The notes beneath the pieces are model-generated. The model saw only the letters and a list, made by a program, of their open reading frames with translations, had not been told where the DNA came from and searched no databases. 64,000 bases of DNA from Candidatus Magasanikiibacteriota bacterium (GTDB lineage Bacteria > Patescibacteriota > Patescibacteriia > Magasanikbacterales > GWA2-37-8): contig JBAYIZ010000003.1 in assembly GCA_041665405.1 (NCBI GenBank), positions 2,589-66,588 on the forward strand, written 5' to 3'. Both the position numbers and the translations under genes were made by a program. Below are positions 1 through 64,000 of the stretch, piece after piece. Each line of letters opens with the position of its first letter. The stretch's first letter is position 1.

Positions 1-321
1 GACAACTTGAATAAAAGTGAAAAAGATTATCAGACCAAAGTAGATCAAGCCAAAGTGGAAGCCAACAAAATCATGGACAAAGCTGTGACATCTGCACAGG
101 TTGCTGCTGTAGAAACCAAAGAAAATGCCAAAAAAGAAATTGAGACTTTGGTAGTACAGGCTAGAAAGAGTATCAAAAACGAAAAAGAAACCATGAAAAC
201 CGAACTAAAAGAAGAAACTGCCAATTTTATTGTGTTAGCATTACAAAAAATATTGGTAGAAAAAATGGATTCTGCAAGTGACAAAAAAATGATTGAAGAA
301 GTTTTGGAAAAATTAAAATAG
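1..321 (+). CDS. atpF: F0F1 ATP synthase subunit b, C-terminal part (5' end outside window)
   Basis: Charged, Lys/Glu-rich helical C-terminus typical of subunit b. It sits immediately upstream of delta and alpha in a canonical atp operon. The ORF is open to the window start. Confidence 0.6.
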   Translation, partial: DNLNKSEKDYQTKVDQAKVEANKIMDKAVTSAQVAAVETKENAKKEIETLVVQARKSIKNEKETMKTELKEETANFIVLALQKILVEKMDSASDKKMIEEVLEKLK

Positions 322-324
322 TTT

Positions 325-711
325 ATGGCCAAGAATACGCCCAAACAATACGCGGTGGCGCTTTACGAAATCACAGAGAAATTATCAGGCGCCAAATTAA
401 GCGAAGCTCTCAAAGAGTTCGTGACTTTGGTAATTCGTGAACACAAAACCAAACAATTTGATAAAATAATCAAAGAATTTGAAAGTTACGCCAAAAAGAA
501 AGAAGGAATAGTAGAGATAGACATTGTGTCCGCTCGCGAATTAGATCAAAAACTTTTAAATAAAATCATGCACGTCTTTGGCAAAAATGTAGAAGCGGAA
601 GTAACGGTGGATGAAAGTATTTTAGGCGGTATCAAGATTAAAACAGAAGATAAAATATTAGACGGCAGTCTCAAAACCCAATTATTAAAACTAAAAGAAT
701 CAATAATCTAA
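325..711 (+). CDS. atpH: F0F1 ATP synthase subunit delta (OSCP), short form
   Basis: 128-aa ORF between subunit b and alpha. The position in the operon and the C-terminal ...[14 protein letters not shown]... pattern resemble delta/OSCP. Confidence 0.6.
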
Positions 712-716
712 AAAAT

Positions 717-2207
717 ATGTCCATAAATTCCATTGTCGAAGAACTGAAAAAAAATATTTCTGCTTTTGAAAAACAAGTAGAGGTAGAAGAAGTAGGTACT
801 GTACTTGAAGTAGGCGACGGCATCGCTCGTCTTTCTGGTTTGAGTAAATGTCAGGCCAACGAAATGTTGGAGTTCCCAGGTGGGACTTTTGGCGTGGCTT
901 TGAACTTGGAAGAAGAAACCGTCGGTGCGGTATTACTAGGTGAATTTAAACATATCAAAGAAGGGGACACTGTGAAGCGCACTGGCCGTATTTTGTCTGT
1001 ACCAGTGGGCGATCAGATGATCGGCCGTGTAGTGAATCCACTAGGTCAATTTATCGACGGTGGTGCCGAAACAAAAGCCAAACAATTTTATCCTATTGAA
1101 AAAATCGCTCCAGGTGTAATGAGTCGCCAACCAGTATCACAACCAGTACAAACTGGTATCAAAGCAATTGATGCCATGATTCCAATCGGTCGTGGTCAAC
1201 GCGAGTTAATCATCGGTGATCGACAAACTGGTAAAACTGCTATCGCAATCGATGCCATCATCAACCAAAAAGGACAAGACATGATCTGCGTATATGTAGC
1301 TATCGGTCAAAAAGAATCAAAGGTAGCTCGTATCGTGGCCAAACTCAAAGAATCCGGCGCAATGGATTATACTATCGTCGTAGTCGCTGGCGCTTCTGCT
1401 CCGGCCGCTCTTTCATACATTGCTCCATATTCTGGTGTTGCTATGGCTGAATACTTTATGGATCAAGGCAAAGATGTGTTGTGTGTATACGACGATCTTT
1501 CCAAACAAGCTTGGGCTTATCGTGAAATTTCACTCTTACTTCGCCGTCCACCAGGTCGTGAAGCTTATCCTGGTGATGTTTTCTATCTACATTCTCGTTT
1601 GCTTGAACGCGCTTGCCGCCGCAACAAAGAAGCCGGTGGTGGATCTATTACTGCTTTGCCAATTATTGAAACTCAGGCATCTGATGTGACTGCCTATATC
1701 CCAACCAATGTAATTTCTATTACCGATGGTCAGATTTTCTTGGAAACAGATTTATTCTTCCGAGGTATTCGCCCAGCTTTGAATGTAGGTATCTCTGTAT
1801 CTCGTGTAGGTGGTGCCGCTCAAACCAAACCAATGAAGAAAGTGGCCGGTAAATTAAAATTGGCTATGGCACAGTTTCGTGAACTTGAGGCCTTCTCCCA
1901 ATTTTCTTCCGATCTTGATCCAGAAACAAGAAAACAAATTGATTTGGGTCAACGCTTGGTAGAAGTTTTGAAACAACCTCAATTCAAACCAATGGCTGTG
2001 GCCAATCAGGTAGCTATTATATATGCTGTACAAAATGGTTTTGCCAATCATGTGGCCCCAAAAGAAATGGTCACTTGGGAAGGTAAGTTCCATGATTTCA
2101 TGAACAAATCCAAATCAGCTGTATTGGAAAAAATAACTGCTGGCACTTGGGATGAAACAGTTGAAACAGAATTAAAAGAAGCTATTACCGAATTCAACAA
2201 AATATAA
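717..2207 (+). CDS. atpA: F0F1 ATP synthase subunit alpha
   Basis: Walker A GDRQTGKT; the conserved alpha-subunit signature ...[13 protein letters not shown]...[16 protein letters not shown]... is present. Length is 496 aa. Confidence 0.95.
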
Positions 2208-2209
2208 GT

Positions 2210-3172
2210 ATGGGAGTAAATACCAAAGCAATTAAACGCCGAATCAAATCGGTCAGCAGTACCAAAAAAATCACGAAAGCGATGGAAATGGTAGCGGCTG
2301 CAAAAATGCGCAAGGCAGTAGACACTGCTTTGAAAACTCGCACCTACGCCAAATTGGCTTGGGATATTTTGGTTGATTTGAGCAAAACCCAAAAATCTGA
2401 AATTGCGTTATTGAAAACCAGACGCGTGAAAAAAGTGCTTTTGATTTTAATCACTTCCAATCGCGGATTGTGTGGTAGTTTCAATTCCAATATTATAAAA
2501 AAGACAGCCATTCAGATGAATAATCCAAAAAACCTAAGTCGCCAACGCATTGAAGGTAAAGACCTAGAAACCGAAGGACCCGTACTAGTAGATGTATTGG
2601 GACTAGGAAAAAAAGGCGCAGAATTTTCCAAAAAAATGGGCTACAATCTCATCGCCTCCTTTACCGATATCTCCGACACTCCAGGTTTGAAAGATATTTT
2701 ACCGATATGTAAAATGGCGATTGATGAATATGCCAACAAAAATTACGATAAAGTAGTCGTAGCTTATACCGATTTCAAATCCGCTATCAATCAAGTGCCA
2801 AAAATCAGACAGGTATTACCAATCTCCGAAATTGATTTGGAAAAAATGATGGGGGATATCGGAGAAGAGGATTTACAAAAAGAAAAGACCAAGATTGTAG
2901 CCGATACCAAAGTGGGAGATTATTTATTTGAACCAGGCAGAGACGAAGTGCTTGAAATCATTTTACCTCGTCTAGTAGAATCACAAGTTTTGCAAGCCGC
3001 ACTAGAATCCGCTGCTTCCGAACACAGCTCCCGAATGGTCGCGATGCGTAGTGCCTCTGATGCTGCTGTCGAAATGATTGATGAACTAAATTTAAATTTC
3101 AACAAAGCTCGTCAAGCTGGCATCACGCAAGAAATTGCGGAAATCGCCGGTGGCGCCGCCGCGTTGGAATAA
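2210..3172 (+). CDS. atpG: F0F1 ATP synthase subunit gamma
   Basis: N-terminal IKRRIKSVSSTKKITKAMEMVAAAKMRKA and C-terminal ...ARQAGITQEIAEI... are gamma-subunit hallmarks. It lies between alpha and beta. Confidence 0.9.
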   Translation: MGVNTKAIKRRIKSVSSTKKITKAMEMVAAAKMRKAVDTALKTRTYAKLAWDILVDLSKTQKSEIALLKTRRVKKVLLILITSNRGLCGSFNSNIIKKTAIQMNNPKNLSRQRIEGKDLETEGPVLVDVLGLGKKGAEFSKKMGYNLIASFTDISDTPGLKDILPICKMAIDEYANKNYDKVVVAYTDFKSAINQVPKIRQVLPISEIDLEKMMGDIGEEDLQKEKTKIVADTKVGDYLFEPGRDEVLEIILPRLVESQVLQAALESAASEHSSRMVAMRSASDAAVEMIDELNLNFNKARQAGITQEIAEIAGGAAALE

Positions 3173-3188
3173 ATATAAATTTTTATTA

Positions 3189-3587
3189 ATGAACAACAAT
3201 ATGACAAAAAAATTAGTTTGGTTCGTCGTCAATTCGCTTATCTCATATATATTATTAAACGCGATCATGGGCCTTATAATATTCAACCCTTTATCGTTAA
3301 TCTTAAAAAATATTTGGCAAATACAATTATTAATGTCTTTAATTGTGTTTGTGTCCCTTTTTGTGTCGCTTTTCTTTATAGTAAAAAGTTCAAAAGAATC
3401 ACCAGAGTTAAAAACAAAGGGCGTTCTATATACTTGTATTGCAGCTAGTATTTTACGTATTTCAGGATTAGCTGGAGCAAAGAATACCGCAGAAATTGCA
3501 GGAATGATAATTAGTATAGCTCTGTTTTATTTAGTGTACATATTAATTACAAAAAAAATTAAAACAACCGTCCAAGTTCAAAAATAA
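3189..3587 (+). CDS. small multi-pass membrane protein (hypothetical) inserted in the atp operon
   Basis: ATG at 3189 opens a ~133-aa ORF with 3-4 hydrophobic helices. It sits between atpG and atpD on the same strand. No recognisable family. Confidence 0.4.
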   Translation: MNNNMTKKLVWFVVNSLISYILLNAIMGLIIFNPLSLILKNIWQIQLLMSLIVFVSLFVSLFFIVKSSKESPELKTKGVLYTCIAASILRISGLAGAKNTAEIAGMIISIALFYLVYILITKKIKTTVQVQK

Positions 3588-3609
3588 TATTCAATCATGG
3601 TTCTAATGT

Positions 3610-5218
<1,609 letters not shown>

Positions 5219-5221
5219 ATT

Positions 5222-5653
5222 ATGCCTATTAAATTTAAAATCGTTACACCAGAAAAGGTCATTTACGAAAATGATCATATCGAACAGGTGACCGCTCCAA
5301 CCACGACCGGTGAGATTACGATTTTACCAAATCACACACCGCTGATCACTATCCTCAATCCGGGAGAACTGGTGTTCAAAGAAAAAGAAGAACTCCACCA
5401 CTTTGCCGTGGCCGGAGGATTTCTAGAAGTAAGAGAAAATAATGAGATTGTGATCCTAGCAGACAACGCCGAAAATGTAGATCAGATTGATATTGATCGC
5501 GCTCAACTAGCCAAAGAAAGAGCCATCGCGCAGATGTCTGAGATAAAGAATAGGGAAGATGTGGATTATGCTAGAATACAGGCGGTGATTGATAGAGAGA
5601 CCAATCGTATTCGGTTGGGGAATAAGTATAGAAGGTTGCCGAAAAGTGAATAA
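5222..5653 (+). CDS. atpC: F0F1 ATP synthase subunit epsilon
   Basis: 143 aa immediately after beta. The N-terminal beta-sandwich-like sequence (KIVTPEKVIYEN...ITILPNHTPLIT) is typical of epsilon. Confidence 0.85.
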   Translation: MPIKFKIVTPEKVIYENDHIEQVTAPTTTGEITILPNHTPLITILNPGELVFKEKEELHHFAVAGGFLEVRENNEIVILADNAENVDQIDIDRAQLAKERAIAQMSEIKNREDVDYARIQAVIDRETNRIRLGNKYRRLPKSE

Positions 5654-5661
5654 TGTATTTA

Positions 5662-5697
5662 AAAGCAATGGTTTTGGGCCATTGTTTTTTAAAGATA
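5662..5697 (+). terminator. rho-independent terminator after atpC
   Basis: CAATGGttttgggCCATTG followed by TTTTTT. Confidence 0.6.
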
Positions 5698-5731
5698 GAT
5701 TTACTCTTATTCTTTTGAATCACCAACAACT

Positions 5732-6316
5732 ATGTACAAAATTAACTTATCAAAAATTAAAGAAATAAAAATACTAAAAAACTTTAAAATTGGTTGGCAT
5801 AGCTTAAATTTTTTTGAAAGATCCCAAATAATTTTAATGATAATACTAAGTCTCTGCGCTAGTTTTATATCATTAAAACAAACAGACATAAACAATCGAC
5901 TGCTTCTATTAGAAGAAAAAAAGACAGAACCTATACTAAGTGTTGAAATAGGTGAATATAGCAAACCAACAACAAGCACGATACTTATAAATCCAATTTT
6001 ATACAACGCTGGATCTGTCCCTGTTAGTATAATAGGGACAGGATTTCATGTGTATGAAGAAAATACAATGAAAAATATATTTAGTCTCACTTATGGTCGA
6101 GGATTGGCGGGAGAAAAAATTGGACCAGGTAGTAGCAAATCTTTACCATATGAAATCACTGCTTCTAAAGAAATTTTTTCATTGTATAGATTCGACATTA
6201 TTTATAAAAATGAATCTAATAACAAAGAAAAGTGCGAAACTATTATTTTATCAAAAGGAGATAAAAACTTTTTTCAAATAAATAAAACAGTTGGTTGCCC
6301 TAAAAATATTAGATAG
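5732..6316 (+). CDS. hypothetical protein with N-terminal transmembrane/signal anchor
   Basis: 194-aa ORF in a very AT-rich segment. One N-terminal hydrophobic helix; no recognisable domain. Confidence 0.4.
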   Translation: MYKINLSKIKEIKILKNFKIGWHSLNFFERSQIILMIILSLCASFISLKQTDINNRLLLLEEKKTEPILSVEIGEYSKPTTSTILINPILYNAGSVPVSIIGTGFHVYEENTMKNIFSLTYGRGLAGEKIGPGSSKSLPYEITASKEIFSLYRFDIIYKNESNNKEKCETIILSKGDKNFFQINKTVGCPKNIR

Positions 6317-6394
6317 ATTAGTCTTGATGCATTTTATATAAAATATTGTTATTTTTTTTATAAAATGATATAATAAATAAGTAAAATATAAAAT

Positions 6395-6610
6395 ATGAGA
6401 TATAGGTTTGAAGAATTATTTCAAAAAAACCCAGATGGATCACTAACTCCCAAGAAAACAATACACATAAATGGGGTTACGTTTGGGTATGGTATTACAT
6501 TTCAAAGAGGAGTTGCTTTTGGAGGGATCGATTTTTTTAATTTTGAAAATAAAGATATTGAAGCAAACGAGATAGATGGGGTACTTAGTATCAAAGGATT
6601 TTACAATTAA
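6395..6610 (+). CDS. hypothetical small protein
   Basis: 71-aa ORF preceded by AT-rich promoter-like sequence. No family recognised. Confidence 0.25.
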   Translation: MRYRFEELFQKNPDGSLTPKKTIHINGVTFGYGITFQRGVAFGGIDFFNFENKDIEANEIDGVLSIKGFYN

Positions 6611-6613
6611 TTT

Positions 6614-6982
6614 ATGATTGAAAACCAACCAGATATAACACTAGAACAGGCCATAAGAAAAACAAAAGATGCTGGGATAACCTTAAACTTCGACAAAGGT
6701 CAAACAGTTGCTGGTGATCTTTTTCAACTTCAACAAGATATTAGAAAAACCAACTCCACCATTGAACATATTAAATGGGTTTTTGGTGCCATTTTAATAG
6801 GTTCTGTTTTTGCAACTATAGTTTTACTTGCAGATTATGCAAATTTTGCAAGTACTGCATATATACAATTTAATCAAACAATAGAAGAACAAAATAAAGA
6901 TCACGAAACAGTTGAATCTATTAAAACTGATATTGAATTTATCAAAAATAATTTAAATAGTTTAAATTCAGGAAAAAAATAA
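6614..6982 (+). CDS. hypothetical membrane-anchored protein
   Basis: 122-aa ORF with one central TM helix (WVFGAILIGSVFATIVLLA). It starts 4 nt after the previous ORF. Confidence 0.35.
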   Translation: MIENQPDITLEQAIRKTKDAGITLNFDKGQTVAGDLFQLQQDIRKTNSTIEHIKWVFGAILIGSVFATIVLLADYANFASTAYIQFNQTIEEQNKDHETVESIKTDIEFIKNNLNSLNSGKK

Positions 6983-7004
6983 CAAAAAAAGATCAATAAA
7001 AATT

Positions 7005-7667
7005 ATGAAACTCAAGGAGGTGCCGGCCGTGGATAGGCCTAGAGAAAAACTATCCAAATATGGTCCAGAAAAATTATCAAATAAGGAGTTGCTAGCGATT
7101 CTACTCGGTTCAGGAGTAAAAGGAACAAATGTAGTACAGCTGTCAAACAAAATACTCAAGAAGTTTAAAACAGAAAAACTTTCACAAGCTTCATTTGAAG
7201 ATTTAAAAAATACTTTTGGTTTGGGTCCAGCCAAAGCATGTTTGTTGGTTGCTTGTTTTGAACTCGGTCGTCGTTTTTTAAAAGACAAAAAACACAACTT
7301 AATATTATCTCCAAAGGATGTTTGGGAAAATCTCAAAGATATTCGCGATCACAAAAAAGAACATTTTGTGGTTTTTTATTTGGACACCAGAAACCAAGAG
7401 ATAAAAAGAGAAATAATATCCGTCGGCACACTCAATGCTAACCTCATACATCCACGCGAAGTATTTGAACCAGCCATCATGCACAGTGCAGCACAGCTAA
7501 TAGTAGCCCACAATCATCCATCGGGAAATCCAGAGCCATCGGAAGAAGATTTAGCCATAACAAAACGACTGGCAGAGGCGGGGAAAATACTTGGGATAGA
7601 TTTATTAGATCATATCATAATAGCCAAAGAAAGCTTTATCAGTTTGAACGACAGAGGCATTTTGTGA
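7005..7667 (+). CDS. radC: RadC-family JAB/MPN-domain protein (UPF0758)
   Basis: JAMM metalloprotease motif HNHPSGNPEPSEED plus the N-terminal helix-hairpin-helix-like region typical of RadC. A perfect palindrome ATCGCTTAtttAAGCGAT follows at ~7688. Confidence 0.85.
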   Translation: MKLKEVPAVDRPREKLSKYGPEKLSNKELLAILLGSGVKGTNVVQLSNKILKKFKTEKLSQASFEDLKNTFGLGPAKACLLVACFELGRRFLKDKKHNLILSPKDVWENLKDIRDHKKEHFVVFYLDTRNQEIKREIISVGTLNANLIHPREVFEPAIMHSAAQLIVAHNHPSGNPEPSEEDLAITKRLAEAGKILGIDLLDHIIIAKESFISLNDRGIL

Positions 7668-7753
7668 TAATATAATCGCTTATTTAAGCGATTATTTTGT
7701 TTTGACGAAAGCAAATAAAGAGAGTAAAATATAGGAACTAAATTTCTTAAACT

Positions 7754-9205
7754 ATGTTTGAACAATCATTCAAAAACATTGATAATATCCTCCATACAGA
7801 TTCTGGTTGTGGAACAGAACTGGATTATGTAGAACAAACCTCTTGGGTTCTTTTTTTGAAATACCTAGATGATTTGGAAGAGACCAAAAGAACTGAATCG
7901 GCACTGGCTGGGAAGAAATACGCCTATATTTTGTCTCCCGAATATCGTTGGGACGCATGGGCGTGTCCAAAAAATAGCGAAGGCAAATTAGACCATAACA
8001 AAGCACTGGATGGTGACGATCTCTGTGGTTTTGTAAACAACAAACTTTTTCCATATCTTAAAAAATTTAAAGCCGAAGAACCAAATACCATTGAATACAA
8101 AATCGGTGAAATTTTTTCTGAATTGAAAAATAAAATCTCTAGCGGATATAAATTGCGAGAAATATTGAACATCGTGGATTTAATGCACTTTCGTTTGTAT
8201 GAAGAAAAACACGAACTTTCACATCTCTACGAAGCCAAAATAAAGAACATGGGCAACGCCGGACGCAATGGTGGCGAATACTACACGCCACGCCCACTCA
8301 TCAAAACAATTGTGAAAGTAGTCGATCCAAAGATTGGAGACACTGTTTATGACGGTGCCTGTGGTAGCGCTGGATTTTTGGTTGAAGCGTATAAATATCT
8401 AACAGAAAATCAATCCAAACTATCATCAAGCCAGATGGCAACCTTGCAAAACAAAACTTTTTACGGCAAAGAAATAAAATCTCTCGCCTATATCATCGGT
8501 ATCATGAATATGATCCTGCATGGTATTGAAGCACCAAATATAAAACACACCAATACACTTGCAGAAAACATCAATGATATCCAAGAAAAAGATCGTTACT
8601 CCGTAATTCTGGCAAATCCGCCTTTTGGCGCTGGTATCGGCCGTGAAATTCAACAAAACTTTCCAATCAAAACTGGTGAGACCGCTTTTCTTTTTCTCCA
8701 GCATTTTATTAAAATTTTAAAAGCTAGAGGCCGAGCAGGTATTGTTATCAAAAATACTTTTCTTTCCAATACGGATAACGCATCGGTTTCATTGCGTAAA
8801 TTACTTTTAGAAAATTGCAATCTACACACAGTATTAGATTTGCCAGGTGGTGCTTTTCAGGGTGCGGGAGTAAAAACGGTAGTGTTATTTTTTGAGAAGG
8901 GTACATCTACAAAAAAAGTTTGGTTTTATCAGCTCAATCTTGAGCGCAATCTTGGAAAAGGCAACCCATTGAACGAAGCAGATTTGGCCGAGTTTGTGGA
9001 ACTACAAAAGACCACGGCGAACAGCGATAATTCATGGAGTGTGGATGTTAAAGATATTGATCAGACTACTTTTGATTTGTCAGTAAAAAACCCAAATAAA
9101 AATAATGAGGTGATTTTAAGAGAGCCAAAAGATATTTTAGTAGAGATGAAGGACTTGGATATAAAAATTCAGAGTAGTGTAATTAGTATAAAAAAACTTC
9201 TTTAA
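7754..9205 (+). CDS. hsdM: type I restriction-modification system DNA methyltransferase subunit M
   Basis: N6-adenine MTase motifs: ILANPPFGAG (motif IV NPPF) and the SAM-binding ...VYDGACGSAGFLVEA.... The N-terminal HsdM_N-like region is present. Gene is followed in the same operon by hsdS and hsdR. Confidence 0.92.
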   Translation: MFEQSFKNIDNILHTDSGCGTELDYVEQTSWVLFLKYLDDLEETKRTESALAGKKYAYILSPEYRWDAWACPKNSEGKLDHNKALDGDDLCGFVNNKLFPYLKKFKAEEPNTIEYKIGEIFSELKNKISSGYKLREILNIVDLMHFRLYEEKHELSHLYEAKIKNMGNAGRNGGEYYTPRPLIKTIVKVVDPKIGDTVYDGACGSAGFLVEAYKYLTENQSKLSSSQMATLQNKTFYGKEIKSLAYIIGIMNMILHGIEAPNIKHTNTLAENINDIQEKDRYSVILANPPFGAGIGREIQQNFPIKTGETAFLFLQHFIKILKARGRAGIVIKNTFLSNTDNASVSLRKLLLENCNLHTVLDLPGGAFQGAGVKTVVLFFEKGTSTKKVWFYQLNLERNLGKGNPLNEADLAEFVELQKTTANSDNSWSVDVKDIDQTTFDLSVKNPNKNNEVILREPKDILVEMKDLDIKIQSSVISIKKLL

Positions 9206-9208
9206 GAT

Positions 9209-10504
9209 ATGGATTTTTCAAAGTTCACTTTTAATAAAAAATACACTCGGTATGATAAGCAATTTGAGTTGTTTTTTGATTTTGATCTTAAGGAAATTAC
9301 CGGACACAATAGAAAAACTTTTGATTACGGACTGAGTTTGCGTTACTTTCTTGAAAATAATCCCGGAAAACAAATTTTTTTAACCTTAACACAAGTATCT
9401 GACTTTTGTGAAGAATCAAATAAGTTAATTATAAACTTAAAGTCATATCAGGATTTTTGTAAGAAAATTAGCCAAAATGGCAAAGATAAAACTCAAGCAT
9501 TTCTTGCTCAAAAGTTGAAACATTACTCGGAAAATGAAAAGAAAGAAATTATTGCTAGTTCAACTGGAGAAGAAATAATAGAAAGGACGAGAGACTTTAC
9601 AGAAGATCAAAAAAAAGAGCTCGTTAAAGCAAATGCTACTGAAACGAATATATTTGAGGCAATAAAGACTCTAAGTGTAGAATCTCAAAGTAAAATATTT
9701 GAATTTTTACGATCTCAAAAAGGTTTAGATGTCTCTGGGAAAATCATTGAAACAACTGAAGAAGTTCTAAATATTTTAAATGGCCTTGAAAATATTGAGC
9801 CTGAAATTCTAAAGACGATTTTAAACAAATTAGATGAAAAAGAAAAAATTAACACTATTCTTGAAACATTGTCCAGGATAGAACTGAAGCATCTATCTGC
9901 CGCTAATAAGCAAAAGATTTATCATGCAGAGCTTAACAATTTAAAGCAACTTTTAGAATTGGAGGAGAATGGAAGTATAGTCGAGACAATAAAAAATTAT
10001 GGAAATTTAAGTTCATATATAGCAGGACAGCCTGAAAAAATATTCCAAAATTGGATTGAAAGAAATTTGTGGGTTTTTGGGATTGAGTATATAAAAAAAC
10101 ACGATGGAAGAAAGGTGGCTTTATTTAGTGAAGGGGATATACTAATGGAGTCAATGGATGGATTTTTAGACTTAATAGAGATTAAAAGACCCAAATACGG
10201 AATTTTTCAATATGACACCAATCACAATAGCTATTATTCATCACCAGATTTATCAAAAGTCATTGGACAGTGCTTGCTTTACTTGCAAAAAATGGATGAT
10301 CAAAAACTTGTTTTAGAAAAAGAGCACAAAGTGAAAATACTACGACCTAGAATAAAAATTATTGCAGGAAGAACAAACGAATTTAAGGACGAGCAATTTG
10401 AAGCTCTACGAATGTTAAATTCTAACCTAAACCACATCCAAATTATATCCTACGATTATCTTTTGAGTTGTGGAAAAAAAATTATTTCTTTATATGAGAA
10501 TTAA
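9209..10504 (+). CDS. hypothetical protein with C-terminal PD-(D/E)xK (RecB-like, Shedu/DUF4263-like) nuclease domain
   Basis: Starts 3 nt after the hsdM stop. The C-terminal ~150 aa carry ...SEGDILMESMDGFLDLIEIKRP... (D...D-hIEIK = D/ExK) followed by GQCLLY (QxxxY), the RecB-family motif set. The N-terminal 270 aa are helical and Lys/Glu-rich. The DUF4263/Shedu assignment is from memory and not verified. Confidence 0.45.
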   Translation: MDFSKFTFNKKYTRYDKQFELFFDFDLKEITGHNRKTFDYGLSLRYFLENNPGKQIFLTLTQVSDFCEESNKLIINLKSYQDFCKKISQNGKDKTQAFLAQKLKHYSENEKKEIIASSTGEEIIERTRDFTEDQKKELVKANATETNIFEAIKTLSVESQSKIFEFLRSQKGLDVSGKIIETTEEVLNILNGLENIEPEILKTILNKLDEKEKINTILETLSRIELKHLSAANKQKIYHAELNNLKQLLELEENGSIVETIKNYGNLSSYIAGQPEKIFQNWIERNLWVFGIEYIKKHDGRKVALFSEGDILMESMDGFLDLIEIKRPKYGIFQYDTNHNSYYSSPDLSKVIGQCLLYLQKMDDQKLVLEKEHKVKILRPRIKIIAGRTNEFKDEQFEALRMLNSNLNHIQIISYDYLLSCGKKIISLYEN

Positions 10505-10536
10505 TTGGCAGATACAATTTTTTAAAAGGAAATTAT

Positions 10537-11403
10537 ATGAGTAGAATTTTTGATTTTAATAAACGTTTTGGAAAAACTGTTGACCCTGAAGAAGTAAAAC
10601 ATGATTTTGTAAATAAAATTACTCATTATCTTATCGAACCTCTGGATGAGAAGGCAGGTTTACGTTATGGAGAGTACAGTAATAGTACTGAAATATTTAA
10701 TTTTGTGGCGATGGAATTTAATCAAAACCCGACAAATATTATATATTTACACAACAGAAATCATTTCTATTCTGATGATATTTACCGTCCATCTTTTAAG
10801 ATTTTTTCTGATGGCGTTTTTGAAAAAACCCTTATATTAGTAGAAATTTTTTATGATTATCTTTCAACGCACAGCATCCCTGGCACGGGTGAAAAGCAGT
10901 GGTCAGAAAATATAAATAAAATTGTCGCGTATGCTCTTAACCAGCCAGTATCGCTTGGCATCTCGTGGCGTGATGGAAAATTTTATCCTGAAGGAGCCGA
11001 AGAATTTGATGAAAAACTTATTTCGGATGTATTAAAATGGCTTGAACAAAAACCAAAAATTCAGGCTTTATACAAAAATGCACTTGATCAGTATTCTCAA
11101 TCATTAAGTGATAATATTAAGCGTAAAGATGTTATGAGTAATGCTTTTCAAGCTGTAGAACAACTTACCCAAGAATATCTGAAAAGCCCCAAACCGTCAT
11201 TTGATAATAATTTTAATTCATTAGTTGATAAACTTGTTATTGATAAAGAATGGAAAAAAATATTTAATTCTTACAAAGAATTAAGTAAAGAATTTGGGCG
11301 ACATGCAGGTAGTGGAGACAGCTTTATTCCTACACAAGAAGATACTGAAGCATTTTTATATTTGTCTGGTTTGATAATGAGATTAATACTTGAAAAAGTA
11401 TGA
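10537..11403 (+). CDS. hypothetical protein (no recognisable domain), embedded in the hsd operon
   Basis: 288-aa ORF with a good RBS (AAAGGA) 7 nt upstream. Its stop overlaps the hsdS start (ATGA), which implies translational coupling. Confidence 0.5.
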   Translation: MSRIFDFNKRFGKTVDPEEVKHDFVNKITHYLIEPLDEKAGLRYGEYSNSTEIFNFVAMEFNQNPTNIIYLHNRNHFYSDDIYRPSFKIFSDGVFEKTLILVEIFYDYLSTHSIPGTGEKQWSENINKIVAYALNQPVSLGISWRDGKFYPEGAEEFDEKLISDVLKWLEQKPKIQALYKNALDQYSQSLSDNIKRKDVMSNAFQAVEQLTQEYLKSPKPSFDNNFNSLVDKLVIDKEWKKIFNSYKELSKEFGRHAGSGDSFIPTQEDTEAFLYLSGLIMRLILEKV

Positions 11404-12620
11404 AAAATAATTGGCCAACAAAAAAACTTGGCGAAGTATGTGAATTTTTGAATGGATTATGGACTGGCAAAGAACCACCTTATATCAAAGTTGGTGTGAT
11501 TAGAAATACTAATTTTACAAAAGATGGGACACTAGACGATTCTAATATTGCTTACCTAAATGTTGAAAAAAAACAATTTGAAAAAAGAAAATTAATTTGC
11601 GGTGATGTCATCCTTGAAAAATCTGGCGGTGGACCAAAGCAACCTGTTGGGCGAGTTATAATATTTAATAAGGACAAAGGCAGTTTTTCATTTAGCAATT
11701 TTACTTCGGTAATAAGAATAAAGGATCCTAAAGAATTGAATTTTAATTTTCTCCATCGGTTTTTATTTTTTTCTTATATTTCAGGCATCACCGAAAAAAT
11801 GCAAAGTCATTCAACGGGAATTAGAAATCTTGATTCGAAATTATATAAAAATATCGATATACCTCTTCCATCACTCCATGAACAACACCACATCGTAAAA
11901 ATTTTAGATGAGGTTTTTGCGAAGGTGGCGAAGGCGAAAGAAGATGTTGAAAAAAATTTACAAAATTCCAAAGCACTTTTTGAATCATATTTACAGAGTG
12001 TTTTTACTAATCCAAGAAAGGATTGGGATGAGAAAAAATTAGGAGAAGTTTGCAATTTTGTAAGAGGACCATTTGGGGGGAGCTTAAGAAAAAGTATTTT
12101 TAAAAAAGAGGGTTACGTAGTTTATGAACAACAACATGCCATATATAATCAATTTTCAAAGGTAAGATATTTTATTGACGAAAATAAATTTAATGAAATG
12201 AAAAGATTTGAATTAAGGTCAGGTGATTTGATTATGAGTTGCTCTGGAACTATGGGTAAAATAGCAATTGCACCAGTGGGCATTAAAAAAGGAATTATTA
12301 ATCAAGCGTTATTAAAACTTAGTCCAAACAAAGATTTGATCAATGTGTTTTTGAAAAACTGGATGGAGAGCGCTGTTTTTCAAAATGATCTTAAAAAATA
12401 CACTAAAGGAGCTGCTATAAAAAATGTAGTATCCGTAAAGATTTTGAAAGGAATTAAAATATACATACCAAAATTGGCGGAACAAAAATTAATAATTTCC
12501 AAACTCGACGCCCTTTCCGCCGAGACCAAAAAACTAGAAGCAATTTATAATCAAAAATTAGCAAATTTAGAAGAATTAAAAAAGTCCGTATTAAAAAAGG
12601 CATTCGCAGGGGAGTTGTAA
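11400..12620 (+). CDS. hsdS: type I restriction-modification system specificity subunit S
   Basis: Two target-recognition-domain halves separated by conserved helical repeats (...LPSLHEQHHIVKILDEVF... and ...IPKLAEQKLIISKLDALS...), the classic HsdS architecture. Confidence 0.88.
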   Translation: MKNNWPTKKLGEVCEFLNGLWTGKEPPYIKVGVIRNTNFTKDGTLDDSNIAYLNVEKKQFEKRKLICGDVILEKSGGGPKQPVGRVIIFNKDKGSFSFSNFTSVIRIKDPKELNFNFLHRFLFFSYISGITEKMQSHSTGIRNLDSKLYKNIDIPLPSLHEQHHIVKILDEVFAKVAKAKEDVEKNLQNSKALFESYLQSVFTNPRKDWDEKKLGEVCNFVRGPFGGSLRKSIFKKEGYVVYEQQHAIYNQFSKVRYFIDENKFNEMKRFELRSGDLIMSCSGTMGKIAIAPVGIKKGIINQALLKLSPNKDLINVFLKNWMESAVFQNDLKKYTKGAAIKNVVSVKILKGIKIYIPKLAEQKLIISKLDALSAETKKLEAIYNQKLANLEELKKSVLKKAFAGEL

Positions 12621-12648
12621 TAAACAGCATATTTGATATAATACGACT

Positions 12649-13668
12649 ATGAAGTTTACTCGCACAAAAAAGGTGTTATTTACGAACAATAAAGGCGGAG
12701 TTGGCAAAACCACGCTGGCTTTTAATTGTGCCATGTCCTTTGCCAAACAAGGGTATAAAACTGTATTGGTTGATCTTGATCCTCAATGCAATCTTTCCCG
12801 ATTATCTTTAGGCGACAATCGATATGAAAAGACACTATTTTCATCACAGGAAAAAGATATTTATGATGTGTTGAAAGGCGTGATAGAGGGTGGGTCAGAT
12901 ATTGATTTAGGTGTGCCGTTTATTCCTGTATCCAACAGCAACAATAATCTTTTTTTAATGAAAGGTAGTGTTAATCTTTCGCTGTATGAAAATATATTAG
13001 TTACGGCCTACGGACAAGCCGCCGCTGGCCAGCAACTTGGCTATTTTCAAACTAGTGCGATTGATAGGTTCCTTCGAGAAAGAGGATTAAATGACGAGGT
13101 GGATATTTTTGTAATAGATACATCTCCTAGCTTGTCGCTACTCAATCAAATTATTTTCCTTGGTTCAGATTATTTTGTTGTTCCTATGATGCCCGATGCT
13201 TTTAGCGTGCAAGGTATTGAAAATCTTGGTAGCATATTTGAAAAATGGAAACAAAATTGGAAAGTAACCGGCAAAGCTCTTTCTGGTAATACAGAAAGTA
13301 AATTTGTGCTTTCAGGTGATGGTCTTTTTATTGGGTATATTGTGAATTCATATAATGTATATGGCAAACAGCCAATAAAAGATCACCGCCATTGGATTGA
13401 AGAAATTCCGGCTAAAGTTAAAAAATATCTTTCAGAAAAACATGGACGAAATGGGCTGGTTGAAAAAAGTTGGAAAAATCCGCTGGCTGAAATTCAGGAT
13501 TATGGTAGAATTCCTGCAAAGTGTCAAGAAATTGGGGTAGCGATATTTGATCTTGACCCAGCGTTGATTGATGAAATTCATCTTGGAACTATAGAAAACA
13601 TTGAAAAGTCAAAAGAGGAATTTGGAATATTGACGCAAAATATTTTAAAAATATTAATTGATTATTAA
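12649..13668 (+). CDS. ParA/MinD-family P-loop ATPase (deviant Walker A)
   Basis: KGGVGKTT deviant Walker A, DLDPQCN (A' motif), hhhhDTSPS Walker B. 339 aa with a ~90-aa C-terminal extension. Located between hsdS and hsdR. Confidence 0.75.
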   Translation: MKFTRTKKVLFTNNKGGVGKTTLAFNCAMSFAKQGYKTVLVDLDPQCNLSRLSLGDNRYEKTLFSSQEKDIYDVLKGVIEGGSDIDLGVPFIPVSNSNNNLFLMKGSVNLSLYENILVTAYGQAAAGQQLGYFQTSAIDRFLRERGLNDEVDIFVIDTSPSLSLLNQIIFLGSDYFVVPMMPDAFSVQGIENLGSIFEKWKQNWKVTGKALSGNTESKFVLSGDGLFIGYIVNSYNVYGKQPIKDHRHWIEEIPAKVKKYLSEKHGRNGLVEKSWKNPLAEIQDYGRIPAKCQEIGVAIFDLDPALIDEIHLGTIENIEKSKEEFGILTQNILKILIDY

Positions 13669-13715
13669 AAATAGACCGTTAGCCCTTAAGTTTTTATGGA
13701 GTTAGCGGTTTTTTA

Positions 13716-16070
13716 ATGTATATGCTTAACGAATCAGAAACACGAGCCGAATATATTGACCCGAAACTTAAAGCGAGTGGTTGGGGTGAAGTGGAGGGAT
13801 CCAAAGTCCTGCGTGAATTTCGTATTACCGACGGTAAAATTCAAGCTGGAGGAATGCGCGGTAAACCGGAAATTGCGGATTATATTTTGGTATATAAAAA
13901 TCGCAAAATTGGGGTGATTGAAGCTAAGGCGGAAAATTTAGCGGCGTCTGAGGGTGTAGGACAAGCCAAAGCGTACGCGCAAAAATTACAGATTGATTTT
14001 ACCTATGCCACCAACGGCAAAGATATTTATGAAATTTCCATGAAAAACGGACAAGAAGGAAATGTTGTAGATTTTCCAACTCCGGATGAATTGTGGGACA
14101 AAACTTTTTCTGACCAACCAGCCACAAACGAAGAATGGAAAGAAAAATTTGATGCGGTTTCGTCTGAAGGTGAAAAAGGTAAACGATATTATCAAGAGCT
14201 GGCTATCAACAATGCACTGGATGCGGTGGCACAAGAAAAGACACGAATACTAATAACTATGGCCACGGGGACAGGTAAGACTGCGGTGGCGGCTCAAATC
14301 GCTTGGAAACTATTTCAGACCCGCTGGAATTTAAAGAGAGATGGATCTCGCAGACCACGAATATTGTTTTTGGCGGATAGAAATATTTTGGCTGACCAAG
14401 CATTTGGAAATGATTTTTCAATTTTTCCAACCGATGCTATGGTGCGTATCAATCCTTTGGATATTCGAAAAAAGGGTGGTGTGCCAATGAGTGGTAGTGT
14501 TTATTTTACAATTTTTCAAACTTTTATGAGTGGAGCGGAAGGTGCTCCTTATTTTGGAGAATATCCACCAGATTTTTTTGATTTTATTATCATTGATGAG
14601 TGTCATCGTGGCGGTGCTAATGATGAAGGTAATTGGCGTGGTATTTTGGAATATTTTTCTCCTGCAGTCCAACTTGGTTTGACTGCGACACCAAAGCGAC
14701 AAGATAATGTGGATACATATAAATATTTTGGTGAACCAGTTTATGTTTATTCACTCAAAGAGGGTGTGAATGATGGCTTTTTGACTCCATTTAAAGTTAA
14801 ACGAGTCAAAACTACTCTTGATGATTATATTTACACTTCAGATGATCAAATTGTTGAAGGTGAAGTGGAAGAAGGAAAAATATATACTGAACCGGATTTT
14901 AATAAAATAATTGAGATCAAGGCCAGAGAGGCAAAAAGAGTGAGAGTGGTATTAGATGAAATAAATCAAAATGAAAAGACAATAATATTTTGCGCGACCC
15001 AGGACCACGCGGCGGCCGTGCGTGATTTGGTAAATCAAATGAAAGATAATAAGGATCCGAATTATTGTGTGAGAGTGACTGCCAATGACGGATTTCGTGG
15101 TGAACAATTTTTGCGTGAATTTCAAGATAATGAAAAAACTATACCGACTATTTTGACCACTTCACAAAAACTTTCTACTGGCGTAGACGCGCGCAATATT
15201 CGCAATATTGTTTTGATGAGACCGGTAAATTCAATGATTGAATTTAAACAAATTATCGGTCGTGGTACTCGACTTTTTGATGGTAAAGAATATTTTACGA
15301 TTTATGATTTTGTGGATGCGTACCATCACTTTGCCGATCCTGAATGGGATGGGGAACCAGCAAGTGAAACAACAGAAGATCAACCAACGGTTAAATATGA
15401 AACCACGAACAAGGATTTTGGCGGATCTATTTTGCGAGAAAAACCGACTGAAAAATATAAAAAATTAAAAATAAAATTACGTGATGGAAAAGAACGAGAA
15501 ATACAGCATATGATTTCAACTTCTTTTTGGAGTGCTGACGGCAAACCAGTTTCTGTTCAAGAATTTATGGACAATATGTTTGGTACCATGCCAGAATTTT
15601 TTAAGAGCGAAGAAGAACTCCGGAAAATTTGGTCAAACCCAACCACACGAAAAGTATTTTTAGAAAAAATTGCTGAGGCTGGTTATGGAAAAGACGAACT
15701 GGAAACATTACAAAAATTGATTGACGCTGAACAGAGTGATTTGTTTGATGTGCTTGCCTATGTATCCTTTGCTAGCAAGCCAATTAGCAGAACGGAGAGG
15801 GTTGACACTACTAAAAAAATTATTTTAAAAGGATTGGATGAAAAACAAACAGAATTTTTGCAATTTGTTTTAAATAAATATATTGATAATGGAGTAGAAG
15901 AGCTAGACGAAGAAAAATTGCCACAATTATTGAATTTAAAATATTACGCTATTGCAAATGCTGAACAGGAACTAGGCGATGTGTTTAAGATTAGAAATTT
16001 ATTTATTGATTTTCAAAAAGGTCTCTACAGTAATAAAATAAAAAATAATATTACTATTCAAAAAAATTAA
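13716..16070 (+). CDS. hsdR: type I restriction enzyme endonuclease/helicase subunit R (EcoEI-like, short form)
   Basis: N-terminal HSDR_N-like MLNESETRAEYIDPKLKASGWG. SF2 helicase motifs MATGTGKT (I), DECHRG (II), LGLTATP (III). The C-terminal region resembles the EcoEI_R_C domain. Confidence 0.88.
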   Translation: MYMLNESETRAEYIDPKLKASGWGEVEGSKVLREFRITDGKIQAGGMRGKPEIADYILVYKNRKIGVIEAKAENLAASEGVGQAKAYAQKLQIDFTYATNGKDIYEISMKNGQEGNVVDFPTPDELWDKTFSDQPATNEEWKEKFDAVSSEGEKGKRYYQELAINNALDAVAQEKTRILITMATGTGKTAVAAQIAWKLFQTRWNLKRDGSRRPRILFLADRNILADQAFGNDFSIFPTDAMVRINPLDIRKKGGVPMSGSVYFTIFQTFMSGAEGAPYFGEYPPDFFDFIIIDECHRGGANDEGNWRGILEYFSPAVQLGLTATPKRQDNVDTYKYFGEPVYVYSLKEGVNDGFLTPFKVKRVKTTLDDYIYTSDDQIVEGEVEEGKIYTEPDFNKIIEIKAREAKRVRVVLDEINQNEKTIIFCATQDHAAAVRDLVNQMKDNKDPNYCVRVTANDGFRGEQFLREFQDNEKTIPTILTTSQKLSTGVDARNIRNIVLMRPVNSMIEFKQIIGRGTRLFDGKEYFTIYDFVDAYHHFADPEWDGEPASETTEDQPTVKYETTNKDFGGSILREKPTEKYKKLKIKLRDGKEREIQHMISTSFWSADGKPVSVQEFMDNMFGTMPEFFKSEEELRKIWSNPTTRKVFLEKIAEAGYGKDELETLQKLIDAEQSDLFDVLAYVSFASKPISRTERVDTTKKIILKGLDEKQTEFLQFVLNKYIDNGVEELDEEKLPQLLNLKYYAIANAEQELGDVFKIRNLFIDFQKGLYSNKIKNNITIQKN

Positions 16071-16074
16071 TAAT

Positions 16075-16980
16075 ATGCCATTATTTAAAAATACCGATTC
16101 GAAACTATCCATAATAAAAGAAAGGCCGATTGATTTAGAGAGGGATATTCAACATCTCACTGAAATTAATTTAGAAAATGTTTTTAACCTAGAATTTGTT
16201 AGTTCTGAATTTTCTTTACACAATTTCAGACTTGACACACTAGCTTTTGACAAGGAGACAGGTTCTTTTGTAATAATAGAATTTAAAAGAGATAGAAGCT
16301 TCAGTGTTATTGATCAAGGGTATGCCTATTTATCTTTAATGTTAAACAACAAGTCAGATTTTATTTTGGAATACAATGAAAAAACAAAAAAGAATTTAAG
16401 ACGTGATGATGTTGACTGGTCACAGTCCAGAGTAATGTTTGTAGCAAATTCATTTACTTCATATCAAATGAATGCAATAAATTTTAAAGATCTACCCATT
16501 GAATTGTGGGAAGTTAAAGTTTATGAAAACAATGTAATATTATTTAATCAACTCTTATCACAAGACTCTACTGAATCAATAAAAACTATCACAAAAAACA
16601 AAGCTATCGATTCAGTGAGTAACGAAGTAAAAGTCTATACATTAGAAGACCATTTGAATGTGAACGATAAAATAAAAGAATTATTTTATGCGCTAAGAGA
16701 AAAAATACTAGCGCTTAGTGATACAATCGAAGAAAGACCTAAAAAAATGTACGTTGCATACAGAGTTAGAAATACATTTGCGTATGTTCATATACAACAA
16801 TCGCAAATCAAGATCCACTTAACTATTGATATGAAAAAACTGGTTGATCCAAAGGGTTTTGTTAGGGATGTAAATAATATTGGCCATTTTGGTGGTGGTG
16901 ATTTAGAGGTGATTTTAGACAAAATGGAAAATCTAAATTATGTTTTTGATTTAATTGAACAATCTTATAAAGCATTATAA
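16075..16980 (+). CDS. predicted PD-(D/E)xK (RecB-like) nuclease-domain protein
   Basis: Starts 4 nt after the hsdR stop. The N-terminus carries ...LDTLAFDKETGSFVIIEFKRD... (D..D..hIEFK) and DQGYAYL (QxxxY). The C-terminal ~130 aa are an unassigned domain. Confidence 0.4.
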   Translation: MPLFKNTDSKLSIIKERPIDLERDIQHLTEINLENVFNLEFVSSEFSLHNFRLDTLAFDKETGSFVIIEFKRDRSFSVIDQGYAYLSLMLNNKSDFILEYNEKTKKNLRRDDVDWSQSRVMFVANSFTSYQMNAINFKDLPIELWEVKVYENNVILFNQLLSQDSTESIKTITKNKAIDSVSNEVKVYTLEDHLNVNDKIKELFYALREKILALSDTIEERPKKMYVAYRVRNTFAYVHIQQSQIKIHLTIDMKKLVDPKGFVRDVNNIGHFGGGDLEVILDKMENLNYVFDLIEQSYKAL

Positions 16981-17034
16981 ATCAAAAAACATACAAATCA
17001 TTACAATTAGTGAACATCATAATAAAACATACTT

Positions 17035-17391
17035 ATGATAAAACTTACCCCAGAAGAGAAAAAAATTATAATAGACAAAGGGACAGAACCACCTTTTATC
17101 GGAGAATACGTCAATAACAAAGAAACCGGTGTTTATATCTGCCGACAGTGCGAAGCCCCACTATATAATTCCAAAGACAAATTTGAGTCTAATTGTGGTT
17201 GGCCGTCATTTGATGATGAGATACCTGGATCAGTAAATAAAACTTTGGACGCTGACGGTGTGCGAACGGAAATAACTTGTGCCAATTGTGGAGGTCATCT
17301 GGGGCACTTGTTCATTGGTGAAAAATTAACAGAAAAAAATAAAAGGTATTGTGTAAATTCGATATCAATGAAATTCATACCTGGAAAATGA
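17035..17391 (+). CDS. msrB: peptide-methionine (R)-S-oxide reductase
   Basis: Two CxxC zinc knuckles ([18 protein letters not shown]), CGWPSF and the catalytic RYCVNS motif. Confidence 0.9.
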
Positions 17392-17423
17392 AGTGCAGAT
17401 TGAGGTGAAAGTAAAATAAATAT

Positions 17424-17765
17424 ATGCGCGTTTGGGATATACATCCAAAACACCTATGCCGAAAACATTTGCTTGCAGAACATCGTGAACTTCATGGGCT
17501 TTGGAATATTTTAACTATACACAAAGGAAAGGGTGGGTATTCACGGCATCCGGAAACACTTCGCTGGGTGGGAAAACAAAAAGCTCTCTATGATAGACAC
17601 GAGGCGCTGGTAAAAGAGTTTTTGGTTCGCGGATATAAACACCACACACCGCTTGATAAACGTTTAGCCAAAGGTTCAGGCAGCCAGAGTGTATTTATAA
17701 ACACTATGCGTGAGCAAAAAGTTATTTTAAAACAAAAACCGTGCGAATGTTTGCTGCATGGATGA
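17424..17765 (+). CDS. pyrimidine dimer DNA glycosylase (T4 endonuclease V/DenV-like, Pyr_excise family)
   Basis: N-terminal MRVWDIHPKHLCRKHLLAEHRELHG aligns with T4 endoV [28 protein letters not shown] (catalytic N-terminus plus the E-R-E-L core). Size is 113 aa. Confidence 0.7.
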   Translation: MRVWDIHPKHLCRKHLLAEHRELHGLWNILTIHKGKGGYSRHPETLRWVGKQKALYDRHEALVKEFLVRGYKHHTPLDKRLAKGSGSQSVFINTMREQKVILKQKPCECLLHG

Positions 17766-17823
17766 TGACATTTGTACCTGTATTTAATATGTTCACTTTA
17801 TCCACACACAATGTTTGATTTTT

Positions 17824-17846
17824 ATACACTAATAGTGTATACTAAA
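17824..17846 (+). promoter_or_regulatory. palindromic operator ATACACTA-a-TAGTGTAT overlapping a GTATACTAA motif, immediately upstream of the HTH-Panacea gene
   Basis: Read directly: 8-bp perfect arms ending 6 nt before the ATG at 17852. Confidence 0.55.
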
Positions 17847-17851
17847 CACAT

Positions 17852-18526
17852 ATGAATAAAAACTACCAAACCGCCATAAAACAACTACGATTAGAAAAAA
17901 ATATATCGCAATCTGACATTGCGCAAAAGATGGGTATTTCGCGCACCTCATATATTTCTTTTGAACAAGGTAAGCGCGACATCAGTCTATCCGAAGCGGG
18001 TGTTTTGGCCGATATATTTGGCATCTCCTTGGAAGATCTCAAAAATGGCGTAACACCGAATAATGAAAAATACAAACAAATGATTTTGGCTTTTTTGCGT
18101 TTGGATACCAAGATCACAAAGACCAAACTTGCTAAATTATTGTATTTTGCCGATTTTGGGTGGTTTTATTCTCACCTTGAAAGTATGAGCGGCATGTCAT
18201 ACCGTAAAATGGCGTATGGTCCAGTTTCAGATGCTTATTTTAGGATAGTTGACGATTTGTTTGACAACGGTCAAATTGATATTGAGCAAACCAAAGATGG
18301 GGCAATGTTAGTTTCTCAGACGCGCAGTGGCGCAAAAATTGATTTATCTGCTCTCAATACTGAAGAAAAAAAGTTAATATCCACTATTGAAAAAAAATGG
18401 AAAGGCAAAAAAACTTCTGAGATAGTTGATTTTACCCACAAGCAATTTCCATATTTATATGCTCAAGACAACGAAATTGTGTCATATGGTTTGTTTACCC
18501 AAGAAAATCCTGACGAAATTTTCTAA
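17852..18526 (+). CDS. XRE-family HTH fused to a Panacea (DUF4065/SocA-like) domain protein; putative antitoxin/regulator
   Basis: N-terminal HTH (QSDIAQKMGISRTSYISFEQGKRDISLSEAGVLADIFGISLEDL). The C-terminal KTKLAKLLYFADFGWFYSHLESMSGMSYRKMAYGPV matches the DUF4065 core (KLqKLLYfad...GPV). A palindromic operator lies immediately upstream. Confidence 0.7.
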   Translation: MNKNYQTAIKQLRLEKNISQSDIAQKMGISRTSYISFEQGKRDISLSEAGVLADIFGISLEDLKNGVTPNNEKYKQMILAFLRLDTKITKTKLAKLLYFADFGWFYSHLESMSGMSYRKMAYGPVSDAYFRIVDDLFDNGQIDIEQTKDGAMLVSQTRSGAKIDLSALNTEEKKLISTIEKKWKGKKTSEIVDFTHKQFPYLYAQDNEIVSYGLFTQENPDEIF

Positions 18527-18584
18527 TTATGATATACAAAAATGATAAGATATATTTTATATAATAATTTTAATTTAATTATAT

Positions 18585-19538
18585 ATGGAGGGGAAAAACA
18601 ATCAAATTATCATATACAATACTAAGGACGGCAAGACCAAGATTGAAGTTAAGCTAAATGACGAAACTGTATGGCTCACCCAGGCGCAAATGGCTGATTT
18701 GTTTCAGAAGAGCCAATCTACAATAAATGAACATATCCAAAATGTTTATGATGAGGGTGAATTGGAAAAAGAGCTAACCTTGCGTAAATTCGGAAATTCC
18801 GAAAATAGCATAGCTAAGCCAACCAACATTTATAATCTGGATGTGATCATCTCCGTTGGCTATCGTGTTAATTCCCTTCGAGGCACCCAATTCCGCATTT
18901 GGGCAACACAAAAATTGAAAGAATACATTATAAAAGGTTTTGTATTGGACGATGAGCGATTAGAAAGCGGACAGGTAGCCAAACCATACTTTCAGGAATT
19001 AGAAGAACGCATTCGCAAGATTCGCACTTCTGAAGCAAATTTCTATCAAAAGGTAAAAGATGTTTTTGCTTTAAGCGCGGATTACAATCCGAAGGCAGAT
19101 TATGCTCAGAAATTTTTCGCAGTAGTACAAAATAAATTTCACTTTGCTATTACCGGATTAACCGCAGCCGAAATTGTTAGCAGTCGCATAGACAGTGCCA
19201 AAGAAAATTTAGGGCTGACAAATTGGAAGGGTGAAATTATTACTCGTGATCAAGCGGAAGTCGCAAAAAATTATTTACAAGAACTAGAATTAAAAAGATT
19301 AAATTTACTGGTGGAACAATTTCTTTCTTTTGCTGAATTACAAAGTGTGGAACAGCGCGTCATGTATATGAATGATTGGATTATGAAACTGGATGGATTT
19401 TTGGTTTTGAATGATAAAGAAATTTTGGAAAATTCTGGCAGTGTGTCGCGCCATGACATGGAACAAAAGGTGCGCGAGGAATTAAAGAGATATAATCAGA
19501 AGGTTTTGGAAAATAAAAAACCCAATCAATTAGATTAG
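18585..19538 (+). CDS. RhuM-family protein (Virulence_RhuM, PF13310-like)
   Basis: N-terminus IIIYNTKDGKTKIEVKLNDETVWLTQAQMADLFQKSQSTINEHIQNVYDEGEL is the highly conserved RhuM-family opening. It lies 58 bp downstream of the Panacea gene on the same strand. Confidence 0.7.
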   Translation: MEGKNNQIIIYNTKDGKTKIEVKLNDETVWLTQAQMADLFQKSQSTINEHIQNVYDEGELEKELTLRKFGNSENSIAKPTNIYNLDVIISVGYRVNSLRGTQFRIWATQKLKEYIIKGFVLDDERLESGQVAKPYFQELEERIRKIRTSEANFYQKVKDVFALSADYNPKADYAQKFFAVVQNKFHFAITGLTAAEIVSSRIDSAKENLGLTNWKGEIITRDQAEVAKNYLQELELKRLNLLVEQFLSFAELQSVEQRVMYMNDWIMKLDGFLVLNDKEILENSGSVSRHDMEQKVREELKRYNQKVLENKKPNQLD

Positions 19539-19821
19539 GCATTTTATTGAAGTAGTGTCTTAGAAAATGGTTATCTGCGGCTTAAGTTCCAGGTACCCTG
19601 GAGGAACACCACGGCACTCTCTAAGTTATTATTACTAACTTCACTTATAATATAGACAATAAAGTGATCATTGTCAATATTTATCCACAGACTATGTCAA
19701 CTAACCGGAATTTCCGGATAACTGAATTAACTAAAATTTTACCTTAAAATATAGCTTGTTATATTCCATAATTATAAGAATATTTTGGCTAATATATAAC
19801 TAATAAAGCCACTCTAACAAT

Positions 19822-19860
19822 TAGTATACTCATGAGGTATACTAATTACAAGTATACTAA
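19822..19860 (+). promoter_or_regulatory. three direct copies of (A/G)GTATACTAATTA, each containing the GTATAC palindrome, immediately upstream of the DUF2779 gene
   Basis: ttAGTATACTcatgagGTATACTAATTAcaaGTATACTAATTatg read directly. TAGTATACTA is a perfect 10-bp palindrome. Confidence 0.55.
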
Positions 19861-19862
19861 TT

Positions 19863-21347
19863 ATGCACATCACCAAAACCGACTACCTCGAATACACCTT
19901 CTGCAAAAAGAACCTCTGGCTCAAAAAACACAAACCAGAGCTTTTTGATGGTGTCGAATTATCGGAATTTGAAAAGAAAATAATCGAAGAGGGGAACATG
20001 GCCGATGAATCAGCCCGCCATTTGTTTCCTGGTGGTGTGTTGGTAGATAGTTTTGGAGAGGATGCCGTGCATGACACCGCCCAATACCTGGAGAAAAAAA
20101 CAGCGGTGATATTTCAAGCGACCTTTGCGCAAGATGTTTTTTATATTCGCGCGGATATTTTGGTTTATGATCAATCCCAAGATGGCTATGAGCTGTATGA
20201 GGTGAAGGCCAGCAATGATGTCAAAAGAAAAGAGCCACATCATTATATCAACGACCTAGCTTTTCAAAAAAGTGTGATTGAAAAAAGTGGTTTGAAAATT
20301 ATTAAAACTGGCGTGATTCATTTGAACAGTGAATACCAAAGAGCGGGGGAAATTGATTATGAAAAATTATTTGTGATAGTGGATCTCAGTGATGAAGTGT
20401 TGGCCTCGCAAGAAAAAGTGCAAGCCCAGATGGAGGATATTAAAAAATATTTAAACATGCCGGAAGAAAAAGGGTGTGAATGTTTGTATCGCGGAAGAAA
20501 TGCTCAATGTACTACCTTTGCTTATTCCAACCCAGAGGTGCCAGAATATTCGGTGCATGATATCAATCGGATTGGGGCGAGTAAAAAAATACTTAATGAT
20601 TGGATAGATAGAGGGATATATGCGATTGAAGATATAGACAATCCACAGGTGCTCACTGGGGCCAAGAAGGCGCAATATGATGCGTGCTCGCTAGGCAAAC
20701 CGATGATTGATGAGGTGGCGATAAAAGAGGCGCTGGACAAATTGGTTTGGCCTTTGTATTTTTTTGATTATGAAGGATTTGTAAGTGCGATTCCGATGTT
20801 TGATGGTTTTGGGGCGTATGAACAAATTCCTTTTCAATATTCTCTGCATATTATGCAAGCGGATGGGAGTATAGAACATAGGGAATTTTTGATTACCGAT
20901 CCCAAAGGAGATCTCACCCGACCGCTGGTGGAACGGATGAAACAGGATATTGATCCGCGCGGGACGGTGATCGCGTGGTATAGCACTTATGAAAAACAAC
21001 GCAATTTGAAATTGGCACAGTTGCATCCGGACTATGCGAAATTTTTGGAGGAAATAAATGAGGGGATGTTTGATCTGATGACTATTTTTTCGGAAAATCT
21101 TTATGTGGATTCGGCTTTCAAGGGGAGCGCGAGTATCAAAAGGGTGTTGCCGGTGATTGTGCCGGAGCTAAGTTATAAAAATTTAAATATTTCCAAAGGG
21201 GATCAGGCGAGTGAGCGGTGGGAGCGGATGATTGGCAGTGATACGCCGGCGGAGGAGAAGAGACAGATTGAGAAGGATTTGTTGGAGTATTGTAAGATGG
21301 ATACTTGGGCGATGGTGAGGATATGGGAGAGGTTGAGGAAAATATAA
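19863..21347 (+). CDS. DUF2779-family protein with Cas4/RecB-like PD-(D/E)xK nuclease N-terminal domain
   Basis: N-terminal ITKTDYLEYTFCKKNLWLKKHKPELF matches the DUF2779 opening (lSKS.f..g.qC.k.lWl). ...ADILVYDQSQDGYELYEVK... carries a D...ELYEVK (ExK) motif. Three GTATACT repeats lie upstream. Confidence 0.55.
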   Translation: MHITKTDYLEYTFCKKNLWLKKHKPELFDGVELSEFEKKIIEEGNMADESARHLFPGGVLVDSFGEDAVHDTAQYLEKKTAVIFQATFAQDVFYIRADILVYDQSQDGYELYEVKASNDVKRKEPHHYINDLAFQKSVIEKSGLKIIKTGVIHLNSEYQRAGEIDYEKLFVIVDLSDEVLASQEKVQAQMEDIKKYLNMPEEKGCECLYRGRNAQCTTFAYSNPEVPEYSVHDINRIGASKKILNDWIDRGIYAIEDIDNPQVLTGAKKAQYDACSLGKPMIDEVAIKEALDKLVWPLYFFDYEGFVSAIPMFDGFGAYEQIPFQYSLHIMQADGSIEHREFLITDPKGDLTRPLVERMKQDIDPRGTVIAWYSTYEKQRNLKLAQLHPDYAKFLEEINEGMFDLMTIFSENLYVDSAFKGSASIKRVLPVIVPELSYKNLNISKGDQASERWERMIGSDTPAEEKRQIEKDLLEYCKMDTWAMVRIWERLRKI

Positions 21348-21413
21348 AATAATAATTTTAAACCCATCTAATTCGATGGGTTTAAAAAGGGGCCGAATTC
21401 GACCCCTTTAAAA

Positions 21414-21450
21414 CCGACCATTGAGTCGGTTTTTTATTTTTGGTATAATA
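21414..21450 (+). promoter_or_regulatory. repeated terminator-hairpin + extended -10 promoter module, copy 1 (CCGACcattgaGTCGG-T6-ATTTTTGGTATAATA)
   Basis: Read directly. Two further hairpins (AAACCCATCtaattcGATGGGTTT; AGGGGCCgaattcGACCCCTTT) precede it after the DUF2779 gene. Confidence 0.6.
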
Positions 21451-21471
21451 TCCATTATTAAATATTTAATT

Positions 21472-22074
21472 ATGAACAAGGGGGAAATAAATATATTTTT
21501 AAAATACTTTGAAGATAAAAAACAAAGGACTATTGTAATAGTTGATTATGGGAATGTTGAAAAATGGAAACATTCACTAAGTTGGGATGTGGGTATTAGA
21601 GAATTAGCAAATTTAATAAAAAATTTTTCCGGCAAAGAATTTTTACGAAGATTTTATTATGGTGCGGATTATGGTAAAGAAGAAAAATCTAAAATATTAA
21701 CCTACTGGTCTAAAAAAGTTTTAGAAACCGCACACTTCAACAGATTCGATGTCCAACATAAAAGAGTAAAATATATACACGACCAAAACAACAAACATGG
21801 GTTTGCTAAAAAGTGTGATTTGGATGTCGAAATGGCGGTTGATTTAATTAAAGAAAGAGATAATTACGATACTATAATTATATTTTCTGGCGATGGTGAT
21901 TTAATGTACGCTATACGATATTTGGTAGAAAAATATAAAAAAAGATGTTATGTTTTTGGTGCACGCGACCATATTGGAAGAGAAGTATATGATGCAAAAA
22001 CTGATTGTTGCGTAACAGAAGTATTATATGTCGAAGATTTTGAATATCGCCTAAGCTCAACTAGATTTAAATAA
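21472..22074 (+). CDS. NYN-domain (LabA-like) predicted ribonuclease
   Basis: IVIVDYGNVEKW (VDgeN-like N-terminal acidic motif) and IIIFSGDGDLMYAIRYL...YVFGA (SGDGDf motif) are typical of PF01936. Start is taken at the ATG for MNKGEINIF; the upstream TTG is part of a repeated promoter module. Confidence 0.6.
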   Translation: MNKGEINIFLKYFEDKKQRTIVIVDYGNVEKWKHSLSWDVGIRELANLIKNFSGKEFLRRFYYGADYGKEEKSKILTYWSKKVLETAHFNRFDVQHKRVKYIHDQNNKHGFAKKCDLDVEMAVDLIKERDNYDTIIIFSGDGDLMYAIRYLVEKYKKRCYVFGARDHIGREVYDAKTDCCVTEVLYVEDFEYRLSSTRFK

Positions 22075-22240
22075 TAAGATACCAAAAATCAGAAACCCGC
22101 CTTTAGGGCGGGGATTCGATCAAAATACGGTAAGCCTATGGATTGCTCCACAACTTACATAGATATAATACATAATTTTGACTAATTCGTCAAGTTATCC
22201 ACAGGGAATAATATATTAGAAAATATTCATATATTAAAAT

Positions 22241-22278
22241 CGGCTATTGAGCCGGTTTTTTATTTTTGGTATAATACT
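22241..22278 (+). promoter_or_regulatory. repeated hairpin + extended -10 module, copy 2 (CGGCTattgAGCCGG-T6-ATTTTTGGTATAATA), upstream of tspO
   Basis: Read directly. The T-run and the TGGTATAAT are identical to copy 1. Confidence 0.6.
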
Positions 22279-22299
22279 TACATATTTAAAAAAATAATT

Positions 22300-22776
22300 A
22301 TGAAAATAAATAACCCATCCAAACTTATCGTCGCCATTATCGTTTCCGAACTTGCCGGCATCATCGGTTCGGTGTTCACAACTCCATCCATTGCCGGCTG
22401 GTACTCAGAAATTGTAAAACCAACTCTAAATCCGCCCGCATGGGTCTTTGGACCAGTTTGGACAACATTGTTTGCTCTCATGGGTATTTCGGCATTCTTG
22501 ATTTGGAAGAAAGGGCTGAATCGCAAGGATGTTAAAATAGCTCTCGGTATATTTTTTGGTCAACTTATTTTAAACACGCTTTGGTCAATTATTTTTTTCG
22601 GTCTACACAGTCCAGGTGGTGCGTTGATTGAGATTATTTTCCTCTGGCTTGCCATTCTTGCCACGATTATCTTTTTTGCAAAAATCTCCAAACCGGCTGC
22701 TTGGCTTCTTTTGCCGTATATTCTTTGGGTAAGTTTTGCGATGTATTTAAATTACGCTATTTGGGTATTGAATTAA
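22300..22776 (+). CDS. tspO: TspO/MBR family tryptophan-rich sensory protein
   Basis: Five TM helices with the conserved W-rich pattern ...GWYSEIVKPTLNPPAWVFGPVWTTLFALMGISAFLIW.... Size is 158 aa. Confidence 0.85.
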   Translation: MKINNPSKLIVAIIVSELAGIIGSVFTTPSIAGWYSEIVKPTLNPPAWVFGPVWTTLFALMGISAFLIWKKGLNRKDVKIALGIFFGQLILNTLWSIIFFGLHSPGGALIEIIFLWLAILATIIFFAKISKPAAWLLLPYILWVSFAMYLNYAIWVLN

Positions 22777-22807
22777 AATCGGAGCTTAATACGAATTATT
22801 TAAATTT

Positions 22808-23413
22808 ATGAAAACAAGAATCTGTATATTTGGAGCAAGTACAACCTGGGGTATGCGAGATAACGAAGGTGGTGGATGGGTTGGGCGACTACGAAAATAT
22901 TTTGAAACTAATAATTATGATACTCGGGTTTATAATTTGGGTATTCCTGGGGATACTACTACTGACCTACTAAAAAGATTTGAAGTTGAATGCGAAGCTA
23001 GAAAACCTGATGTGATAATTTTTGGAATAGGAGCAAATGATGCATGCTATATTAATACTGAAAAAAACATGATGACCTCATTGAGACAATTTAACAAAAA
23101 TTTTTCAAAGCTAATTAAAAAAGCAAAAAAGATTACAAATAAAATCATATTGGTAGGGCTAACAAAAGTGGAAGAAATCAAATCTATGCCCATTCTCTTA
23201 AACAAGCAAAAATTTTGTTCAAATGCAAATATAATTAAATATGATTTGGCTATAAATGAAGCAGGCAAAATACATAGCGTGCCATTCATATCTTTGATTG
23301 ATTTATTAACTCCAAAGGATTTGAGCGATGATGGTCGTCATCCAAATTCAAAAGGGCATGAAAAAATGTTTTTGAAAATAAAGGATTATTTACTGGTTAA
23401 TAAAATTGTATAA
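22808..23413 (+). CDS. SGNH/GDSL-family hydrolase (lipase/acylesterase-like)
   Basis: Block I ICIFGASTTWG (catalytic Ser), block III GIGANDA, block V DDGRHPN (Asp/His). Confidence 0.75.
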   Translation: MKTRICIFGASTTWGMRDNEGGGWVGRLRKYFETNNYDTRVYNLGIPGDTTTDLLKRFEVECEARKPDVIIFGIGANDACYINTEKNMMTSLRQFNKNFSKLIKKAKKITNKIILVGLTKVEEIKSMPILLNKQKFCSNANIIKYDLAINEAGKIHSVPFISLIDLLTPKDLSDDGRHPNSKGHEKMFLKIKDYLLVNKIV

Positions 23414-23477
23414 AAAAAGAGTTTGAAAACAAACAAAAAACACGCCAAAATTATTAGCGTGTTTTATTTATTCTTCA

Positions 23478-23538
23478 AGATCGCTCTCGTTTTTATCACA
23501 AATATATTATGATAAAAACGAGTTGGAGCGATCTTGAG
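23478..23538. repeat. long inverted repeat (~25-bp arms) forming a strong hairpin at the low-GC/high-GC junction
   Basis: TCAAGATCGCTCtCGTTTTTATCA...TGATAAAAACGAGttgGAGCGATCTTGA read directly. It lies directly 3' of the minus-strand cupin gene. Confidence 0.7.
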
Positions 23539-23570
23539 ACCGAACCTTCCCGTCCTCGATGAGGGTCGGC

Positions 23571-23936
23571 CTACAGATGGGTGGCCGGGAAGTTCTTCTG
23601 GTCCTCGAAGGTGACGGGCATGTAGCCCACCAAGATCATACCAGCCGAACAGGCGAGAACATGCTCCTCGCCAGGCTCGAACATGAACATGGTCGGAGCC
23701 ATGATGACATGGTCCCACACGCCTCCGTTCTCGGTCCACGTGCGCACCCTGCAGCGCCCCTTGACCAGGAAGAACCCCTCGACATGGGCATGCGAGTGGT
23801 TGCCCAACCTCACGCCTTTGGACTTGGTGATGAGTACCTTGCTCTCCACCGGCTTGGGGAAATAAGGTGGCGGACGAAAAGCCGTCAAATCCCGCCGGGA
23901 ATCACTGTGGCTGTCCGCCACGAGAAAAATCTGCAT
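23571..23936 (-). CDS. cupin-fold WxcM/FdtA-like (sugar 3,4-ketoisomerase-like) domain protein encoded on a ~60% GC segment
   Basis: 121 aa. ...LGNHSHAHVEGFFLVKGRCRV... parallels FdtA RGFHAHKKLEQVLVCLNGSCRV. The downstream ...PGEEHVLACSAGMILVGYMPVTFED parallels ...WHEM..FS.D.V.MVLAS.YYDE. GC content of 23540-23940 is far above the surrounding ~30%. The plus-frame ORF 23559..24692 is an antisense artefact of GC-rich DNA. Confidence 0.5.
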   Translation of the reverse strand: MQIFLVADSHSDSRRDLTAFRPPPYFPKPVESKVLITKSKGVRLGNHSHAHVEGFFLVKGRCRVRTWTENGGVWDHVIMAPTMFMFEPGEEHVLACSAGMILVGYMPVTFEDQKNFPATHL

Positions 23937-24028
23937 GATTTAGTTTGTCCTCCCATCTTTGGTCGCATGATTGCGACTATTCTTTTTATCAAAAAACTGG
24001 GTTTCTGTCAAGAATACGAAATAATCAA

Positions 24029-24066
24029 CCGACCATTGAGTCGGTTTTTTATTTTTGGTATAATAT
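24029..24066 (+). promoter_or_regulatory. repeated hairpin + extended -10 module, copy 3, upstream of the DUF3800 gene
   Basis: CCGACCATTGAGTCGGTTTTTTATTTTTGGTATAATA, identical to copy 1 over 36 nt. Confidence 0.6.
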
Positions 24067-24071
24067 ACCTT

Positions 24072-24692
24072 ATGAATATATATTTAGACGAATCATACAA
24101 TTTACAAAAATCTAAAGGTAAAATGTTTATTAGTATCAATGGTTTTTCTGTTCTAAATGCCGAACGGTTGAGAAAACGCTGGAAACATATTCGACAACCA
24201 TATACAAAACACAAGCGTCGTATTCATGCAACAGATCCTTTCTTTGAAGGTTTGCGAAGTAAAAGTATTCCACTACTAAAGGCAAATGATATAATGATAA
24301 TATCTGTATTTCAAATTGTACAGGAAATTCCTTACGATTATTTTGATAATAATAAAATGAATTTTGAAGTTGTTTATGCTGAATTACTAAAACAACTATT
24401 AAAAGAACTTTCGCTTAACGAATACAAACAAACTAAAATTATAATCGACTCTCGCAAACACAAAGGGGGGATTGCTGGAGCAACCAATTTTCAACAAGAA
24501 ATTAATAATTTTTTGAAAAATAAATTTCCAGGTACTGTATGTTCATTTTTACCTACACCTTCATATTTAGATGTACTTGTTGAATTGGCTGATTTCGTTT
24601 CTAATACTTTTTATAAAAACTACCAAAAAGGAGATGACACTATATTTAAACAGCTCGGATATCGACTTATACAAATAAAAAACCCGCTATAA
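24072..24692 (+). CDS. DUF3800-family protein
   Basis: Starts MNIYLDESYNL..., matching the DUF3800 N-terminal IYIDESG-type motif. The ATG sits 7 nt after a repeated TGGTATAATA promoter module. 206 aa. Confidence 0.5.
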   Translation: MNIYLDESYNLQKSKGKMFISINGFSVLNAERLRKRWKHIRQPYTKHKRRIHATDPFFEGLRSKSIPLLKANDIMIISVFQIVQEIPYDYFDNNKMNFEVVYAELLKQLLKELSLNEYKQTKIIIDSRKHKGGIAGATNFQQEINNFLKNKFPGTVCSFLPTPSYLDVLVELADFVSNTFYKNYQKGDDTIFKQLGYRLIQIKNPL

Positions 24693-24855
24693 AAGCGGAT
24701 TTAGTAAGAGCCTTTTGGGAGTGTCTCTGCTTCATCGGGATGTTCTTGATGAGAACGCCCTCCACAAAGCTTTACCCTAAGGACTTATCTTCTGAAGATA
24801 TTATCACACAAAAAGGTTGTTTTGTCAATGTGTGTGGATAACTAACATGCAATAA

Positions 24856-24890
24856 AATCGGCTATTGAGCCGGTTTTTTTTATCTGCTAT
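24856..24890 (+). promoter_or_regulatory. repeated hairpin + -10 module, copy 4 (CGGCTATTGAGCCGG-T8-ATCTGCTATACT), upstream of the Cys-rich peptide
   Basis: Hairpin identical to copy 2; the -10 is diverged to TATACT. Confidence 0.5.
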
Positions 24891-24898
24891 ACTATGGA

Positions 24899-25039
24899 TA
24901 TATGGCTAAATGTGTAAATTGCGGGAAACCGCTAGAACACGAGGACGACAGCTGTTTGTGCAATACCAGCGTTTGTCCAACTTGCTGTGACTGCCATAAA
25001 GAATGTGGTTGTAATTGCAAGGAACGCACCGAAAAGTAA
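24899..25039 (+). CDS. small cysteine-rich peptide (46 aa, 11 Cys; zinc-ribbon/metallothionein-like)
   Basis: Read directly as MAKCVNCGKPLEHEDDSCLCNNTSVCPTCCDCHKECGCNCKERTEK. Below the ORF-track size cut-off. It lies immediately downstream of the fourth copy of the hairpin/-10 module. Confidence 0.45.
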   Translation, partial: YMAKCVNCGKPLEHEDDSCLCNTSVCPTCCDCHKECGCNCKERTEK

Positions 25040-25089
25040 GTTAAAATAAAAATTGCCCAGAAGAGTCGTAATCCACTCTAAATTTTGTT

Positions 25090-27999
25090 ATGGCCAAACT
25101 AAATGAAAATCAATTGAAAGCGGTCGAATACAATGACGGTCCGCTTTTGATTATTGCAGGAGCTGGTACTGGTAAAACCACCGTGATTACCAAAAAAATT
25201 TCTCATCTCATCACTCACAAACTCGCCAAAACGCAAGAAATTTTGGCCGTGACCTTTACCGAAAAAGCTACCAAAGAAATGGAAGACCGTGTGACTGATT
25301 TATTATCTACCGGCGGATTTGATGTTTTTATTACTACCTTTCACGGACTGGCTCAACGCATTTTGGAAAGTCATGCACTAGATATTGGATTGCCAAATAA
25401 TTTTAAACTTCTCAACGAAACTGAAGTTTGGCTTTTGATTCGAAAAAATTTGGATAAATTTGAATTGGATTATTACCGACCACTGGGCAACCCAACCAAA
25501 TTTATTCATGCCATGATAAAACATTTTCAAAAATGCAAAGATGAATTGATTGCACCGGAAAATTATTTGGAATATGCGGAGAGCTTGGATACAGATTTGG
25601 CCGATGAAGAAAAAGCTTTGGAAATAAAAAGAATAAAAGAATTAGCCAAAGCATACAAACTCTACAACCAATTATTGTTAGACAACGACACCATGGATTT
25701 TGCCGACCTGATGTTTTATGCGGTGAAATTATTGCGCGAACGGCCAAACATTTTGAAATTTTATCATCAAAAATTTAAATATATTTTGGTGGACGAATTT
25801 CAAGATACCAATTGGTCTCAATATGAATTGATAAAATTACTGACCAAAAACGAAGAGGTGAAATTGACAGTAGTGGGGGATGATGACCAAAGTATTTACA
25901 AATTCCGCGGCGCCTCTATTTCCAATATTTTGCAATTCAAAACTGATTTTCCCAAGTGCCAAGAAGTGGTGTTGGCCGAAAATTATCGTTCGGGACAAAA
26001 GATTTTGGATTTGGCGTACAATTTTATTCAACTCAACAATCCGGATCGTCTAGAAGACAGATTAAAAATAAATAAAAAATTAATTTGCAAAAAAGATTTC
26101 ACGGGTGAATTTGATTTGATTTACGCGCAAGACGAAAGTGAAGAAGCACATTTGTTGGTAGAGAAAATTAAAACGCTCAAGCAAACCCACGAATGCAACT
26201 GGTCCGATTTTGCAATTTTGTGCCGTGCCAAAAGTTATGCCCAACAATTTATTCCATATTTAGAACAAGCGGGGATACCATATATATTTCAAGCGACCAG
26301 CGGATTGTTTCGCCAAAAAGCCATTCTAGATAGTATGGCCTATTTGCGTTTGTGCGATAACTACCATGAATCTAGCGCGGTATATAGACTATTGAGTACA
26401 CCCGTCTTTGGGCTAGACCACAATGATATTTCCAAAATATTATTGTTTGCTCGTGAACATACGCTGTCCTATTTTGAAGTGTTGAACAATATTGAAAAAG
26501 AACATTTGAAAATATCCGCAGATGGGACAGAGAAAGCAAAAAAATTATTATCGGTAATAAACAAAGGGGCAGAACTGGCTCATACCAATCCAGTTGGCAA
26601 AGTATTGTACAATTTTTGGGAGGCTTCGGGATATTTGAAATTATTGAGCGACAATCCAGAAAAATATCAAGCGAACATTTTTAATTTGCAATCTTTATTT
26701 TCCAAAATAGAAGATTTTCAAAACAGCAATATTGATACCACGGTTCACGCCTGGCTAAATTATTTTGATTTTATTTTGGAATCCGGTGACGATGGCGAAG
26801 ATATGCAGATAGATAGTAGCGAAGATGCGGTGCAAATTTTGAGTATTCACAAATCCAAAGGTTTAGAATTTGATTTCGTGTTTGTGCCAAATCTAGTGGA
26901 CCAAAGATTTCCAACTATTGGGCGACATACCGACATTGATCTACCCGATGCTCTCGTACGCGAAGGTGCACTGCCTAGTGGTGATGTCCATCTCCAGGAA
27001 GAAAGACGACTGATGTATGTCGCTATCACTCGTGCCAAAAAAGGAATATTTTTTACTGCCGCCAAAGATTACGGTGGCGCGCGCGAGAAAAAATTATCCA
27101 AATTTATTTTTGAAATGGAAGAGACGAACAAGACACCATTAAGTCGCGAGTCAGTGTCCACGCACAAAAATATTGCTTTCAAAACTGCCCAACAAAATGA
27201 TGAGCGTCCTGCTCTGAATTTGCCATTGCCTACAGAATTTTCTTTCTCCCAACTTCAAGCGTATGATAAATGTCCTTGGCAATATCGCTATCAGTTTATT
27301 TTGAAGATTCCGACTTTTGGAAAAGGTGTATTTGTGTTTGGCAAAACTATGCACAGCACTTTGCAAAAATTTTATCAGCAAGTGATGGAATTAAATCCAG
27401 ACCATAAAAATAATTTAGATACAAAAATAAAAGTGCCGACCAAAGATGAGCTCTACGATTTTTATCAATCTTCATGGCAAGACACTTGGTATTATTCTCC
27501 CGAACAAAAAAAGGAATACCGTGAGATGGGTATGAAAATTTTGGAGACATTTTATGCGCAAGGAGAAAAAGAAGGATGGACTGTGCCAGTCACTTTGGAA
27601 TCTAGTTTCAAATTTCGACTTGGCGATCATGTGATAAAAGGCACGGTAGATCGTATTGATAGAATGCCAGACGGCAAAATCGCCATTATCGATTACAAGA
27701 CCGGCAAACCAAAAGATAAATTAAAAAAAGAAGACAAACGCCAATTATTGATCTACCAAATTGCTAGTGAAAGTGCTTTAGAATTGCGAGATTTGGGAGA
27801 AGTGGGGGAGTTGAGATATTATTTTTTAAACGATAACACCGCAATCGGATTCAAAGGTACAGACAAAGAAATCGAAAAGGAAAAAGAATATACTATCAAT
27901 TCCATCGCTGAAATAAAAAAACAAAATTTCACTCCCAATCCGAGTGAGCACAATTGTCAGCATTGTGATTTTAAAGATATTTGTGATTTTCGTGTATGA
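25090..27999 (+). CDS. UvrD/PcrA-family SF1 helicase fused to a C-terminal Cas4/RecB-like PD-(D/E)xK nuclease with Fe-S cysteines (AddA-like)
   Basis: Helicase motifs LLIIAGAGTGKT (I), VDEFQDTN (II), ...VGDDDQSIYKFRGA (III), ILSIHKSKGLEFD (V), MYVAITRAK (VI). The C-terminus carries ...CPWQYRYQFILKIP..., GTVDRIDRM...IIDYKTGK (D..ExK) and a terminal CQHCDFKDICDF cysteine cluster. Confidence 0.85.
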   Translation: MAKLNENQLKAVEYNDGPLLIIAGAGTGKTTVITKKISHLITHKLAKTQEILAVTFTEKATKEMEDRVTDLLSTGGFDVFITTFHGLAQRILESHALDIGLPNNFKLLNETEVWLLIRKNLDKFELDYYRPLGNPTKFIHAMIKHFQKCKDELIAPENYLEYAESLDTDLADEEKALEIKRIKELAKAYKLYNQLLLDNDTMDFADLMFYAVKLLRERPNILKFYHQKFKYILVDEFQDTNWSQYELIKLLTKNEEVKLTVVGDDDQSIYKFRGASISNILQFKTDFPKCQEVVLAENYRSGQKILDLAYNFIQLNNPDRLEDRLKINKKLICKKDFTGEFDLIYAQDESEEAHLLVEKIKTLKQTHECNWSDFAILCRAKSYAQQFIPYLEQAGIPYIFQATSGLFRQKAILDSMAYLRLCDNYHESSAVYRLLSTPVFGLDHNDISKILLFAREHTLSYFEVLNNIEKEHLKISADGTEKAKKLLSVINKGAELAHTNPVGKVLYNFWEASGYLKLLSDNPEKYQANIFNLQSLFSKIEDFQNSNIDTTVHAWLNYFDFILESGDDGEDMQIDSSEDAVQILSIHKSKGLEFDFVFVPNLVDQRFPTIGRHTDIDLPDALVREGALPSGDVHLQEERRLMYVAITRAKKGIFFTAAKDYGGAREKKLSKFIFEMEETNKTPLSRESVSTHKNIAFKTAQQNDERPALNLPLPTEFSFSQLQAYDKCPWQYRYQFILKIPTFGKGVFVFGKTMHSTLQKFYQQVMELNPDHKNNLDTKIKVPTKDELYDFYQSSWQDTWYYSPEQKKEYREMGMKILETFYAQGEKEGWTVPVTLESSFKFRLGDHVIKGTVDRIDRMPDGKIAIIDYKTGKPKDKLKKEDKRQLLIYQIASESALELRDLGEVGELRYYFLNDNTAIGFKGTDKEIEKEKEYTINSIAEIKKQNFTPNPSEHNCQHCDFKDICDFRV

Positions 28000-28289
28000 T
28001 GAAATCAATGGGAGAAATTTTATTATCCAAAGGTAGAAAATCGCCATTCATGCAAGGCGTACTTTCTGCTGCCGCCGTGGACATGGCCAATATTTTTATC
28101 GAAGATTATTGGGGAGAAGAAGGCAAAAAACTAGCCAAAGCGATGTACGTGAAGAACGGAAATCTGGTGATAGCCTGTCTAAGCTCTATCATGGCTCAAG
28201 AAATTCGCATGCGAGAAGCAGATCTCATCAGTAAGGTAAATTCCAAGTGTGGCAGTTCGATGGTTCGAAACGTCCGTTATTTGTCCTAA
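27996..28289 (+). CDS. small DUF721/DciA-like protein (tentative)
   Basis: 97 aa; the pattern ...VKNGNLVIACLSSIMAQEIRMREADLISKVN... resembles DUF721. Weak assignment. Confidence 0.3.
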   Translation: MMKSMGEILLSKGRKSPFMQGVLSAAAVDMANIFIEDYWGEEGKKLAKAMYVKNGNLVIACLSSIMAQEIRMREADLISKVNSKCGSSMVRNVRYLS

Positions 28290-28346
28290 ATTAGCCAAAT
28301 TTAGTGACTTGTCAAACAGCTTTTTTTGGTGTAATCTTAATAGACT

Positions 28347-28745
28347 ATGACACTCAAACAATATCTACTACTTATGGCTACCGGCACCATTATGTGTTGG
28401 GTGGCTTGGGTATTTATTCTATTCAACGTTTCACCAGAGCAAGCTGGTTGGATCGGATTCATATTTTTTTATACTAGTTTATTTTTGGGAACGGTTGGAA
28501 CTTTCTCAGTAATCGGTTTACTTTTGAAAAAACAAAAATCTAGCACCGATGACATTATTTTTCGTCAGGTAAAAAGAACATTCAAACAGGGGATATTATT
28601 TGGCATTTTTATTATCTTATCCCTGATACTTTTACAATTTAATTTATTATTTTGGTGGAACGCCGTTTTGTTGGCTTTGCTTTATATAGTTCTGGAGGGA
28701 GCGATAGTGTCCGGACGAAAATACAATAATCGTGATTATGTTTGA
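28347..28745 (+). CDS. hypothetical integral membrane protein
   Basis: 132 aa with four hydrophobic helices, directly upstream of mreB. Confidence 0.4.
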   Translation: MTLKQYLLLMATGTIMCWVAWVFILFNVSPEQAGWIGFIFFYTSLFLGTVGTFSVIGLLLKKQKSSTDDIIFRQVKRTFKQGILFGIFIILSLILLQFNLLFWWNAVLLALLYIVLEGAIVSGRKYNNRDYV

Positions 28746-29784
28746 TTCATTTTTTGATAGATTCAGAAAAGATTTGGGGATTGACTTGGGAACAGCCAAT
28801 ACTTTGATTTATGTAAAAAATCGCGGCATTGTTATCAATGAACCAAGTGTAGTGGCTATCAATACTCGTACTGAACAGATTCTGGCCGTGGGCAACCAGG
28901 CCAAAGAAATGGTGGGCAAAACTCCTCCTCATATTATTACTCCACGCCCATTGATGGGTGGCATCATCTCCGATTTTGAAGTAACTGAAAAAATGTTGCG
29001 CTATTTTTTGGACAAAATAAATGAAGATGAAAAAAATTTTTTATCTCGTCCTAGGGTAGTAATCGGCGTACCGCTAGAAATTACTGAAGTAGAAAGAAAA
29101 GCCGTGTCTGACGCCGCAACCAACGCTGGTGCCAAAGAAGTGTGGGTAGTAGAGGAACCGATGGCCGCTGCGATTGGCGCTCGTATGCCGGTGCGCGAAC
29201 CGGTTGGTAACTTGATTGTAGAAATCGGTGGTGGAACTTCTGAGATAGCTTTGATCTCTCTAAGTGGTGTAGTGAATTGGAAATCTATCAAAATTGCTGG
29301 CGATGAATTAAATCGCAACATCGTCCAATATGCTCGTGATGAATTCAATTTACTATTGGGTGAACGCCAAGCGGAAGATATAAAAATAAAAATTGGTTCA
29401 GCAATGGAATTGCCAGAGATGTTACAATATCCGATGCGTGGTCGCGATTTGTTGAGTGGTTTACCAAAAGAAATCATGATCAATGATTCTCAAGTACGTG
29501 AAGCGATAATCAAATCATTGCGATCCATCGTGGACAATGTCAAAGCTACTCTCGAAACTTCTCCTCCAGAATTAGTTGCCGATATCCACGAACGTGGTAT
29601 TTTGATTTCTGGCGGCGGCGCACTATTGCGCGGCATCGACAGACTCATTGCTAGAGCCGCAGAAATTCCAGTTCGCATTGCCGATGATCCACTCACTTCA
29701 GTAGTACGTGGCAACGGTATGTTGCTAGACGACATGGAATTACTAAAAGAAGTGGCTATCTTCTCTCCACTTCATAGACGATAA
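28732..29784 (+). CDS. mreB: rod shape-determining protein MreB
   Basis: Actin-fold phosphate-1 motif DLGTANTLIYV, ...VVIGVP..., ...IVEIGGGTSEIALISL.... 350 aa. Confidence 0.95.
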   Translation: MIMFDSFFDRFRKDLGIDLGTANTLIYVKNRGIVINEPSVVAINTRTEQILAVGNQAKEMVGKTPPHIITPRPLMGGIISDFEVTEKMLRYFLDKINEDEKNFLSRPRVVIGVPLEITEVERKAVSDAATNAGAKEVWVVEEPMAAAIGARMPVREPVGNLIVEIGGGTSEIALISLSGVVNWKSIKIAGDELNRNIVQYARDEFNLLLGERQAEDIKIKIGSAMELPEMLQYPMRGRDLLSGLPKEIMINDSQVREAIIKSLRSIVDNVKATLETSPPELVADIHERGILISGGGALLRGIDRLIARAAEIPVRIADDPLTSVVRGNGMLLDDMELLKEVAIFSPLHRR

Positions 29785-29787
29785 ATT

Positions 29788-30555
29788 ATGCAATATTACT
29801 CGTTCAAAAAAACCTATATCATGGTCATGGGCATATTTTTTTTAATAATCATATTGCATTTTTTAGGTGCTTTAAATTTTATTGAAAATAAATTAAGAAA
29901 TACTATTGTCATAGCTTTAAAACCAATTACACAAAAAATCCAAGGCAACATCAACACTGAAATTTGTACCAACGAAATTGCCTCATCTACACAAGACCAA
30001 TTTATAATAAAAAATAAAGTTCTCGAACAAGAAAATCTTGAATTAAAAAATCAACTAAATTTTAAAAACCGCAGTATTACAAAAATTATTACCGCCGAAA
30101 TTATTGCCAAGAATTTAGACACTACCAATCAGGCGATTGTTTTGAACAGGGGATCAGTAGACGGAATTAAAATTGACCAGCCAGTTATTTATGGTGATGG
30201 AATATTGATAGGCAAAATTATTCAAGTCGAAGAAAATATTTCATTCGCTAGAGTGCTCAGTGACAATCAAAGTAAAATTGCGGGTACGATTTTAAATGCC
30301 GATCACAGTCTGGGAATAATCGAAGGCGGATTTGGGCTAAGTATCAAAATGAATTTTATTCCGCGTAACGAAAACATCATTACCGGCGACCAAATTATTA
30401 CTTCCGGATTAGAAATGAATATGCCACGCGGTTTGATTATTGGTAAGGTAGCCGCTATCGAAAATGAATCATATCAACCATTTCAACAGGCAATTATTAC
30501 TCCAGCTATAAACTACGAAAAAATAACTTTCGTTGGCATACTGTCAAATCAATAA
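29788..30555 (+). CDS. mreC: rod shape-determining protein MreC
   Basis: N-terminal TM helix, coiled-coil (NKVLEQENLELKNQL), and a C-terminal beta-rich domain with ...DQPVIYGDGILIGKI.... Position after mreB. Confidence 0.8.
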   Translation: MQYYSFKKTYIMVMGIFFLIIILHFLGALNFIENKLRNTIVIALKPITQKIQGNINTEICTNEIASSTQDQFIIKNKVLEQENLELKNQLNFKNRSITKIITAEIIAKNLDTTNQAIVLNRGSVDGIKIDQPVIYGDGILIGKIIQVEENISFARVLSDNQSKIAGTILNADHSLGIIEGGFGLSIKMNFIPRNENIITGDQIITSGLEMNMPRGLIIGKVAAIENESYQPFQQAIITPAINYEKITFVGILSNQ

Positions 30556-31105
30556 TATGCAAATTAAAAATATAATTAATAAAATCTTGGTTTTTTTGTT
30601 TGCTAATGTATTGATACTACTACATTTATCTTGGCGTATTATATTTCATCAGCCAGTCAGTCTTTTTAATATTATCATGGCGGTTTTTCTTTGGTTGATA
30701 GTTTTAAATCCGCGACAACTATACATGTCCATAGTGCTATATACCTTGATAGTTTGCGAGCTGTTTTATACATCGCCGTTTGGAGTTGAAAGCTTTGCCC
30801 AAATATTTGCGCTATTATTGACCAACTGGTTATTATTAAATGTTTTTACCAATCGATCATTAGTGATTGTATTTTTTACTAGTTTAATAACCATGATAGT
30901 TTATAGAATAATATTTGTCATATTGCTTTATTTAAATTCCGTAATTCAAAATAGCACTACTTCGATTTCATCACAATATTTTAGTATTTTCCTAAATGAG
31001 GCATTGATTACCGCCATCACTCTATCGCTAATATATTTGGTATCTTCTTTATTTGTAAAACGTTTGCGTCCTGAATATATTCTAGAAACTTCACGAATGC
31101 TATGA
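30533..31105 (+). CDS. mreD: rod shape-determining protein MreD-like membrane protein
   Basis: 190-aa polytopic membrane protein between mreC and PBP2. Confidence 0.55.
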   Translation: MAYCQINNMQIKNIINKILVFLFANVLILLHLSWRIIFHQPVSLFNIIMAVFLWLIVLNPRQLYMSIVLYTLIVCELFYTSPFGVESFAQIFALLLTNWLLLNVFTNRSLVIVFFTSLITMIVYRIIFVILLYLNSVIQNSTTSISSQYFSIFLNEALITAITLSLIYLVSSLFVKRLRPEYILETSRML

Positions 31106-33081
31106 GTAATGATTTATTTGAAATTCAATCCGACAATCGTGAATGGCAAAAACTGGACGGGAAGTTCAAACATGATTGGGTTGAAGAAAATCTACATTTG
31201 GAAAAACCGTCTTCCAAACATACTACTACGATTGGAACACGCAAATATTTAGGAAAAAGTATTTTAAACAAACGTTTATTATTGTTTGTAATAATTTTAT
31301 TTCTAGCATTTGCAACAATACTTTGTAGAAGTTTTTATGCGCAGATTATAAGGGGAGATTACTACCGTGATCTCGCCGAAAGCAATCGTATCCGCATTCG
31401 TCCAATAGTTGCTGAGCGAGGAATTATTTTCGATCGGTTTGGCAAACAACTAGTACAAAACGTGCCAAATTTTTCTTTATCAATTGTTCCTCAGGATCTT
31501 CCACCAGATAAAAATAAAAGACAAGAAGTAATTTTTAAACTTGCATCCGTCTCTGGATTGACCGAAGAATATATTCAGGGACTACTTTTAAAATATAAAA
31601 ATTATAGCTACGAGTCTTTAGTGTTGAAAGACAATTTGGATTATGACACTTCACTAAAAATTTATATCGAAAGTACTCAAATGCCAGGTGTGTTGATTGA
31701 AGGTGGCACCAAACGAAATTATATTTATTCTAGTGATCAAAGTAACGTCAGTAGTACACTATCACTATCTCATGTCCTAGGATATTTGGGAAAATTGAAT
31801 GACCAAGAATTGACGGATAATCATGCGAAAGGTTATTTGGTGTCGGATAATATCGGTAAATCAGGGATCGAAAAAATTTACGAAACAGATTTGCGTGGCA
31901 CATACGGACGAAAAAAAATCGAAGTAAATGCCTCTGGTAGAGAGCAAGTGGCTGTGGCTCAAGAACCACCAACTCCTGGAAAAAATTTTTGGCTCACTAT
32001 TGATTTGGACGCACAAAACAAACTGGAACAACTGATAAAAAACTTTATTGCTACCAAAGGTGAACATAGAATTTCTGCGATTGCTATGGATCCTAGAAAT
32101 GGAGAAATCCTTGCCCTAGTGAGTTGGCCAAGTTTCGATAATAATCTTTTTTCTAATGGTATTTCACAAACAGATTACCAAATATATATAGACAATCCGA
32201 ATAATCCATTGTTCAACAGAGCGATCAGTGGAAATATTCCCTCTGGCTCTATTGTGAAACCGATAATTGCGGCGGCGGCATTGGAAGAAAATATCATCGA
32301 CGAAAAGAAATCATTTTTAAGTAACGGTGGTTTACAAGTAGGAAAGTGGTATTTTAAAGATTGGCAAGCGGGTGGTCACGGTATGACCAACGTTACCAAA
32401 GCACTAGCTTGGTCAGTAAATACTTTCTTTTATTATATTGGTGGTGGCTACGGCAACTTTACTGGGTTAGGTGTTAATAAAATGTTGGAATACATGCACA
32501 AGTTTAATTTGGCCAAAAAAACTGGCATTGATTTACCAAGTGAATCATCTGGATTTTTGCCGAGCAAAGAATGGAAGGAAACTACCAAGGGCGAACCGTG
32601 GTATGTCGGTGACACATATAATCTCTCTATCGGACAAGGTGATTTATTGGTCACTCCACTTCAGGCGGCCGTGTGGACTGCCGCGTTTGCCAACGGAGGG
32701 ACTATTGTTAAACCTCACATTGCAATGCAATTATCATTCAAAGATTCTGCTATGGAAAAATTTTATTTTACACCTAATAGTACAAACGTAGTTTCGAGTA
32801 AAACTATAAACATAGTACGCCAAGGCATGCGCGATTGTGTATTACTAGGCAGTTGCAAACTTTTACAAACCTTACCATTTACCTCAGCGGGCAAGACTGG
32901 AACGGCTCAATGGAACAGTTCCAAACCAGAACATGCTTGGTTTACTGCTTTTGCCCCCTATGAAAACCCACAGGTGGTCATTACTGTCCTAATAGAAGAG
33001 GGTGGACAGGGTTCTACTGTCAGTATGCCAATTGCCCGTGATTTCCTGAGCTGGTGGGGAAAACATTATTTGACACATTAA
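31102..33081 (+). CDS. mrdA: penicillin-binding protein 2 (peptidoglycan D,D-transpeptidase)
   Basis: N-terminal TM anchor and dimerisation domain. Transpeptidase motifs SGSIVKP (SxxK), SVN (SxN) and AGKTGTAQ (KTG). Lies in the mreBCD operon. Confidence 0.88.
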   Translation: MSNDLFEIQSDNREWQKLDGKFKHDWVEENLHLEKPSSKHTTTIGTRKYLGKSILNKRLLLFVIILFLAFATILCRSFYAQIIRGDYYRDLAESNRIRIRPIVAERGIIFDRFGKQLVQNVPNFSLSIVPQDLPPDKNKRQEVIFKLASVSGLTEEYIQGLLLKYKNYSYESLVLKDNLDYDTSLKIYIESTQMPGVLIEGGTKRNYIYSSDQSNVSSTLSLSHVLGYLGKLNDQELTDNHAKGYLVSDNIGKSGIEKIYETDLRGTYGRKKIEVNASGREQVAVAQEPPTPGKNFWLTIDLDAQNKLEQLIKNFIATKGEHRISAIAMDPRNGEILALVSWPSFDNNLFSNGISQTDYQIYIDNPNNPLFNRAISGNIPSGSIVKPIIAAAALEENIIDEKKSFLSNGGLQVGKWYFKDWQAGGHGMTNVTKALAWSVNTFFYYIGGGYGNFTGLGVNKMLEYMHKFNLAKKTGIDLPSESSGFLPSKEWKETTKGEPWYVGDTYNLSIGQGDLLVTPLQAAVWTAAFANGGTIVKPHIAMQLSFKDSAMEKFYFTPNSTNVVSSKTINIVRQGMRDCVLLGSCKLLQTLPFTSAGKTGTAQWNSSKPEHAWFTAFAPYENPQVVITVLIEEGGQGSTVSMPIARDFLSWWGKHYLTH

Positions 33082-33139
33082 TAATAAGTCTGTATCATAA
33101 TAGATACAAACTCCTTCCGAGTTTATTTTATTTTTCTAT

Positions 33140-33601
33140 ATGCAAAATGTACAATATTTGACCGAGGCCAGTTTAAAAAATTTAAAAACTGAACTGAAAA
33201 CACTCGAAGACAAAACTATTCCTGATATCGCCAAACGCATTGATGAGGCCAAACAACAAGGTGATCTTTCTGAAAATGCTGAGTACCACCAAGCCCGTGA
33301 AGATATGTCTTGGGCACAGGGGCGAGTAAAGGAATTAGAACACCTATTACAAAACTCTGAAATATTCCAAAAGAGTGTGGGTACTGATTCTGTTAGTATG
33401 GGAAGTACAGTGACAGTGAAAGTAAATGGCAAAATCAAAGAATATACTGTCGTTGGCCCTCAAGAAATCGACCCTCTCAAAGGCTTCATTTCGAACGAAT
33501 CTCCGCTAGGGCAAGCCTTTTTAAAACGCGAAGTCAAAGACAAAGTTGAGGTAATAACCCCAGCCGGAAAACAAGTCTACGAGATCATCTCTATCAAATA
33601 G
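33140..33601 (+). CDS. greA: transcription elongation factor GreA
   Basis: N-terminal coiled-coil (LTEASLKNLKTELKTLEDK...GDLSENAEYHQARED) and a C-terminal FKBP-like domain (GSTVTVKV...). 153 aa. Followed by a terminator hairpin at 33611-33637. Confidence 0.9.
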   Translation: MQNVQYLTEASLKNLKTELKTLEDKTIPDIAKRIDEAKQQGDLSENAEYHQAREDMSWAQGRVKELEHLLQNSEIFQKSVGTDSVSMGSTVTVKVNGKIKEYTVVGPQEIDPLKGFISNESPLGQAFLKREVKDKVEVITPAGKQVYEIISIK

Positions 33602-33610
33602 TACTACAAC

Positions 33611-33637
33611 CCCAGATATAAACTGGGGTTTTTTGAC
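33611..33637 (+). terminator. rho-independent terminator after greA
   Basis: AACCCCAGatataaaCTGGGGTT followed by TTTTT. Confidence 0.7.
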
Positions 33638-33684
33638 TTTTCAGGTAAAAAGTGCTACAATCAACCAGTTATATCACTATTTTT

Positions 33685-35145
33685 ATGACCGAAGAAATAA
33701 ATGAGTACGAAACCCGTTTGGGACGTCTAAAAACAATCAAGGAAAGTGGCATTGAGCCATATCCAGCCAAGAGTGAAAAGGGTATCCCTTTGGCTACTGC
33801 CAAAACTATGGCTGTAGATGAACCTATCCAAACTAGCGGTCGTCTGATCGCTATCCGTGATATGGGAAAGCTCTGTTTTTCTCACCTCAAGGACGCTTCT
33901 GGAAGAATGCAACTGGCTATTTCTGAGAAGGAACTAGGAAAAGAAAAATACAAATTTTTTGTTAAAAACTTTGATTTGGGAGATTTTATTTCGGTCGAAG
34001 GAAATATTTTTGTTACTCATGCTGGTGAAACATCTATTTTGGTTAAGAATTATACTCTGCTTTCCAAAGCACTGTTGCCATTGCCAGAAAAGTTTCATGG
34101 CCTTAGTGATATAGAACAACGCTACCGCAAACGTTATTTGGATTTATTGTCTAATGAAGATTCAATGGCCATCGCGAAAATCCGCAGTAACGTGGTAAGA
34201 GAAATCCGTAATTATTTTGATGGACTGGGTTTTTTTGAAGTTGAGACTCCGGTTTTACAAACATTATATGGCGGTGCCTTGGCCAAACCTTTTGTTACTC
34301 ATCACAACGCCTTAGATATTGATTTATTTTTGCGCATTGCACCAGAATTATATTTGAAAAGATTGATTGTGGGTGGATTTGAAAAAGTATATGAGATTGC
34401 CAAATGTTTCCGTAACGAAGGTATAGACAACAACCACAATCCAGAGTTTACTCAGATCGAATTTTATTGGGCTTATGCAGATTATACGAAGCTCATGGAT
34501 TTGATGGAAGATTTATTGCCACGATTGATTAAAGCCGCTGGCAAAGAACTCAAACTCAACATTGGTGGCCAAGAAATTGATTTTACCGGTCCATATCCAC
34601 GCGTTTCTATGCGTGACTTGATAAAACAATACGCCAAAATTGACATTGAAGATTATCCAGATGATGAATCCATGTATAAGAAAGCGATTGAACTGAAAGT
34701 AGAGGATGTCAAACCAGGTACTGGACGCGGAAAATTGATTGATGAAATTTATAAAGTATACGCTCGACCAAACATTACCAATCCGATTTTCATGATTGAT
34801 CACCCAGTGGAATTATCTCCATTGGCAAAAAAGAAAACTTCTGACCCGCGCTATGTCGAGAGATTCCAATTGTTATGTGTTGGTGGAAACGAATTGTGTA
34901 ATGCTTTTTCTGAGTTAAATGATCCACTCGACCAAGAAGAACGTTTCAAAGAACAAGCACGTTTGGAGGCGGCTGGCGATGAGGAAAGTATGCCATATGA
35001 TGATGACTTCATTACTGCATTAAAACACGGTATGCCGCCAACTGGTGGGCTTGGGATGGGTATTGATCGTTTGATAAAACTGCTCGTGGATACAGACAAT
35101 CTCAAAGAAGTAATTCTGTTTCCAACCATGCGACCAGAAAAATAA
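33685..35145 (+). CDS. lysS: lysine--tRNA ligase (class II)
   Basis: Class II motifs: motif 2 ...FRNEGIDNNHNPEFTQIEFYWAY..., motif 3 ...GGLGMGIDRLIKLL.... N-terminal OB fold. Start taken at the internal ATG (MTEEINEY). Confidence 0.93.
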   Translation: MTEEINEYETRLGRLKTIKESGIEPYPAKSEKGIPLATAKTMAVDEPIQTSGRLIAIRDMGKLCFSHLKDASGRMQLAISEKELGKEKYKFFVKNFDLGDFISVEGNIFVTHAGETSILVKNYTLLSKALLPLPEKFHGLSDIEQRYRKRYLDLLSNEDSMAIAKIRSNVVREIRNYFDGLGFFEVETPVLQTLYGGALAKPFVTHHNALDIDLFLRIAPELYLKRLIVGGFEKVYEIAKCFRNEGIDNNHNPEFTQIEFYWAYADYTKLMDLMEDLLPRLIKAAGKELKLNIGGQEIDFTGPYPRVSMRDLIKQYAKIDIEDYPDDESMYKKAIELKVEDVKPGTGRGKLIDEIYKVYARPNITNPIFMIDHPVELSPLAKKKTSDPRYVERFQLLCVGGNELCNAFSELNDPLDQEERFKEQARLEAAGDEESMPYDDDFITALKHGMPPTGGLGMGIDRLIKLLVDTDNLKEVILFPTMRPEK

Positions 35146-35147
35146 GT

Positions 35148-35543
35148 ATGTCAAAAGTAATGGTATTTGGAACATTTGATATTCTTCATCCGGGACATCT
35201 ATACTTTCTAACGCAAGCCAAGAAATCCGGAAGTTTTTTAACAGTGTTAATCGCTCGTGATCAGACGGTTCTCGAAGTAAAAGGAAAACTGCCTCAACAT
35301 GACGAGGCTACTAGATTCAAAAATATTTCTGACCTGAAAATCGCTGACAGGGTTGTGCTAGGAAATCTAGATGATAAATATCAAATTATAAAGGATGAAA
35401 AACCAGATATTATTGCGCTGGGATATGACCAACGCGCTTTTACTGATAAGCTGGCCGACATATTGGACAAGAAAGTAAAAATAATAAAAATAAAACCATT
35501 CAAAGAGGATATTTATAAAAGTTCAAAATTGCGGAACAAATAA
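35148..35543 (+). CDS. cytidylyl/adenylyltransferase-like (HxGH nucleotidyltransferase) family protein
   Basis: FGTFDILHPGHLYFL carries the (T/H)xGH motif of the TagD/RibL/NadD-like superfamily. 131 aa. Confidence 0.6.
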   Translation: MSKVMVFGTFDILHPGHLYFLTQAKKSGSFLTVLIARDQTVLEVKGKLPQHDEATRFKNISDLKIADRVVLGNLDDKYQIIKDEKPDIIALGYDQRAFTDKLADILDKKVKIIKIKPFKEDIYKSSKLRNK

Positions 35544-35549
35544 TAAGTT

Positions 35550-36569
35550 ATGCAAAAAGTTTTGATTGCTACAACTAATCCAGGAAAATTTGGCGAAATC
35601 GTTAGCTATTTTAGCGATTTGAGTTTTAAATTTGTGAATTTGAAAGATGTTGGATTGGATAAGGTTGAAGCAGAAGAACCATTTGATACAACTTGGGAAA
35701 ACGCCTTGAATAAGGCAAAATTCTACGCCAAAAAAAGCGGACTACTGACTGTGGCTGAAGATACTGCATTTTATGTTAATCATCTTAAAGGAATGCCGGG
35801 CATTAAAGCCAAACGATTTGCCCTGACTCCTGAGGCGCGCAATGAAAAAATTCTCAAACTACTAAAAGGTATACCAACCTCAAAACGTGACGCCTATTTT
35901 GAAACACATGCTTGCGTATACCATCCAGATACTGACGTCTTTGCAGTTTTTCCAGGTAGAGTAGATGGTTTAATTTCAGAAAAAAGTATTTGCGATTTCA
36001 GAAAAGGAATGAACTATGATTGTGTTTTTTATTACCCACCATTAAAAAAGAATTTTTCTGAACTTACAATTGCTGAGAAAAATATTGTCAGTCACCGAGG
36101 ATTGGCAATATCAAAAGTTAGATTCTATTTTGCCAAACAATTCTCTTTCAGACAAATGATTGTGCCGGCGGCCATTATTATAAAAGATAAAAAACTTTTT
36201 TTTACTAAACGACGCGATATTCGCAAAGATTTTAACAACAAATGGGAATTTCCTGGCGGGGGAGTAGATAGGGGAGAATCCATTATAAACTGCTTAAAAC
36301 GCGAGGTAAAAGAAGAAACAGGCTTTGACATTGAACCTGTTGAATTATTACCAGAGATAATGACTCGTGTAGAAAATAAATTCAACTACCAAGTGTTCTT
36401 ACCAATATATATTTGTAAAATCACATCGGGAAAGATCAATATTGCTGATAATGAAACCGCCGATTATGGCTGGTTCACTTTGCAGGAATCCTTGAAACTA
36501 GATTTTTTACCATTGAACAAAGAAATTATTCAACAACATAAAAACATTTTGAAAAAATATTTAGAATAA
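35550..36569 (+). CDS. fusion of non-canonical purine NTP pyrophosphatase (RdgB/HAM1) and Nudix hydrolase
   Basis: N-terminal HAM1 motifs KVLIATTNPGKFGEI, ...WENALNKA..., ...EDTAFYVNHLKGMPGIKAKRF. The C-terminal Nudix box reads GGGVDRGESIINCLKREVKEETGF. Confidence 0.75.
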   Translation: MQKVLIATTNPGKFGEIVSYFSDLSFKFVNLKDVGLDKVEAEEPFDTTWENALNKAKFYAKKSGLLTVAEDTAFYVNHLKGMPGIKAKRFALTPEARNEKILKLLKGIPTSKRDAYFETHACVYHPDTDVFAVFPGRVDGLISEKSICDFRKGMNYDCVFYYPPLKKNFSELTIAEKNIVSHRGLAISKVRFYFAKQFSFRQMIVPAAIIIKDKKLFFTKRRDIRKDFNNKWEFPGGGVDRGESIINCLKREVKEETGFDIEPVELLPEIMTRVENKFNYQVFLPIYICKITSGKINIADNETADYGWFTLQESLKLDFLPLNKEIIQQHKNILKKYLE

Positions 36570-36573
36570 ACAT

Positions 36574-37809
36574 ATGTTAGATATAAAATTTATTCGAGAA
36601 AACATCAAACTAGTAAAACAAAATTGCATCAATCGAAAAGTCAAAATCGATTTTGATAAGTTGTTGCAAACAGATGAACAGCGCCGTACTCTGCTAAAAA
36701 AAGTAGAAGAATTGCGCGCTACTCGAAATCAAAAATCAAAAGGCAAACCTACCGAAGAAGAAATCGCTCAGATGCGTTCAGTCGGTGATAGTATCAAGGA
36801 AATTGAATCTGAATTAGAAACTGTCGAGCTTGAATACAAAAATTATCTGATGGCAATTCCGAATCTAACACATCCAGATAGCCCAGTAGGTGACGAAAAG
36901 GATTACAAAGTTGTCTTTCAAAGTAAAAAACCTTTTAAATTAAACTTTACTCCAAAGGATCATGAAGAATTATTGATTCAAAAAGACCTAATAGATTTTG
37001 AGCGGGGGACAAAGGTGTCCGGGGCAAAATTCTATTTTACAAAAAATAATCTAGTGCGATTAAACCAAGCGTTGATAAATTATGGAATAGACGTGGTCAC
37101 CAAACACGGATTTACTCTGATGGAAACTCCGGATTTGGCCAAAAATGAAATACTCACAGGCGTTGGATTCAATCCACGAGGAAATGAAACACAAATATAT
37201 TCCATCGAAAATACTGACCTTAGTCTTATTGGAACGGCCGAAATTACTATGGGAGGATATCACGCCGATGAGGTATTGGATCTAAATGAAGGTCAAAAGA
37301 AATACCTAGCAATTTCCCATTGTTTCCGTACTGAGGCAGGGGCCTATGGACGCACCAACAAAGGATTGTACCGTGTTCATCAGTTCACCAAGTTAGAAAT
37401 GTTTATTTATTGCAAACCGGAAGAAAGTGAAAAGTTACATCAAGAAGTTTTGGACATTGAAAAGGAAATCATCGAAGGACTGGGATTGAATTACCGAGTG
37501 ATAGACATTCCTTCTGGAGATTTGGGTGGCCCAGCTTATCGCAAATACGATCTTGAAGCCTGGATGACAATGAATGATGGCTTTGGAGAAATTACCAGCT
37601 GTAGCAACTGTACCGATTATCAATCACGCCGATTAAACATTAAATACCGCAAAGACAATGGTGAAACCGAGCTGGTGCACACGCTCAATGGTACCGCCGT
37701 CGTGCTCAGTCGTTTCCCCATAGCGATTGTAGAACAATATCAACAAGCGGATGGATCGATTTTAATTCCTAAAGTACTGCAACCTTATTGCGGCTTTGAA
37801 AGACTATAA
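36574..37809 (+). CDS. serS: serine--tRNA ligase
   Basis: N-terminal coiled-coil arm. Class II motifs ...HCFRTEAGAYGRTNKGLYRVHQFTKLE... and ...LNGTAVVLSRFPIAIVEQYQ.... Confidence 0.92.
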   Translation: MLDIKFIRENIKLVKQNCINRKVKIDFDKLLQTDEQRRTLLKKVEELRATRNQKSKGKPTEEEIAQMRSVGDSIKEIESELETVELEYKNYLMAIPNLTHPDSPVGDEKDYKVVFQSKKPFKLNFTPKDHEELLIQKDLIDFERGTKVSGAKFYFTKNNLVRLNQALINYGIDVVTKHGFTLMETPDLAKNEILTGVGFNPRGNETQIYSIENTDLSLIGTAEITMGGYHADEVLDLNEGQKKYLAISHCFRTEAGAYGRTNKGLYRVHQFTKLEMFIYCKPEESEKLHQEVLDIEKEIIEGLGLNYRVIDIPSGDLGGPAYRKYDLEAWMTMNDGFGEITSCSNCTDYQSRRLNIKYRKDNGETELVHTLNGTAVVLSRFPIAIVEQYQQADGSILIPKVLQPYCGFERL

Positions 37810-37815
37810 TTATTT

Positions 37816-39627
37816 ATGCAGAAAATCAGAAATATTGCCATCATCGCTCACGTTGATCACGGAAAAACAACATTGGTAGATGCTCTATTGCACCAGGCAA
37901 AAACAAAATTTAGTAAAGACACCATCGACCAGATTTGTGTTATGGATAGTAACGACCTTGAAAAAGAACGCGGCATTACTATTTTTTCCAAAAACGCTTC
38001 CGTGCGTTGGGGTGATCATAAAGTAAATATTATTGATACTCCAGGACATGCCGACTTCGGCGGAGAAGTGGAGCGCGTTTTGACTATGGCCGACGGCTGT
38101 TTACTTTTGGTTGATGCCAAGGAAGGTCCGATGCCGCAAACTCGTTTCGTACTCAAAAAAGCATTGGAGATGAAGCTGAAGGTAATCGTAGTAATAAATA
38201 AAATTGACAAACCAGATGCTCGTTGTGCTTACGCACTCGATAAAACTTTTGATTTGTTTTTGGAATTGGGTGCTGATGATGAAACTGCCAGCTTCCCAGT
38301 TATCTACGCTAGTGCCAAACAAGGTTTAGCAGGATTAGAACCAGACCTGAGTAAAATGACTGACGTCAGTCCATTATTTGATACTGTTTTAAGTTATATT
38401 CCAGAACCAAGTGGAGACGCTGAGAAACCATTACAGATGCTTATTACCACATTATCTGCCGATAACTATAAAGGGCGTATTGCTACTGGAAAATTATTGA
38501 ACGGCCGTATGAAAGCCAACCAAGAAGTGGCACGCATTCGTCGTGATGGTACTATTTCGAAACATCGGATTGTCGCTTTGATGACATTTGAAGGATTGGA
38601 CCGTTGTACTACAGAAGATGCTGAGGCAGGGGACATTGTCGCCATTGCCGGTATTACGGATGGTATGATCGGAGAAACTATTGCAGATCCAATCAATCCA
38701 ATCGCCTTACCGATTTTAAAAATTGAAGAACCAACTGTAAAGATGACCTTCATGGTCAATGATTCTCCATTTGCTGGGAAAGAAGGTCAGTTTACCACTT
38801 CTCGTCAAATCAATGAAAGACTTTTCAAAGAACTGGAAACTGACATGGCGTTGAGGATTGTAAATGGTGATAATAATGATTGGATCGTGTCTGGAAGAGG
38901 GGAATTGCATTTGGCTATTTTGATCGAACGTTTACGTCGTGAAGGTTATGAGATTCAAGTGTCTCGCCCACAAGTAATCGTAAAGGAAATCGATGGACAA
39001 AAAATGGTACCTTTTGAAACTGTTTATATCGAAGCACCAGAATTTGCTTCTGGATCAGTGATTCAAAAACTTGGCTCCCGCCATGGTTTGATGCAACATA
39101 TGAATGTGGAAAATGGTATCATCTTTGCTGAGTTCTTGATTCCAACTCGTGGTTTGTTTGGATATCGTACTGAATTTTTGACCGACACCAAAGGCTCCGG
39201 CATTATCAACACTATCTTCAATGGCTATTATCCAGATCCAGGAAATTGGAACGAACGCGATCAGGGATCTCTGGTGGCTCACGAAACTGGTATTACCAAT
39301 CTATATGGATTGTTAAACGCTCAAGAGAGAGGCTCATTGTTCTTAGGACCAGCAATTAATGTTTATTCCGGACAAGTTGTTGGTCAACATGCCCGCACTG
39401 GTGATCTGCGAGTAAACGTATGTAAAACCAAAGCCTTATCGAATATGCGTTCCAAGGGTGATGGCGTATCCGAACATTTCAATACTCCAAAAATCATGGA
39501 CTTGGAAGATGCCTTGGAATATATTGGTGATGATGAATTGGTAGAAATTACTCCAAAAACTATCCGCCTACGCAAAAAAATATTAAGCGAAAGTGAAGCT
39601 CGTAAAAAATTGTTGGGTATAAAATAA
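37816..39627 (+). CDS. typA: translational GTPase TypA/BipA
   Basis: G1 [11 protein letters not shown]3 DTPGHADF, G4 NKID. Domain order and the C-terminal region are typical of BipA. 603 aa. Confidence 0.93.
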
Positions 39628-39628
39628 T

Positions 39629-40741
39629 ATGCTTACGCAAATCGTGATCAATAAGAAAGCGATTGAACATAATCTGAAACAATTCAAAAAACTGATAGGC
39701 AAAGACACTCTACTGATGCCAGTAGTGAAGTCGAATGCCTACGGACACGGAATGATTGAGGTTGCAAAAATTTGTGACCTCAATTCTTTTGTTGACCGCA
39801 TTTGTGTGGTGAACCTAGATGAGGCGATTAGTCTTATCAATCATGGCATCAAAAAACCAATAATGATTTTAAGTTTCTACGAATTGGATGCGACCAAAAT
39901 TAAAATAGCAATAAAACGTGGGGTAATTTTTCCGGTATATTTATTAGATCAAATCCACTTTTTAAACAAAATATCCAAATCGATTGGGGAGAAGGTTAAA
40001 GTTCATTTAAAAATAGACACTGGTGCTACTAGAATTGGAGTGATGCCAAAAGAGGCCTTTGAGTTCGTTCAAAGTATAATCTATTTGAAAAATTTACAAT
40101 TAGAAGGAATTTGGAGTCATTTTGCTTCCAGTGAAGATGATTTTGAATATACAAAAAAACAACAAGGTGTGTTCAATAAGGTAGTAGACGAACTGGAGAA
40201 AAACGATATTTATATCCCTATCAAGCACCTTGCCTGCTCGGCCGCTACAATTTTTCATAAAAATTCCCATTACAGTGCCATTCGATTGGGTCTAAGTTTG
40301 TATGGTTTATATCCCAATGAAAAAAGTAAAAAAAATATTAAACTAAAACCTGTATTATCTTTGAATACAAAAGTTATTCAAGTAAAAAATATTGAACCAA
40401 ATACCAAAATCGGGTATGGGGGTACTTATAAAACAAAGAAAAAAACAAAAATCGCTATCTTACCAGTGGGCTATTGGGATGGTCTAGATCGAAAGCTGTC
40501 CAACGTTGGTCATGTGTTGATAAAGGGAGTTAGATGTCCAATACGTGGCCGAATTTGCATGAATTTAATGATGGTTGATGCCTCTAGCGTGAAAAAGGTA
40601 GTGGTAGGCGATAGTGTGACTATCATAGGCAAACAGGGAAAGCGCGTGATTACTATTGATGAATTATCCAAACAAATTGGTACTATAAATTATGAAGTAG
40701 TGGACAGAATTAATCCGCTAATTCCTCGACAAGTTGTCTAA
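39629..40741 (+). CDS. alr: alanine racemase
   Basis: PLP-lysine motif VVKSNAYGHG and the C-terminal ...RICMNLMMVD... beta domain. 370 aa. Confidence 0.88.
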   Translation: MLTQIVINKKAIEHNLKQFKKLIGKDTLLMPVVKSNAYGHGMIEVAKICDLNSFVDRICVVNLDEAISLINHGIKKPIMILSFYELDATKIKIAIKRGVIFPVYLLDQIHFLNKISKSIGEKVKVHLKIDTGATRIGVMPKEAFEFVQSIIYLKNLQLEGIWSHFASSEDDFEYTKKQQGVFNKVVDELEKNDIYIPIKHLACSAATIFHKNSHYSAIRLGLSLYGLYPNEKSKKNIKLKPVLSLNTKVIQVKNIEPNTKIGYGGTYKTKKKTKIAILPVGYWDGLDRKLSNVGHVLIKGVRCPIRGRICMNLMMVDASSVKKVVVGDSVTIIGKQGKRVITIDELSKQIGTINYEVVDRINPLIPRQVV

Positions 40742-40743
40742 TT

Positions 40744-41715
40744 ATGCAATATTTTCATTCCAACAAAAATTTTAACCAATACAAACCACACCAATCTTTT
40801 TGGCAGAAATTAAGATCTAAACGCCAAAAGAAACAGGCGGCGAGTAATTTTACCCAATCTACCTTAAAAAATCCCTATAAGAAAGAAGCACCTATTTCAA
40901 AAAACAAAACTAAGCTAGTTTTGGTATTTTTCTTTGTTCTTATTATTAGTTGGCTTGTCTTAATTTTGACACTGCCATATTTTAAGATATGTAAAATTAT
41001 CGTGATTGGTAATAAGATTACCAAGGCAGTTGAAGTGGAGAACTATGTTCGACAGAATAATTTTTCAATTAATAATTATTTCTTGTTTCCAGACAAATCT
41101 ACCGCAGATAAGATTAAAGAGGTGTTTTTGTATGAGAACACACAGATAAAAAAGATTTTTCCAGATACTATTGAGATAACCGTGACCGAAAAACCAGCCA
41201 GTGTAATTTATGATGATGGTGCTAACTACTATCTATTAGATGCAGATGGCAAGATTATCAAACAACTGATTGAATTTGCTAATTTACCTATTGTTATACC
41301 AATTTCTACATCCACAAGCTCTACAACGCCAAATAACGACCTTGTTGGCGCTACTACCACTATAAAAGTAACAACTAATGTTTACAAACAAATTCAGGGT
41401 GCTTATGGAAATTTTCCGATTATTTTGAATGACAAATTTTATTCAGAAAAAAATCTAATTTCAACAAGGATTATTACTACAGCCAACGAATGGTCAAAAC
41501 GTCTAAGAGAGCAAGGAATAGGGGAGGTACAGTATTTCAAGACTGGGGATACTGATTTCAACCTAAAAGTGTATTTAAAACAACCTTGGCATATACTGAT
41601 CAATACCGAATTGGATTCACAGATTCAAATGCAAAATTTAAAAACAATTTTATCCAACAACAAACCGACAGAGTATATCGATTTGCGATTTGGTGAACGT
41701 GTGTACTGGAAATAA
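40744..41715 (+). CDS. FtsQ/DivIB-like cell-division protein (tentative; single TM plus POTRA-like region)
   Basis: Basic N-terminus, one TM helix (LVLVFFFVLIISWLVLILTL), then ...ICKIIVIGNKITKAVEVENYV... resembling a POTRA domain. Confidence 0.35.
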   Translation: MQYFHSNKNFNQYKPHQSFWQKLRSKRQKKQAASNFTQSTLKNPYKKEAPISKNKTKLVLVFFFVLIISWLVLILTLPYFKICKIIVIGNKITKAVEVENYVRQNNFSINNYFLFPDKSTADKIKEVFLYENTQIKKIFPDTIEITVTEKPASVIYDDGANYYLLDADGKIIKQLIEFANLPIVIPISTSTSSTTPNNDLVGATTTIKVTTNVYKQIQGAYGNFPIILNDKFYSEKNLISTRIITTANEWSKRLREQGIGEVQYFKTGDTDFNLKVYLKQPWHILINTELDSQIQMQNLKTILSNNKPTEYIDLRFGERVYWK

Positions 41716-41870
41716 ATTTCAAATGAACTTCGATAGAGGAGTGGTGTAAAAACCATGTGGATAAGTAGTCTTTACTATTTATTAGCTTTGTTATAGTATT
41801 GAGTATAATAACTCTTACACTCATAACTATATAAGCCTTTTGGGCTTAAATATGATATAATGAATACCAT

Positions 41871-42824
41871 ATGACTATAAACACCATCTCTCTACCTTAT
41901 CTTGATGATTTTATTTTAAATCTCAAAGCAAATAATTTCTCCGAAGAAACTGCTTATAATTATGAACGTGATTTAAAAACTTTTGAATCATTTTTATCTA
42001 ATGATATTAAAAAACCATTTGAACAGATAAACAAAACGGATATTTTGCGTTTTAAAGCATATCTAAGTTCATCAGATCGTAAAACCGCTGAAGACCACAA
42101 GCCAGAAAAGAAACTGAATAGTTATTCGATAAACCGAATACTCTCTGCCCTACGCTCATATTTGAAGTTTATGGAAGAAATGGACCACACTCCACCTGTG
42201 TCCACTAGCGCCATAAAACTATTAAAAAACGAAAAAAAACATGCTCGAGTACCAGAATTTGAGGTATTGATAAAACTAATTGAATCTCCTACCGTTTATG
42301 AAAAAGATATTCAAATAGCATTAAGAAATCGAGCTATGCTGGAGACACTGTTTGCAACTGGCATGCGTATTTCCGAATTATTATCATTAAAAGTTGAACA
42401 AATTGACCAAACAGGCAAAATATATGTGATGGGTAAAGGAAAAAAACAACGTTTTGTATATCTCACTCCCCGTGCATTACAACATTTAAAAAATTATCTT
42501 GCCAAACGCGCATGCGTTTCTGATATGTTGTTTGTCCCCTATCGTGGAAAAAATAATAATGAAAAAAACAAAAAACTATCAGCAAATTATTTACAATATA
42601 AAATAAAACAATATAGACAATATTTGGATATCAATCTACCTATTAGTGCCCACACCTTACGCCACGGTTTTGCCACATTTTTGGCCGAAAAAGGTGCTAA
42701 TCCGGCCGCAATTCAAATTCTATTAGGACACGAATCCCTAGACACAACCACCAGATATGTACATGCTTCAGACCGATACGCAGAAAAAACTCACCACGAT
42801 TTTCATCCCCTATTCGATAAATAA
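41871..42824 (+). CDS. xerC: tyrosine site-specific recombinase (XerC/XerD-like)
   Basis: Catalytic region ...HTLRHGFATFLAEKGANPAAIQILLGHESLDTTTRYVH (R..H.R.Y box) and an N-terminal SAM-like core-binding domain. Followed by a terminator hairpin at 42833-42853. Confidence 0.85.
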   Translation: MTINTISLPYLDDFILNLKANNFSEETAYNYERDLKTFESFLSNDIKKPFEQINKTDILRFKAYLSSSDRKTAEDHKPEKKLNSYSINRILSALRSYLKFMEEMDHTPPVSTSAIKLLKNEKKHARVPEFEVLIKLIESPTVYEKDIQIALRNRAMLETLFATGMRISELLSLKVEQIDQTGKIYVMGKGKKQRFVYLTPRALQHLKNYLAKRACVSDMLFVPYRGKNNNEKNKKLSANYLQYKIKQYRQYLDINLPISAHTLRHGFATFLAEKGANPAAIQILLGHESLDTTTRYVHASDRYAEKTHHDFHPLFDK

Positions 42825-42832
42825 AACAAAAA

Positions 42833-42853
42833 AACCACCGCAAGGTGGTTTTA
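42833..42853. terminator. bidirectional terminator between the convergent xer and PRTase genes
   Basis: AAACCACCgcaaGGTGGTTTT. Confidence 0.65.
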
Positions 42854-42869
42854 AAAATTATTATTATAT

Positions 42870-43763
42870 TTATGTCTTTGATTTCAAACTTAAAAATGCA
42901 CGTCTGACTTCGTCAAAATGCGCCTTTAATTTTTGTTTTAATAATTCCCCTTCTGAATTATTAGAGATTGAACTCAAAGTACTGTCTTCATATTTATCCA
43001 AATCACTCATAGCATTATCATCGAGCTCTTCATACTGACCAATTTTATTTAATATATGAATTAGAGTATCAACCTCTCCATTGTGCTCGATATTTTTTCG
43101 TGCGACAATCGCGTTATCATACTTCTCAACAACATCTTTTTTAGGATGATATTGTAAAACAAAACCAAGGCCAAGAGGTTCAGGTTTGATACTACTTCTG
43201 CGTACATAAGGATGTAAAACTTCTTTACTTCTAGAAATTTCTGAAGCCATATCACTATTAATGTAGCCTAAAATTACTTTTCCAATATTAGGAAATGCAC
43301 TGGTCAACTGTTCCTGTGCATTTTTTAAAGTATTACCTGTAGAGATTAATTCATCAACTACTAAAACTACCTTACCATCAAAAACATCTTTGGATAAATC
43401 GTATGTTATTTTTGTTCGTCGTACTCTCTCAGACATCTCTTCGGTTTTAAGCTTACGATGACTTTTGCCAGCTATAAACCTTATTTCTGGCGGTTTAATA
43501 CCGGGATAAACCCTTTTCCATAATGATTTTATAAATAAAGCCAAGGGCCTTGAACTGATATCTAATATCACCAATGTATCAACCTTATTTTCATAAATAC
43601 TAACTACAAAATCAATCCCCTGTTCAATATAATTTTTCCTATTTTCCGGTAAAAACAATCCATCATCATTATAATTTTCAAAATATGATGAATAATCTTG
43701 TTTATTTTTCATCAACAACTCAGGAAATTCGTCTGATTTAAAATAGCTTGGCTCACGTCTCAT
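42870..43763 (-). CDS. phosphoribosyltransferase-domain protein
   Basis: Type I PRTase PRPP-binding motif VVLVVDELISTGNT in the central region. N- and C-terminal extensions of unknown function. Confidence 0.5.
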   Translation of the reverse strand: MRREPSYFKSDEFPELLMKNKQDYSSYFENYNDDGLFLPENRKNYIEQGIDFVVSIYENKVDTLVILDISSRPLALFIKSLWKRVYPGIKPPEIRFIAGKSHRKLKTEEMSERVRRTKITYDLSKDVFDGKVVLVVDELISTGNTLKNAQEQLTSAFPNIGKVILGYINSDMASEISRSKEVLHPYVRRSSIKPEPLGLGFVLQYHPKKDVVEKYDNAIVARKNIEHNGEVDTLIHILNKIGQYEELDDNAMSDLDKYEDSTLSSISNNSEGELLKQKLKAHFDEVRRAFLSLKSKT

Positions 43764-43771
43764 AATAAATT

Positions 43772-44749
43772 TTACTTAGCAACTTCAATAATCAAATCCA
43801 GCATCTTACTAAATGGTATCCCCGCTTTCCCGGCCGCCTCTGGGAACAAACTGGTTGCGGTCATCCCAGGAATAGTATTTGTTTCAATCACATACACTTT
43901 TTTATCGTCACCATAAAAGAAATCCGTGCGACTCATACCACGACAGCTCAAGGCCAAATGCGCCTTCACGGCATAATCTTGCATCTGTTTATTTATTTCC
44001 TCAGGAAAATCTGCCGGACACACATGTTTTGAACCACCAGCGGCGTATTTTGATTTATAATCATAAAATTTTCCCAGTTGCGGTAAAATATGAGTTGGGG
44101 GTAATGCAAAAGCCTCACCTTTTTTCTCCAAAATTCCACAGGTGGCCTCTTGCCCTTTGATAAACCGTTGGGCCATCAACCAAGGATATTTTTTAATCGT
44201 TTTATTTATCGCTTTTATCAAATCGTCTTCAGTTTTAATTATCGAAACACCTACGGCCGAACCTTGATCAACCGGTTTTACCACACACGGATATCCAACC
44301 TGATCATTAATCGCTTTCAAAATATCTTTTTTAAATTTTTTCCAATATTTGGCAGTAATATCAATAAACTCTGGATGTGGTATTTTCCAAACATGGTACA
44401 TCAAACCAGCATATACTTTATTCATACACAAAGCACTGCTCAAAGTATTTGGTCCTGTATATTTAATTCCCAAAGTCTCAAACATACCTTGCACAGAGCC
44501 GTCTTCACCTGGTGATCCGTGCAAAGCAACAAAAATAACATCAAAAGATTTACGATCCTTATTTACGAAATCTACCGCTCGTTTATTTTTGCCAACAACA
44601 ATAAATTTACTATCCTTGGTCATTTCAATCAAAGTTGGTAAATATTTTGAACGGTCAAGATTATCAAAAACCGCCTGACCAGTAATCAACGAAATCTCTC
44701 GTTCAGACGATGTACCTCCGTACAAAACTCCAATCTTCAACTTAGACAT
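43772..44749 (-). CDS. ddl: D-alanine--D-alanine ligase
   Basis: ATP-grasp fold with ...IFVALHGSPGEDGSVQGM... and the C-terminal ...VYVIETNTIPGMTATSLFP.... 325 aa. Confidence 0.92.
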   Translation of the reverse strand: MSKLKIGVLYGGTSSEREISLITGQAVFDNLDRSKYLPTLIEMTKDSKFIVVGKNKRAVDFVNKDRKSFDVIFVALHGSPGEDGSVQGMFETLGIKYTGPNTLSSALCMNKVYAGLMYHVWKIPHPEFIDITAKYWKKFKKDILKAINDQVGYPCVVKPVDQGSAVGVSIIKTEDDLIKAINKTIKKYPWLMAQRFIKGQEATCGILEKKGEAFALPPTHILPQLGKFYDYKSKYAAGGSKHVCPADFPEEINKQMQDYAVKAHLALSCRGMSRTDFFYGDDKKVYVIETNTIPGMTATSLFPEAAGKAGIPFSKMLDLIIEVAK

Positions 44750-44765
44750 AATAAATTAAATTATA

Positions 44766-45989
44766 TTAAGGTAAATAATTTTCTGCATTAACTGGTATAC
44801 CATTCAAGCGTACCTCAAAATGCAAATGGGCACCAGTTACAAACGGACCAGACCCTACCATTCCAGGTGTACCACCAGAATATCCGATAATATCCCCCTT
44901 TGTTACAAATTGATCTTCGGTAACAGTAATACGACTCAAATGACCATAAAGGGTGGACAGATTACCATTGTGAATCAGTAAAATATAACTATAGCAACTA
45001 GCCACGGTACAGCGTTTGGCACGTCCTATATAGCCCGAATTTGAGGCCACAATAGGCGAACCCTGTGGAGAGCGAATATCAGTACCACTATGTTCAAAAA
45101 CTCGTCTAAATGGGTAATCTGGATCATGGAAAGCTGAGGTAACATAACGTCCACTCACCGGCCACACGAAATCGCCCGGTTTGGCTGGAATATTTTTAAA
45201 CCGATCCTGATCGGCCAGTTTTTTCCTCACTTGATCTTCATATGAACGCACTTCATTTTCTACTAATTTATATTGCTGACGCAAACTATCAAGCAATGTT
45301 CTATATTTCAATTCAGAAGATTGAGTTTGAACCAACAGCGTTTGTTTGGTACCCATACTTTCATTCAAATCTTTCTTTTTATTTTCCAGTTGCACCAACA
45401 ACTCGTCATATGTTTTTCGACGTTCTTCTGCTTGGGCCTTTTTCTTATCCAAATCTTCTTTGATCAACCTCACTTGTTTTACTGTACGTCCCAAGTCTGT
45501 ATACACATCTTCTAGATACTTAGCTTGATTATAAAATTCGGCAAAATTGTCATTGGTCAACATTATCTCCAAAAAGTTCTTTTGATCATTAGCGTGCAGA
45601 TCTTGAATTATTTTTGATATAATTTTTTTCTGTTTATCCATGGTTTCTTGTTTTTGCGCAATTGAAATACTCAGGGCTTCAATTTCTAATTCTGTTTTAT
45701 CAAGCTTCGCTGATGTCAAGCTAACATCCGCCTCCGCCTGGGCGATACGATTTTCCAAAATACTCATCTGATTTTTCAGAGACACGGCTTCAGTACGTTT
45801 TTGAGCAATATTGTTATTATACTTCGCAATCGTATCTTCCAACTCTTTAATCTTATCTTTGCGAGTTTCAATCTGTTTGTTGAGTTGATCAATCTCAGCG
45901 GTAGTATCATCAGCCGACACAAAAAGCCGGGTTGTAAAAGCCACCCCGATTATAAACAATATCACTAAAAATTTTGATATTTTAGTCAT
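44766..45989 (-). CDS. peptidase M23 family murein endopeptidase with N-terminal coiled-coil (EnvC-like)
   Basis: Signal/TM at the N-terminus and a long coiled-coil. C-terminal M23 motifs HSGTDIRSPQGSPIVASNSGYI and GAHLHFEV. Confidence 0.85.
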   Translation of the reverse strand: MTKISKFLVILFIIGVAFTTRLFVSADDTTAEIDQLNKQIETRKDKIKELEDTIAKYNNNIAQKRTEAVSLKNQMSILENRIAQAEADVSLTSAKLDKTELEIEALSISIAQKQETMDKQKKIISKIIQDLHANDQKNFLEIMLTNDNFAEFYNQAKYLEDVYTDLGRTVKQVRLIKEDLDKKKAQAEERRKTYDELLVQLENKKKDLNESMGTKQTLLVQTQSSELKYRTLLDSLRQQYKLVENEVRSYEDQVRKKLADQDRFKNIPAKPGDFVWPVSGRYVTSAFHDPDYPFRRVFEHSGTDIRSPQGSPIVASNSGYIGRAKRCTVASCYSYILLIHNGNLSTLYGHLSRITVTEDQFVTKGDIIGYSGGTPGMVGSGPFVTGAHLHFEVRLNGIPVNAENYLP

Positions 45990-46066
45990 GATGAAATTAT
46001 ACCATATATATAAAAAAAATTGAACAACGAGTGTTCAATTTTTAGAATTCTATCTGAGATGTAATC

Positions 46067-47545
46067 TTACAATAACTTTTCTATGGCTAATTTTATTCTA
46101 CGCAAGGATTCGTCCTTGCCCAAAACAGAAGCGATTTCAAACGGTCCGGGAGAATTTTGCTGGCCAGACAAAGATACCCGCAAAGGCCAAAGTACACTAC
46201 CATTCTGGAAATTGTTATTTTTGACCCACTCCCCTACTACTAATTGTAAAATATCCTTATTCCACTGTTGAACACTAACTGTATTCAATTCTTCAGCTAA
46301 TCTTGGCAAAATTTCTTTCACTTCAGATTCATTACTTTTTTTCCAAATCAAAATATCACCAGTATATTCAGGTAAAACAAACACAAAACCAAGCGCTTCG
46401 GGTAATTGTGCTAGAGTACTCACACGCTCTTTTTCCAGAGACAATACCATACTTATCCAGGCGCGATCTACATTATACTTTACCAATCCTGCCTTTACCA
46501 ACCACGGCAGTGACAATTCAACCATTTTATCACCACTCAAATTTCGTATATATTGTTGATTAAACCAGTCTAGTTTTTCCAAATTAAATACAGCCCCAGA
46601 CTTATTTATTTTTTCGATTTGAAAATCTTTTATCAATTCATCCATTGAATACATTTCTTTTTCACCACCTGGATTCCAACCTAGAAAGGCCACAAAATTT
46701 ATCATGGCTTCTGGCAAGTATCCTTTTTGAATATAATCCTCTACCGCTACGTCGCCCTGACGTTTACTCATCTTGGTTTTGTCCGTATTGAGCAATAACG
46801 GCAGATGAGCGAGCTGTGGTACATCCCAACCAAAATATTTGTACAACTGAATATGTTTTGGAGTGCTACTAATCCATTCATCGCCACGTACAACGTGGGT
46901 AATTTCCATGAAATGATCATCTATCACTACTGCAAAATGATAGGTAGGAAAACCATCGGTTTTAATAATAACTTGGTCATCAATCAATTCATTTTTAAAT
47001 ACCACCTCACCCCTTATCAAATCATTAAATACAGTTTCACCTTCTTTTGGCATTTTCATACGCAATACGTGCGCCTCACCTTTGCTTACTCGCTCTTGAG
47101 CTTCTGCAGGACTCAAACCACGACAAAGTCCATCATAACCGGATGCCAATTTATTTGCGTTTTGATAATTTCTCAAATCTTCCAATCTCTGCGCTGTGCA
47201 AAAACAATGATAGGCGTGGCCCTTCTCTAAAAGTTCTTTGGCATATTTTCCGTACAACTCCAATCGATTTGACTGCATATAAGGACCCTTATCCCCTTTT
47301 TCACGAATCACTCCATTCTCATCCATCACTACACCTTCGTCTGTTTCTATCCCTGCCCATTTTAATGAACGCAAAATATTCTCTAACCCACCTTCAACAA
47401 ATCTTTTTCTATCAGTATCCTCAATACGTAACAAAAATTTGCCGTTGTTTTGTTTGGCAATTAGATAACAATATAGAGCGGTTCTCAAACCACCAACATG
47501 CAACATTCCAGTAGGGCTTGGGGCATAACGTGTACGTAGTATCAT
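46067..47545 (-). CDS. gltX: glutamate--tRNA ligase
   Basis: Class I HIGH region RYAPSPTGMLHVGGLRTALY and KMSKR motif (KTKMSKRQG). 492 aa. Confidence 0.93.
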   Translation of the reverse strand: MILRTRYAPSPTGMLHVGGLRTALYCYLIAKQNNGKFLLRIEDTDRKRFVEGGLENILRSLKWAGIETDEGVVMDENGVIREKGDKGPYMQSNRLELYGKYAKELLEKGHAYHCFCTAQRLEDLRNYQNANKLASGYDGLCRGLSPAEAQERVSKGEAHVLRMKMPKEGETVFNDLIRGEVVFKNELIDDQVIIKTDGFPTYHFAVVIDDHFMEITHVVRGDEWISSTPKHIQLYKYFGWDVPQLAHLPLLLNTDKTKMSKRQGDVAVEDYIQKGYLPEAMINFVAFLGWNPGGEKEMYSMDELIKDFQIEKINKSGAVFNLEKLDWFNQQYIRNLSGDKMVELSLPWLVKAGLVKYNVDRAWISMVLSLEKERVSTLAQLPEALGFVFVLPEYTGDILIWKKSNESEVKEILPRLAEELNTVSVQQWNKDILQLVVGEWVKNNNFQNGSVLWPLRVSLSGQQNSPGPFEIASVLGKDESLRRIKLAIEKLL

Positions 47546-47549
47546 AAGT

Positions 47550-48311
47550 CTATTTTTTAAACAAATTACTAACTATTAGAGCCAAAAATACAACTGTAGC
47601 CTTGAAAATACGTTTGATACGGCTTGGCTGAACAATCAAACGATAAACCCATTCTAAACCAATTTTACGCATAAAACAAGGGGCTCTTTTCACAGTGCCA
47701 GAGAGATAATCAAATGTTCCTCCCACTCCCATAGCAATCTTCACAGAAGGAAAATTCTTGATATTTTCATAAATCCACTTCTCCTGTTTGTTGTGCCCAA
47801 ACGCCACCAATAATATGTCCGGTGCCGTCACTATGATTTCATGTATAGCCTGATCATTCATTTCTGGTTCTGGTACTATTGTCTGCTTGTCTTCAACCAA
47901 TAAAGAATTAATTTGTGGACCAGGATGAAACCCAGCTATTCTTAATTTAGGAAATTGTTTTTTCAAATTATCAACCGTTTTTTTCAATATTTCTCTAGAT
48001 TCTGAACCAACCAAAAATATACTTTTATTTTCTGTCTGAGCCATTTCACACAACCGAAACACGAAATCCACTCCGGTAATCCGTTTTATTTTCCCCAGAC
48101 TCACCAAACTAATACCAAAACCATCACATAAATTCAAATCACCAAAATTTAAAACTGTTTTGAAATATTCATCCGATTGCGCGTCCACCAACATTTCCGG
48201 ATTGGGAGTAAAAATAAAATTTTGTTTTCCGTTATACAAAAATTCGCGCGCTTTACCAACCGCTTCATCCATAGTCAAATTGTCTATCTTCACTCCCAAA
48301 ACTGATGTCAT
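47550..48311 (-). CDS. tagA: WecB/TagA/CpsF-family glycosyltransferase
   Basis: ...VLGVKIDNLTMDEAV...FTPNPEML... is the family's N-terminal signature. Start trimmed to the internal Met so it does not overlap the upstream ABC gene. Confidence 0.75.
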   Translation of the reverse strand: MTSVLGVKIDNLTMDEAVGKAREFLYNGKQNFIFTPNPEMLVDAQSDEYFKTVLNFGDLNLCDGFGISLVSLGKIKRITGVDFVFRLCEMAQTENKSIFLVGSESREILKKTVDNLKKQFPKLRIAGFHPGPQINSLLVEDKQTIVPEPEMNDQAIHEIIVTAPDILLVAFGHNKQEKWIYENIKNFPSVKIAMGVGGTFDYLSGTVKRAPCFMRKIGLEWVYRLIVQPSRIKRIFKATVVFLALIVSNLFKK

Positions 48312-48324
48312 AACAATTAATAAT

Positions 48325-50094
48325 TTACTTGATAAACCCACCCGCCTGCAAATCCCACAATTTTTTATATAAACCACCTTTTTTCTTTGATAACTTTTCA
48401 TGATTACCGATCTCAGAGATTTTTCCTTTATCTAAAACTACTATTCGATCTGCGCTCATAATAGTGGACAAACGATGGGCTACTACCACAACCGTTTTAT
48501 CTTTCATCAATTTTTCCAACGCATCTTGAATCAAATGTTCAGACTCTGAATCCAAACTAGAAGTTGCCTCATCCAATAACAAGATTGGAGCATTTTTTAA
48601 TATTGCTCGTGCAATCGCCACTCTCTGTCTTTCACCGCCAGACAACTTTAACCCTCTTTCTCCAACAAAAGTATCATATCCTTTTGGAAGTTGAGAAATA
48701 AATTTATCACAGTGCGCCGCTTTGGCCGCTGCAAAAATTTCATCATCAGTAGCATCAAATTTTCCATATCGTATATTTTCTCTCAAACTACGATGAAATA
48801 AAATTGGGTCTTGTGGTACCAACGAAATATTTGACCACAAACTTTCTTGTTTTACTTTAGCAATATTTTGATTATCAATCAAAATTTTACCACTAGTCAC
48901 ATCGTGCATGCGCAAAAGTAATTTGATAATAGTAGATTTACCAGCACCAGAAGGTCCAATCAACGCCACTCTCTCTCCAGGTTTTATAGTCAGTTCAAAA
49001 TTATTCAAAACTTCTCTAGTCTTATGATAATTGAAAGAAACTTCCTCAAACCGAATTTCTCCACTTGTTATTAACAAATCCTTGGCCTTTGGAATATCAA
49101 TAATCTCCAATGGCGTTAACAACATTTCAGTCATTTCAGAAGCCTCAGATAAATCCGAATAAACATGATTAATAATACGACCAAAATTCCAAATATTTAA
49201 AATTACTGAAATCACATATGCCTGAATCATCATAAAATCTCCAACCGAGAAAAGTCCTTTTTGCCATAACAAAATACCAATATACATCAATCCAACTTCT
49301 AAAATTAGTGACAAAAAACCTTGAGCTGTGTCAAAATAACTAGATAATTTCCATGAAAAATACTGCAAATTCGTGAATTTGTTTACCGTCTCAAAAAAAC
49401 TTTTCTTTTCTGTCTGATAACCGGTAAATAATTTTACATTCGCATTGTTGGTAATAGTATCAGCCAACAAACCACTAACAGCTGAATCAGCCTCACTGCG
49501 TGCTACATCAAATTTCAATTTATATCGTATAAATATGTAATTTACCAAACTGTAAATTAAAATCCACACCAATAAGGCTAAACCGAGATAAAAATTACGA
49601 TAAAACAACACCCCTACTATAATACTGATTTCAATAATCATCCCGGAAATGTTGAAAATAATTCTATCCGAAATCATTTCAAATGAACGAACAAACCGTC
49701 CCACTCGTTTTACTAATGAACCAACAAAATTATTATTGAAATAAGAGAATGAACGCAGGTGCAGATTCGCAAATGCATAGTTATATAAATCAGCCATGGT
49801 CTTGGATTGAAAATATGATCCACCAAAAGTAACAAATCTATATCCAATAAATTGGACAAAACGAATAAACAGAATTATAAACAACACTAAAAAAAGCTGT
49901 TTGGAAATACTGGCAATATCACCTTTCTCAGCCAACAAATCAATAAATCTTTTTAAATACAAGGGCGCAATTGTACTACCCGCTGAAGATATAAGAATAC
50001 CAAACAAAACCAAAAAAAATGTCACCTTATAATTCATCAGAAAGTGCCAATATATTTTAAGCGTATCTTTAATATATGAATTGTTTTTTTTCAT
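48325..50094 (-). CDS. ABC exporter, fused permease/ATP-binding protein (MsbA-like)
   Basis: Six-TM domain followed by an NBD with Walker A GPSGAGKST, ABC signature LSGGERQR and Walker B ILLLDEATS. Confidence 0.9.
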   Translation of the reverse strand: MKKNNSYIKDTLKIYWHFLMNYKVTFFLVLFGILISSAGSTIAPLYLKRFIDLLAEKGDIASISKQLFLVLFIILFIRFVQFIGYRFVTFGGSYFQSKTMADLYNYAFANLHLRSFSYFNNNFVGSLVKRVGRFVRSFEMISDRIIFNISGMIIEISIIVGVLFYRNFYLGLALLVWILIYSLVNYIFIRYKLKFDVARSEADSAVSGLLADTITNNANVKLFTGYQTEKKSFFETVNKFTNLQYFSWKLSSYFDTAQGFLSLILEVGLMYIGILLWQKGLFSVGDFMMIQAYVISVILNIWNFGRIINHVYSDLSEASEMTEMLLTPLEIIDIPKAKDLLITSGEIRFEEVSFNYHKTREVLNNFELTIKPGERVALIGPSGAGKSTIIKLLLRMHDVTSGKILIDNQNIAKVKQESLWSNISLVPQDPILFHRSLRENIRYGKFDATDDEIFAAAKAAHCDKFISQLPKGYDTFVGERGLKLSGGERQRVAIARAILKNAPILLLDEATSSLDSESEHLIQDALEKLMKDKTVVVVAHRLSTIMSADRIVVLDKGKISEIGNHEKLSKKKGGLYKKLWDLQAGGFIK

Positions 50095-50100
50095 CTTATA

Positions 50101-51147
50101 TTATTTAATCTTATCAAATGCCTCCCAAGCGGTATTTTTTATAAAGGCCAATGACCCCCATGGTGAATACTCCCCTACCAATTCCATAAATCCATTACCG
50201 GATACGGAATGAGTACCCACTTTCCCCTCTATCTTTGTCGCACCCTCCCAGTAATTTATTGCATTGAAACCAACTTCTTGATCAGACAAAATTGCTTTCA
50301 CTGTCAGATCAATATTTTCCTCAGGAATTTTTATTTTCCAATCTAAGAAGTATGAGTTACCAGACCGACGACTTTTCCACTTCCTTTTTTCTGCCTTAAT
50401 TTCAATTTTATCGGTATATTTTTGTTTCCCATCTGGATAAATCAACGTAGTATGATAAACACTTTTTACACCAGAGATATATTCAAAACACATCAAATCC
50501 AGACCACTGTCGAGCTGAATACTAAACCAATTCCAACGGTCCTGATTGTAGGTAGTGTCAGCCCATTGATGATCCATCCATGCCTTGCCAGTGACCTGAT
50601 ACAATTTGTCCTTGAACTTCAACGTGCCTTGGGCTGTCAAATCAGTCAATGAATAGTAGTAGGTACTTTTATCGTGTAATTTTAGATAGCCCTTACCGCC
50701 CTCTAATAGTGGCGGTTTGTTGTAAACTAAATTCAAATTCAACGCTTCAGTTTTTAAATTATACTTAAATAACGCGTACTCCTCCAACAAATAATTCACA
50801 TAACCGCCAAACAAAATTGGTTTTGATTCAACTAAAAAATTTATGTTTAATAATTCCTTGGTGAAACTATCACGAGAAATAATACAGTAGGGCGCTACAA
50901 AAGTCTCCTTTTCACCAGTATCTAGATTTGAAATAATAGAGTGAAAGAAGTAAACCGTCTTTACCGGTAGACGACTAAGTAATGGTAGTTTAGATCTTTT
51001 ATTGTCTACCTTGAACAAACAATTCATAAACGAAAACCGCTCTCCTTTTTGTCCGTTTAAAAAACCATTCACATACCACCACTCGACAATATTTTTGTGA
51101 GCTAGTTCATCTTTGGGAAATTGGACTGTACCTGTAAATTTGAGCAT
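50101..51147 (-). CDS. AttH/CrtC-like (hydroxyneurosporene synthase-like, lipocalin-type) protein
   Basis: N-terminal ...HKNIVEWWYVNGFLNGQKGERFSFMNCLF... matches the AttH/CrtC opening (...EWWY.TG.L.....R.GFQ.TFF). Adjacent to an ABC exporter, as in attFGH loci. Confidence 0.5.
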   Translation of the reverse strand: MLKFTGTVQFPKDELAHKNIVEWWYVNGFLNGQKGERFSFMNCLFKVDNKRSKLPLLSRLPVKTVYFFHSIISNLDTGEKETFVAPYCIISRDSFTKELLNINFLVESKPILFGGYVNYLLEEYALFKYNLKTEALNLNLVYNKPPLLEGGKGYLKLHDKSTYYYSLTDLTAQGTLKFKDKLYQVTGKAWMDHQWADTTYNQDRWNWFSIQLDSGLDLMCFEYISGVKSVYHTTLIYPDGKQKYTDKIEIKAEKRKWKSRRSGNSYFLDWKIKIPEENIDLTVKAILSDQEVGFNAINYWEGATKIEGKVGTHSVSGNGFMELVGEYSPWGSLAFIKNTAWEAFDKIK

Positions 51148-51284
51148 AATATATTTTTTTTAGCTTGCAATTATTATACCAAAAAAAGATGCTTTTGGCG
51201 AGTTAAAACAATAATAAACGAATCTAGAATAGAAAACAAGTGTAAAAAAACAATCTTGACAGTTTATATCAATGTGTTATTATA

Positions 51285-51311
51285 TTATCACTCTCTACCG
51301 CAGAGTGCTAA
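51285..51311 (+). promoter_or_regulatory. CIRCE-like HrcA operator (TTATCACTC-N9-GAGTGCTAA) in the clpB leader, preceded by a sigma70-like promoter (TTGACA at 51256)
   Basis: Read directly: ttatcactc tctaccgca gagtgctaa versus consensus TTAGCACTC-N9-GAGTGCTAA (1 mismatch). TTGACA lies at 51256-51261, about 16-17 nt upstream of a TATTAT -10 hexamer. Confidence 0.6.
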
Positions 51312-51328
51312 ACATAAATATTTCTTCT

Positions 51329-53962
51329 ATGACTCCTCAAAATTTTACCAACAAATCACAAGAACTAATCCAAAAAGCGGCTCAAATTGCCACCCAAAAC
51401 GGTCAACCGCAGGTGGAACCCCCTCACCTATTTTTCGCGATGCTCGAGGATGAAGAAGGCATAGCCGCCTCAGTTATAATGAAGATAGGTGCCAAGTTGA
51501 TCACTCTTCGTGCTCAAGCCCAACTTCTTATAGATCAACTTCCAAAACAAACTAGTACATCCCCTGGCTTTACAGGTCAAATTATGCTTGGCCAAGCCAT
51601 GATGCACATTTTCCAAACAGCTGGTAACGAGGCTCAAAAAATGGGAGATGAATATATTAGTGTTGAACACATTTTTTTAGCATTGATGGTTTCTCGCAAC
51701 CCTATTAGTGATACTTTACAAAAAGAAGGTGTCTCTTACGATATTGCTCTCAAGGCATTGGCCGAAATCCGTGGTACTCAAAAAGTGGATTCTCCTGAAC
51801 CAGAAGCTAAATACAACGCTTTGGAAAAGTACGGTAAAAATTTAACTGACCTAGCGCGCAAAGAAAAGATTGATCCAGTGATTGGACGTGACGACGAGAT
51901 TCGTCGTGTTATGCAAATTTTAACTCGTCGTACCAAAAATAACCCTGTATTGATTGGCGAACCGGGTACTGGTAAAACTGCGGTGGTAGAAGGCTTGGCT
52001 CAACGCATAGTCAATGGCGACGTTCCAGAATCACTCAAAGATAAAGAAATTTTTGCCTTAGACATTGGGTCACTTTTGGCAGGTACAAAATTTCGTGGTG
52101 AATTTGAAGAACGCCTAAAAGCAGTGCTAAAAGAAATTGATGCTTCGGCTGGGAAATTTATTTTATTTATTGATGAGCTCCATACTATTGTAGGAGCTGG
52201 TGCTTCCGAGGGTTCGATGGATGCCTCCAACATGTTAAAACCAATGTTAGCGCGTGGTGAATTACATGCCGTTGGAGCTACTACATTGAAAGAATATCAA
52301 AAATATATTGAAAAAGATGCGGCCTTGGAACGCCGTTTTCAGCCGGTGATGGTCAAAGAACCTTCATTAGATGACGCCATCGCCATCTTGCGTGGTATCA
52401 AAGACAAATACGAAGTGCATCACGGTGTACGCATTACAGACGCCGCTATTATTGCATCAGTAAAATTATCAGACCGCTATCTGACCGATCGATTTTTGCC
52501 AGACAAAGCTATCGACCTCATGGATGAAGCCGCTAGTGCTTTGCGTTTGGAAATAAATTCAATGCCGGAAGAATTGGATAAAATGAAACGTCAGATGATC
52601 AAATTTGAAATTGAAAAACGTGCTTTAAAAAAAGAGACTGATCTTGAATCAAAAGAACGATTAGCAAAACTTGAAAAAGATTTGGCCGAATTAAAAGAAC
52701 AAAGTGGTGAACTAGAAGCCAAATGGAATAATGAAAAAGAAATCATTACCAAAATTCATTCCAAGAAAAAAGAAATCGACACTCTAAAACAACAAGCCGA
52801 AATCGAAGAGCGCCGTGGCGACTTACAAAAGGTGGCCGAAATTCGTTATGGTCGCATTCCAAATTTGGAGGGTGAAATAAAAAATGACGAACGTAAACTG
52901 GCCGATATCCAAAAAACTCATGGCATTCTAAAAGAAGAAGTTACCGACCAAGACATCGCTACTATTGTGGCTCGTTGGACTGGCATCCCAGTTTCCAAAA
53001 TGTTGCAAGGTGAAAGTGAGAGATTGACCAAAATGGAAGAAGTGTTGAGTCGACGAGTGGTTGGACAAGATGAAGCTATAAAAGCCGTTTCTAATGCAAT
53101 CCGACGCTCTCGAGCCGGCATTGCTGAGCCCAACCGCCCTATTGGATCATTCATATTTTTGGGTCCTACCGGTGTTGGTAAGACTGAATTAGCCAAAGCC
53201 TTAGCAGAATTTATGTTTGATACCGATGAAGCGCTAGTGCGTATTGATATGAGCGAATACACGGAGAAACACAGTACCTCAAAAATGCTAGGCTCCCCTC
53301 CTGGATATGTTGGTTATGAAGAAGGCGGACAACTTACCGAGATTATTCGTCGCCGTCCATATGCGGTATTACTGTTTGATGAAATTGAAAAAGCTCATCC
53401 AGATGTTTTTAATATTTTATTGCAAATTTTGGATGAAGGTCATGTGAAAGATGCCAAAGGACGTTTGGTAAACTTCAAAAATACTGTTATTATCTTGACC
53501 AGTAATATCGGCAGTCAGATGATTTTGAATCTCAACAAACATGGTGAATTTGGCTTTGATTCTGGATCCACAAAAACTGTGAAGACCAAGGAAAAAAGCA
53601 TGCGAGAAAAAATTATGGGTACTCTACACGAACATTTCAAACCAGAATTTTTGAATCGCTTGGATGAAATTATTATTTTCCATTCATTAAACGAAAAACA
53701 AGTCGCGCAAATTGTAGAATTACAACTTGAAAAGATACAAACCCGTCTACAGGAAAAGAAAATTATTCTAGATATTGACCCATCTGTAAAGAAACATATC
53801 GCCTCGGTCGGCTATGAACCCACCTATGGTGCAAGACCTATCAAAAGAGTAATTCAAAATGAAATACTAGACGAATTATCTCTACATATAATCGACGGAA
53901 AAATAAAGGATGGACAAACGGTCAAAGTTCAAATGGATAAAGGCAAAATCACCTTTAAATAA
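51329..53962 (+). CDS. clpB: ATP-dependent chaperone ClpB
   Basis: Two AAA+ modules ([16 protein letters not shown]), a long middle coiled-coil, and the ClpB N-domain. Start taken at MTPQNF; the upstream in-frame ATG would overlap the CIRCE element. Confidence 0.95.
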
Positions 53963-53967
53963 GTACT

Positions 53968-54002
53968 TTTAACCTCTCACAGAAAATGGGAGGTTTTTTG
54001 TT
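53968..54002 (+). terminator. rho-independent terminator after clpB
   Basis: CCTCTCACagaaaatGGGAGG followed by TTTTTTG. Confidence 0.7.
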
Positions 54003-54055
54003 GTTCACATAATTAATATGTGATATAATGTACTCATTCTAAAGCATTATAAGTT

Positions 54056-56266
54056 ATGAAAAATAAACTGACTATTTTGTTGTTATTGGGCCTATTTTTA
54101 TGGCCAACCCTATCTTTGGCACAAGCCGAATTCAACCCTCATTTTATTATTTCAGACAATGAGATGTTTGACTATCAAGGTTGGATGATTTCTGATATTC
54201 AAAAATTTTTGGATGATCGCAGTAGCTTTTTGGCCAAATACCAAACCGAAGATATTAATGGCTACATGCGAACTGCGGCTGGTATTATTTTTGATGCTTC
54301 ACAATCTTATCAGGTCAATCCAAAATATTTATTAGTAACTCTACAAAAAGAACAGAGTTTAATAACTGATGACGCCCCCGCTCAAAAACAACTAGACTGG
54401 GCAACAGGGTATGCAGTTTGTGACAGTTGCGACCGTGCCGATCCAAAAGTCGCCAAACACAAAGGTTTTGCCAAACAAGTAGATGATGCCGCTGGTATTA
54501 TGCGTTGGTATTATGATAACAAAGACATTAACTCTATTATCAAAAAGAAGGATTCTCTTTTATCTATCGACAACACTCCAGTGACACCGCAAAGTTGGGC
54601 GACCGCCTTCCTATATACATATACTCCCCATTTGCATGGCAACCAAAATTTTTGGCGCATTTGGCAGACTTGGTTTAGTCAAAACTACCCCAATGGAACA
54701 TTGGTTAAAGTTAGCAATTCTACTTCTACTGATGTTTGGCTGATTCAAGATGGGAAAAAACGCAAATTCGAAAGTATAGCCGTGTTGATTTCTCGTGCCG
54801 ACCCAAAAATGGTAGTAACTGTACCAGAATCTGAACTTACAAACTATGAAGCCGGTCCAGATATTTCTTTACCAAATTATTCTATTTTAAAAACTGAAGA
54901 AAATAAATATTATTTATTGGACTACGACATGCTACGCCCGTTTGAATCAGAAGCCACCGTGCGCCAAATCGGTTATTACCCCGATGAAACTGTCGAAGTG
55001 TCAACAGCTGATCTGTCTGGCTACTCTATCGGTCCTCTAATCACTGTTTCCTCGACTGCACCGGCTGGGGTGATATACCAAATTACTGATCTAGATAATA
55101 AATTATATTTTTTAAAGGATAATAATTTTTATCCTATTATTGATAAGAACCTTTTAGCCGCTAACTATAAAAATATACCGATTGAAAAACATAAGAAAAA
55201 AGAATTGTCAAAATATCCGATTGTTTATGCGACACCAATTATTAAAGATGGGTTGTTGTTGAAGGATAAAGATTATGCGCAAGTATATGTTATCGAACAA
55301 GGGAAAAAACGCCTACTGGCTGACTCAGATACTTTTAATGCGATGGGGTATAAAAAGCAAAATATTATTAATGTAGGTTTCCAAACATTAATGATGTTGC
55401 CTGATGGTGAAAAAATATTTTTAAACTCAAATTTGATAAATTCCAAAGACAAATTTCTGGGTGATTCAGAAATGTTGGTAAAAGATTTATACAATTCAAA
55501 ATTACCTGCTTATTTGGTTGCAGAATATCCAAGCGGACGAATAGTTACTGGCAAAGATATTGACACCAAACGTCCAATGGCCTCCCTAACCAAATTGATC
55601 ACTGCCCTATCTGTGATAAATCAAAAGTATAAACCAGATGCTGTGATTACTTATAGTAGCAAAAAATATGGCGTTGAAGGTGGCAATTTGGCCATCAAGG
55701 ACGGAGAAAAAATTAAAGGCAAAGACGCTTTTTATGCTATGTTGGTGGGGTCAGCCAATAATACTTCTCGCATGCTAGCCCAGAATGTTGGTCTAGATGA
55801 AAAAAGTTTTATTGAACAGATGAATATTGATCTTGATACTTGGGGGATGGACAACACGCAGGCGGCTGATGTTACTGGTCTTGATGAAAATAATGTTTCA
55901 ACTCCACGCGATCTTTTAAAAATTTTTATCAAGGCGTTTAAAAACGAAACGATAAAAACTGCTATTGGGCAAACTTCATATACTTTTAAGGAAGTGTTGA
56001 ACAAAGATAAAATTAGCACTCACACCATAAAAAATTCCAATAAGCTGGTGGAAAAAGCTGGCAAAAACTATACCATCCAAGCCAGCAAAACCGGTTATAC
56101 AGTAGAAGCGGGGTCAAACTTAATTATGTTATTTAAAAACAACAAAGACAAAAAACAATATGTAATTATTACTATGGGAAATCCAGATTATATCAACCGC
56201 TTTGTCGAACCAAACAAAGTGGCTGAATGGATCGCATCTCCAAAAACAATACTTGCTACTCCTTAA
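54056..56266 (+). CDS. secreted protein with C-terminal D-alanyl-D-alanine carboxypeptidase (peptidase S11/PBP5-like) domain and a large N-terminal extension
   Basis: Signal peptide LTILLLLGLFLWPTLSLAQA. The C-terminal ~250 aa carry ASLTKL (SxxK), GSANN (SxN) and SKTGYT (KTG). Confidence 0.7.
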   Translation: MKNKLTILLLLGLFLWPTLSLAQAEFNPHFIISDNEMFDYQGWMISDIQKFLDDRSSFLAKYQTEDINGYMRTAAGIIFDASQSYQVNPKYLLVTLQKEQSLITDDAPAQKQLDWATGYAVCDSCDRADPKVAKHKGFAKQVDDAAGIMRWYYDNKDINSIIKKKDSLLSIDNTPVTPQSWATAFLYTYTPHLHGNQNFWRIWQTWFSQNYPNGTLVKVSNSTSTDVWLIQDGKKRKFESIAVLISRADPKMVVTVPESELTNYEAGPDISLPNYSILKTEENKYYLLDYDMLRPFESEATVRQIGYYPDETVEVSTADLSGYSIGPLITVSSTAPAGVIYQITDLDNKLYFLKDNNFYPIIDKNLLAANYKNIPIEKHKKKELSKYPIVYATPIIKDGLLLKDKDYAQVYVIEQGKKRLLADSDTFNAMGYKKQNIINVGFQTLMMLPDGEKIFLNSNLINSKDKFLGDSEMLVKDLYNSKLPAYLVAEYPSGRIVTGKDIDTKRPMASLTKLITALSVINQKYKPDAVITYSSKKYGVEGGNLAIKDGEKIKGKDAFYAMLVGSANNTSRMLAQNVGLDEKSFIEQMNIDLDTWGMDNTQAADVTGLDENNVSTPRDLLKIFIKAFKNETIKTAIGQTSYTFKEVLNKDKISTHTIKNSNKLVEKAGKNYTIQASKTGYTVEAGSNLIMLFKNNKDKKQYVIITMGNPDYINRFVEPNKVAEWIASPKTILATP

Positions 56267-56283
56267 TTTATTAACTAAACCAT

Positions 56284-57075
56284 ATGTCGCTAGTTTTCGC
56301 GGCAATCACTCCACACCCTCCATTATTAATTCCTAGTATTGGAAAAGATATAATAAAAAAATTGGATAAAACAAAAACTGCGATGGAAAAAATGGAAGAG
56401 GAATTATATTTATCCAAACCAGATATTATAATTATTATTTCCGCACATGGTAGTTATTTTTCTGATGCTTTTACTATCAACGTCAGCCCTGAATATCATA
56501 CAGATTTAAAAGAATTTGGCGACATAACTACGAAGTTAAACTTTAAGGGTGAAATGAATCTATCTTCGGAAATTCGAGAAAGAACTAAGGAACAAAAAAT
56601 TTCTACCACCATGATTACTGAACCAACTTTGGATCATGGTAGTGCAGTACCACTTTTTTATCTCTCTCAACATTTACCTGATGTCAAAATAATTCAAATG
56701 GGTTTTTGCGATTTGGATTGGAAAACACATTTAGATTTTGGCTATCTAATAAAAGAAAAAATTCTTGATACTAACAAACGTGTAGCTGTAATCGCTTCTG
56801 GAGATTTATCGCACGCTCTTACCACCGACTCTCCAGCCGGATTCAACCCAGCAGGTATAAAATTTGATATAAAAATTCAAGAGCTGCTAGCAAATAAAAA
56901 TATTGCTGGAATGTTACAACTAGAACCAAATCTGGTGAAAGAAGCCTCCGAATGTGGTTTCCGAACATTTTTGATCCTTATGGGAGTATTGCAAGATATA
57001 AATTATACTTACCGCCAACATTCCTACGAAGCACCATTTGGGGTTGGATATTTAACAGCCAACTTCATTATCTAA
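56284..57075 (+). CDS. class III extradiol dioxygenase (LigB)/MEMO1-like family protein (tentative)
   Basis: The IIIISAHGSYF segment resembles the LigB-family V-SAHW motif, and the N-terminal AAITPHPPLLIP is typical of this fold. 263 aa. Confidence 0.4.
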   Translation: MSLVFAAITPHPPLLIPSIGKDIIKKLDKTKTAMEKMEEELYLSKPDIIIIISAHGSYFSDAFTINVSPEYHTDLKEFGDITTKLNFKGEMNLSSEIRERTKEQKISTTMITEPTLDHGSAVPLFYLSQHLPDVKIIQMGFCDLDWKTHLDFGYLIKEKILDTNKRVAVIASGDLSHALTTDSPAGFNPAGIKFDIKIQELLANKNIAGMLQLEPNLVKEASECGFRTFLILMGVLQDINYTYRQHSYEAPFGVGYLTANFII

Positions 57076-57081
57076 TTAGTT

Positions 57082-58935
57082 ATGATTGCTAAAGTTGCAC
57101 CGATTCGCCGCATGCCAAAAAAAATATCTGAATTGGATTATTTGGTACCACCTCAATTTCATAAATCCATCACAGTTGGTCAATTGGTAAATATCCCCTT
57201 TCGCAATCGCCTAATATACGGAATGATTACGGAATTTAAGGAAAATGAAACTGAGGAAGCTCGCGGAAAATTAAAGTCAATTGAAAATATTGTTTGGGAA
57301 AATTCCGCTCTCACCCTAAAACAGTTGAGTTTTGTTATTGAAATTAGTGAATTTTATAACACTCCACTTGGGTTTGTATTACAAAGTTGTTTACCTCCAT
57401 TAAAGAAAACTAAAATAAAGAAAATCCAAATACAAAATGCCGACCTCATGAAACCGGCCGTTCGAAAAAAACCGGAAATAAAATTGTATTGCAATAAAAA
57501 TGGAAGAAATAAACTTTTGGAAAAGTTGATTTCCTCTACTGGACAAACATTGATTTTGGTTCCTGAAACAAGCGCAATTTCAGAAATTCTTTTACCACCA
57601 GAAACTCATCCGACAATTATCAATGCCGAGTTATCGGAAAAAGAAATTTTTGATTTGTGGTTCAAAATTCGTTCCGAAGAAATCAAGATTGTAATAGGTA
57701 CAAGACGAGCGCTATTTATGCCGTGGAGCAATCTACAAACCATCATCGTGGATGATGAAGCCAATCCCAATCATAAAAGCTGGGATATGGCTCCACGCAT
57801 TCAAACACGCGAAGCCGCAATGATGCTCGCTCATGCACATGGTGCTCAATGTTTTCTGACTACCCATACGCCGAGTGTAGAAAGTTGGTACTTTGCTCAA
57901 CACAATGTATATAATAACCACGAAGAAGTTTCCGCTCTTGATCCAAAAGTTGAAATCATCGACATGCAAGAAGAACGTCGTGGACGTAATTATGGATTTT
58001 TGAGTCTCGATTTGGAGGACGCGATAAAACAGGATGGTCCTGGAGATATATTTTTGTTTTTAAACCGTAAAGGAAGTAGCGCTTATGTCGGCTGTCGTGA
58101 TTGTGGATATGTAGCCAAATGTTCCCAATGCTCTCGAGGTTTGGTTTATCATGAAAACACTTCCACGCTTGATTGCCATTTTTGCAATTTGAAAATTAAA
58201 ATGTATTTGGTTTGTCCCAAATGTCATGGTGCCAATATGATAATGTACGGGGTGGGCACACAATCTTTGGAAAAAGAATTACTCAAATCAAATCATTTAA
58301 ACAAAAAAATCATTCGAATTGATAGCGACACTGTTTCTATTTATGACAAAAGTTTTTCAGGTGATAAAATAATTATCGGCACCCAAATCGCTTGGGATAA
58401 AATTGATTGGAGTAAAATAAAGATGATGTCTTTTATTGACGCAGACAGTTCCTTATTTATTCCGGAATATAAGATGGCTGAAAACTTGTGGGGGCAATTA
58501 CGCGACGCTCAATATCATTTGGATCCGGAAGCACGCCTATTAATTCAAACAGGGCATGCCGATCATCATATTTTTTCGAGTTTAATGCATCCACAAAGTT
58601 TTTATGATAAAGAGTTACAAGAACGTAAATTATTCGGTTATCCGCCCTTTAGTTACCTAGTACGCCTATATAATGGTGAGAAGACCCTAGAACAGTCCAA
58701 AATAGCCGCTAACAACCTGTTTCTTCACCTCCAGAGCTTGACTAAAGACCGTCATGATATTACAATATCCAATCCGTTGCCGTTTTCACCCAGTTATACC
58801 AAAGGACTGCATTGGCACGGAATTGTAGTCAAAATCAGTTTTGAAAAATATAAACAACTTACCAAATTTTTGGCTGAAAATATACCAGAAAATTGGAAAT
58901 TCGACCCTAATCCAAATAATCTTTTATCTTTTTAA
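57082..58935 (+). CDS. priA: primosomal protein N' (PriA)-like protein with degenerate helicase motifs
   Basis: PriA zinc-binding cysteine cluster CRDCGYVAKCSQCSRGLVYHENTSTLDCHFCN...CPKCHG. The N-terminal 3'-binding-like region is present. The expected Walker A GxTGSGKT is replaced by ISSTGQTLILVPE, and DEEH by DDEAN. Confidence 0.7.
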   Translation: MIAKVAPIRRMPKKISELDYLVPPQFHKSITVGQLVNIPFRNRLIYGMITEFKENETEEARGKLKSIENIVWENSALTLKQLSFVIEISEFYNTPLGFVLQSCLPPLKKTKIKKIQIQNADLMKPAVRKKPEIKLYCNKNGRNKLLEKLISSTGQTLILVPETSAISEILLPPETHPTIINAELSEKEIFDLWFKIRSEEIKIVIGTRRALFMPWSNLQTIIVDDEANPNHKSWDMAPRIQTREAAMMLAHAHGAQCFLTTHTPSVESWYFAQHNVYNNHEEVSALDPKVEIIDMQEERRGRNYGFLSLDLEDAIKQDGPGDIFLFLNRKGSSAYVGCRDCGYVAKCSQCSRGLVYHENTSTLDCHFCNLKIKMYLVCPKCHGANMIMYGVGTQSLEKELLKSNHLNKKIIRIDSDTVSIYDKSFSGDKIIIGTQIAWDKIDWSKIKMMSFIDADSSLFIPEYKMAENLWGQLRDAQYHLDPEARLLIQTGHADHHIFSSLMHPQSFYDKELQERKLFGYPPFSYLVRLYNGEKTLEQSKIAANNLFLHLQSLTKDRHDITISNPLPFSPSYTKGLHWHGIVVKISFEKYKQLTKFLAENIPENWKFDPNPNNLLSF

Positions 58936-58936
58936 T

Positions 58937-59437
58937 ATGTTGTTAGAAGTCACTTTAGAACCAAATCCAATATTACACAAAAAAGGTCGCGAACTTACCG
59001 TGGCTGAATTGAGTACTCCAGAAATGAAAAAATTGATTAAGGACATGGCAGAAACAATGTATAAGAAAGATGGCGTGGGTATCGCCGCCCCTCAGGTTAA
59101 TAAATCTCTACAACTTTGTGTAATAGCAAAAAAGTTTTCTCCACTTGATAAAGATAATGATTTAGTCCTTGTTAATCCAACCTGGAAAAAGATTGCCATT
59201 TCAAAAGCATGGGATTCCGAAGGTTGTTTGTCTGTACCGGAAGTTTATGGAGAAGTTAAACGTTATACCAAAATTAAGGTTCAGGCTTTAAATCAATTCG
59301 GAGAAAAAATTGAATTTACAGCCCTAGATTATCCGGCTCGCATCATTCAGCATGAAATAGACCACCTCAATGGTACACTGTTTATTGAAAAGGCAAGGAA
59401 ATTACAAAAAATAAAATTATCCGAACAAGAATTGTAA
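58937..59437 (+). CDS. def: peptide deformylase
   Basis: Motifs GVGIAAPQV, EGCLSVP and QHEIDHLNG. Start taken at MLLEVTLEPNP; the upstream in-frame ATG overlaps priA. Confidence 0.92.
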   Translation: MLLEVTLEPNPILHKKGRELTVAELSTPEMKKLIKDMAETMYKKDGVGIAAPQVNKSLQLCVIAKKFSPLDKDNDLVLVNPTWKKIAISKAWDSEGCLSVPEVYGEVKRYTKIKVQALNQFGEKIEFTALDYPARIIQHEIDHLNGTLFIEKARKLQKIKLSEQEL

Positions 59438-59439
59438 TT

Positions 59440-60339
59440 ATGATTTCTGCTGTCTATTTTGGAACACACCATTTTTCTGCACATATTTTGGAATCTCTAA
59501 TAAAGAGTGGTATTTTTGATATCAAATTAGTAATTACTCAACCAGATCGCCCAGTGGGTAGAAAAAAAGAAATTCAAGCTTCTCCGGTAAAAGCGATAGC
59601 CCAAAAATATAATTTAAAAATTGAACAACCAGAAACTTTAAAAGGTTATGCTCTTTCTGAAAGTGCCGACTTCAATATTACATGCCAATATGGATTGATT
59701 ATTCCCAAAGCCATTTTAGAGACAGCAAAACATGCTTCTATAAATGTCCACACCTCACTACTACCGAAATATCGTGGCGCCTCCCCTATCCAATCTGCAT
59801 TAATCAATGGAGAAAAAGAAACTGGAATAACGATAATGATGATGGACGAAAAAATGGATCATGGTGATATTTTGAGACAAGAAAGAGTTAATATCGACTC
59901 AAACGATACTTATGCAGAATTAAATGAAAAATTGCTAGCTATTGCCCCACAGTTATTAATACAAACTGTTTCCGATTATGTGGAGGGAAAAATCACACCA
60001 CAGATTCAAAATCACGATGAGGCTACCTTTTGTAAAGAGTTCACTCGTGAAGATGGCAAGATAGATTGGAATAAAACTGGTGAACAAATTTATAATCTAT
60101 ATCGTGGTTTAACTCCTTGGCCAGGTATCTGGGCTGAATACGACGGAAAACGTCTGAAACTGTTGGAAATAAAACCAACCAGTGTACACGTTGAACAAGG
60201 AAAAATCACACCTCAACAAGACAAACTGTTGGCTGGTTGTGGTCAAAACACTGCTATTGAAATCATAAAAATTCAATTAGAAGGAAAAAATTCAATGAAC
60301 GCCAAAGAGTTTATCAACGGTTTTAAAAATATTTTATAG
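59440..60339 (+). CDS. fmt: methionyl-tRNA formyltransferase
   Basis: Formyltransferase N-domain with ...NVHTSLLPKYRGASPIQSALINGE... and the C-terminal fmt beta-barrel domain. It follows def as in the canonical def-fmt pair. Confidence 0.92.
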   Translation: MISAVYFGTHHFSAHILESLIKSGIFDIKLVITQPDRPVGRKKEIQASPVKAIAQKYNLKIEQPETLKGYALSESADFNITCQYGLIIPKAILETAKHASINVHTSLLPKYRGASPIQSALINGEKETGITIMMMDEKMDHGDILRQERVNIDSNDTYAELNEKLLAIAPQLLIQTVSDYVEGKITPQIQNHDEATFCKEFTREDGKIDWNKTGEQIYNLYRGLTPWPGIWAEYDGKRLKLLEIKPTSVHVEQGKITPQQDKLLAGCGQNTAIEIIKIQLEGKNSMNAKEFINGFKNIL

Positions 60340-60357
60340 TTATTAAATTTCAAAACA

Positions 60358-61776
60358 ATGAACTCCAAAAATACAATTATTAAATTTATTATCTTGTATT
60401 TTGCAGTTCGCTTGTTTTCCTTTTTTTTTAGTCCGATTACTCCTTTGCTTCCCCAAAGTCCCATCAACACTATTATTTCTGTGTTAATTTTTGCATTAGC
60501 TATTTATTGGTTATTAAAAAAAGACGAACGAGGCTGGTACATTATTGCTGGTGAAATAATATTAGGCGGATCTGGCGGATATCTAAGATTGGATTTTGTT
60601 TCTTTGCGCACCGTACTATTAATGACTTCTGTCACAATATTTTTCATTCAAAAAATAGTTACCGAAAAAATTACTTTCTTTAAACAATATCAAGCGGAAT
60701 TCATCATAATATTAGTTTTGATTAGTGCGGTTGGATTGGCGGCAATCCGTGGTTTATATATGGGTCATAGTCACTCGGCCATATATTCTGACTTTATACC
60801 ATATTTATTCTTATTGTATTATTTTCCTCTTCGTGAAATGTGGCTGTCAGACCGTTTTCGTGAATTAGGAAAAAGCGCAATTTTAGCCGCAATTTTTGGC
60901 AATGTATTAATGATTTTGTTTACTCAGATTGGTTTATCCTCTGGATTAATTGTCTTGCAGGACAGTTATTATCATTGGTATCGCGATGTGGCACTGGGAA
61001 AAATTACTGACTTAGGCTTCAACTTCTATCGCCTCGTTTTAAATGAACACCTCTTATTAATACCGATAGCGATATACTTTATCGGTGACATAATAAAAAA
61101 CAAAATTACACAAATCAATTTATCTGTTGTTGCTTGCTTATTGTTCATTTTGGCAAACAACCTAACACGTGCCTACATATTGGCCCTGGCGATAGGCACG
61201 TTGTTTCTATATTCAAAAAATAAATGGAAAAGATGGTTGGCGATTTCATGCACTATAGGTGTATTATTTATTTTAATTTTTGTTTCTACCCACATTTTGG
61301 CCAGTCGCGGAAAAAGTTTAGGTCTAGAAATATTTGGCTTGCGATTACAAAGTATCGTTAGCCCACAAATTGAGAACAGCTCCTTAAGCCGATTGTTATT
61401 GTTACCAAAAATATTTGAAAAAATAAAACTCCATCCAATTCTAGGCACTGGTCTAGGTGATACAGTCACAGTTTTTAGTCCGGTTTTTAAAACATATATT
61501 ACCACCACTCATTTTGACTGGGGGTATTATGAAATAAACGCTGAAATGGGATTATTTGGTACGCTTAGCTGGATTGGTCTGGTATTATTTACGCTATATT
61601 ATATTACTAAGACCAAAGAAGGATATAACAAAAATATTTTTAAAGCAATAATTGTCGCTATTCTCATTATCAACATTACTAGCCCGGCACTATTTCATGT
61701 ATTTGGAATTTTGTTGATAATTTTTATTTTATCTCCGATCGGAATTATCAATCATCATGAAATAGAAAAAAAATAG
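60358..61776 (+). CDS. polytopic membrane protein, O-antigen ligase/Wzy polymerase-like
   Basis: 472 aa with ~10-12 TM helices and a large periplasmic loop. Next to glycosyltransferase genes. Confidence 0.4.
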   Translation: MNSKNTIIKFIILYFAVRLFSFFFSPITPLLPQSPINTIISVLIFALAIYWLLKKDERGWYIIAGEIILGGSGGYLRLDFVSLRTVLLMTSVTIFFIQKIVTEKITFFKQYQAEFIIILVLISAVGLAAIRGLYMGHSHSAIYSDFIPYLFLLYYFPLREMWLSDRFRELGKSAILAAIFGNVLMILFTQIGLSSGLIVLQDSYYHWYRDVALGKITDLGFNFYRLVLNEHLLLIPIAIYFIGDIIKNKITQINLSVVACLLFILANNLTRAYILALAIGTLFLYSKNKWKRWLAISCTIGVLFILIFVSTHILASRGKSLGLEIFGLRLQSIVSPQIENSSLSRLLLLPKIFEKIKLHPILGTGLGDTVTVFSPVFKTYITTTHFDWGYYEINAEMGLFGTLSWIGLVLFTLYYITKTKEGYNKNIFKAIIVAILIINITSPALFHVFGILLIIFILSPIGIINHHEIEKK

Positions 61777-61781
61777 AGACT

Positions 61782-61812
61782 TTTTAATTTATAAAACACG
61801 GTATTATATAAT
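61782..61812. terminator. perfect palindromic bidirectional terminator between convergent genes
   Basis: AAAACACGGTATTATATAATACCGTGTTTT is a perfect inverted repeat, flanked by A/T runs on both sides. Confidence 0.7.
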
Positions 61813-62523
61813 ACCGTGTTTTATAAATATTATTTGTTTGGATTTTTCGTAATCTTCTACTTTCTTTATTTTCCAGGGCAAACGGTAAAACCAGCTCGGT
61901 ATCCAACTGCTTATCCCCTTTCTTCCTCGTACAATCTTTTTGTATAAAACCTGTGGGACAAACACACCGGTTTTATTTTGTTTTAACATTGTCAACCACA
62001 AATCCCAATCTTGAAAACGTTTTAACGACTCGTCGAATGGTACAAAATCTCTGGCACGGATCAAAGAAGTAACGTCAATATAATTTAATTTTTTTAAGAG
62101 AGCTGAATCGAAAATATGACTCTTCATTTTTTTCCATCCGAATCTGAACTGACTATAAGCATAACTCGCCTGCTGGTTATCATCTAGCGCCTTTTTCATC
62201 GTTTCTATCATCCCTGAATAACAGACTGTATCAGCATCTACAAATATAACGTATTCTCCATGTGCTTCCCTGAAACCTCGATTACGCGCAGTGGGTGCAC
62301 CGGAATTTATCTGATCAATCACCAATGGATTTAAAGCTTTAATATCAGGATATTTTTGCAAAATATATTCTAATGATGCTTGAAAATTATCCGTACTACC
62401 ATCATTAACTATAATCAACTCAAGGGGGAAAATTTTATCCTGTATAGATATCGTTTTCAAACATACTTCAAGTGTATGAGCATGATTGTAAACTGGGATT
62501 ATTATACTAACTAAATTTTTCAT
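61804..62523 (-). CDS. family 2 glycosyltransferase
   Basis: IIIPVYN...DGSTDN... and DXD-like VDADT motifs. Confidence 0.8.
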   Translation of the reverse strand: MKNLVSIIIPVYNHAHTLEVCLKTISIQDKIFPLELIIVNDGSTDNFQASLEYILQKYPDIKALNPLVIDQINSGAPTARNRGFREAHGEYVIFVDADTVCYSGMIETMKKALDDNQQASYAYSQFRFGWKKMKSHIFDSALLKKLNYIDVTSLIRARDFVPFDESLKRFQDWDLWLTMLKQNKTGVFVPQVLYKKIVRGRKGISSWIPSWFYRLPWKIKKVEDYEKSKQIIFIKHGII

Positions 62524-63638
62524 AATAATTTTGACACCTCATTTTCCCAACGAAAATAATTCACTACACGTTCTTTGGCTGTTAGCCCCATTTTTTTTGC
62601 AAACAGTTGGTCACTCAAAATTTTTACAACGGCTGGAATAACACTCTGATCTTGATACACATCAACCACTATCCCTGTCTGACCGTCTAATACCGCTTCC
62701 TCGACCCCACCCGCTCTTCCAGCGACAACTGGCAAACCGCAGGCAGCAGCTTCCAAAAATACTGTCCCCCACCCTTCCTCATGATTTTCATCTTTATGAG
62801 TCAACAATACAAACAAATCTGCAAGATGATAATATTTATATAATTCTACTGGATCCACATTACCTAAAAACCGTACCACATTCTGTAATGAACTTTTTTG
62901 AACCATCTGAAATAACTCTTTATTTTTTGGTCCATCACCAATTACCAACCAAACTAGATTTGGTACTTTTTTTAATATTTCTGGCAACATCCGCACCATG
63001 TGAGGAAAACCTTTTCCTTCTACCATTCGCGCAACCGTAATAATAACTTTTTTTCCTCCTAGAGCCAAACGAGATCTTAATAATGAAATTTCTAATTCAT
63101 TTATCGGGGTGTTAAAAAATATATCACCTGGACAAGGATAAACCACTTGCACAATTTTTAGATTTTCAGCTACAGTTAATAATTTGTTTTTTAAAAACTC
63201 ACTATTTACTACAATACTCTTGGCTTCCTTGCACAGTTTAATAAATTTTTTACGCTTACTTTTATTAGCCAAAGCGACCGCAATATCTGTGCCATGTAGA
63301 AACAAAGTGTATGGAATTTTTTTAAACTTCTTTATAAGAAATGCCACATATCCAACTGGCAAAACATGATTGACATAGATCATTTCTATTTTTTCCTGAT
63401 TCACTAAGGTAACAACTTGAAAAAATAAACGCAACCATTTCGGCCAAATAAAACCCCAATATGGATTCAAACGATAAGTTTTCCATGAGTTTTTAACATC
63501 GAATTCCGCCTGTTTTTTGTATTTTGGCGCATAAACTACAATATCCTGTGGGGGCAAATGAGCGGCCAGATTATAAGTGTAGGTGGCGATACCCCCTATT
63601 TGCGGTGGATATTCTAATGTAATAATTAATGTTTTCAT
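62520..63638 (-). CDS. family 1 (GT4) glycosyltransferase
   Basis: C-terminal ...EGWGTVFLEAAACGLPVVAG... (E-x7-E motif region) of GT-B retaining glycosyltransferases. Confidence 0.85.
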   Translation of the reverse strand: MKTLIITLEYPPQIGGIATYTYNLAAHLPPQDIVVYAPKYKKQAEFDVKNSWKTYRLNPYWGFIWPKWLRLFFQVVTLVNQEKIEMIYVNHVLPVGYVAFLIKKFKKIPYTLFLHGTDIAVALANKSKRKKFIKLCKEAKSIVVNSEFLKNKLLTVAENLKIVQVVYPCPGDIFFNTPINELEISLLRSRLALGGKKVIITVARMVEGKGFPHMVRMLPEILKKVPNLVWLVIGDGPKNKELFQMVQKSSLQNVVRFLGNVDPVELYKYYHLADLFVLLTHKDENHEEGWGTVFLEAAACGLPVVAGRAGGVEEAVLDGQTGIVVDVYQDQSVIPAVVKILSDQLFAKKMGLTAKERVVNYFRWENEVSKLL

Positions 63639-64000
63639 ACTACTTTTCTAGAATCAATAATTTTATTATAAAATTTCAAAAGCATAATTTTATCAATACC
63701 ACCAAAGATAAACAAAAGTAACCCATACAACACAGCACAAATTGGAATAATAATTAAAAAACTAATTTTGGTCGACAAATAAAATGCCAAACTAGCCATC
63801 AGAATTGCCGGCCAAAAAGTTTGATTAAAATATTTAAACAAAACTCTCAAATCTATAGAAACCAGATGACGACAAAACCAAAAACCACCCACGCTCAAAA
63901 TAATATTGCTCAACAAGGCTGCAAAAGCCGCTCCCATGATACCAATCCTTGGCAACAAAATCAGGTTCATGATGATATTTATAAACAACGCAAAGCCCAG
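63635..64000 (-). CDS. polysaccharide biosynthesis membrane protein (Wzx/MATE-like flippase), C-terminal portion; gene continues past the window end
   Basis: Multi-TM hydrophobic C-terminus. The ORF is open at the window boundary. Context is an envelope polysaccharide cluster. Confidence 0.4.
   Translation of the reverse strand: MGFALFINIIMNLILLPRIGIMGAAFAALLSNIILSVGGFWFCRHLVSIDLRVLFKYFNQTFWPAILMASLAFYLSTKISFLIIIPICAVLYGLLLFIFGGIDKIMLLKFYNKIIDSRKVV

Follow-up and report, generated by a model that had tools for sequence, protein, structure and literature searches.

Why does a stretch of about 0.4 kb stand at ~60% GC in the middle of a bacterial contig of 36% GC, and how did it come to be there? 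The contig belongs to a metagenome-assembled genome (MAG) of Candidatus Magasanikbacteria, and "the window" denotes the whole stretch of it that was analysed, 64,000 nt in length. Patescibacteria have tiny, streamlined genomes and their gene gain is poorly understood. A first-pass annotation of the window offered two explanations for the island, a very recent import from a high-GC donor or an assembly or contamination chimera. The answer that we consider probable is a genuine cassette of one gene, self-contained and acquired horizontally, which is moron-like in build and set in a chromosomal variable region. Read in this way, the locus documents, at base-pair level, the movement of an expression unit of one gene among phylum members of very different GC.

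Composition and extent of the island

The first description of this DNA, a 0.4-kb island of about 60% GC with abrupt edges, is borne out by a recount in 100- and 300-nt segments. The ~60% GC content extends over positions 23538-23940. By 100-nt segments, GC climbs from 0.23-0.33 at 23350-23549 to 0.58-0.64 at 23550-23899, then drops to 0.38 and reaches 0.20-0.29 by 23950-24149. The 300-nt peak of 0.607 contrasts with a window mean of 0.36 (sd 0.05; z = 4.9), and no second island exists in the 64 kb, where all other 300-nt stretches have a GC content of at most 0.51. Codon usage confirms the shift at the level of the gene. GC at codon positions 1, 2 and 3 is 0.56, 0.41 and 0.80, and the last value compares with a third-position GC (GC3) of 0.309 +/- 0.058, maximum 0.46, in the 56 other window ORFs of at least 110 aa.

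Two further elements of the first-pass annotation concern the edges of the island. The long antisense ORF at 23559-24692 is indeed a by-product, a fusion of the antisense strand of the cupin gene with the neighbouring DUF3800 gene. This has a practical side: gene callers mis-annotate the locus, and the ENA contig carries the 377-aa antisense/DUF3800 fusion ORF at this place. The inverted repeat said to bound the island is real as well (23475-23537), but it does not bound it. Both arms lie on the 3' side, where they form one hairpin 33 nt 3' of the stop codon, and a reading of the arms as terminal inverted repeats around the island is rejected. In the direction of transcription of the island's gene, the locus contains the following features, each given with its basis.

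24027-24064, plus strand: boundary marker, made up of the old atpC terminator hairpin and the TGGTATAAT promoter unit (scan, homology to locus L139)
23983-24011, minus strand: predicted promoter, -35 element TTGACA at 24011-24006 and extended -10 element TGaTAAAAA at 23991-23983 (sequence, conservation)
23962-23977, minus strand: 5'-UTR stem-loop GTCGCA-AUCA-UGCGAC near the predicted transcript start (fold)
23949-23953, minus strand: Shine-Dalgarno sequence GGAGG, 12 nt upstream of the ATG (read from sequence)
23571-23936, minus strand: cupin gene of 121 codons (ORF scan, homologues, dN/dS, predicted fold)
23538-23570, minus strand: 33-nt GC-rich spacer after the stop codon, with a small stem-loop (fold)
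23475-23537, minus strand: long bulged hairpin (fold energy, conservation, covariation)
23437-23465, both strands: intrinsic terminator hairpin with T-runs on both strands (terminator scan, 3' UTR fold)

A small and conserved cupin

The minus-strand gene for a 121-aa cupin that the first-pass annotation proposed is upheld by its ORF, its dN/dS and its cupin fold. The protein is 100% identical to that of NCBI locus tag WCV83_01275. A search of 5.8 billion protein clusters returns 15 full-length homologues at 61-69% identity, and an exhaustive profile search of 1.84 billion representatives returns 21 family members. Their source names are Magasanikbacteria, Falkowbacteria and Saccharibacteria, and the family appears to be tiny and restricted to Patescibacteria. 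Pairwise dN/dS values of 0.09-0.21, together with a conserved ORF length, indicate that the gene is under purifying selection.

The first cupin motif is canonical. It reads G41-VRLGN-H47-S-H49-AHV-E53-GFFLVK-G60, in line with the pattern G(X)5HXH(X)3-4E(X)6G, and H47, H49, E53 and G60 are invariant across 15 sequences, as are H51, H92, C62, C96 and W67. The motif 2 region, P88-G89-EE-H92-VLA-C96, keeps the invariant histidine of the canonical G(X)5PXG(X)2H(X)3N but deviates in its P-X-G spacing and its final Asn. An AlphaFold model (pLDDT 89.2, ten strands) and its fold matches in the PDB both display the double-stranded beta-helix barrel. Foldseek yields 249 PDB matches at E <= 0.001; the best 50 of the 249 are almost all cupins and include CapF, OxdC (oxalate decarboxylase), Mn-hydroxynitrile lyase, KdgF, DddK and TM1459. 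The nearest structure is the C-terminal cupin domain of CapF, with a TM-score of 0.73-0.77 and an E-value of about 5e-6. At the sequence level the resemblance is faint. The window protein hits Pfam Cupin_2, Ectoine_synth and Cupin_7 below their gathering scores (15-17 bits vs 27) and matches no curated cupin family model at threshold, Cupin_2 is matched by 13 of 15 family members with a best E-value of merely 3.6e-4, and a PDB sequence search with the family profile returns nothing.

The more specific identity proposed at first, that of an FdtA/WxcM-like sugar 3,4-ketoisomerase, is not supported. The two share a superfamily (the cupin barrel) and a comparable size. However, none of the 15 members matches Pfam FdtA (PF05523) at E <= 0.1, and no FdtA, QdtA or WxcM entry is found among the best 50 of the 249 fold matches, which point to CapF and generic metal cupins instead. 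The genomic neighbourhood tells the same story: the cupin gene of the window lies among GDSL, TspO, NYN and DUF3800 genes, an association with dTDP-sugar aminotransferase or acetyltransferase genes is absent, and glycan genes occur nearby only at two related loci, L004 and L007.

CapF of S. aureus performs the C3-epimerisation step in UDP-L-FucNAc synthesis (PMC3699295). Its identity to the window cupin is 15-20%, and the latter has no attached SDR domain. As to a role in sugar metabolism, the homologues at L004 and L007 sit in glycan-synthesis neighbourhoods, and most others are unrelated to glycans. Judged from its modelled structure, the window protein is a generic small metal-binding cupin, closest to the C-terminal domain of CapF. 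We infer a metal-dependent enzyme of the His3-Glu type that acts on small molecules and might be an epimerase or isomerase of sugar nucleotides. Given the Pfam, PDB, fold and neighbourhood results, its function is best stated as that of a small His/Glu metal cupin enzyme only.

Predicted expression signals that accompany the gene

Comparison among related loci shows that the predicted promoter, 5' stem-loop, ribosome-binding and terminator signals travel with the cupin gene. In the window, the predicted promoter has a spacer of 17 nt between TTGACA and the extended -10 element, and the arrangement TTGAC(A/G/T)-N14/15-TGnTAtaaa recurs at 11 loci in different hosts. Equivalents of the 5' stem-loop occur at L010 (CCGT/ACGG), L016 (CCGCA/TGCGG), L004, L002 and L007, with stems that have changed in sequence and are still paired; a cassette with a gene other than the cupin, L141B, has an equivalent stem-loop too. 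GGAGG or GAGG is found at the equivalent place in other loci. After the stop codon, the spacers of L010 and L016 are not alignable, yet they are GC-rich and contain small stems. The terminator at 23437-23465 is predicted to serve two convergent genes, stopping transcription of the cupin gene on the minus strand and of the GDSL gene on the plus strand. Together, the spacer stem, the long hairpin and the terminator fold with -67.8 kcal/mol (z = -10.9).

From these signals, the cassette's own promoter would give rise to a short mRNA, on which the 5' stem-loop would serve as a cap and the three 3' hairpins as a closure. The long hairpin may act in this RNA, either by protecting the 3' end or as a processing site for a double-strand RNase. 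The scan for tRNA and tmRNA genes finds none. Rfam, searched at gathering thresholds across the window, at permissive E-values over 23300-24200, and on seven related loci, assigns neither the island nor the hairpin nor the leaders to a family. The sole Rfam match, DUF3800-V, lies elsewhere in the window.

A variable chromosomal site

The cassette occupies the right-hand edge of a defence island of ~18 kb between atpC and an operon of a Cys-rich ORF and uvrD. This variable region (~5.7-24.0 kb) encodes RadC, DUF5655, RhuM, a Cas4-like DUF2779 protein, NYN, TspO and GDSL proteins, as well as a type I restriction-modification system that is split by a gene encoding a Shedu SduA_C domain. Just outside the cassette, the boundary unit at 24027-24064, which is now predicted to drive DUF3800, is homologous to the single unit between atpC and the Cys-rich ORF of L139; the region of ~5.7-24.0 kb in the window is therefore an inserted variable region. 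Neither a recombinase nor a transposase nor a phage gene is found beside the cassette in the window, whose sole tyrosine recombinase is Xer-like and lies 18 kb away (41871-42824).

Filled, empty and alternatively filled versions of this one site are all in hand. In the closest relative by uvrD (83% over the full length, 86.7% at the N-terminus), L139/L140, found in the ENA assembly that also contains the window's contig, the site is empty and consists of atpC, one terminator and promoter unit, the Cys-rich ORF and uvrD. The next relative, L141/L142 (uvrD 81%), has two different GC-rich genes at the site, with GC3 of 0.60 and 0.66. One of these cassettes has a similar promoter and the 5' hairpin GGCGCAATTCATGCGTGG, along with a diverged long hairpin that repeats the same architecture (13 bp, CAA bulge, 16 bp; z = -9.1). 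In L010, a Logan assembly of SRR22388252 that is the outgroup to the window, L139 and L141 by uvrD, a GC-rich cupin gene is followed by the same hairpin and terminator and adjoins the same 45-aa Cys-rich ORF and uvrD (N-terminus 77.7% identical). L016, from the SRP286056 co-assembly of another project, has the same arrangement beside the Cys-rich ORF. Its label as "uncultured Gammaproteobacteria" is rejected, the locus being syntenic with the window.

Horizontal origin or a resident gene

Across the family, the GC3 of the cupin gene mostly tracks that of the host. It is 0.30-0.39 in hosts of 33-35% GC (L004, L002, L008) and 0.85-0.89 in Patescibacteria hosts of 62-65% GC (L011, L015). L015 is a Patescibacterium by its RpoC fragment, and its label as "uncultured Gammaproteobacteria" is likewise rejected. 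In five low-GC contexts, the window included, the cupin gene is a GC island, and among related loci such islands are confined to the cassettes described here. The gene is best read as having come horizontally from a high-GC donor. HGT in Patescibacteria proceeds mostly within the phylum (PMC12455944), and since the same family is native in Patescibacteria of 62-65% GC, a donor from among them is plausible; we infer that the donor was such a GC-rich Patescibacterium. The horizontally moved gene is known in kind, as a cupin, and its protein family is uncharacterised. Two parts of the unit, the long hairpin and the promoter, are AT-rich, and this counts against a horizontally moved cassette, as do the lack of a mobility or phage gene beside it and the absence of cupin and hairpin from viral, phage and plasmid sequences.

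Of the import proposed by the first-pass annotation, the horizontal transfer and the high-GC donor hold up, but the qualification "very recent, unameliorated" is not established. Among known sequences, none comes closer to a donor than 73% nucleotide identity, so the transfer can be neither dated nor traced. Differences at fourfold sites have reached saturation among the copies of the window, L010 and L016, and GC3 is still 0.70-0.80 in all three. Between L010 and L016, for instance, the fourfold sites, which are few (43), comprise 16 identical sites, 17 G<->C changes, 10 strong/weak changes and 0 A<->T changes. Saturation combined with a kept GC3 is at odds with a single old import that has since decayed neutrally (towards 31% GC3). 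It calls for either repeated imports from diverged GC-rich sources into the same site, or a GC content that is maintained or selected.

The second of these possibilities can be phrased as a resident gene. The cassette would have entered once, in the ancestor of the window, L010 and L016, and descended vertically, with a loss in L139 and a replacement in L141; selection rather than recency would keep the GC of the coding sequence and the 3' spacer, for example selection acting on the stability or structure of the mRNA, or on a particular rate of decoding in a host that is AT-rich. Indeed, position, orientation, hairpin and terminator are the same in the three loci, and the cupin gene (pS 0.56, pN 0.19) has diverged to a similar degree as the uvrD gene beside it (pS 0.64, pN 0.14). 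The persistence of a high GC3 at saturated fourfold sites fits this account as well, as do the post-stop spacers, all GC-rich although non-coding and unalignable, and the GC3-rich state of all five different cargo genes that are linked to the hairpin. Against it stands the same gene in the low-GC hosts of L002, L004 and L008, where a host-like GC3 indicates that the protein has no need of GC-rich codons. Because L010 is the outgroup by uvrD, vertical descent needs loss or replacement in the two closest relatives of the window, and a mechanism that would maintain GC in this way is not known. The neighbour-joining tree of the cupins is star-like and gives no supported monophyly to the trio of window, L010 and L016; such a tree does not separate a vertical from a horizontal history. 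On balance, a resident gene with maintained GC seems unlikely to us, and horizontal transfer of a cassette is ranked first.

The long hairpin and its other cargo

Within the horizontally acquired cassette that we favour, the long hairpin is the conserved element by which the cassettes are linked. From 23475 to 23537 it comprises a 12-bp lower stem, a 4-nt 5' bulge (CAAC), a 15-bp upper stem and a 5-nt loop. Its energy of -40.3 kcal/mol compares with -17.3 +/- 3.0 for shuffled sequences (z = -7.8), none of 200 shuffles being as good. The hairpin of L010 is ~90% identical to that of the window, while the ORF is only 73% identical. A covariance model detects the hairpin just once in the window, and a reading as a REP- or MITE-type repeat is rejected for this reason.

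Elsewhere, a 17-mer of the hairpin occurs in 118 metagenome contigs and the whole hairpin in 8, which represent five distinct loci. Every one of these has a GC-rich island of 300-450 bp just 5' of the hairpin, in contigs of 32-41% GC. The cargo varies among them and includes two unrelated small membrane proteins and others (GC3 0.67-0.93); for the cargo genes other than the cupin, GC3 is 0.60-0.93 in contigs of 35-41% GC. With compensatory changes, this 27-bp bulged hairpin lies behind at least four other GC3-rich small genes. In seven aligned loci, pairing of the lower helix (11 bp) is complete (100%), and the changes seen there comprise three double compensatory ones and three of the G-U type. 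The upper helix hardly varies, partly through ascertainment, and the hairpin is followed in 7/7 by a spacer and then a terminator with a covarying stem. Hairpin patterns are absent from IMG/VR viral contigs, where three 17-mer matches are attributable to chance. This set of hairpin-linked cassettes appears to be undescribed in Rfam and in the literature searched.

One explanation of this pattern is that the hairpin itself directs the exchange. GC-rich single-gene cassettes would be repeatedly inserted or exchanged at fixed chromosomal sites via the hairpin, which would act as a recombination or landing site of folded single-stranded DNA, as do integron attC and CTX-phage attP. The same hairpin and terminator do stand behind five or more unrelated cargo genes, and three saturated cupin copies share one site. 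At one locus, the cargo of L065 differs from that of L066/L081 between a conserved leader and a conserved hairpin; L056 and L081, from one metagenome, have a near-identical 3' region with different cargo and neighbours. Moreover, the one-sided CAAC-like bulge is retained even in the diverged hairpin of L141. However, no integrase or HUH/Y1 transposase is found nearby, attC core sites are absent on reading the sequence, and the cassettes, each with a promoter of its own, do not form arrays. The hairpin is missing from the cupin cassettes of L002, L004, L008, L012 and L019, in other phyla-level lineages, where ordinary terminators are found in its place. Its position inside the transcription unit, ahead of the terminator, suits an RNA role. 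This role is mildly favoured by that position together with a modest asymmetry in pairing, ~96.7% of cells across the hairpin on the sense strand vs ~94% on the antisense strand. A hairpin-directed system is, by this evidence, distinctly improbable.

A broader and tentative proposal, which we regard as doubtful, joins these observations. Among AT-rich Patescibacteria there may exist a class of GC3-rich mini-cassettes, so far undescribed, that are exchangeable and swapped at fixed chromosomal hotspots. Each unit would have its own promoter, a conserved bulged hairpin of ~63 nt and a terminator, and the cargo would comprise the cupin, small membrane proteins and an acidic 65-aa protein. The hairpin might then be the site at which cassettes land or recombine; alternatively, it might work as an RNA element and, jointly with the GC-rich coding, confer a special fate on the transcript.

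Assembly artefact or RNA gene

The horizontal cassette has two further competitors. The first is the chimera named by the first-pass annotation, in which assembly or binning spliced a foreign GC-rich fragment into the contig. The composition does change abruptly over about 400 bp, and the MAG derives from a short-read metagenome. Two assembly records exist for the locus, the NCBI contig of 72,970 bp and an ENA contig of 132,309 bp that is identical to the window over 10.9 kb, island included; the two may share reads. A chimera, however, requires two chimeric junctions in one contig of 72-132 kb, and these would have to coincide with a conserved promoter and a conserved hairpin rather than fall at random. 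L010 and L016, independent assemblies of other samples, have the same GC-rich gene at the same place followed by the same hairpin. Another cupin GC island is present in three assemblies made separately (L012, L013 and L014), and L019, a Saccharibacteria contig, holds a further one. The identical second record and the orthologous units of L010 and L016 make a chimera or contamination very unlikely.

Hardly more credible is a structured non-coding RNA gene with an incidental ORF: RNA genes often account for GC-rich islands in AT-rich genomes and stable hairpins flank this one, but its GC excess is concentrated at third codon positions, the dN/dS of 0.1-0.2 and the constant ORF length are those of a conserved coding sequence, Rfam offers no match to set against a confident cupin fold, and AT-rich versions of the gene keep the protein at a nucleotide identity of merely 57-64%, so it is the ORF and not an RNA that is conserved.

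Comparison with known systems

A moron is an independent transcription unit placed between conserved genes, as exemplified by HK97 gene 15 (Cumby et al. 2012, PMC3594210). The cassette resembles one in comprising one gene between a promoter and a terminator of its own, both predicted here from sequence and conservation only, in having a GC content unlike that of its neighbours, and in being absent from the closest relative (L139). It differs in its location in a chromosomal defence island rather than in a phage or prophage. No phage genes lie nearby, the cupin profile has no match in IMG/VR, tblastn of the cupin finds none in plasmid records or in phage records (INPHARED), and PADLOC and PHROGs give no significant match for the cupin or the other cargo proteins. 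Small cupins exist in phages too according to BFVD, which adds nothing beyond that. A 3' hairpin common to cassettes of other cargo is not a moron feature either.

Integron cassettes offer a second comparison. They share with this locus a small single-ORF unit of foreign composition, a cargo that varies at a fixed chromosomal position, and, immediately 3' of the ORF, an imperfect hairpin that bulges on one side. Here, in contrast, the unit has its own promoter, no IntI integrase is encoded in the 64 kb, and there is no tandem array, with a single unit in the window and two in L141. The hairpin is conserved in sequence at about 90% and is followed by a terminator, and neither of the attC R''/R' cores (RYYYAAC / GTTRRRY) occurs at conserved positions of the aligned hairpins. 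If the hairpin is a recombination site all the same, it would define a new cassette system.

The remaining comparators are RNA-level ones, namely REP elements and the hairpins of lambda sib-type 3'-UTR stabilisation and RNase III retroregulation. Unlike REP elements, the hairpin of the window is single-copy in 64 kb and tied to GC-rich cargo. The sib-like features are a long near-perfect stem between stop codon and terminator and its conservation across different genes. The occurrence of the same hairpin behind unrelated GC3-rich genes points to a shared vehicle or to shared RNA-level control, and should the hairpin prove to be an RNA element, this group would have a new 3'-UTR motif of its own.

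A probable second single-gene cassette upstream of uvrD

On the ENA contig, the annotated gene is a 377-aa ORF in which the antisense strand of the cupin is joined to the DUF3800 gene. This ORF is an annotation artefact that masks the GC-rich cupin gene. The features of this segment are as follows:

23559-24692, plus strand: 377-aa fusion ORF
24022-24064: ~45-nt unit, first copy
24072-24692: DUF3800 gene
24853-24897: ~45-nt unit, second copy
24902-25039, plus strand: 45-aa ORF with 12 cysteines (MAKCVNCGKPLEHEDDSCLCNTSVCPTCCDCHKECGCNCKERTEK)

The ~45-nt unit, a terminator hairpin (AAYCGRCYATTGAGYCGGTTTTTT) followed by a TGnTATAaT promoter, forms a direct repeat on either side of the DUF3800 gene. 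Because the same unit occurs as a single copy in L139, the closest relative by uvrD and one with an empty site, the DUF3800 gene appears to be an inserted single-gene cassette as well, the second in this segment. The Cys-rich ORF is kept immediately 5' of uvrD in the window, in L139, in the next relative L141 and in L010, a cupin contig from another sample; a comparison with PHROGs gave no family for it. In L016, another such contig, it adjoins the cupin. There, at 600-760, an N-gap is followed by a second cupin 3' end, ~85% identical and also trailed by the hairpin; co-assembly has probably joined two alleles here. L016 and L015, a further cupin-family locus, are labelled 'Gammaproteobacteria' at NCBI, which is not credible.

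Cassettes in other loci

Another low-GC setting of the cupin cassette is provided by L012 and L013. In L012, the arms of an AT-rich, imperfect inverted repeat of ~60 nt (459-519 and 1031-1095) exactly enclose a 511-bp cupin cassette, an arrangement shared by L013. The repeat could be a palindrome that the cassette entered, or its arms could be terminal repeats.

Three metagenome contigs with the long hairpin of the window's cupin cassette carry small-membrane-protein cassettes:

L065: on the reverse complement
L066: 9740-10110
L081: 4030-4280

All three share their promoter, and their leaders begin with a conserved sequence (TATACTnATT..ATAAATAACcTAAATTGGCAAgTCG); the leader of these cassettes has no match in Rfam. 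In L065 and L081, conservation extends over ~200 nt despite different ORFs, and this stretch may be a structured leader RNA. At L141 3520-3705, 5' of two GC-rich cassettes, a promoter-like site and a strong terminator ~150 nt further on enclose no ORF; the pair may mark a gene for a small RNA.

A defence-type island and a DUF3800-V RNA motif

The ~18 kb region at window ~5700-24000, absent from the closest relative, is a defence-type island. It contains RadC, HsdM, a Shedu SduA_C-domain protein (its gene inserted between hsdM and hsdS), HsdS, a ParA-like protein, HsdR, DUF5655, RhuM, a DUF2779/Cas4-like protein and NYN. Between the RhuM-family gene and the DUF2779/Cas4-like gene, 4.4 kb from the DUF3800 gene, lies a match to a known Rfam family:

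19548-19643, minus strand: DUF3800-V RNA motif, 70.2 bits against a gathering score of 37.4
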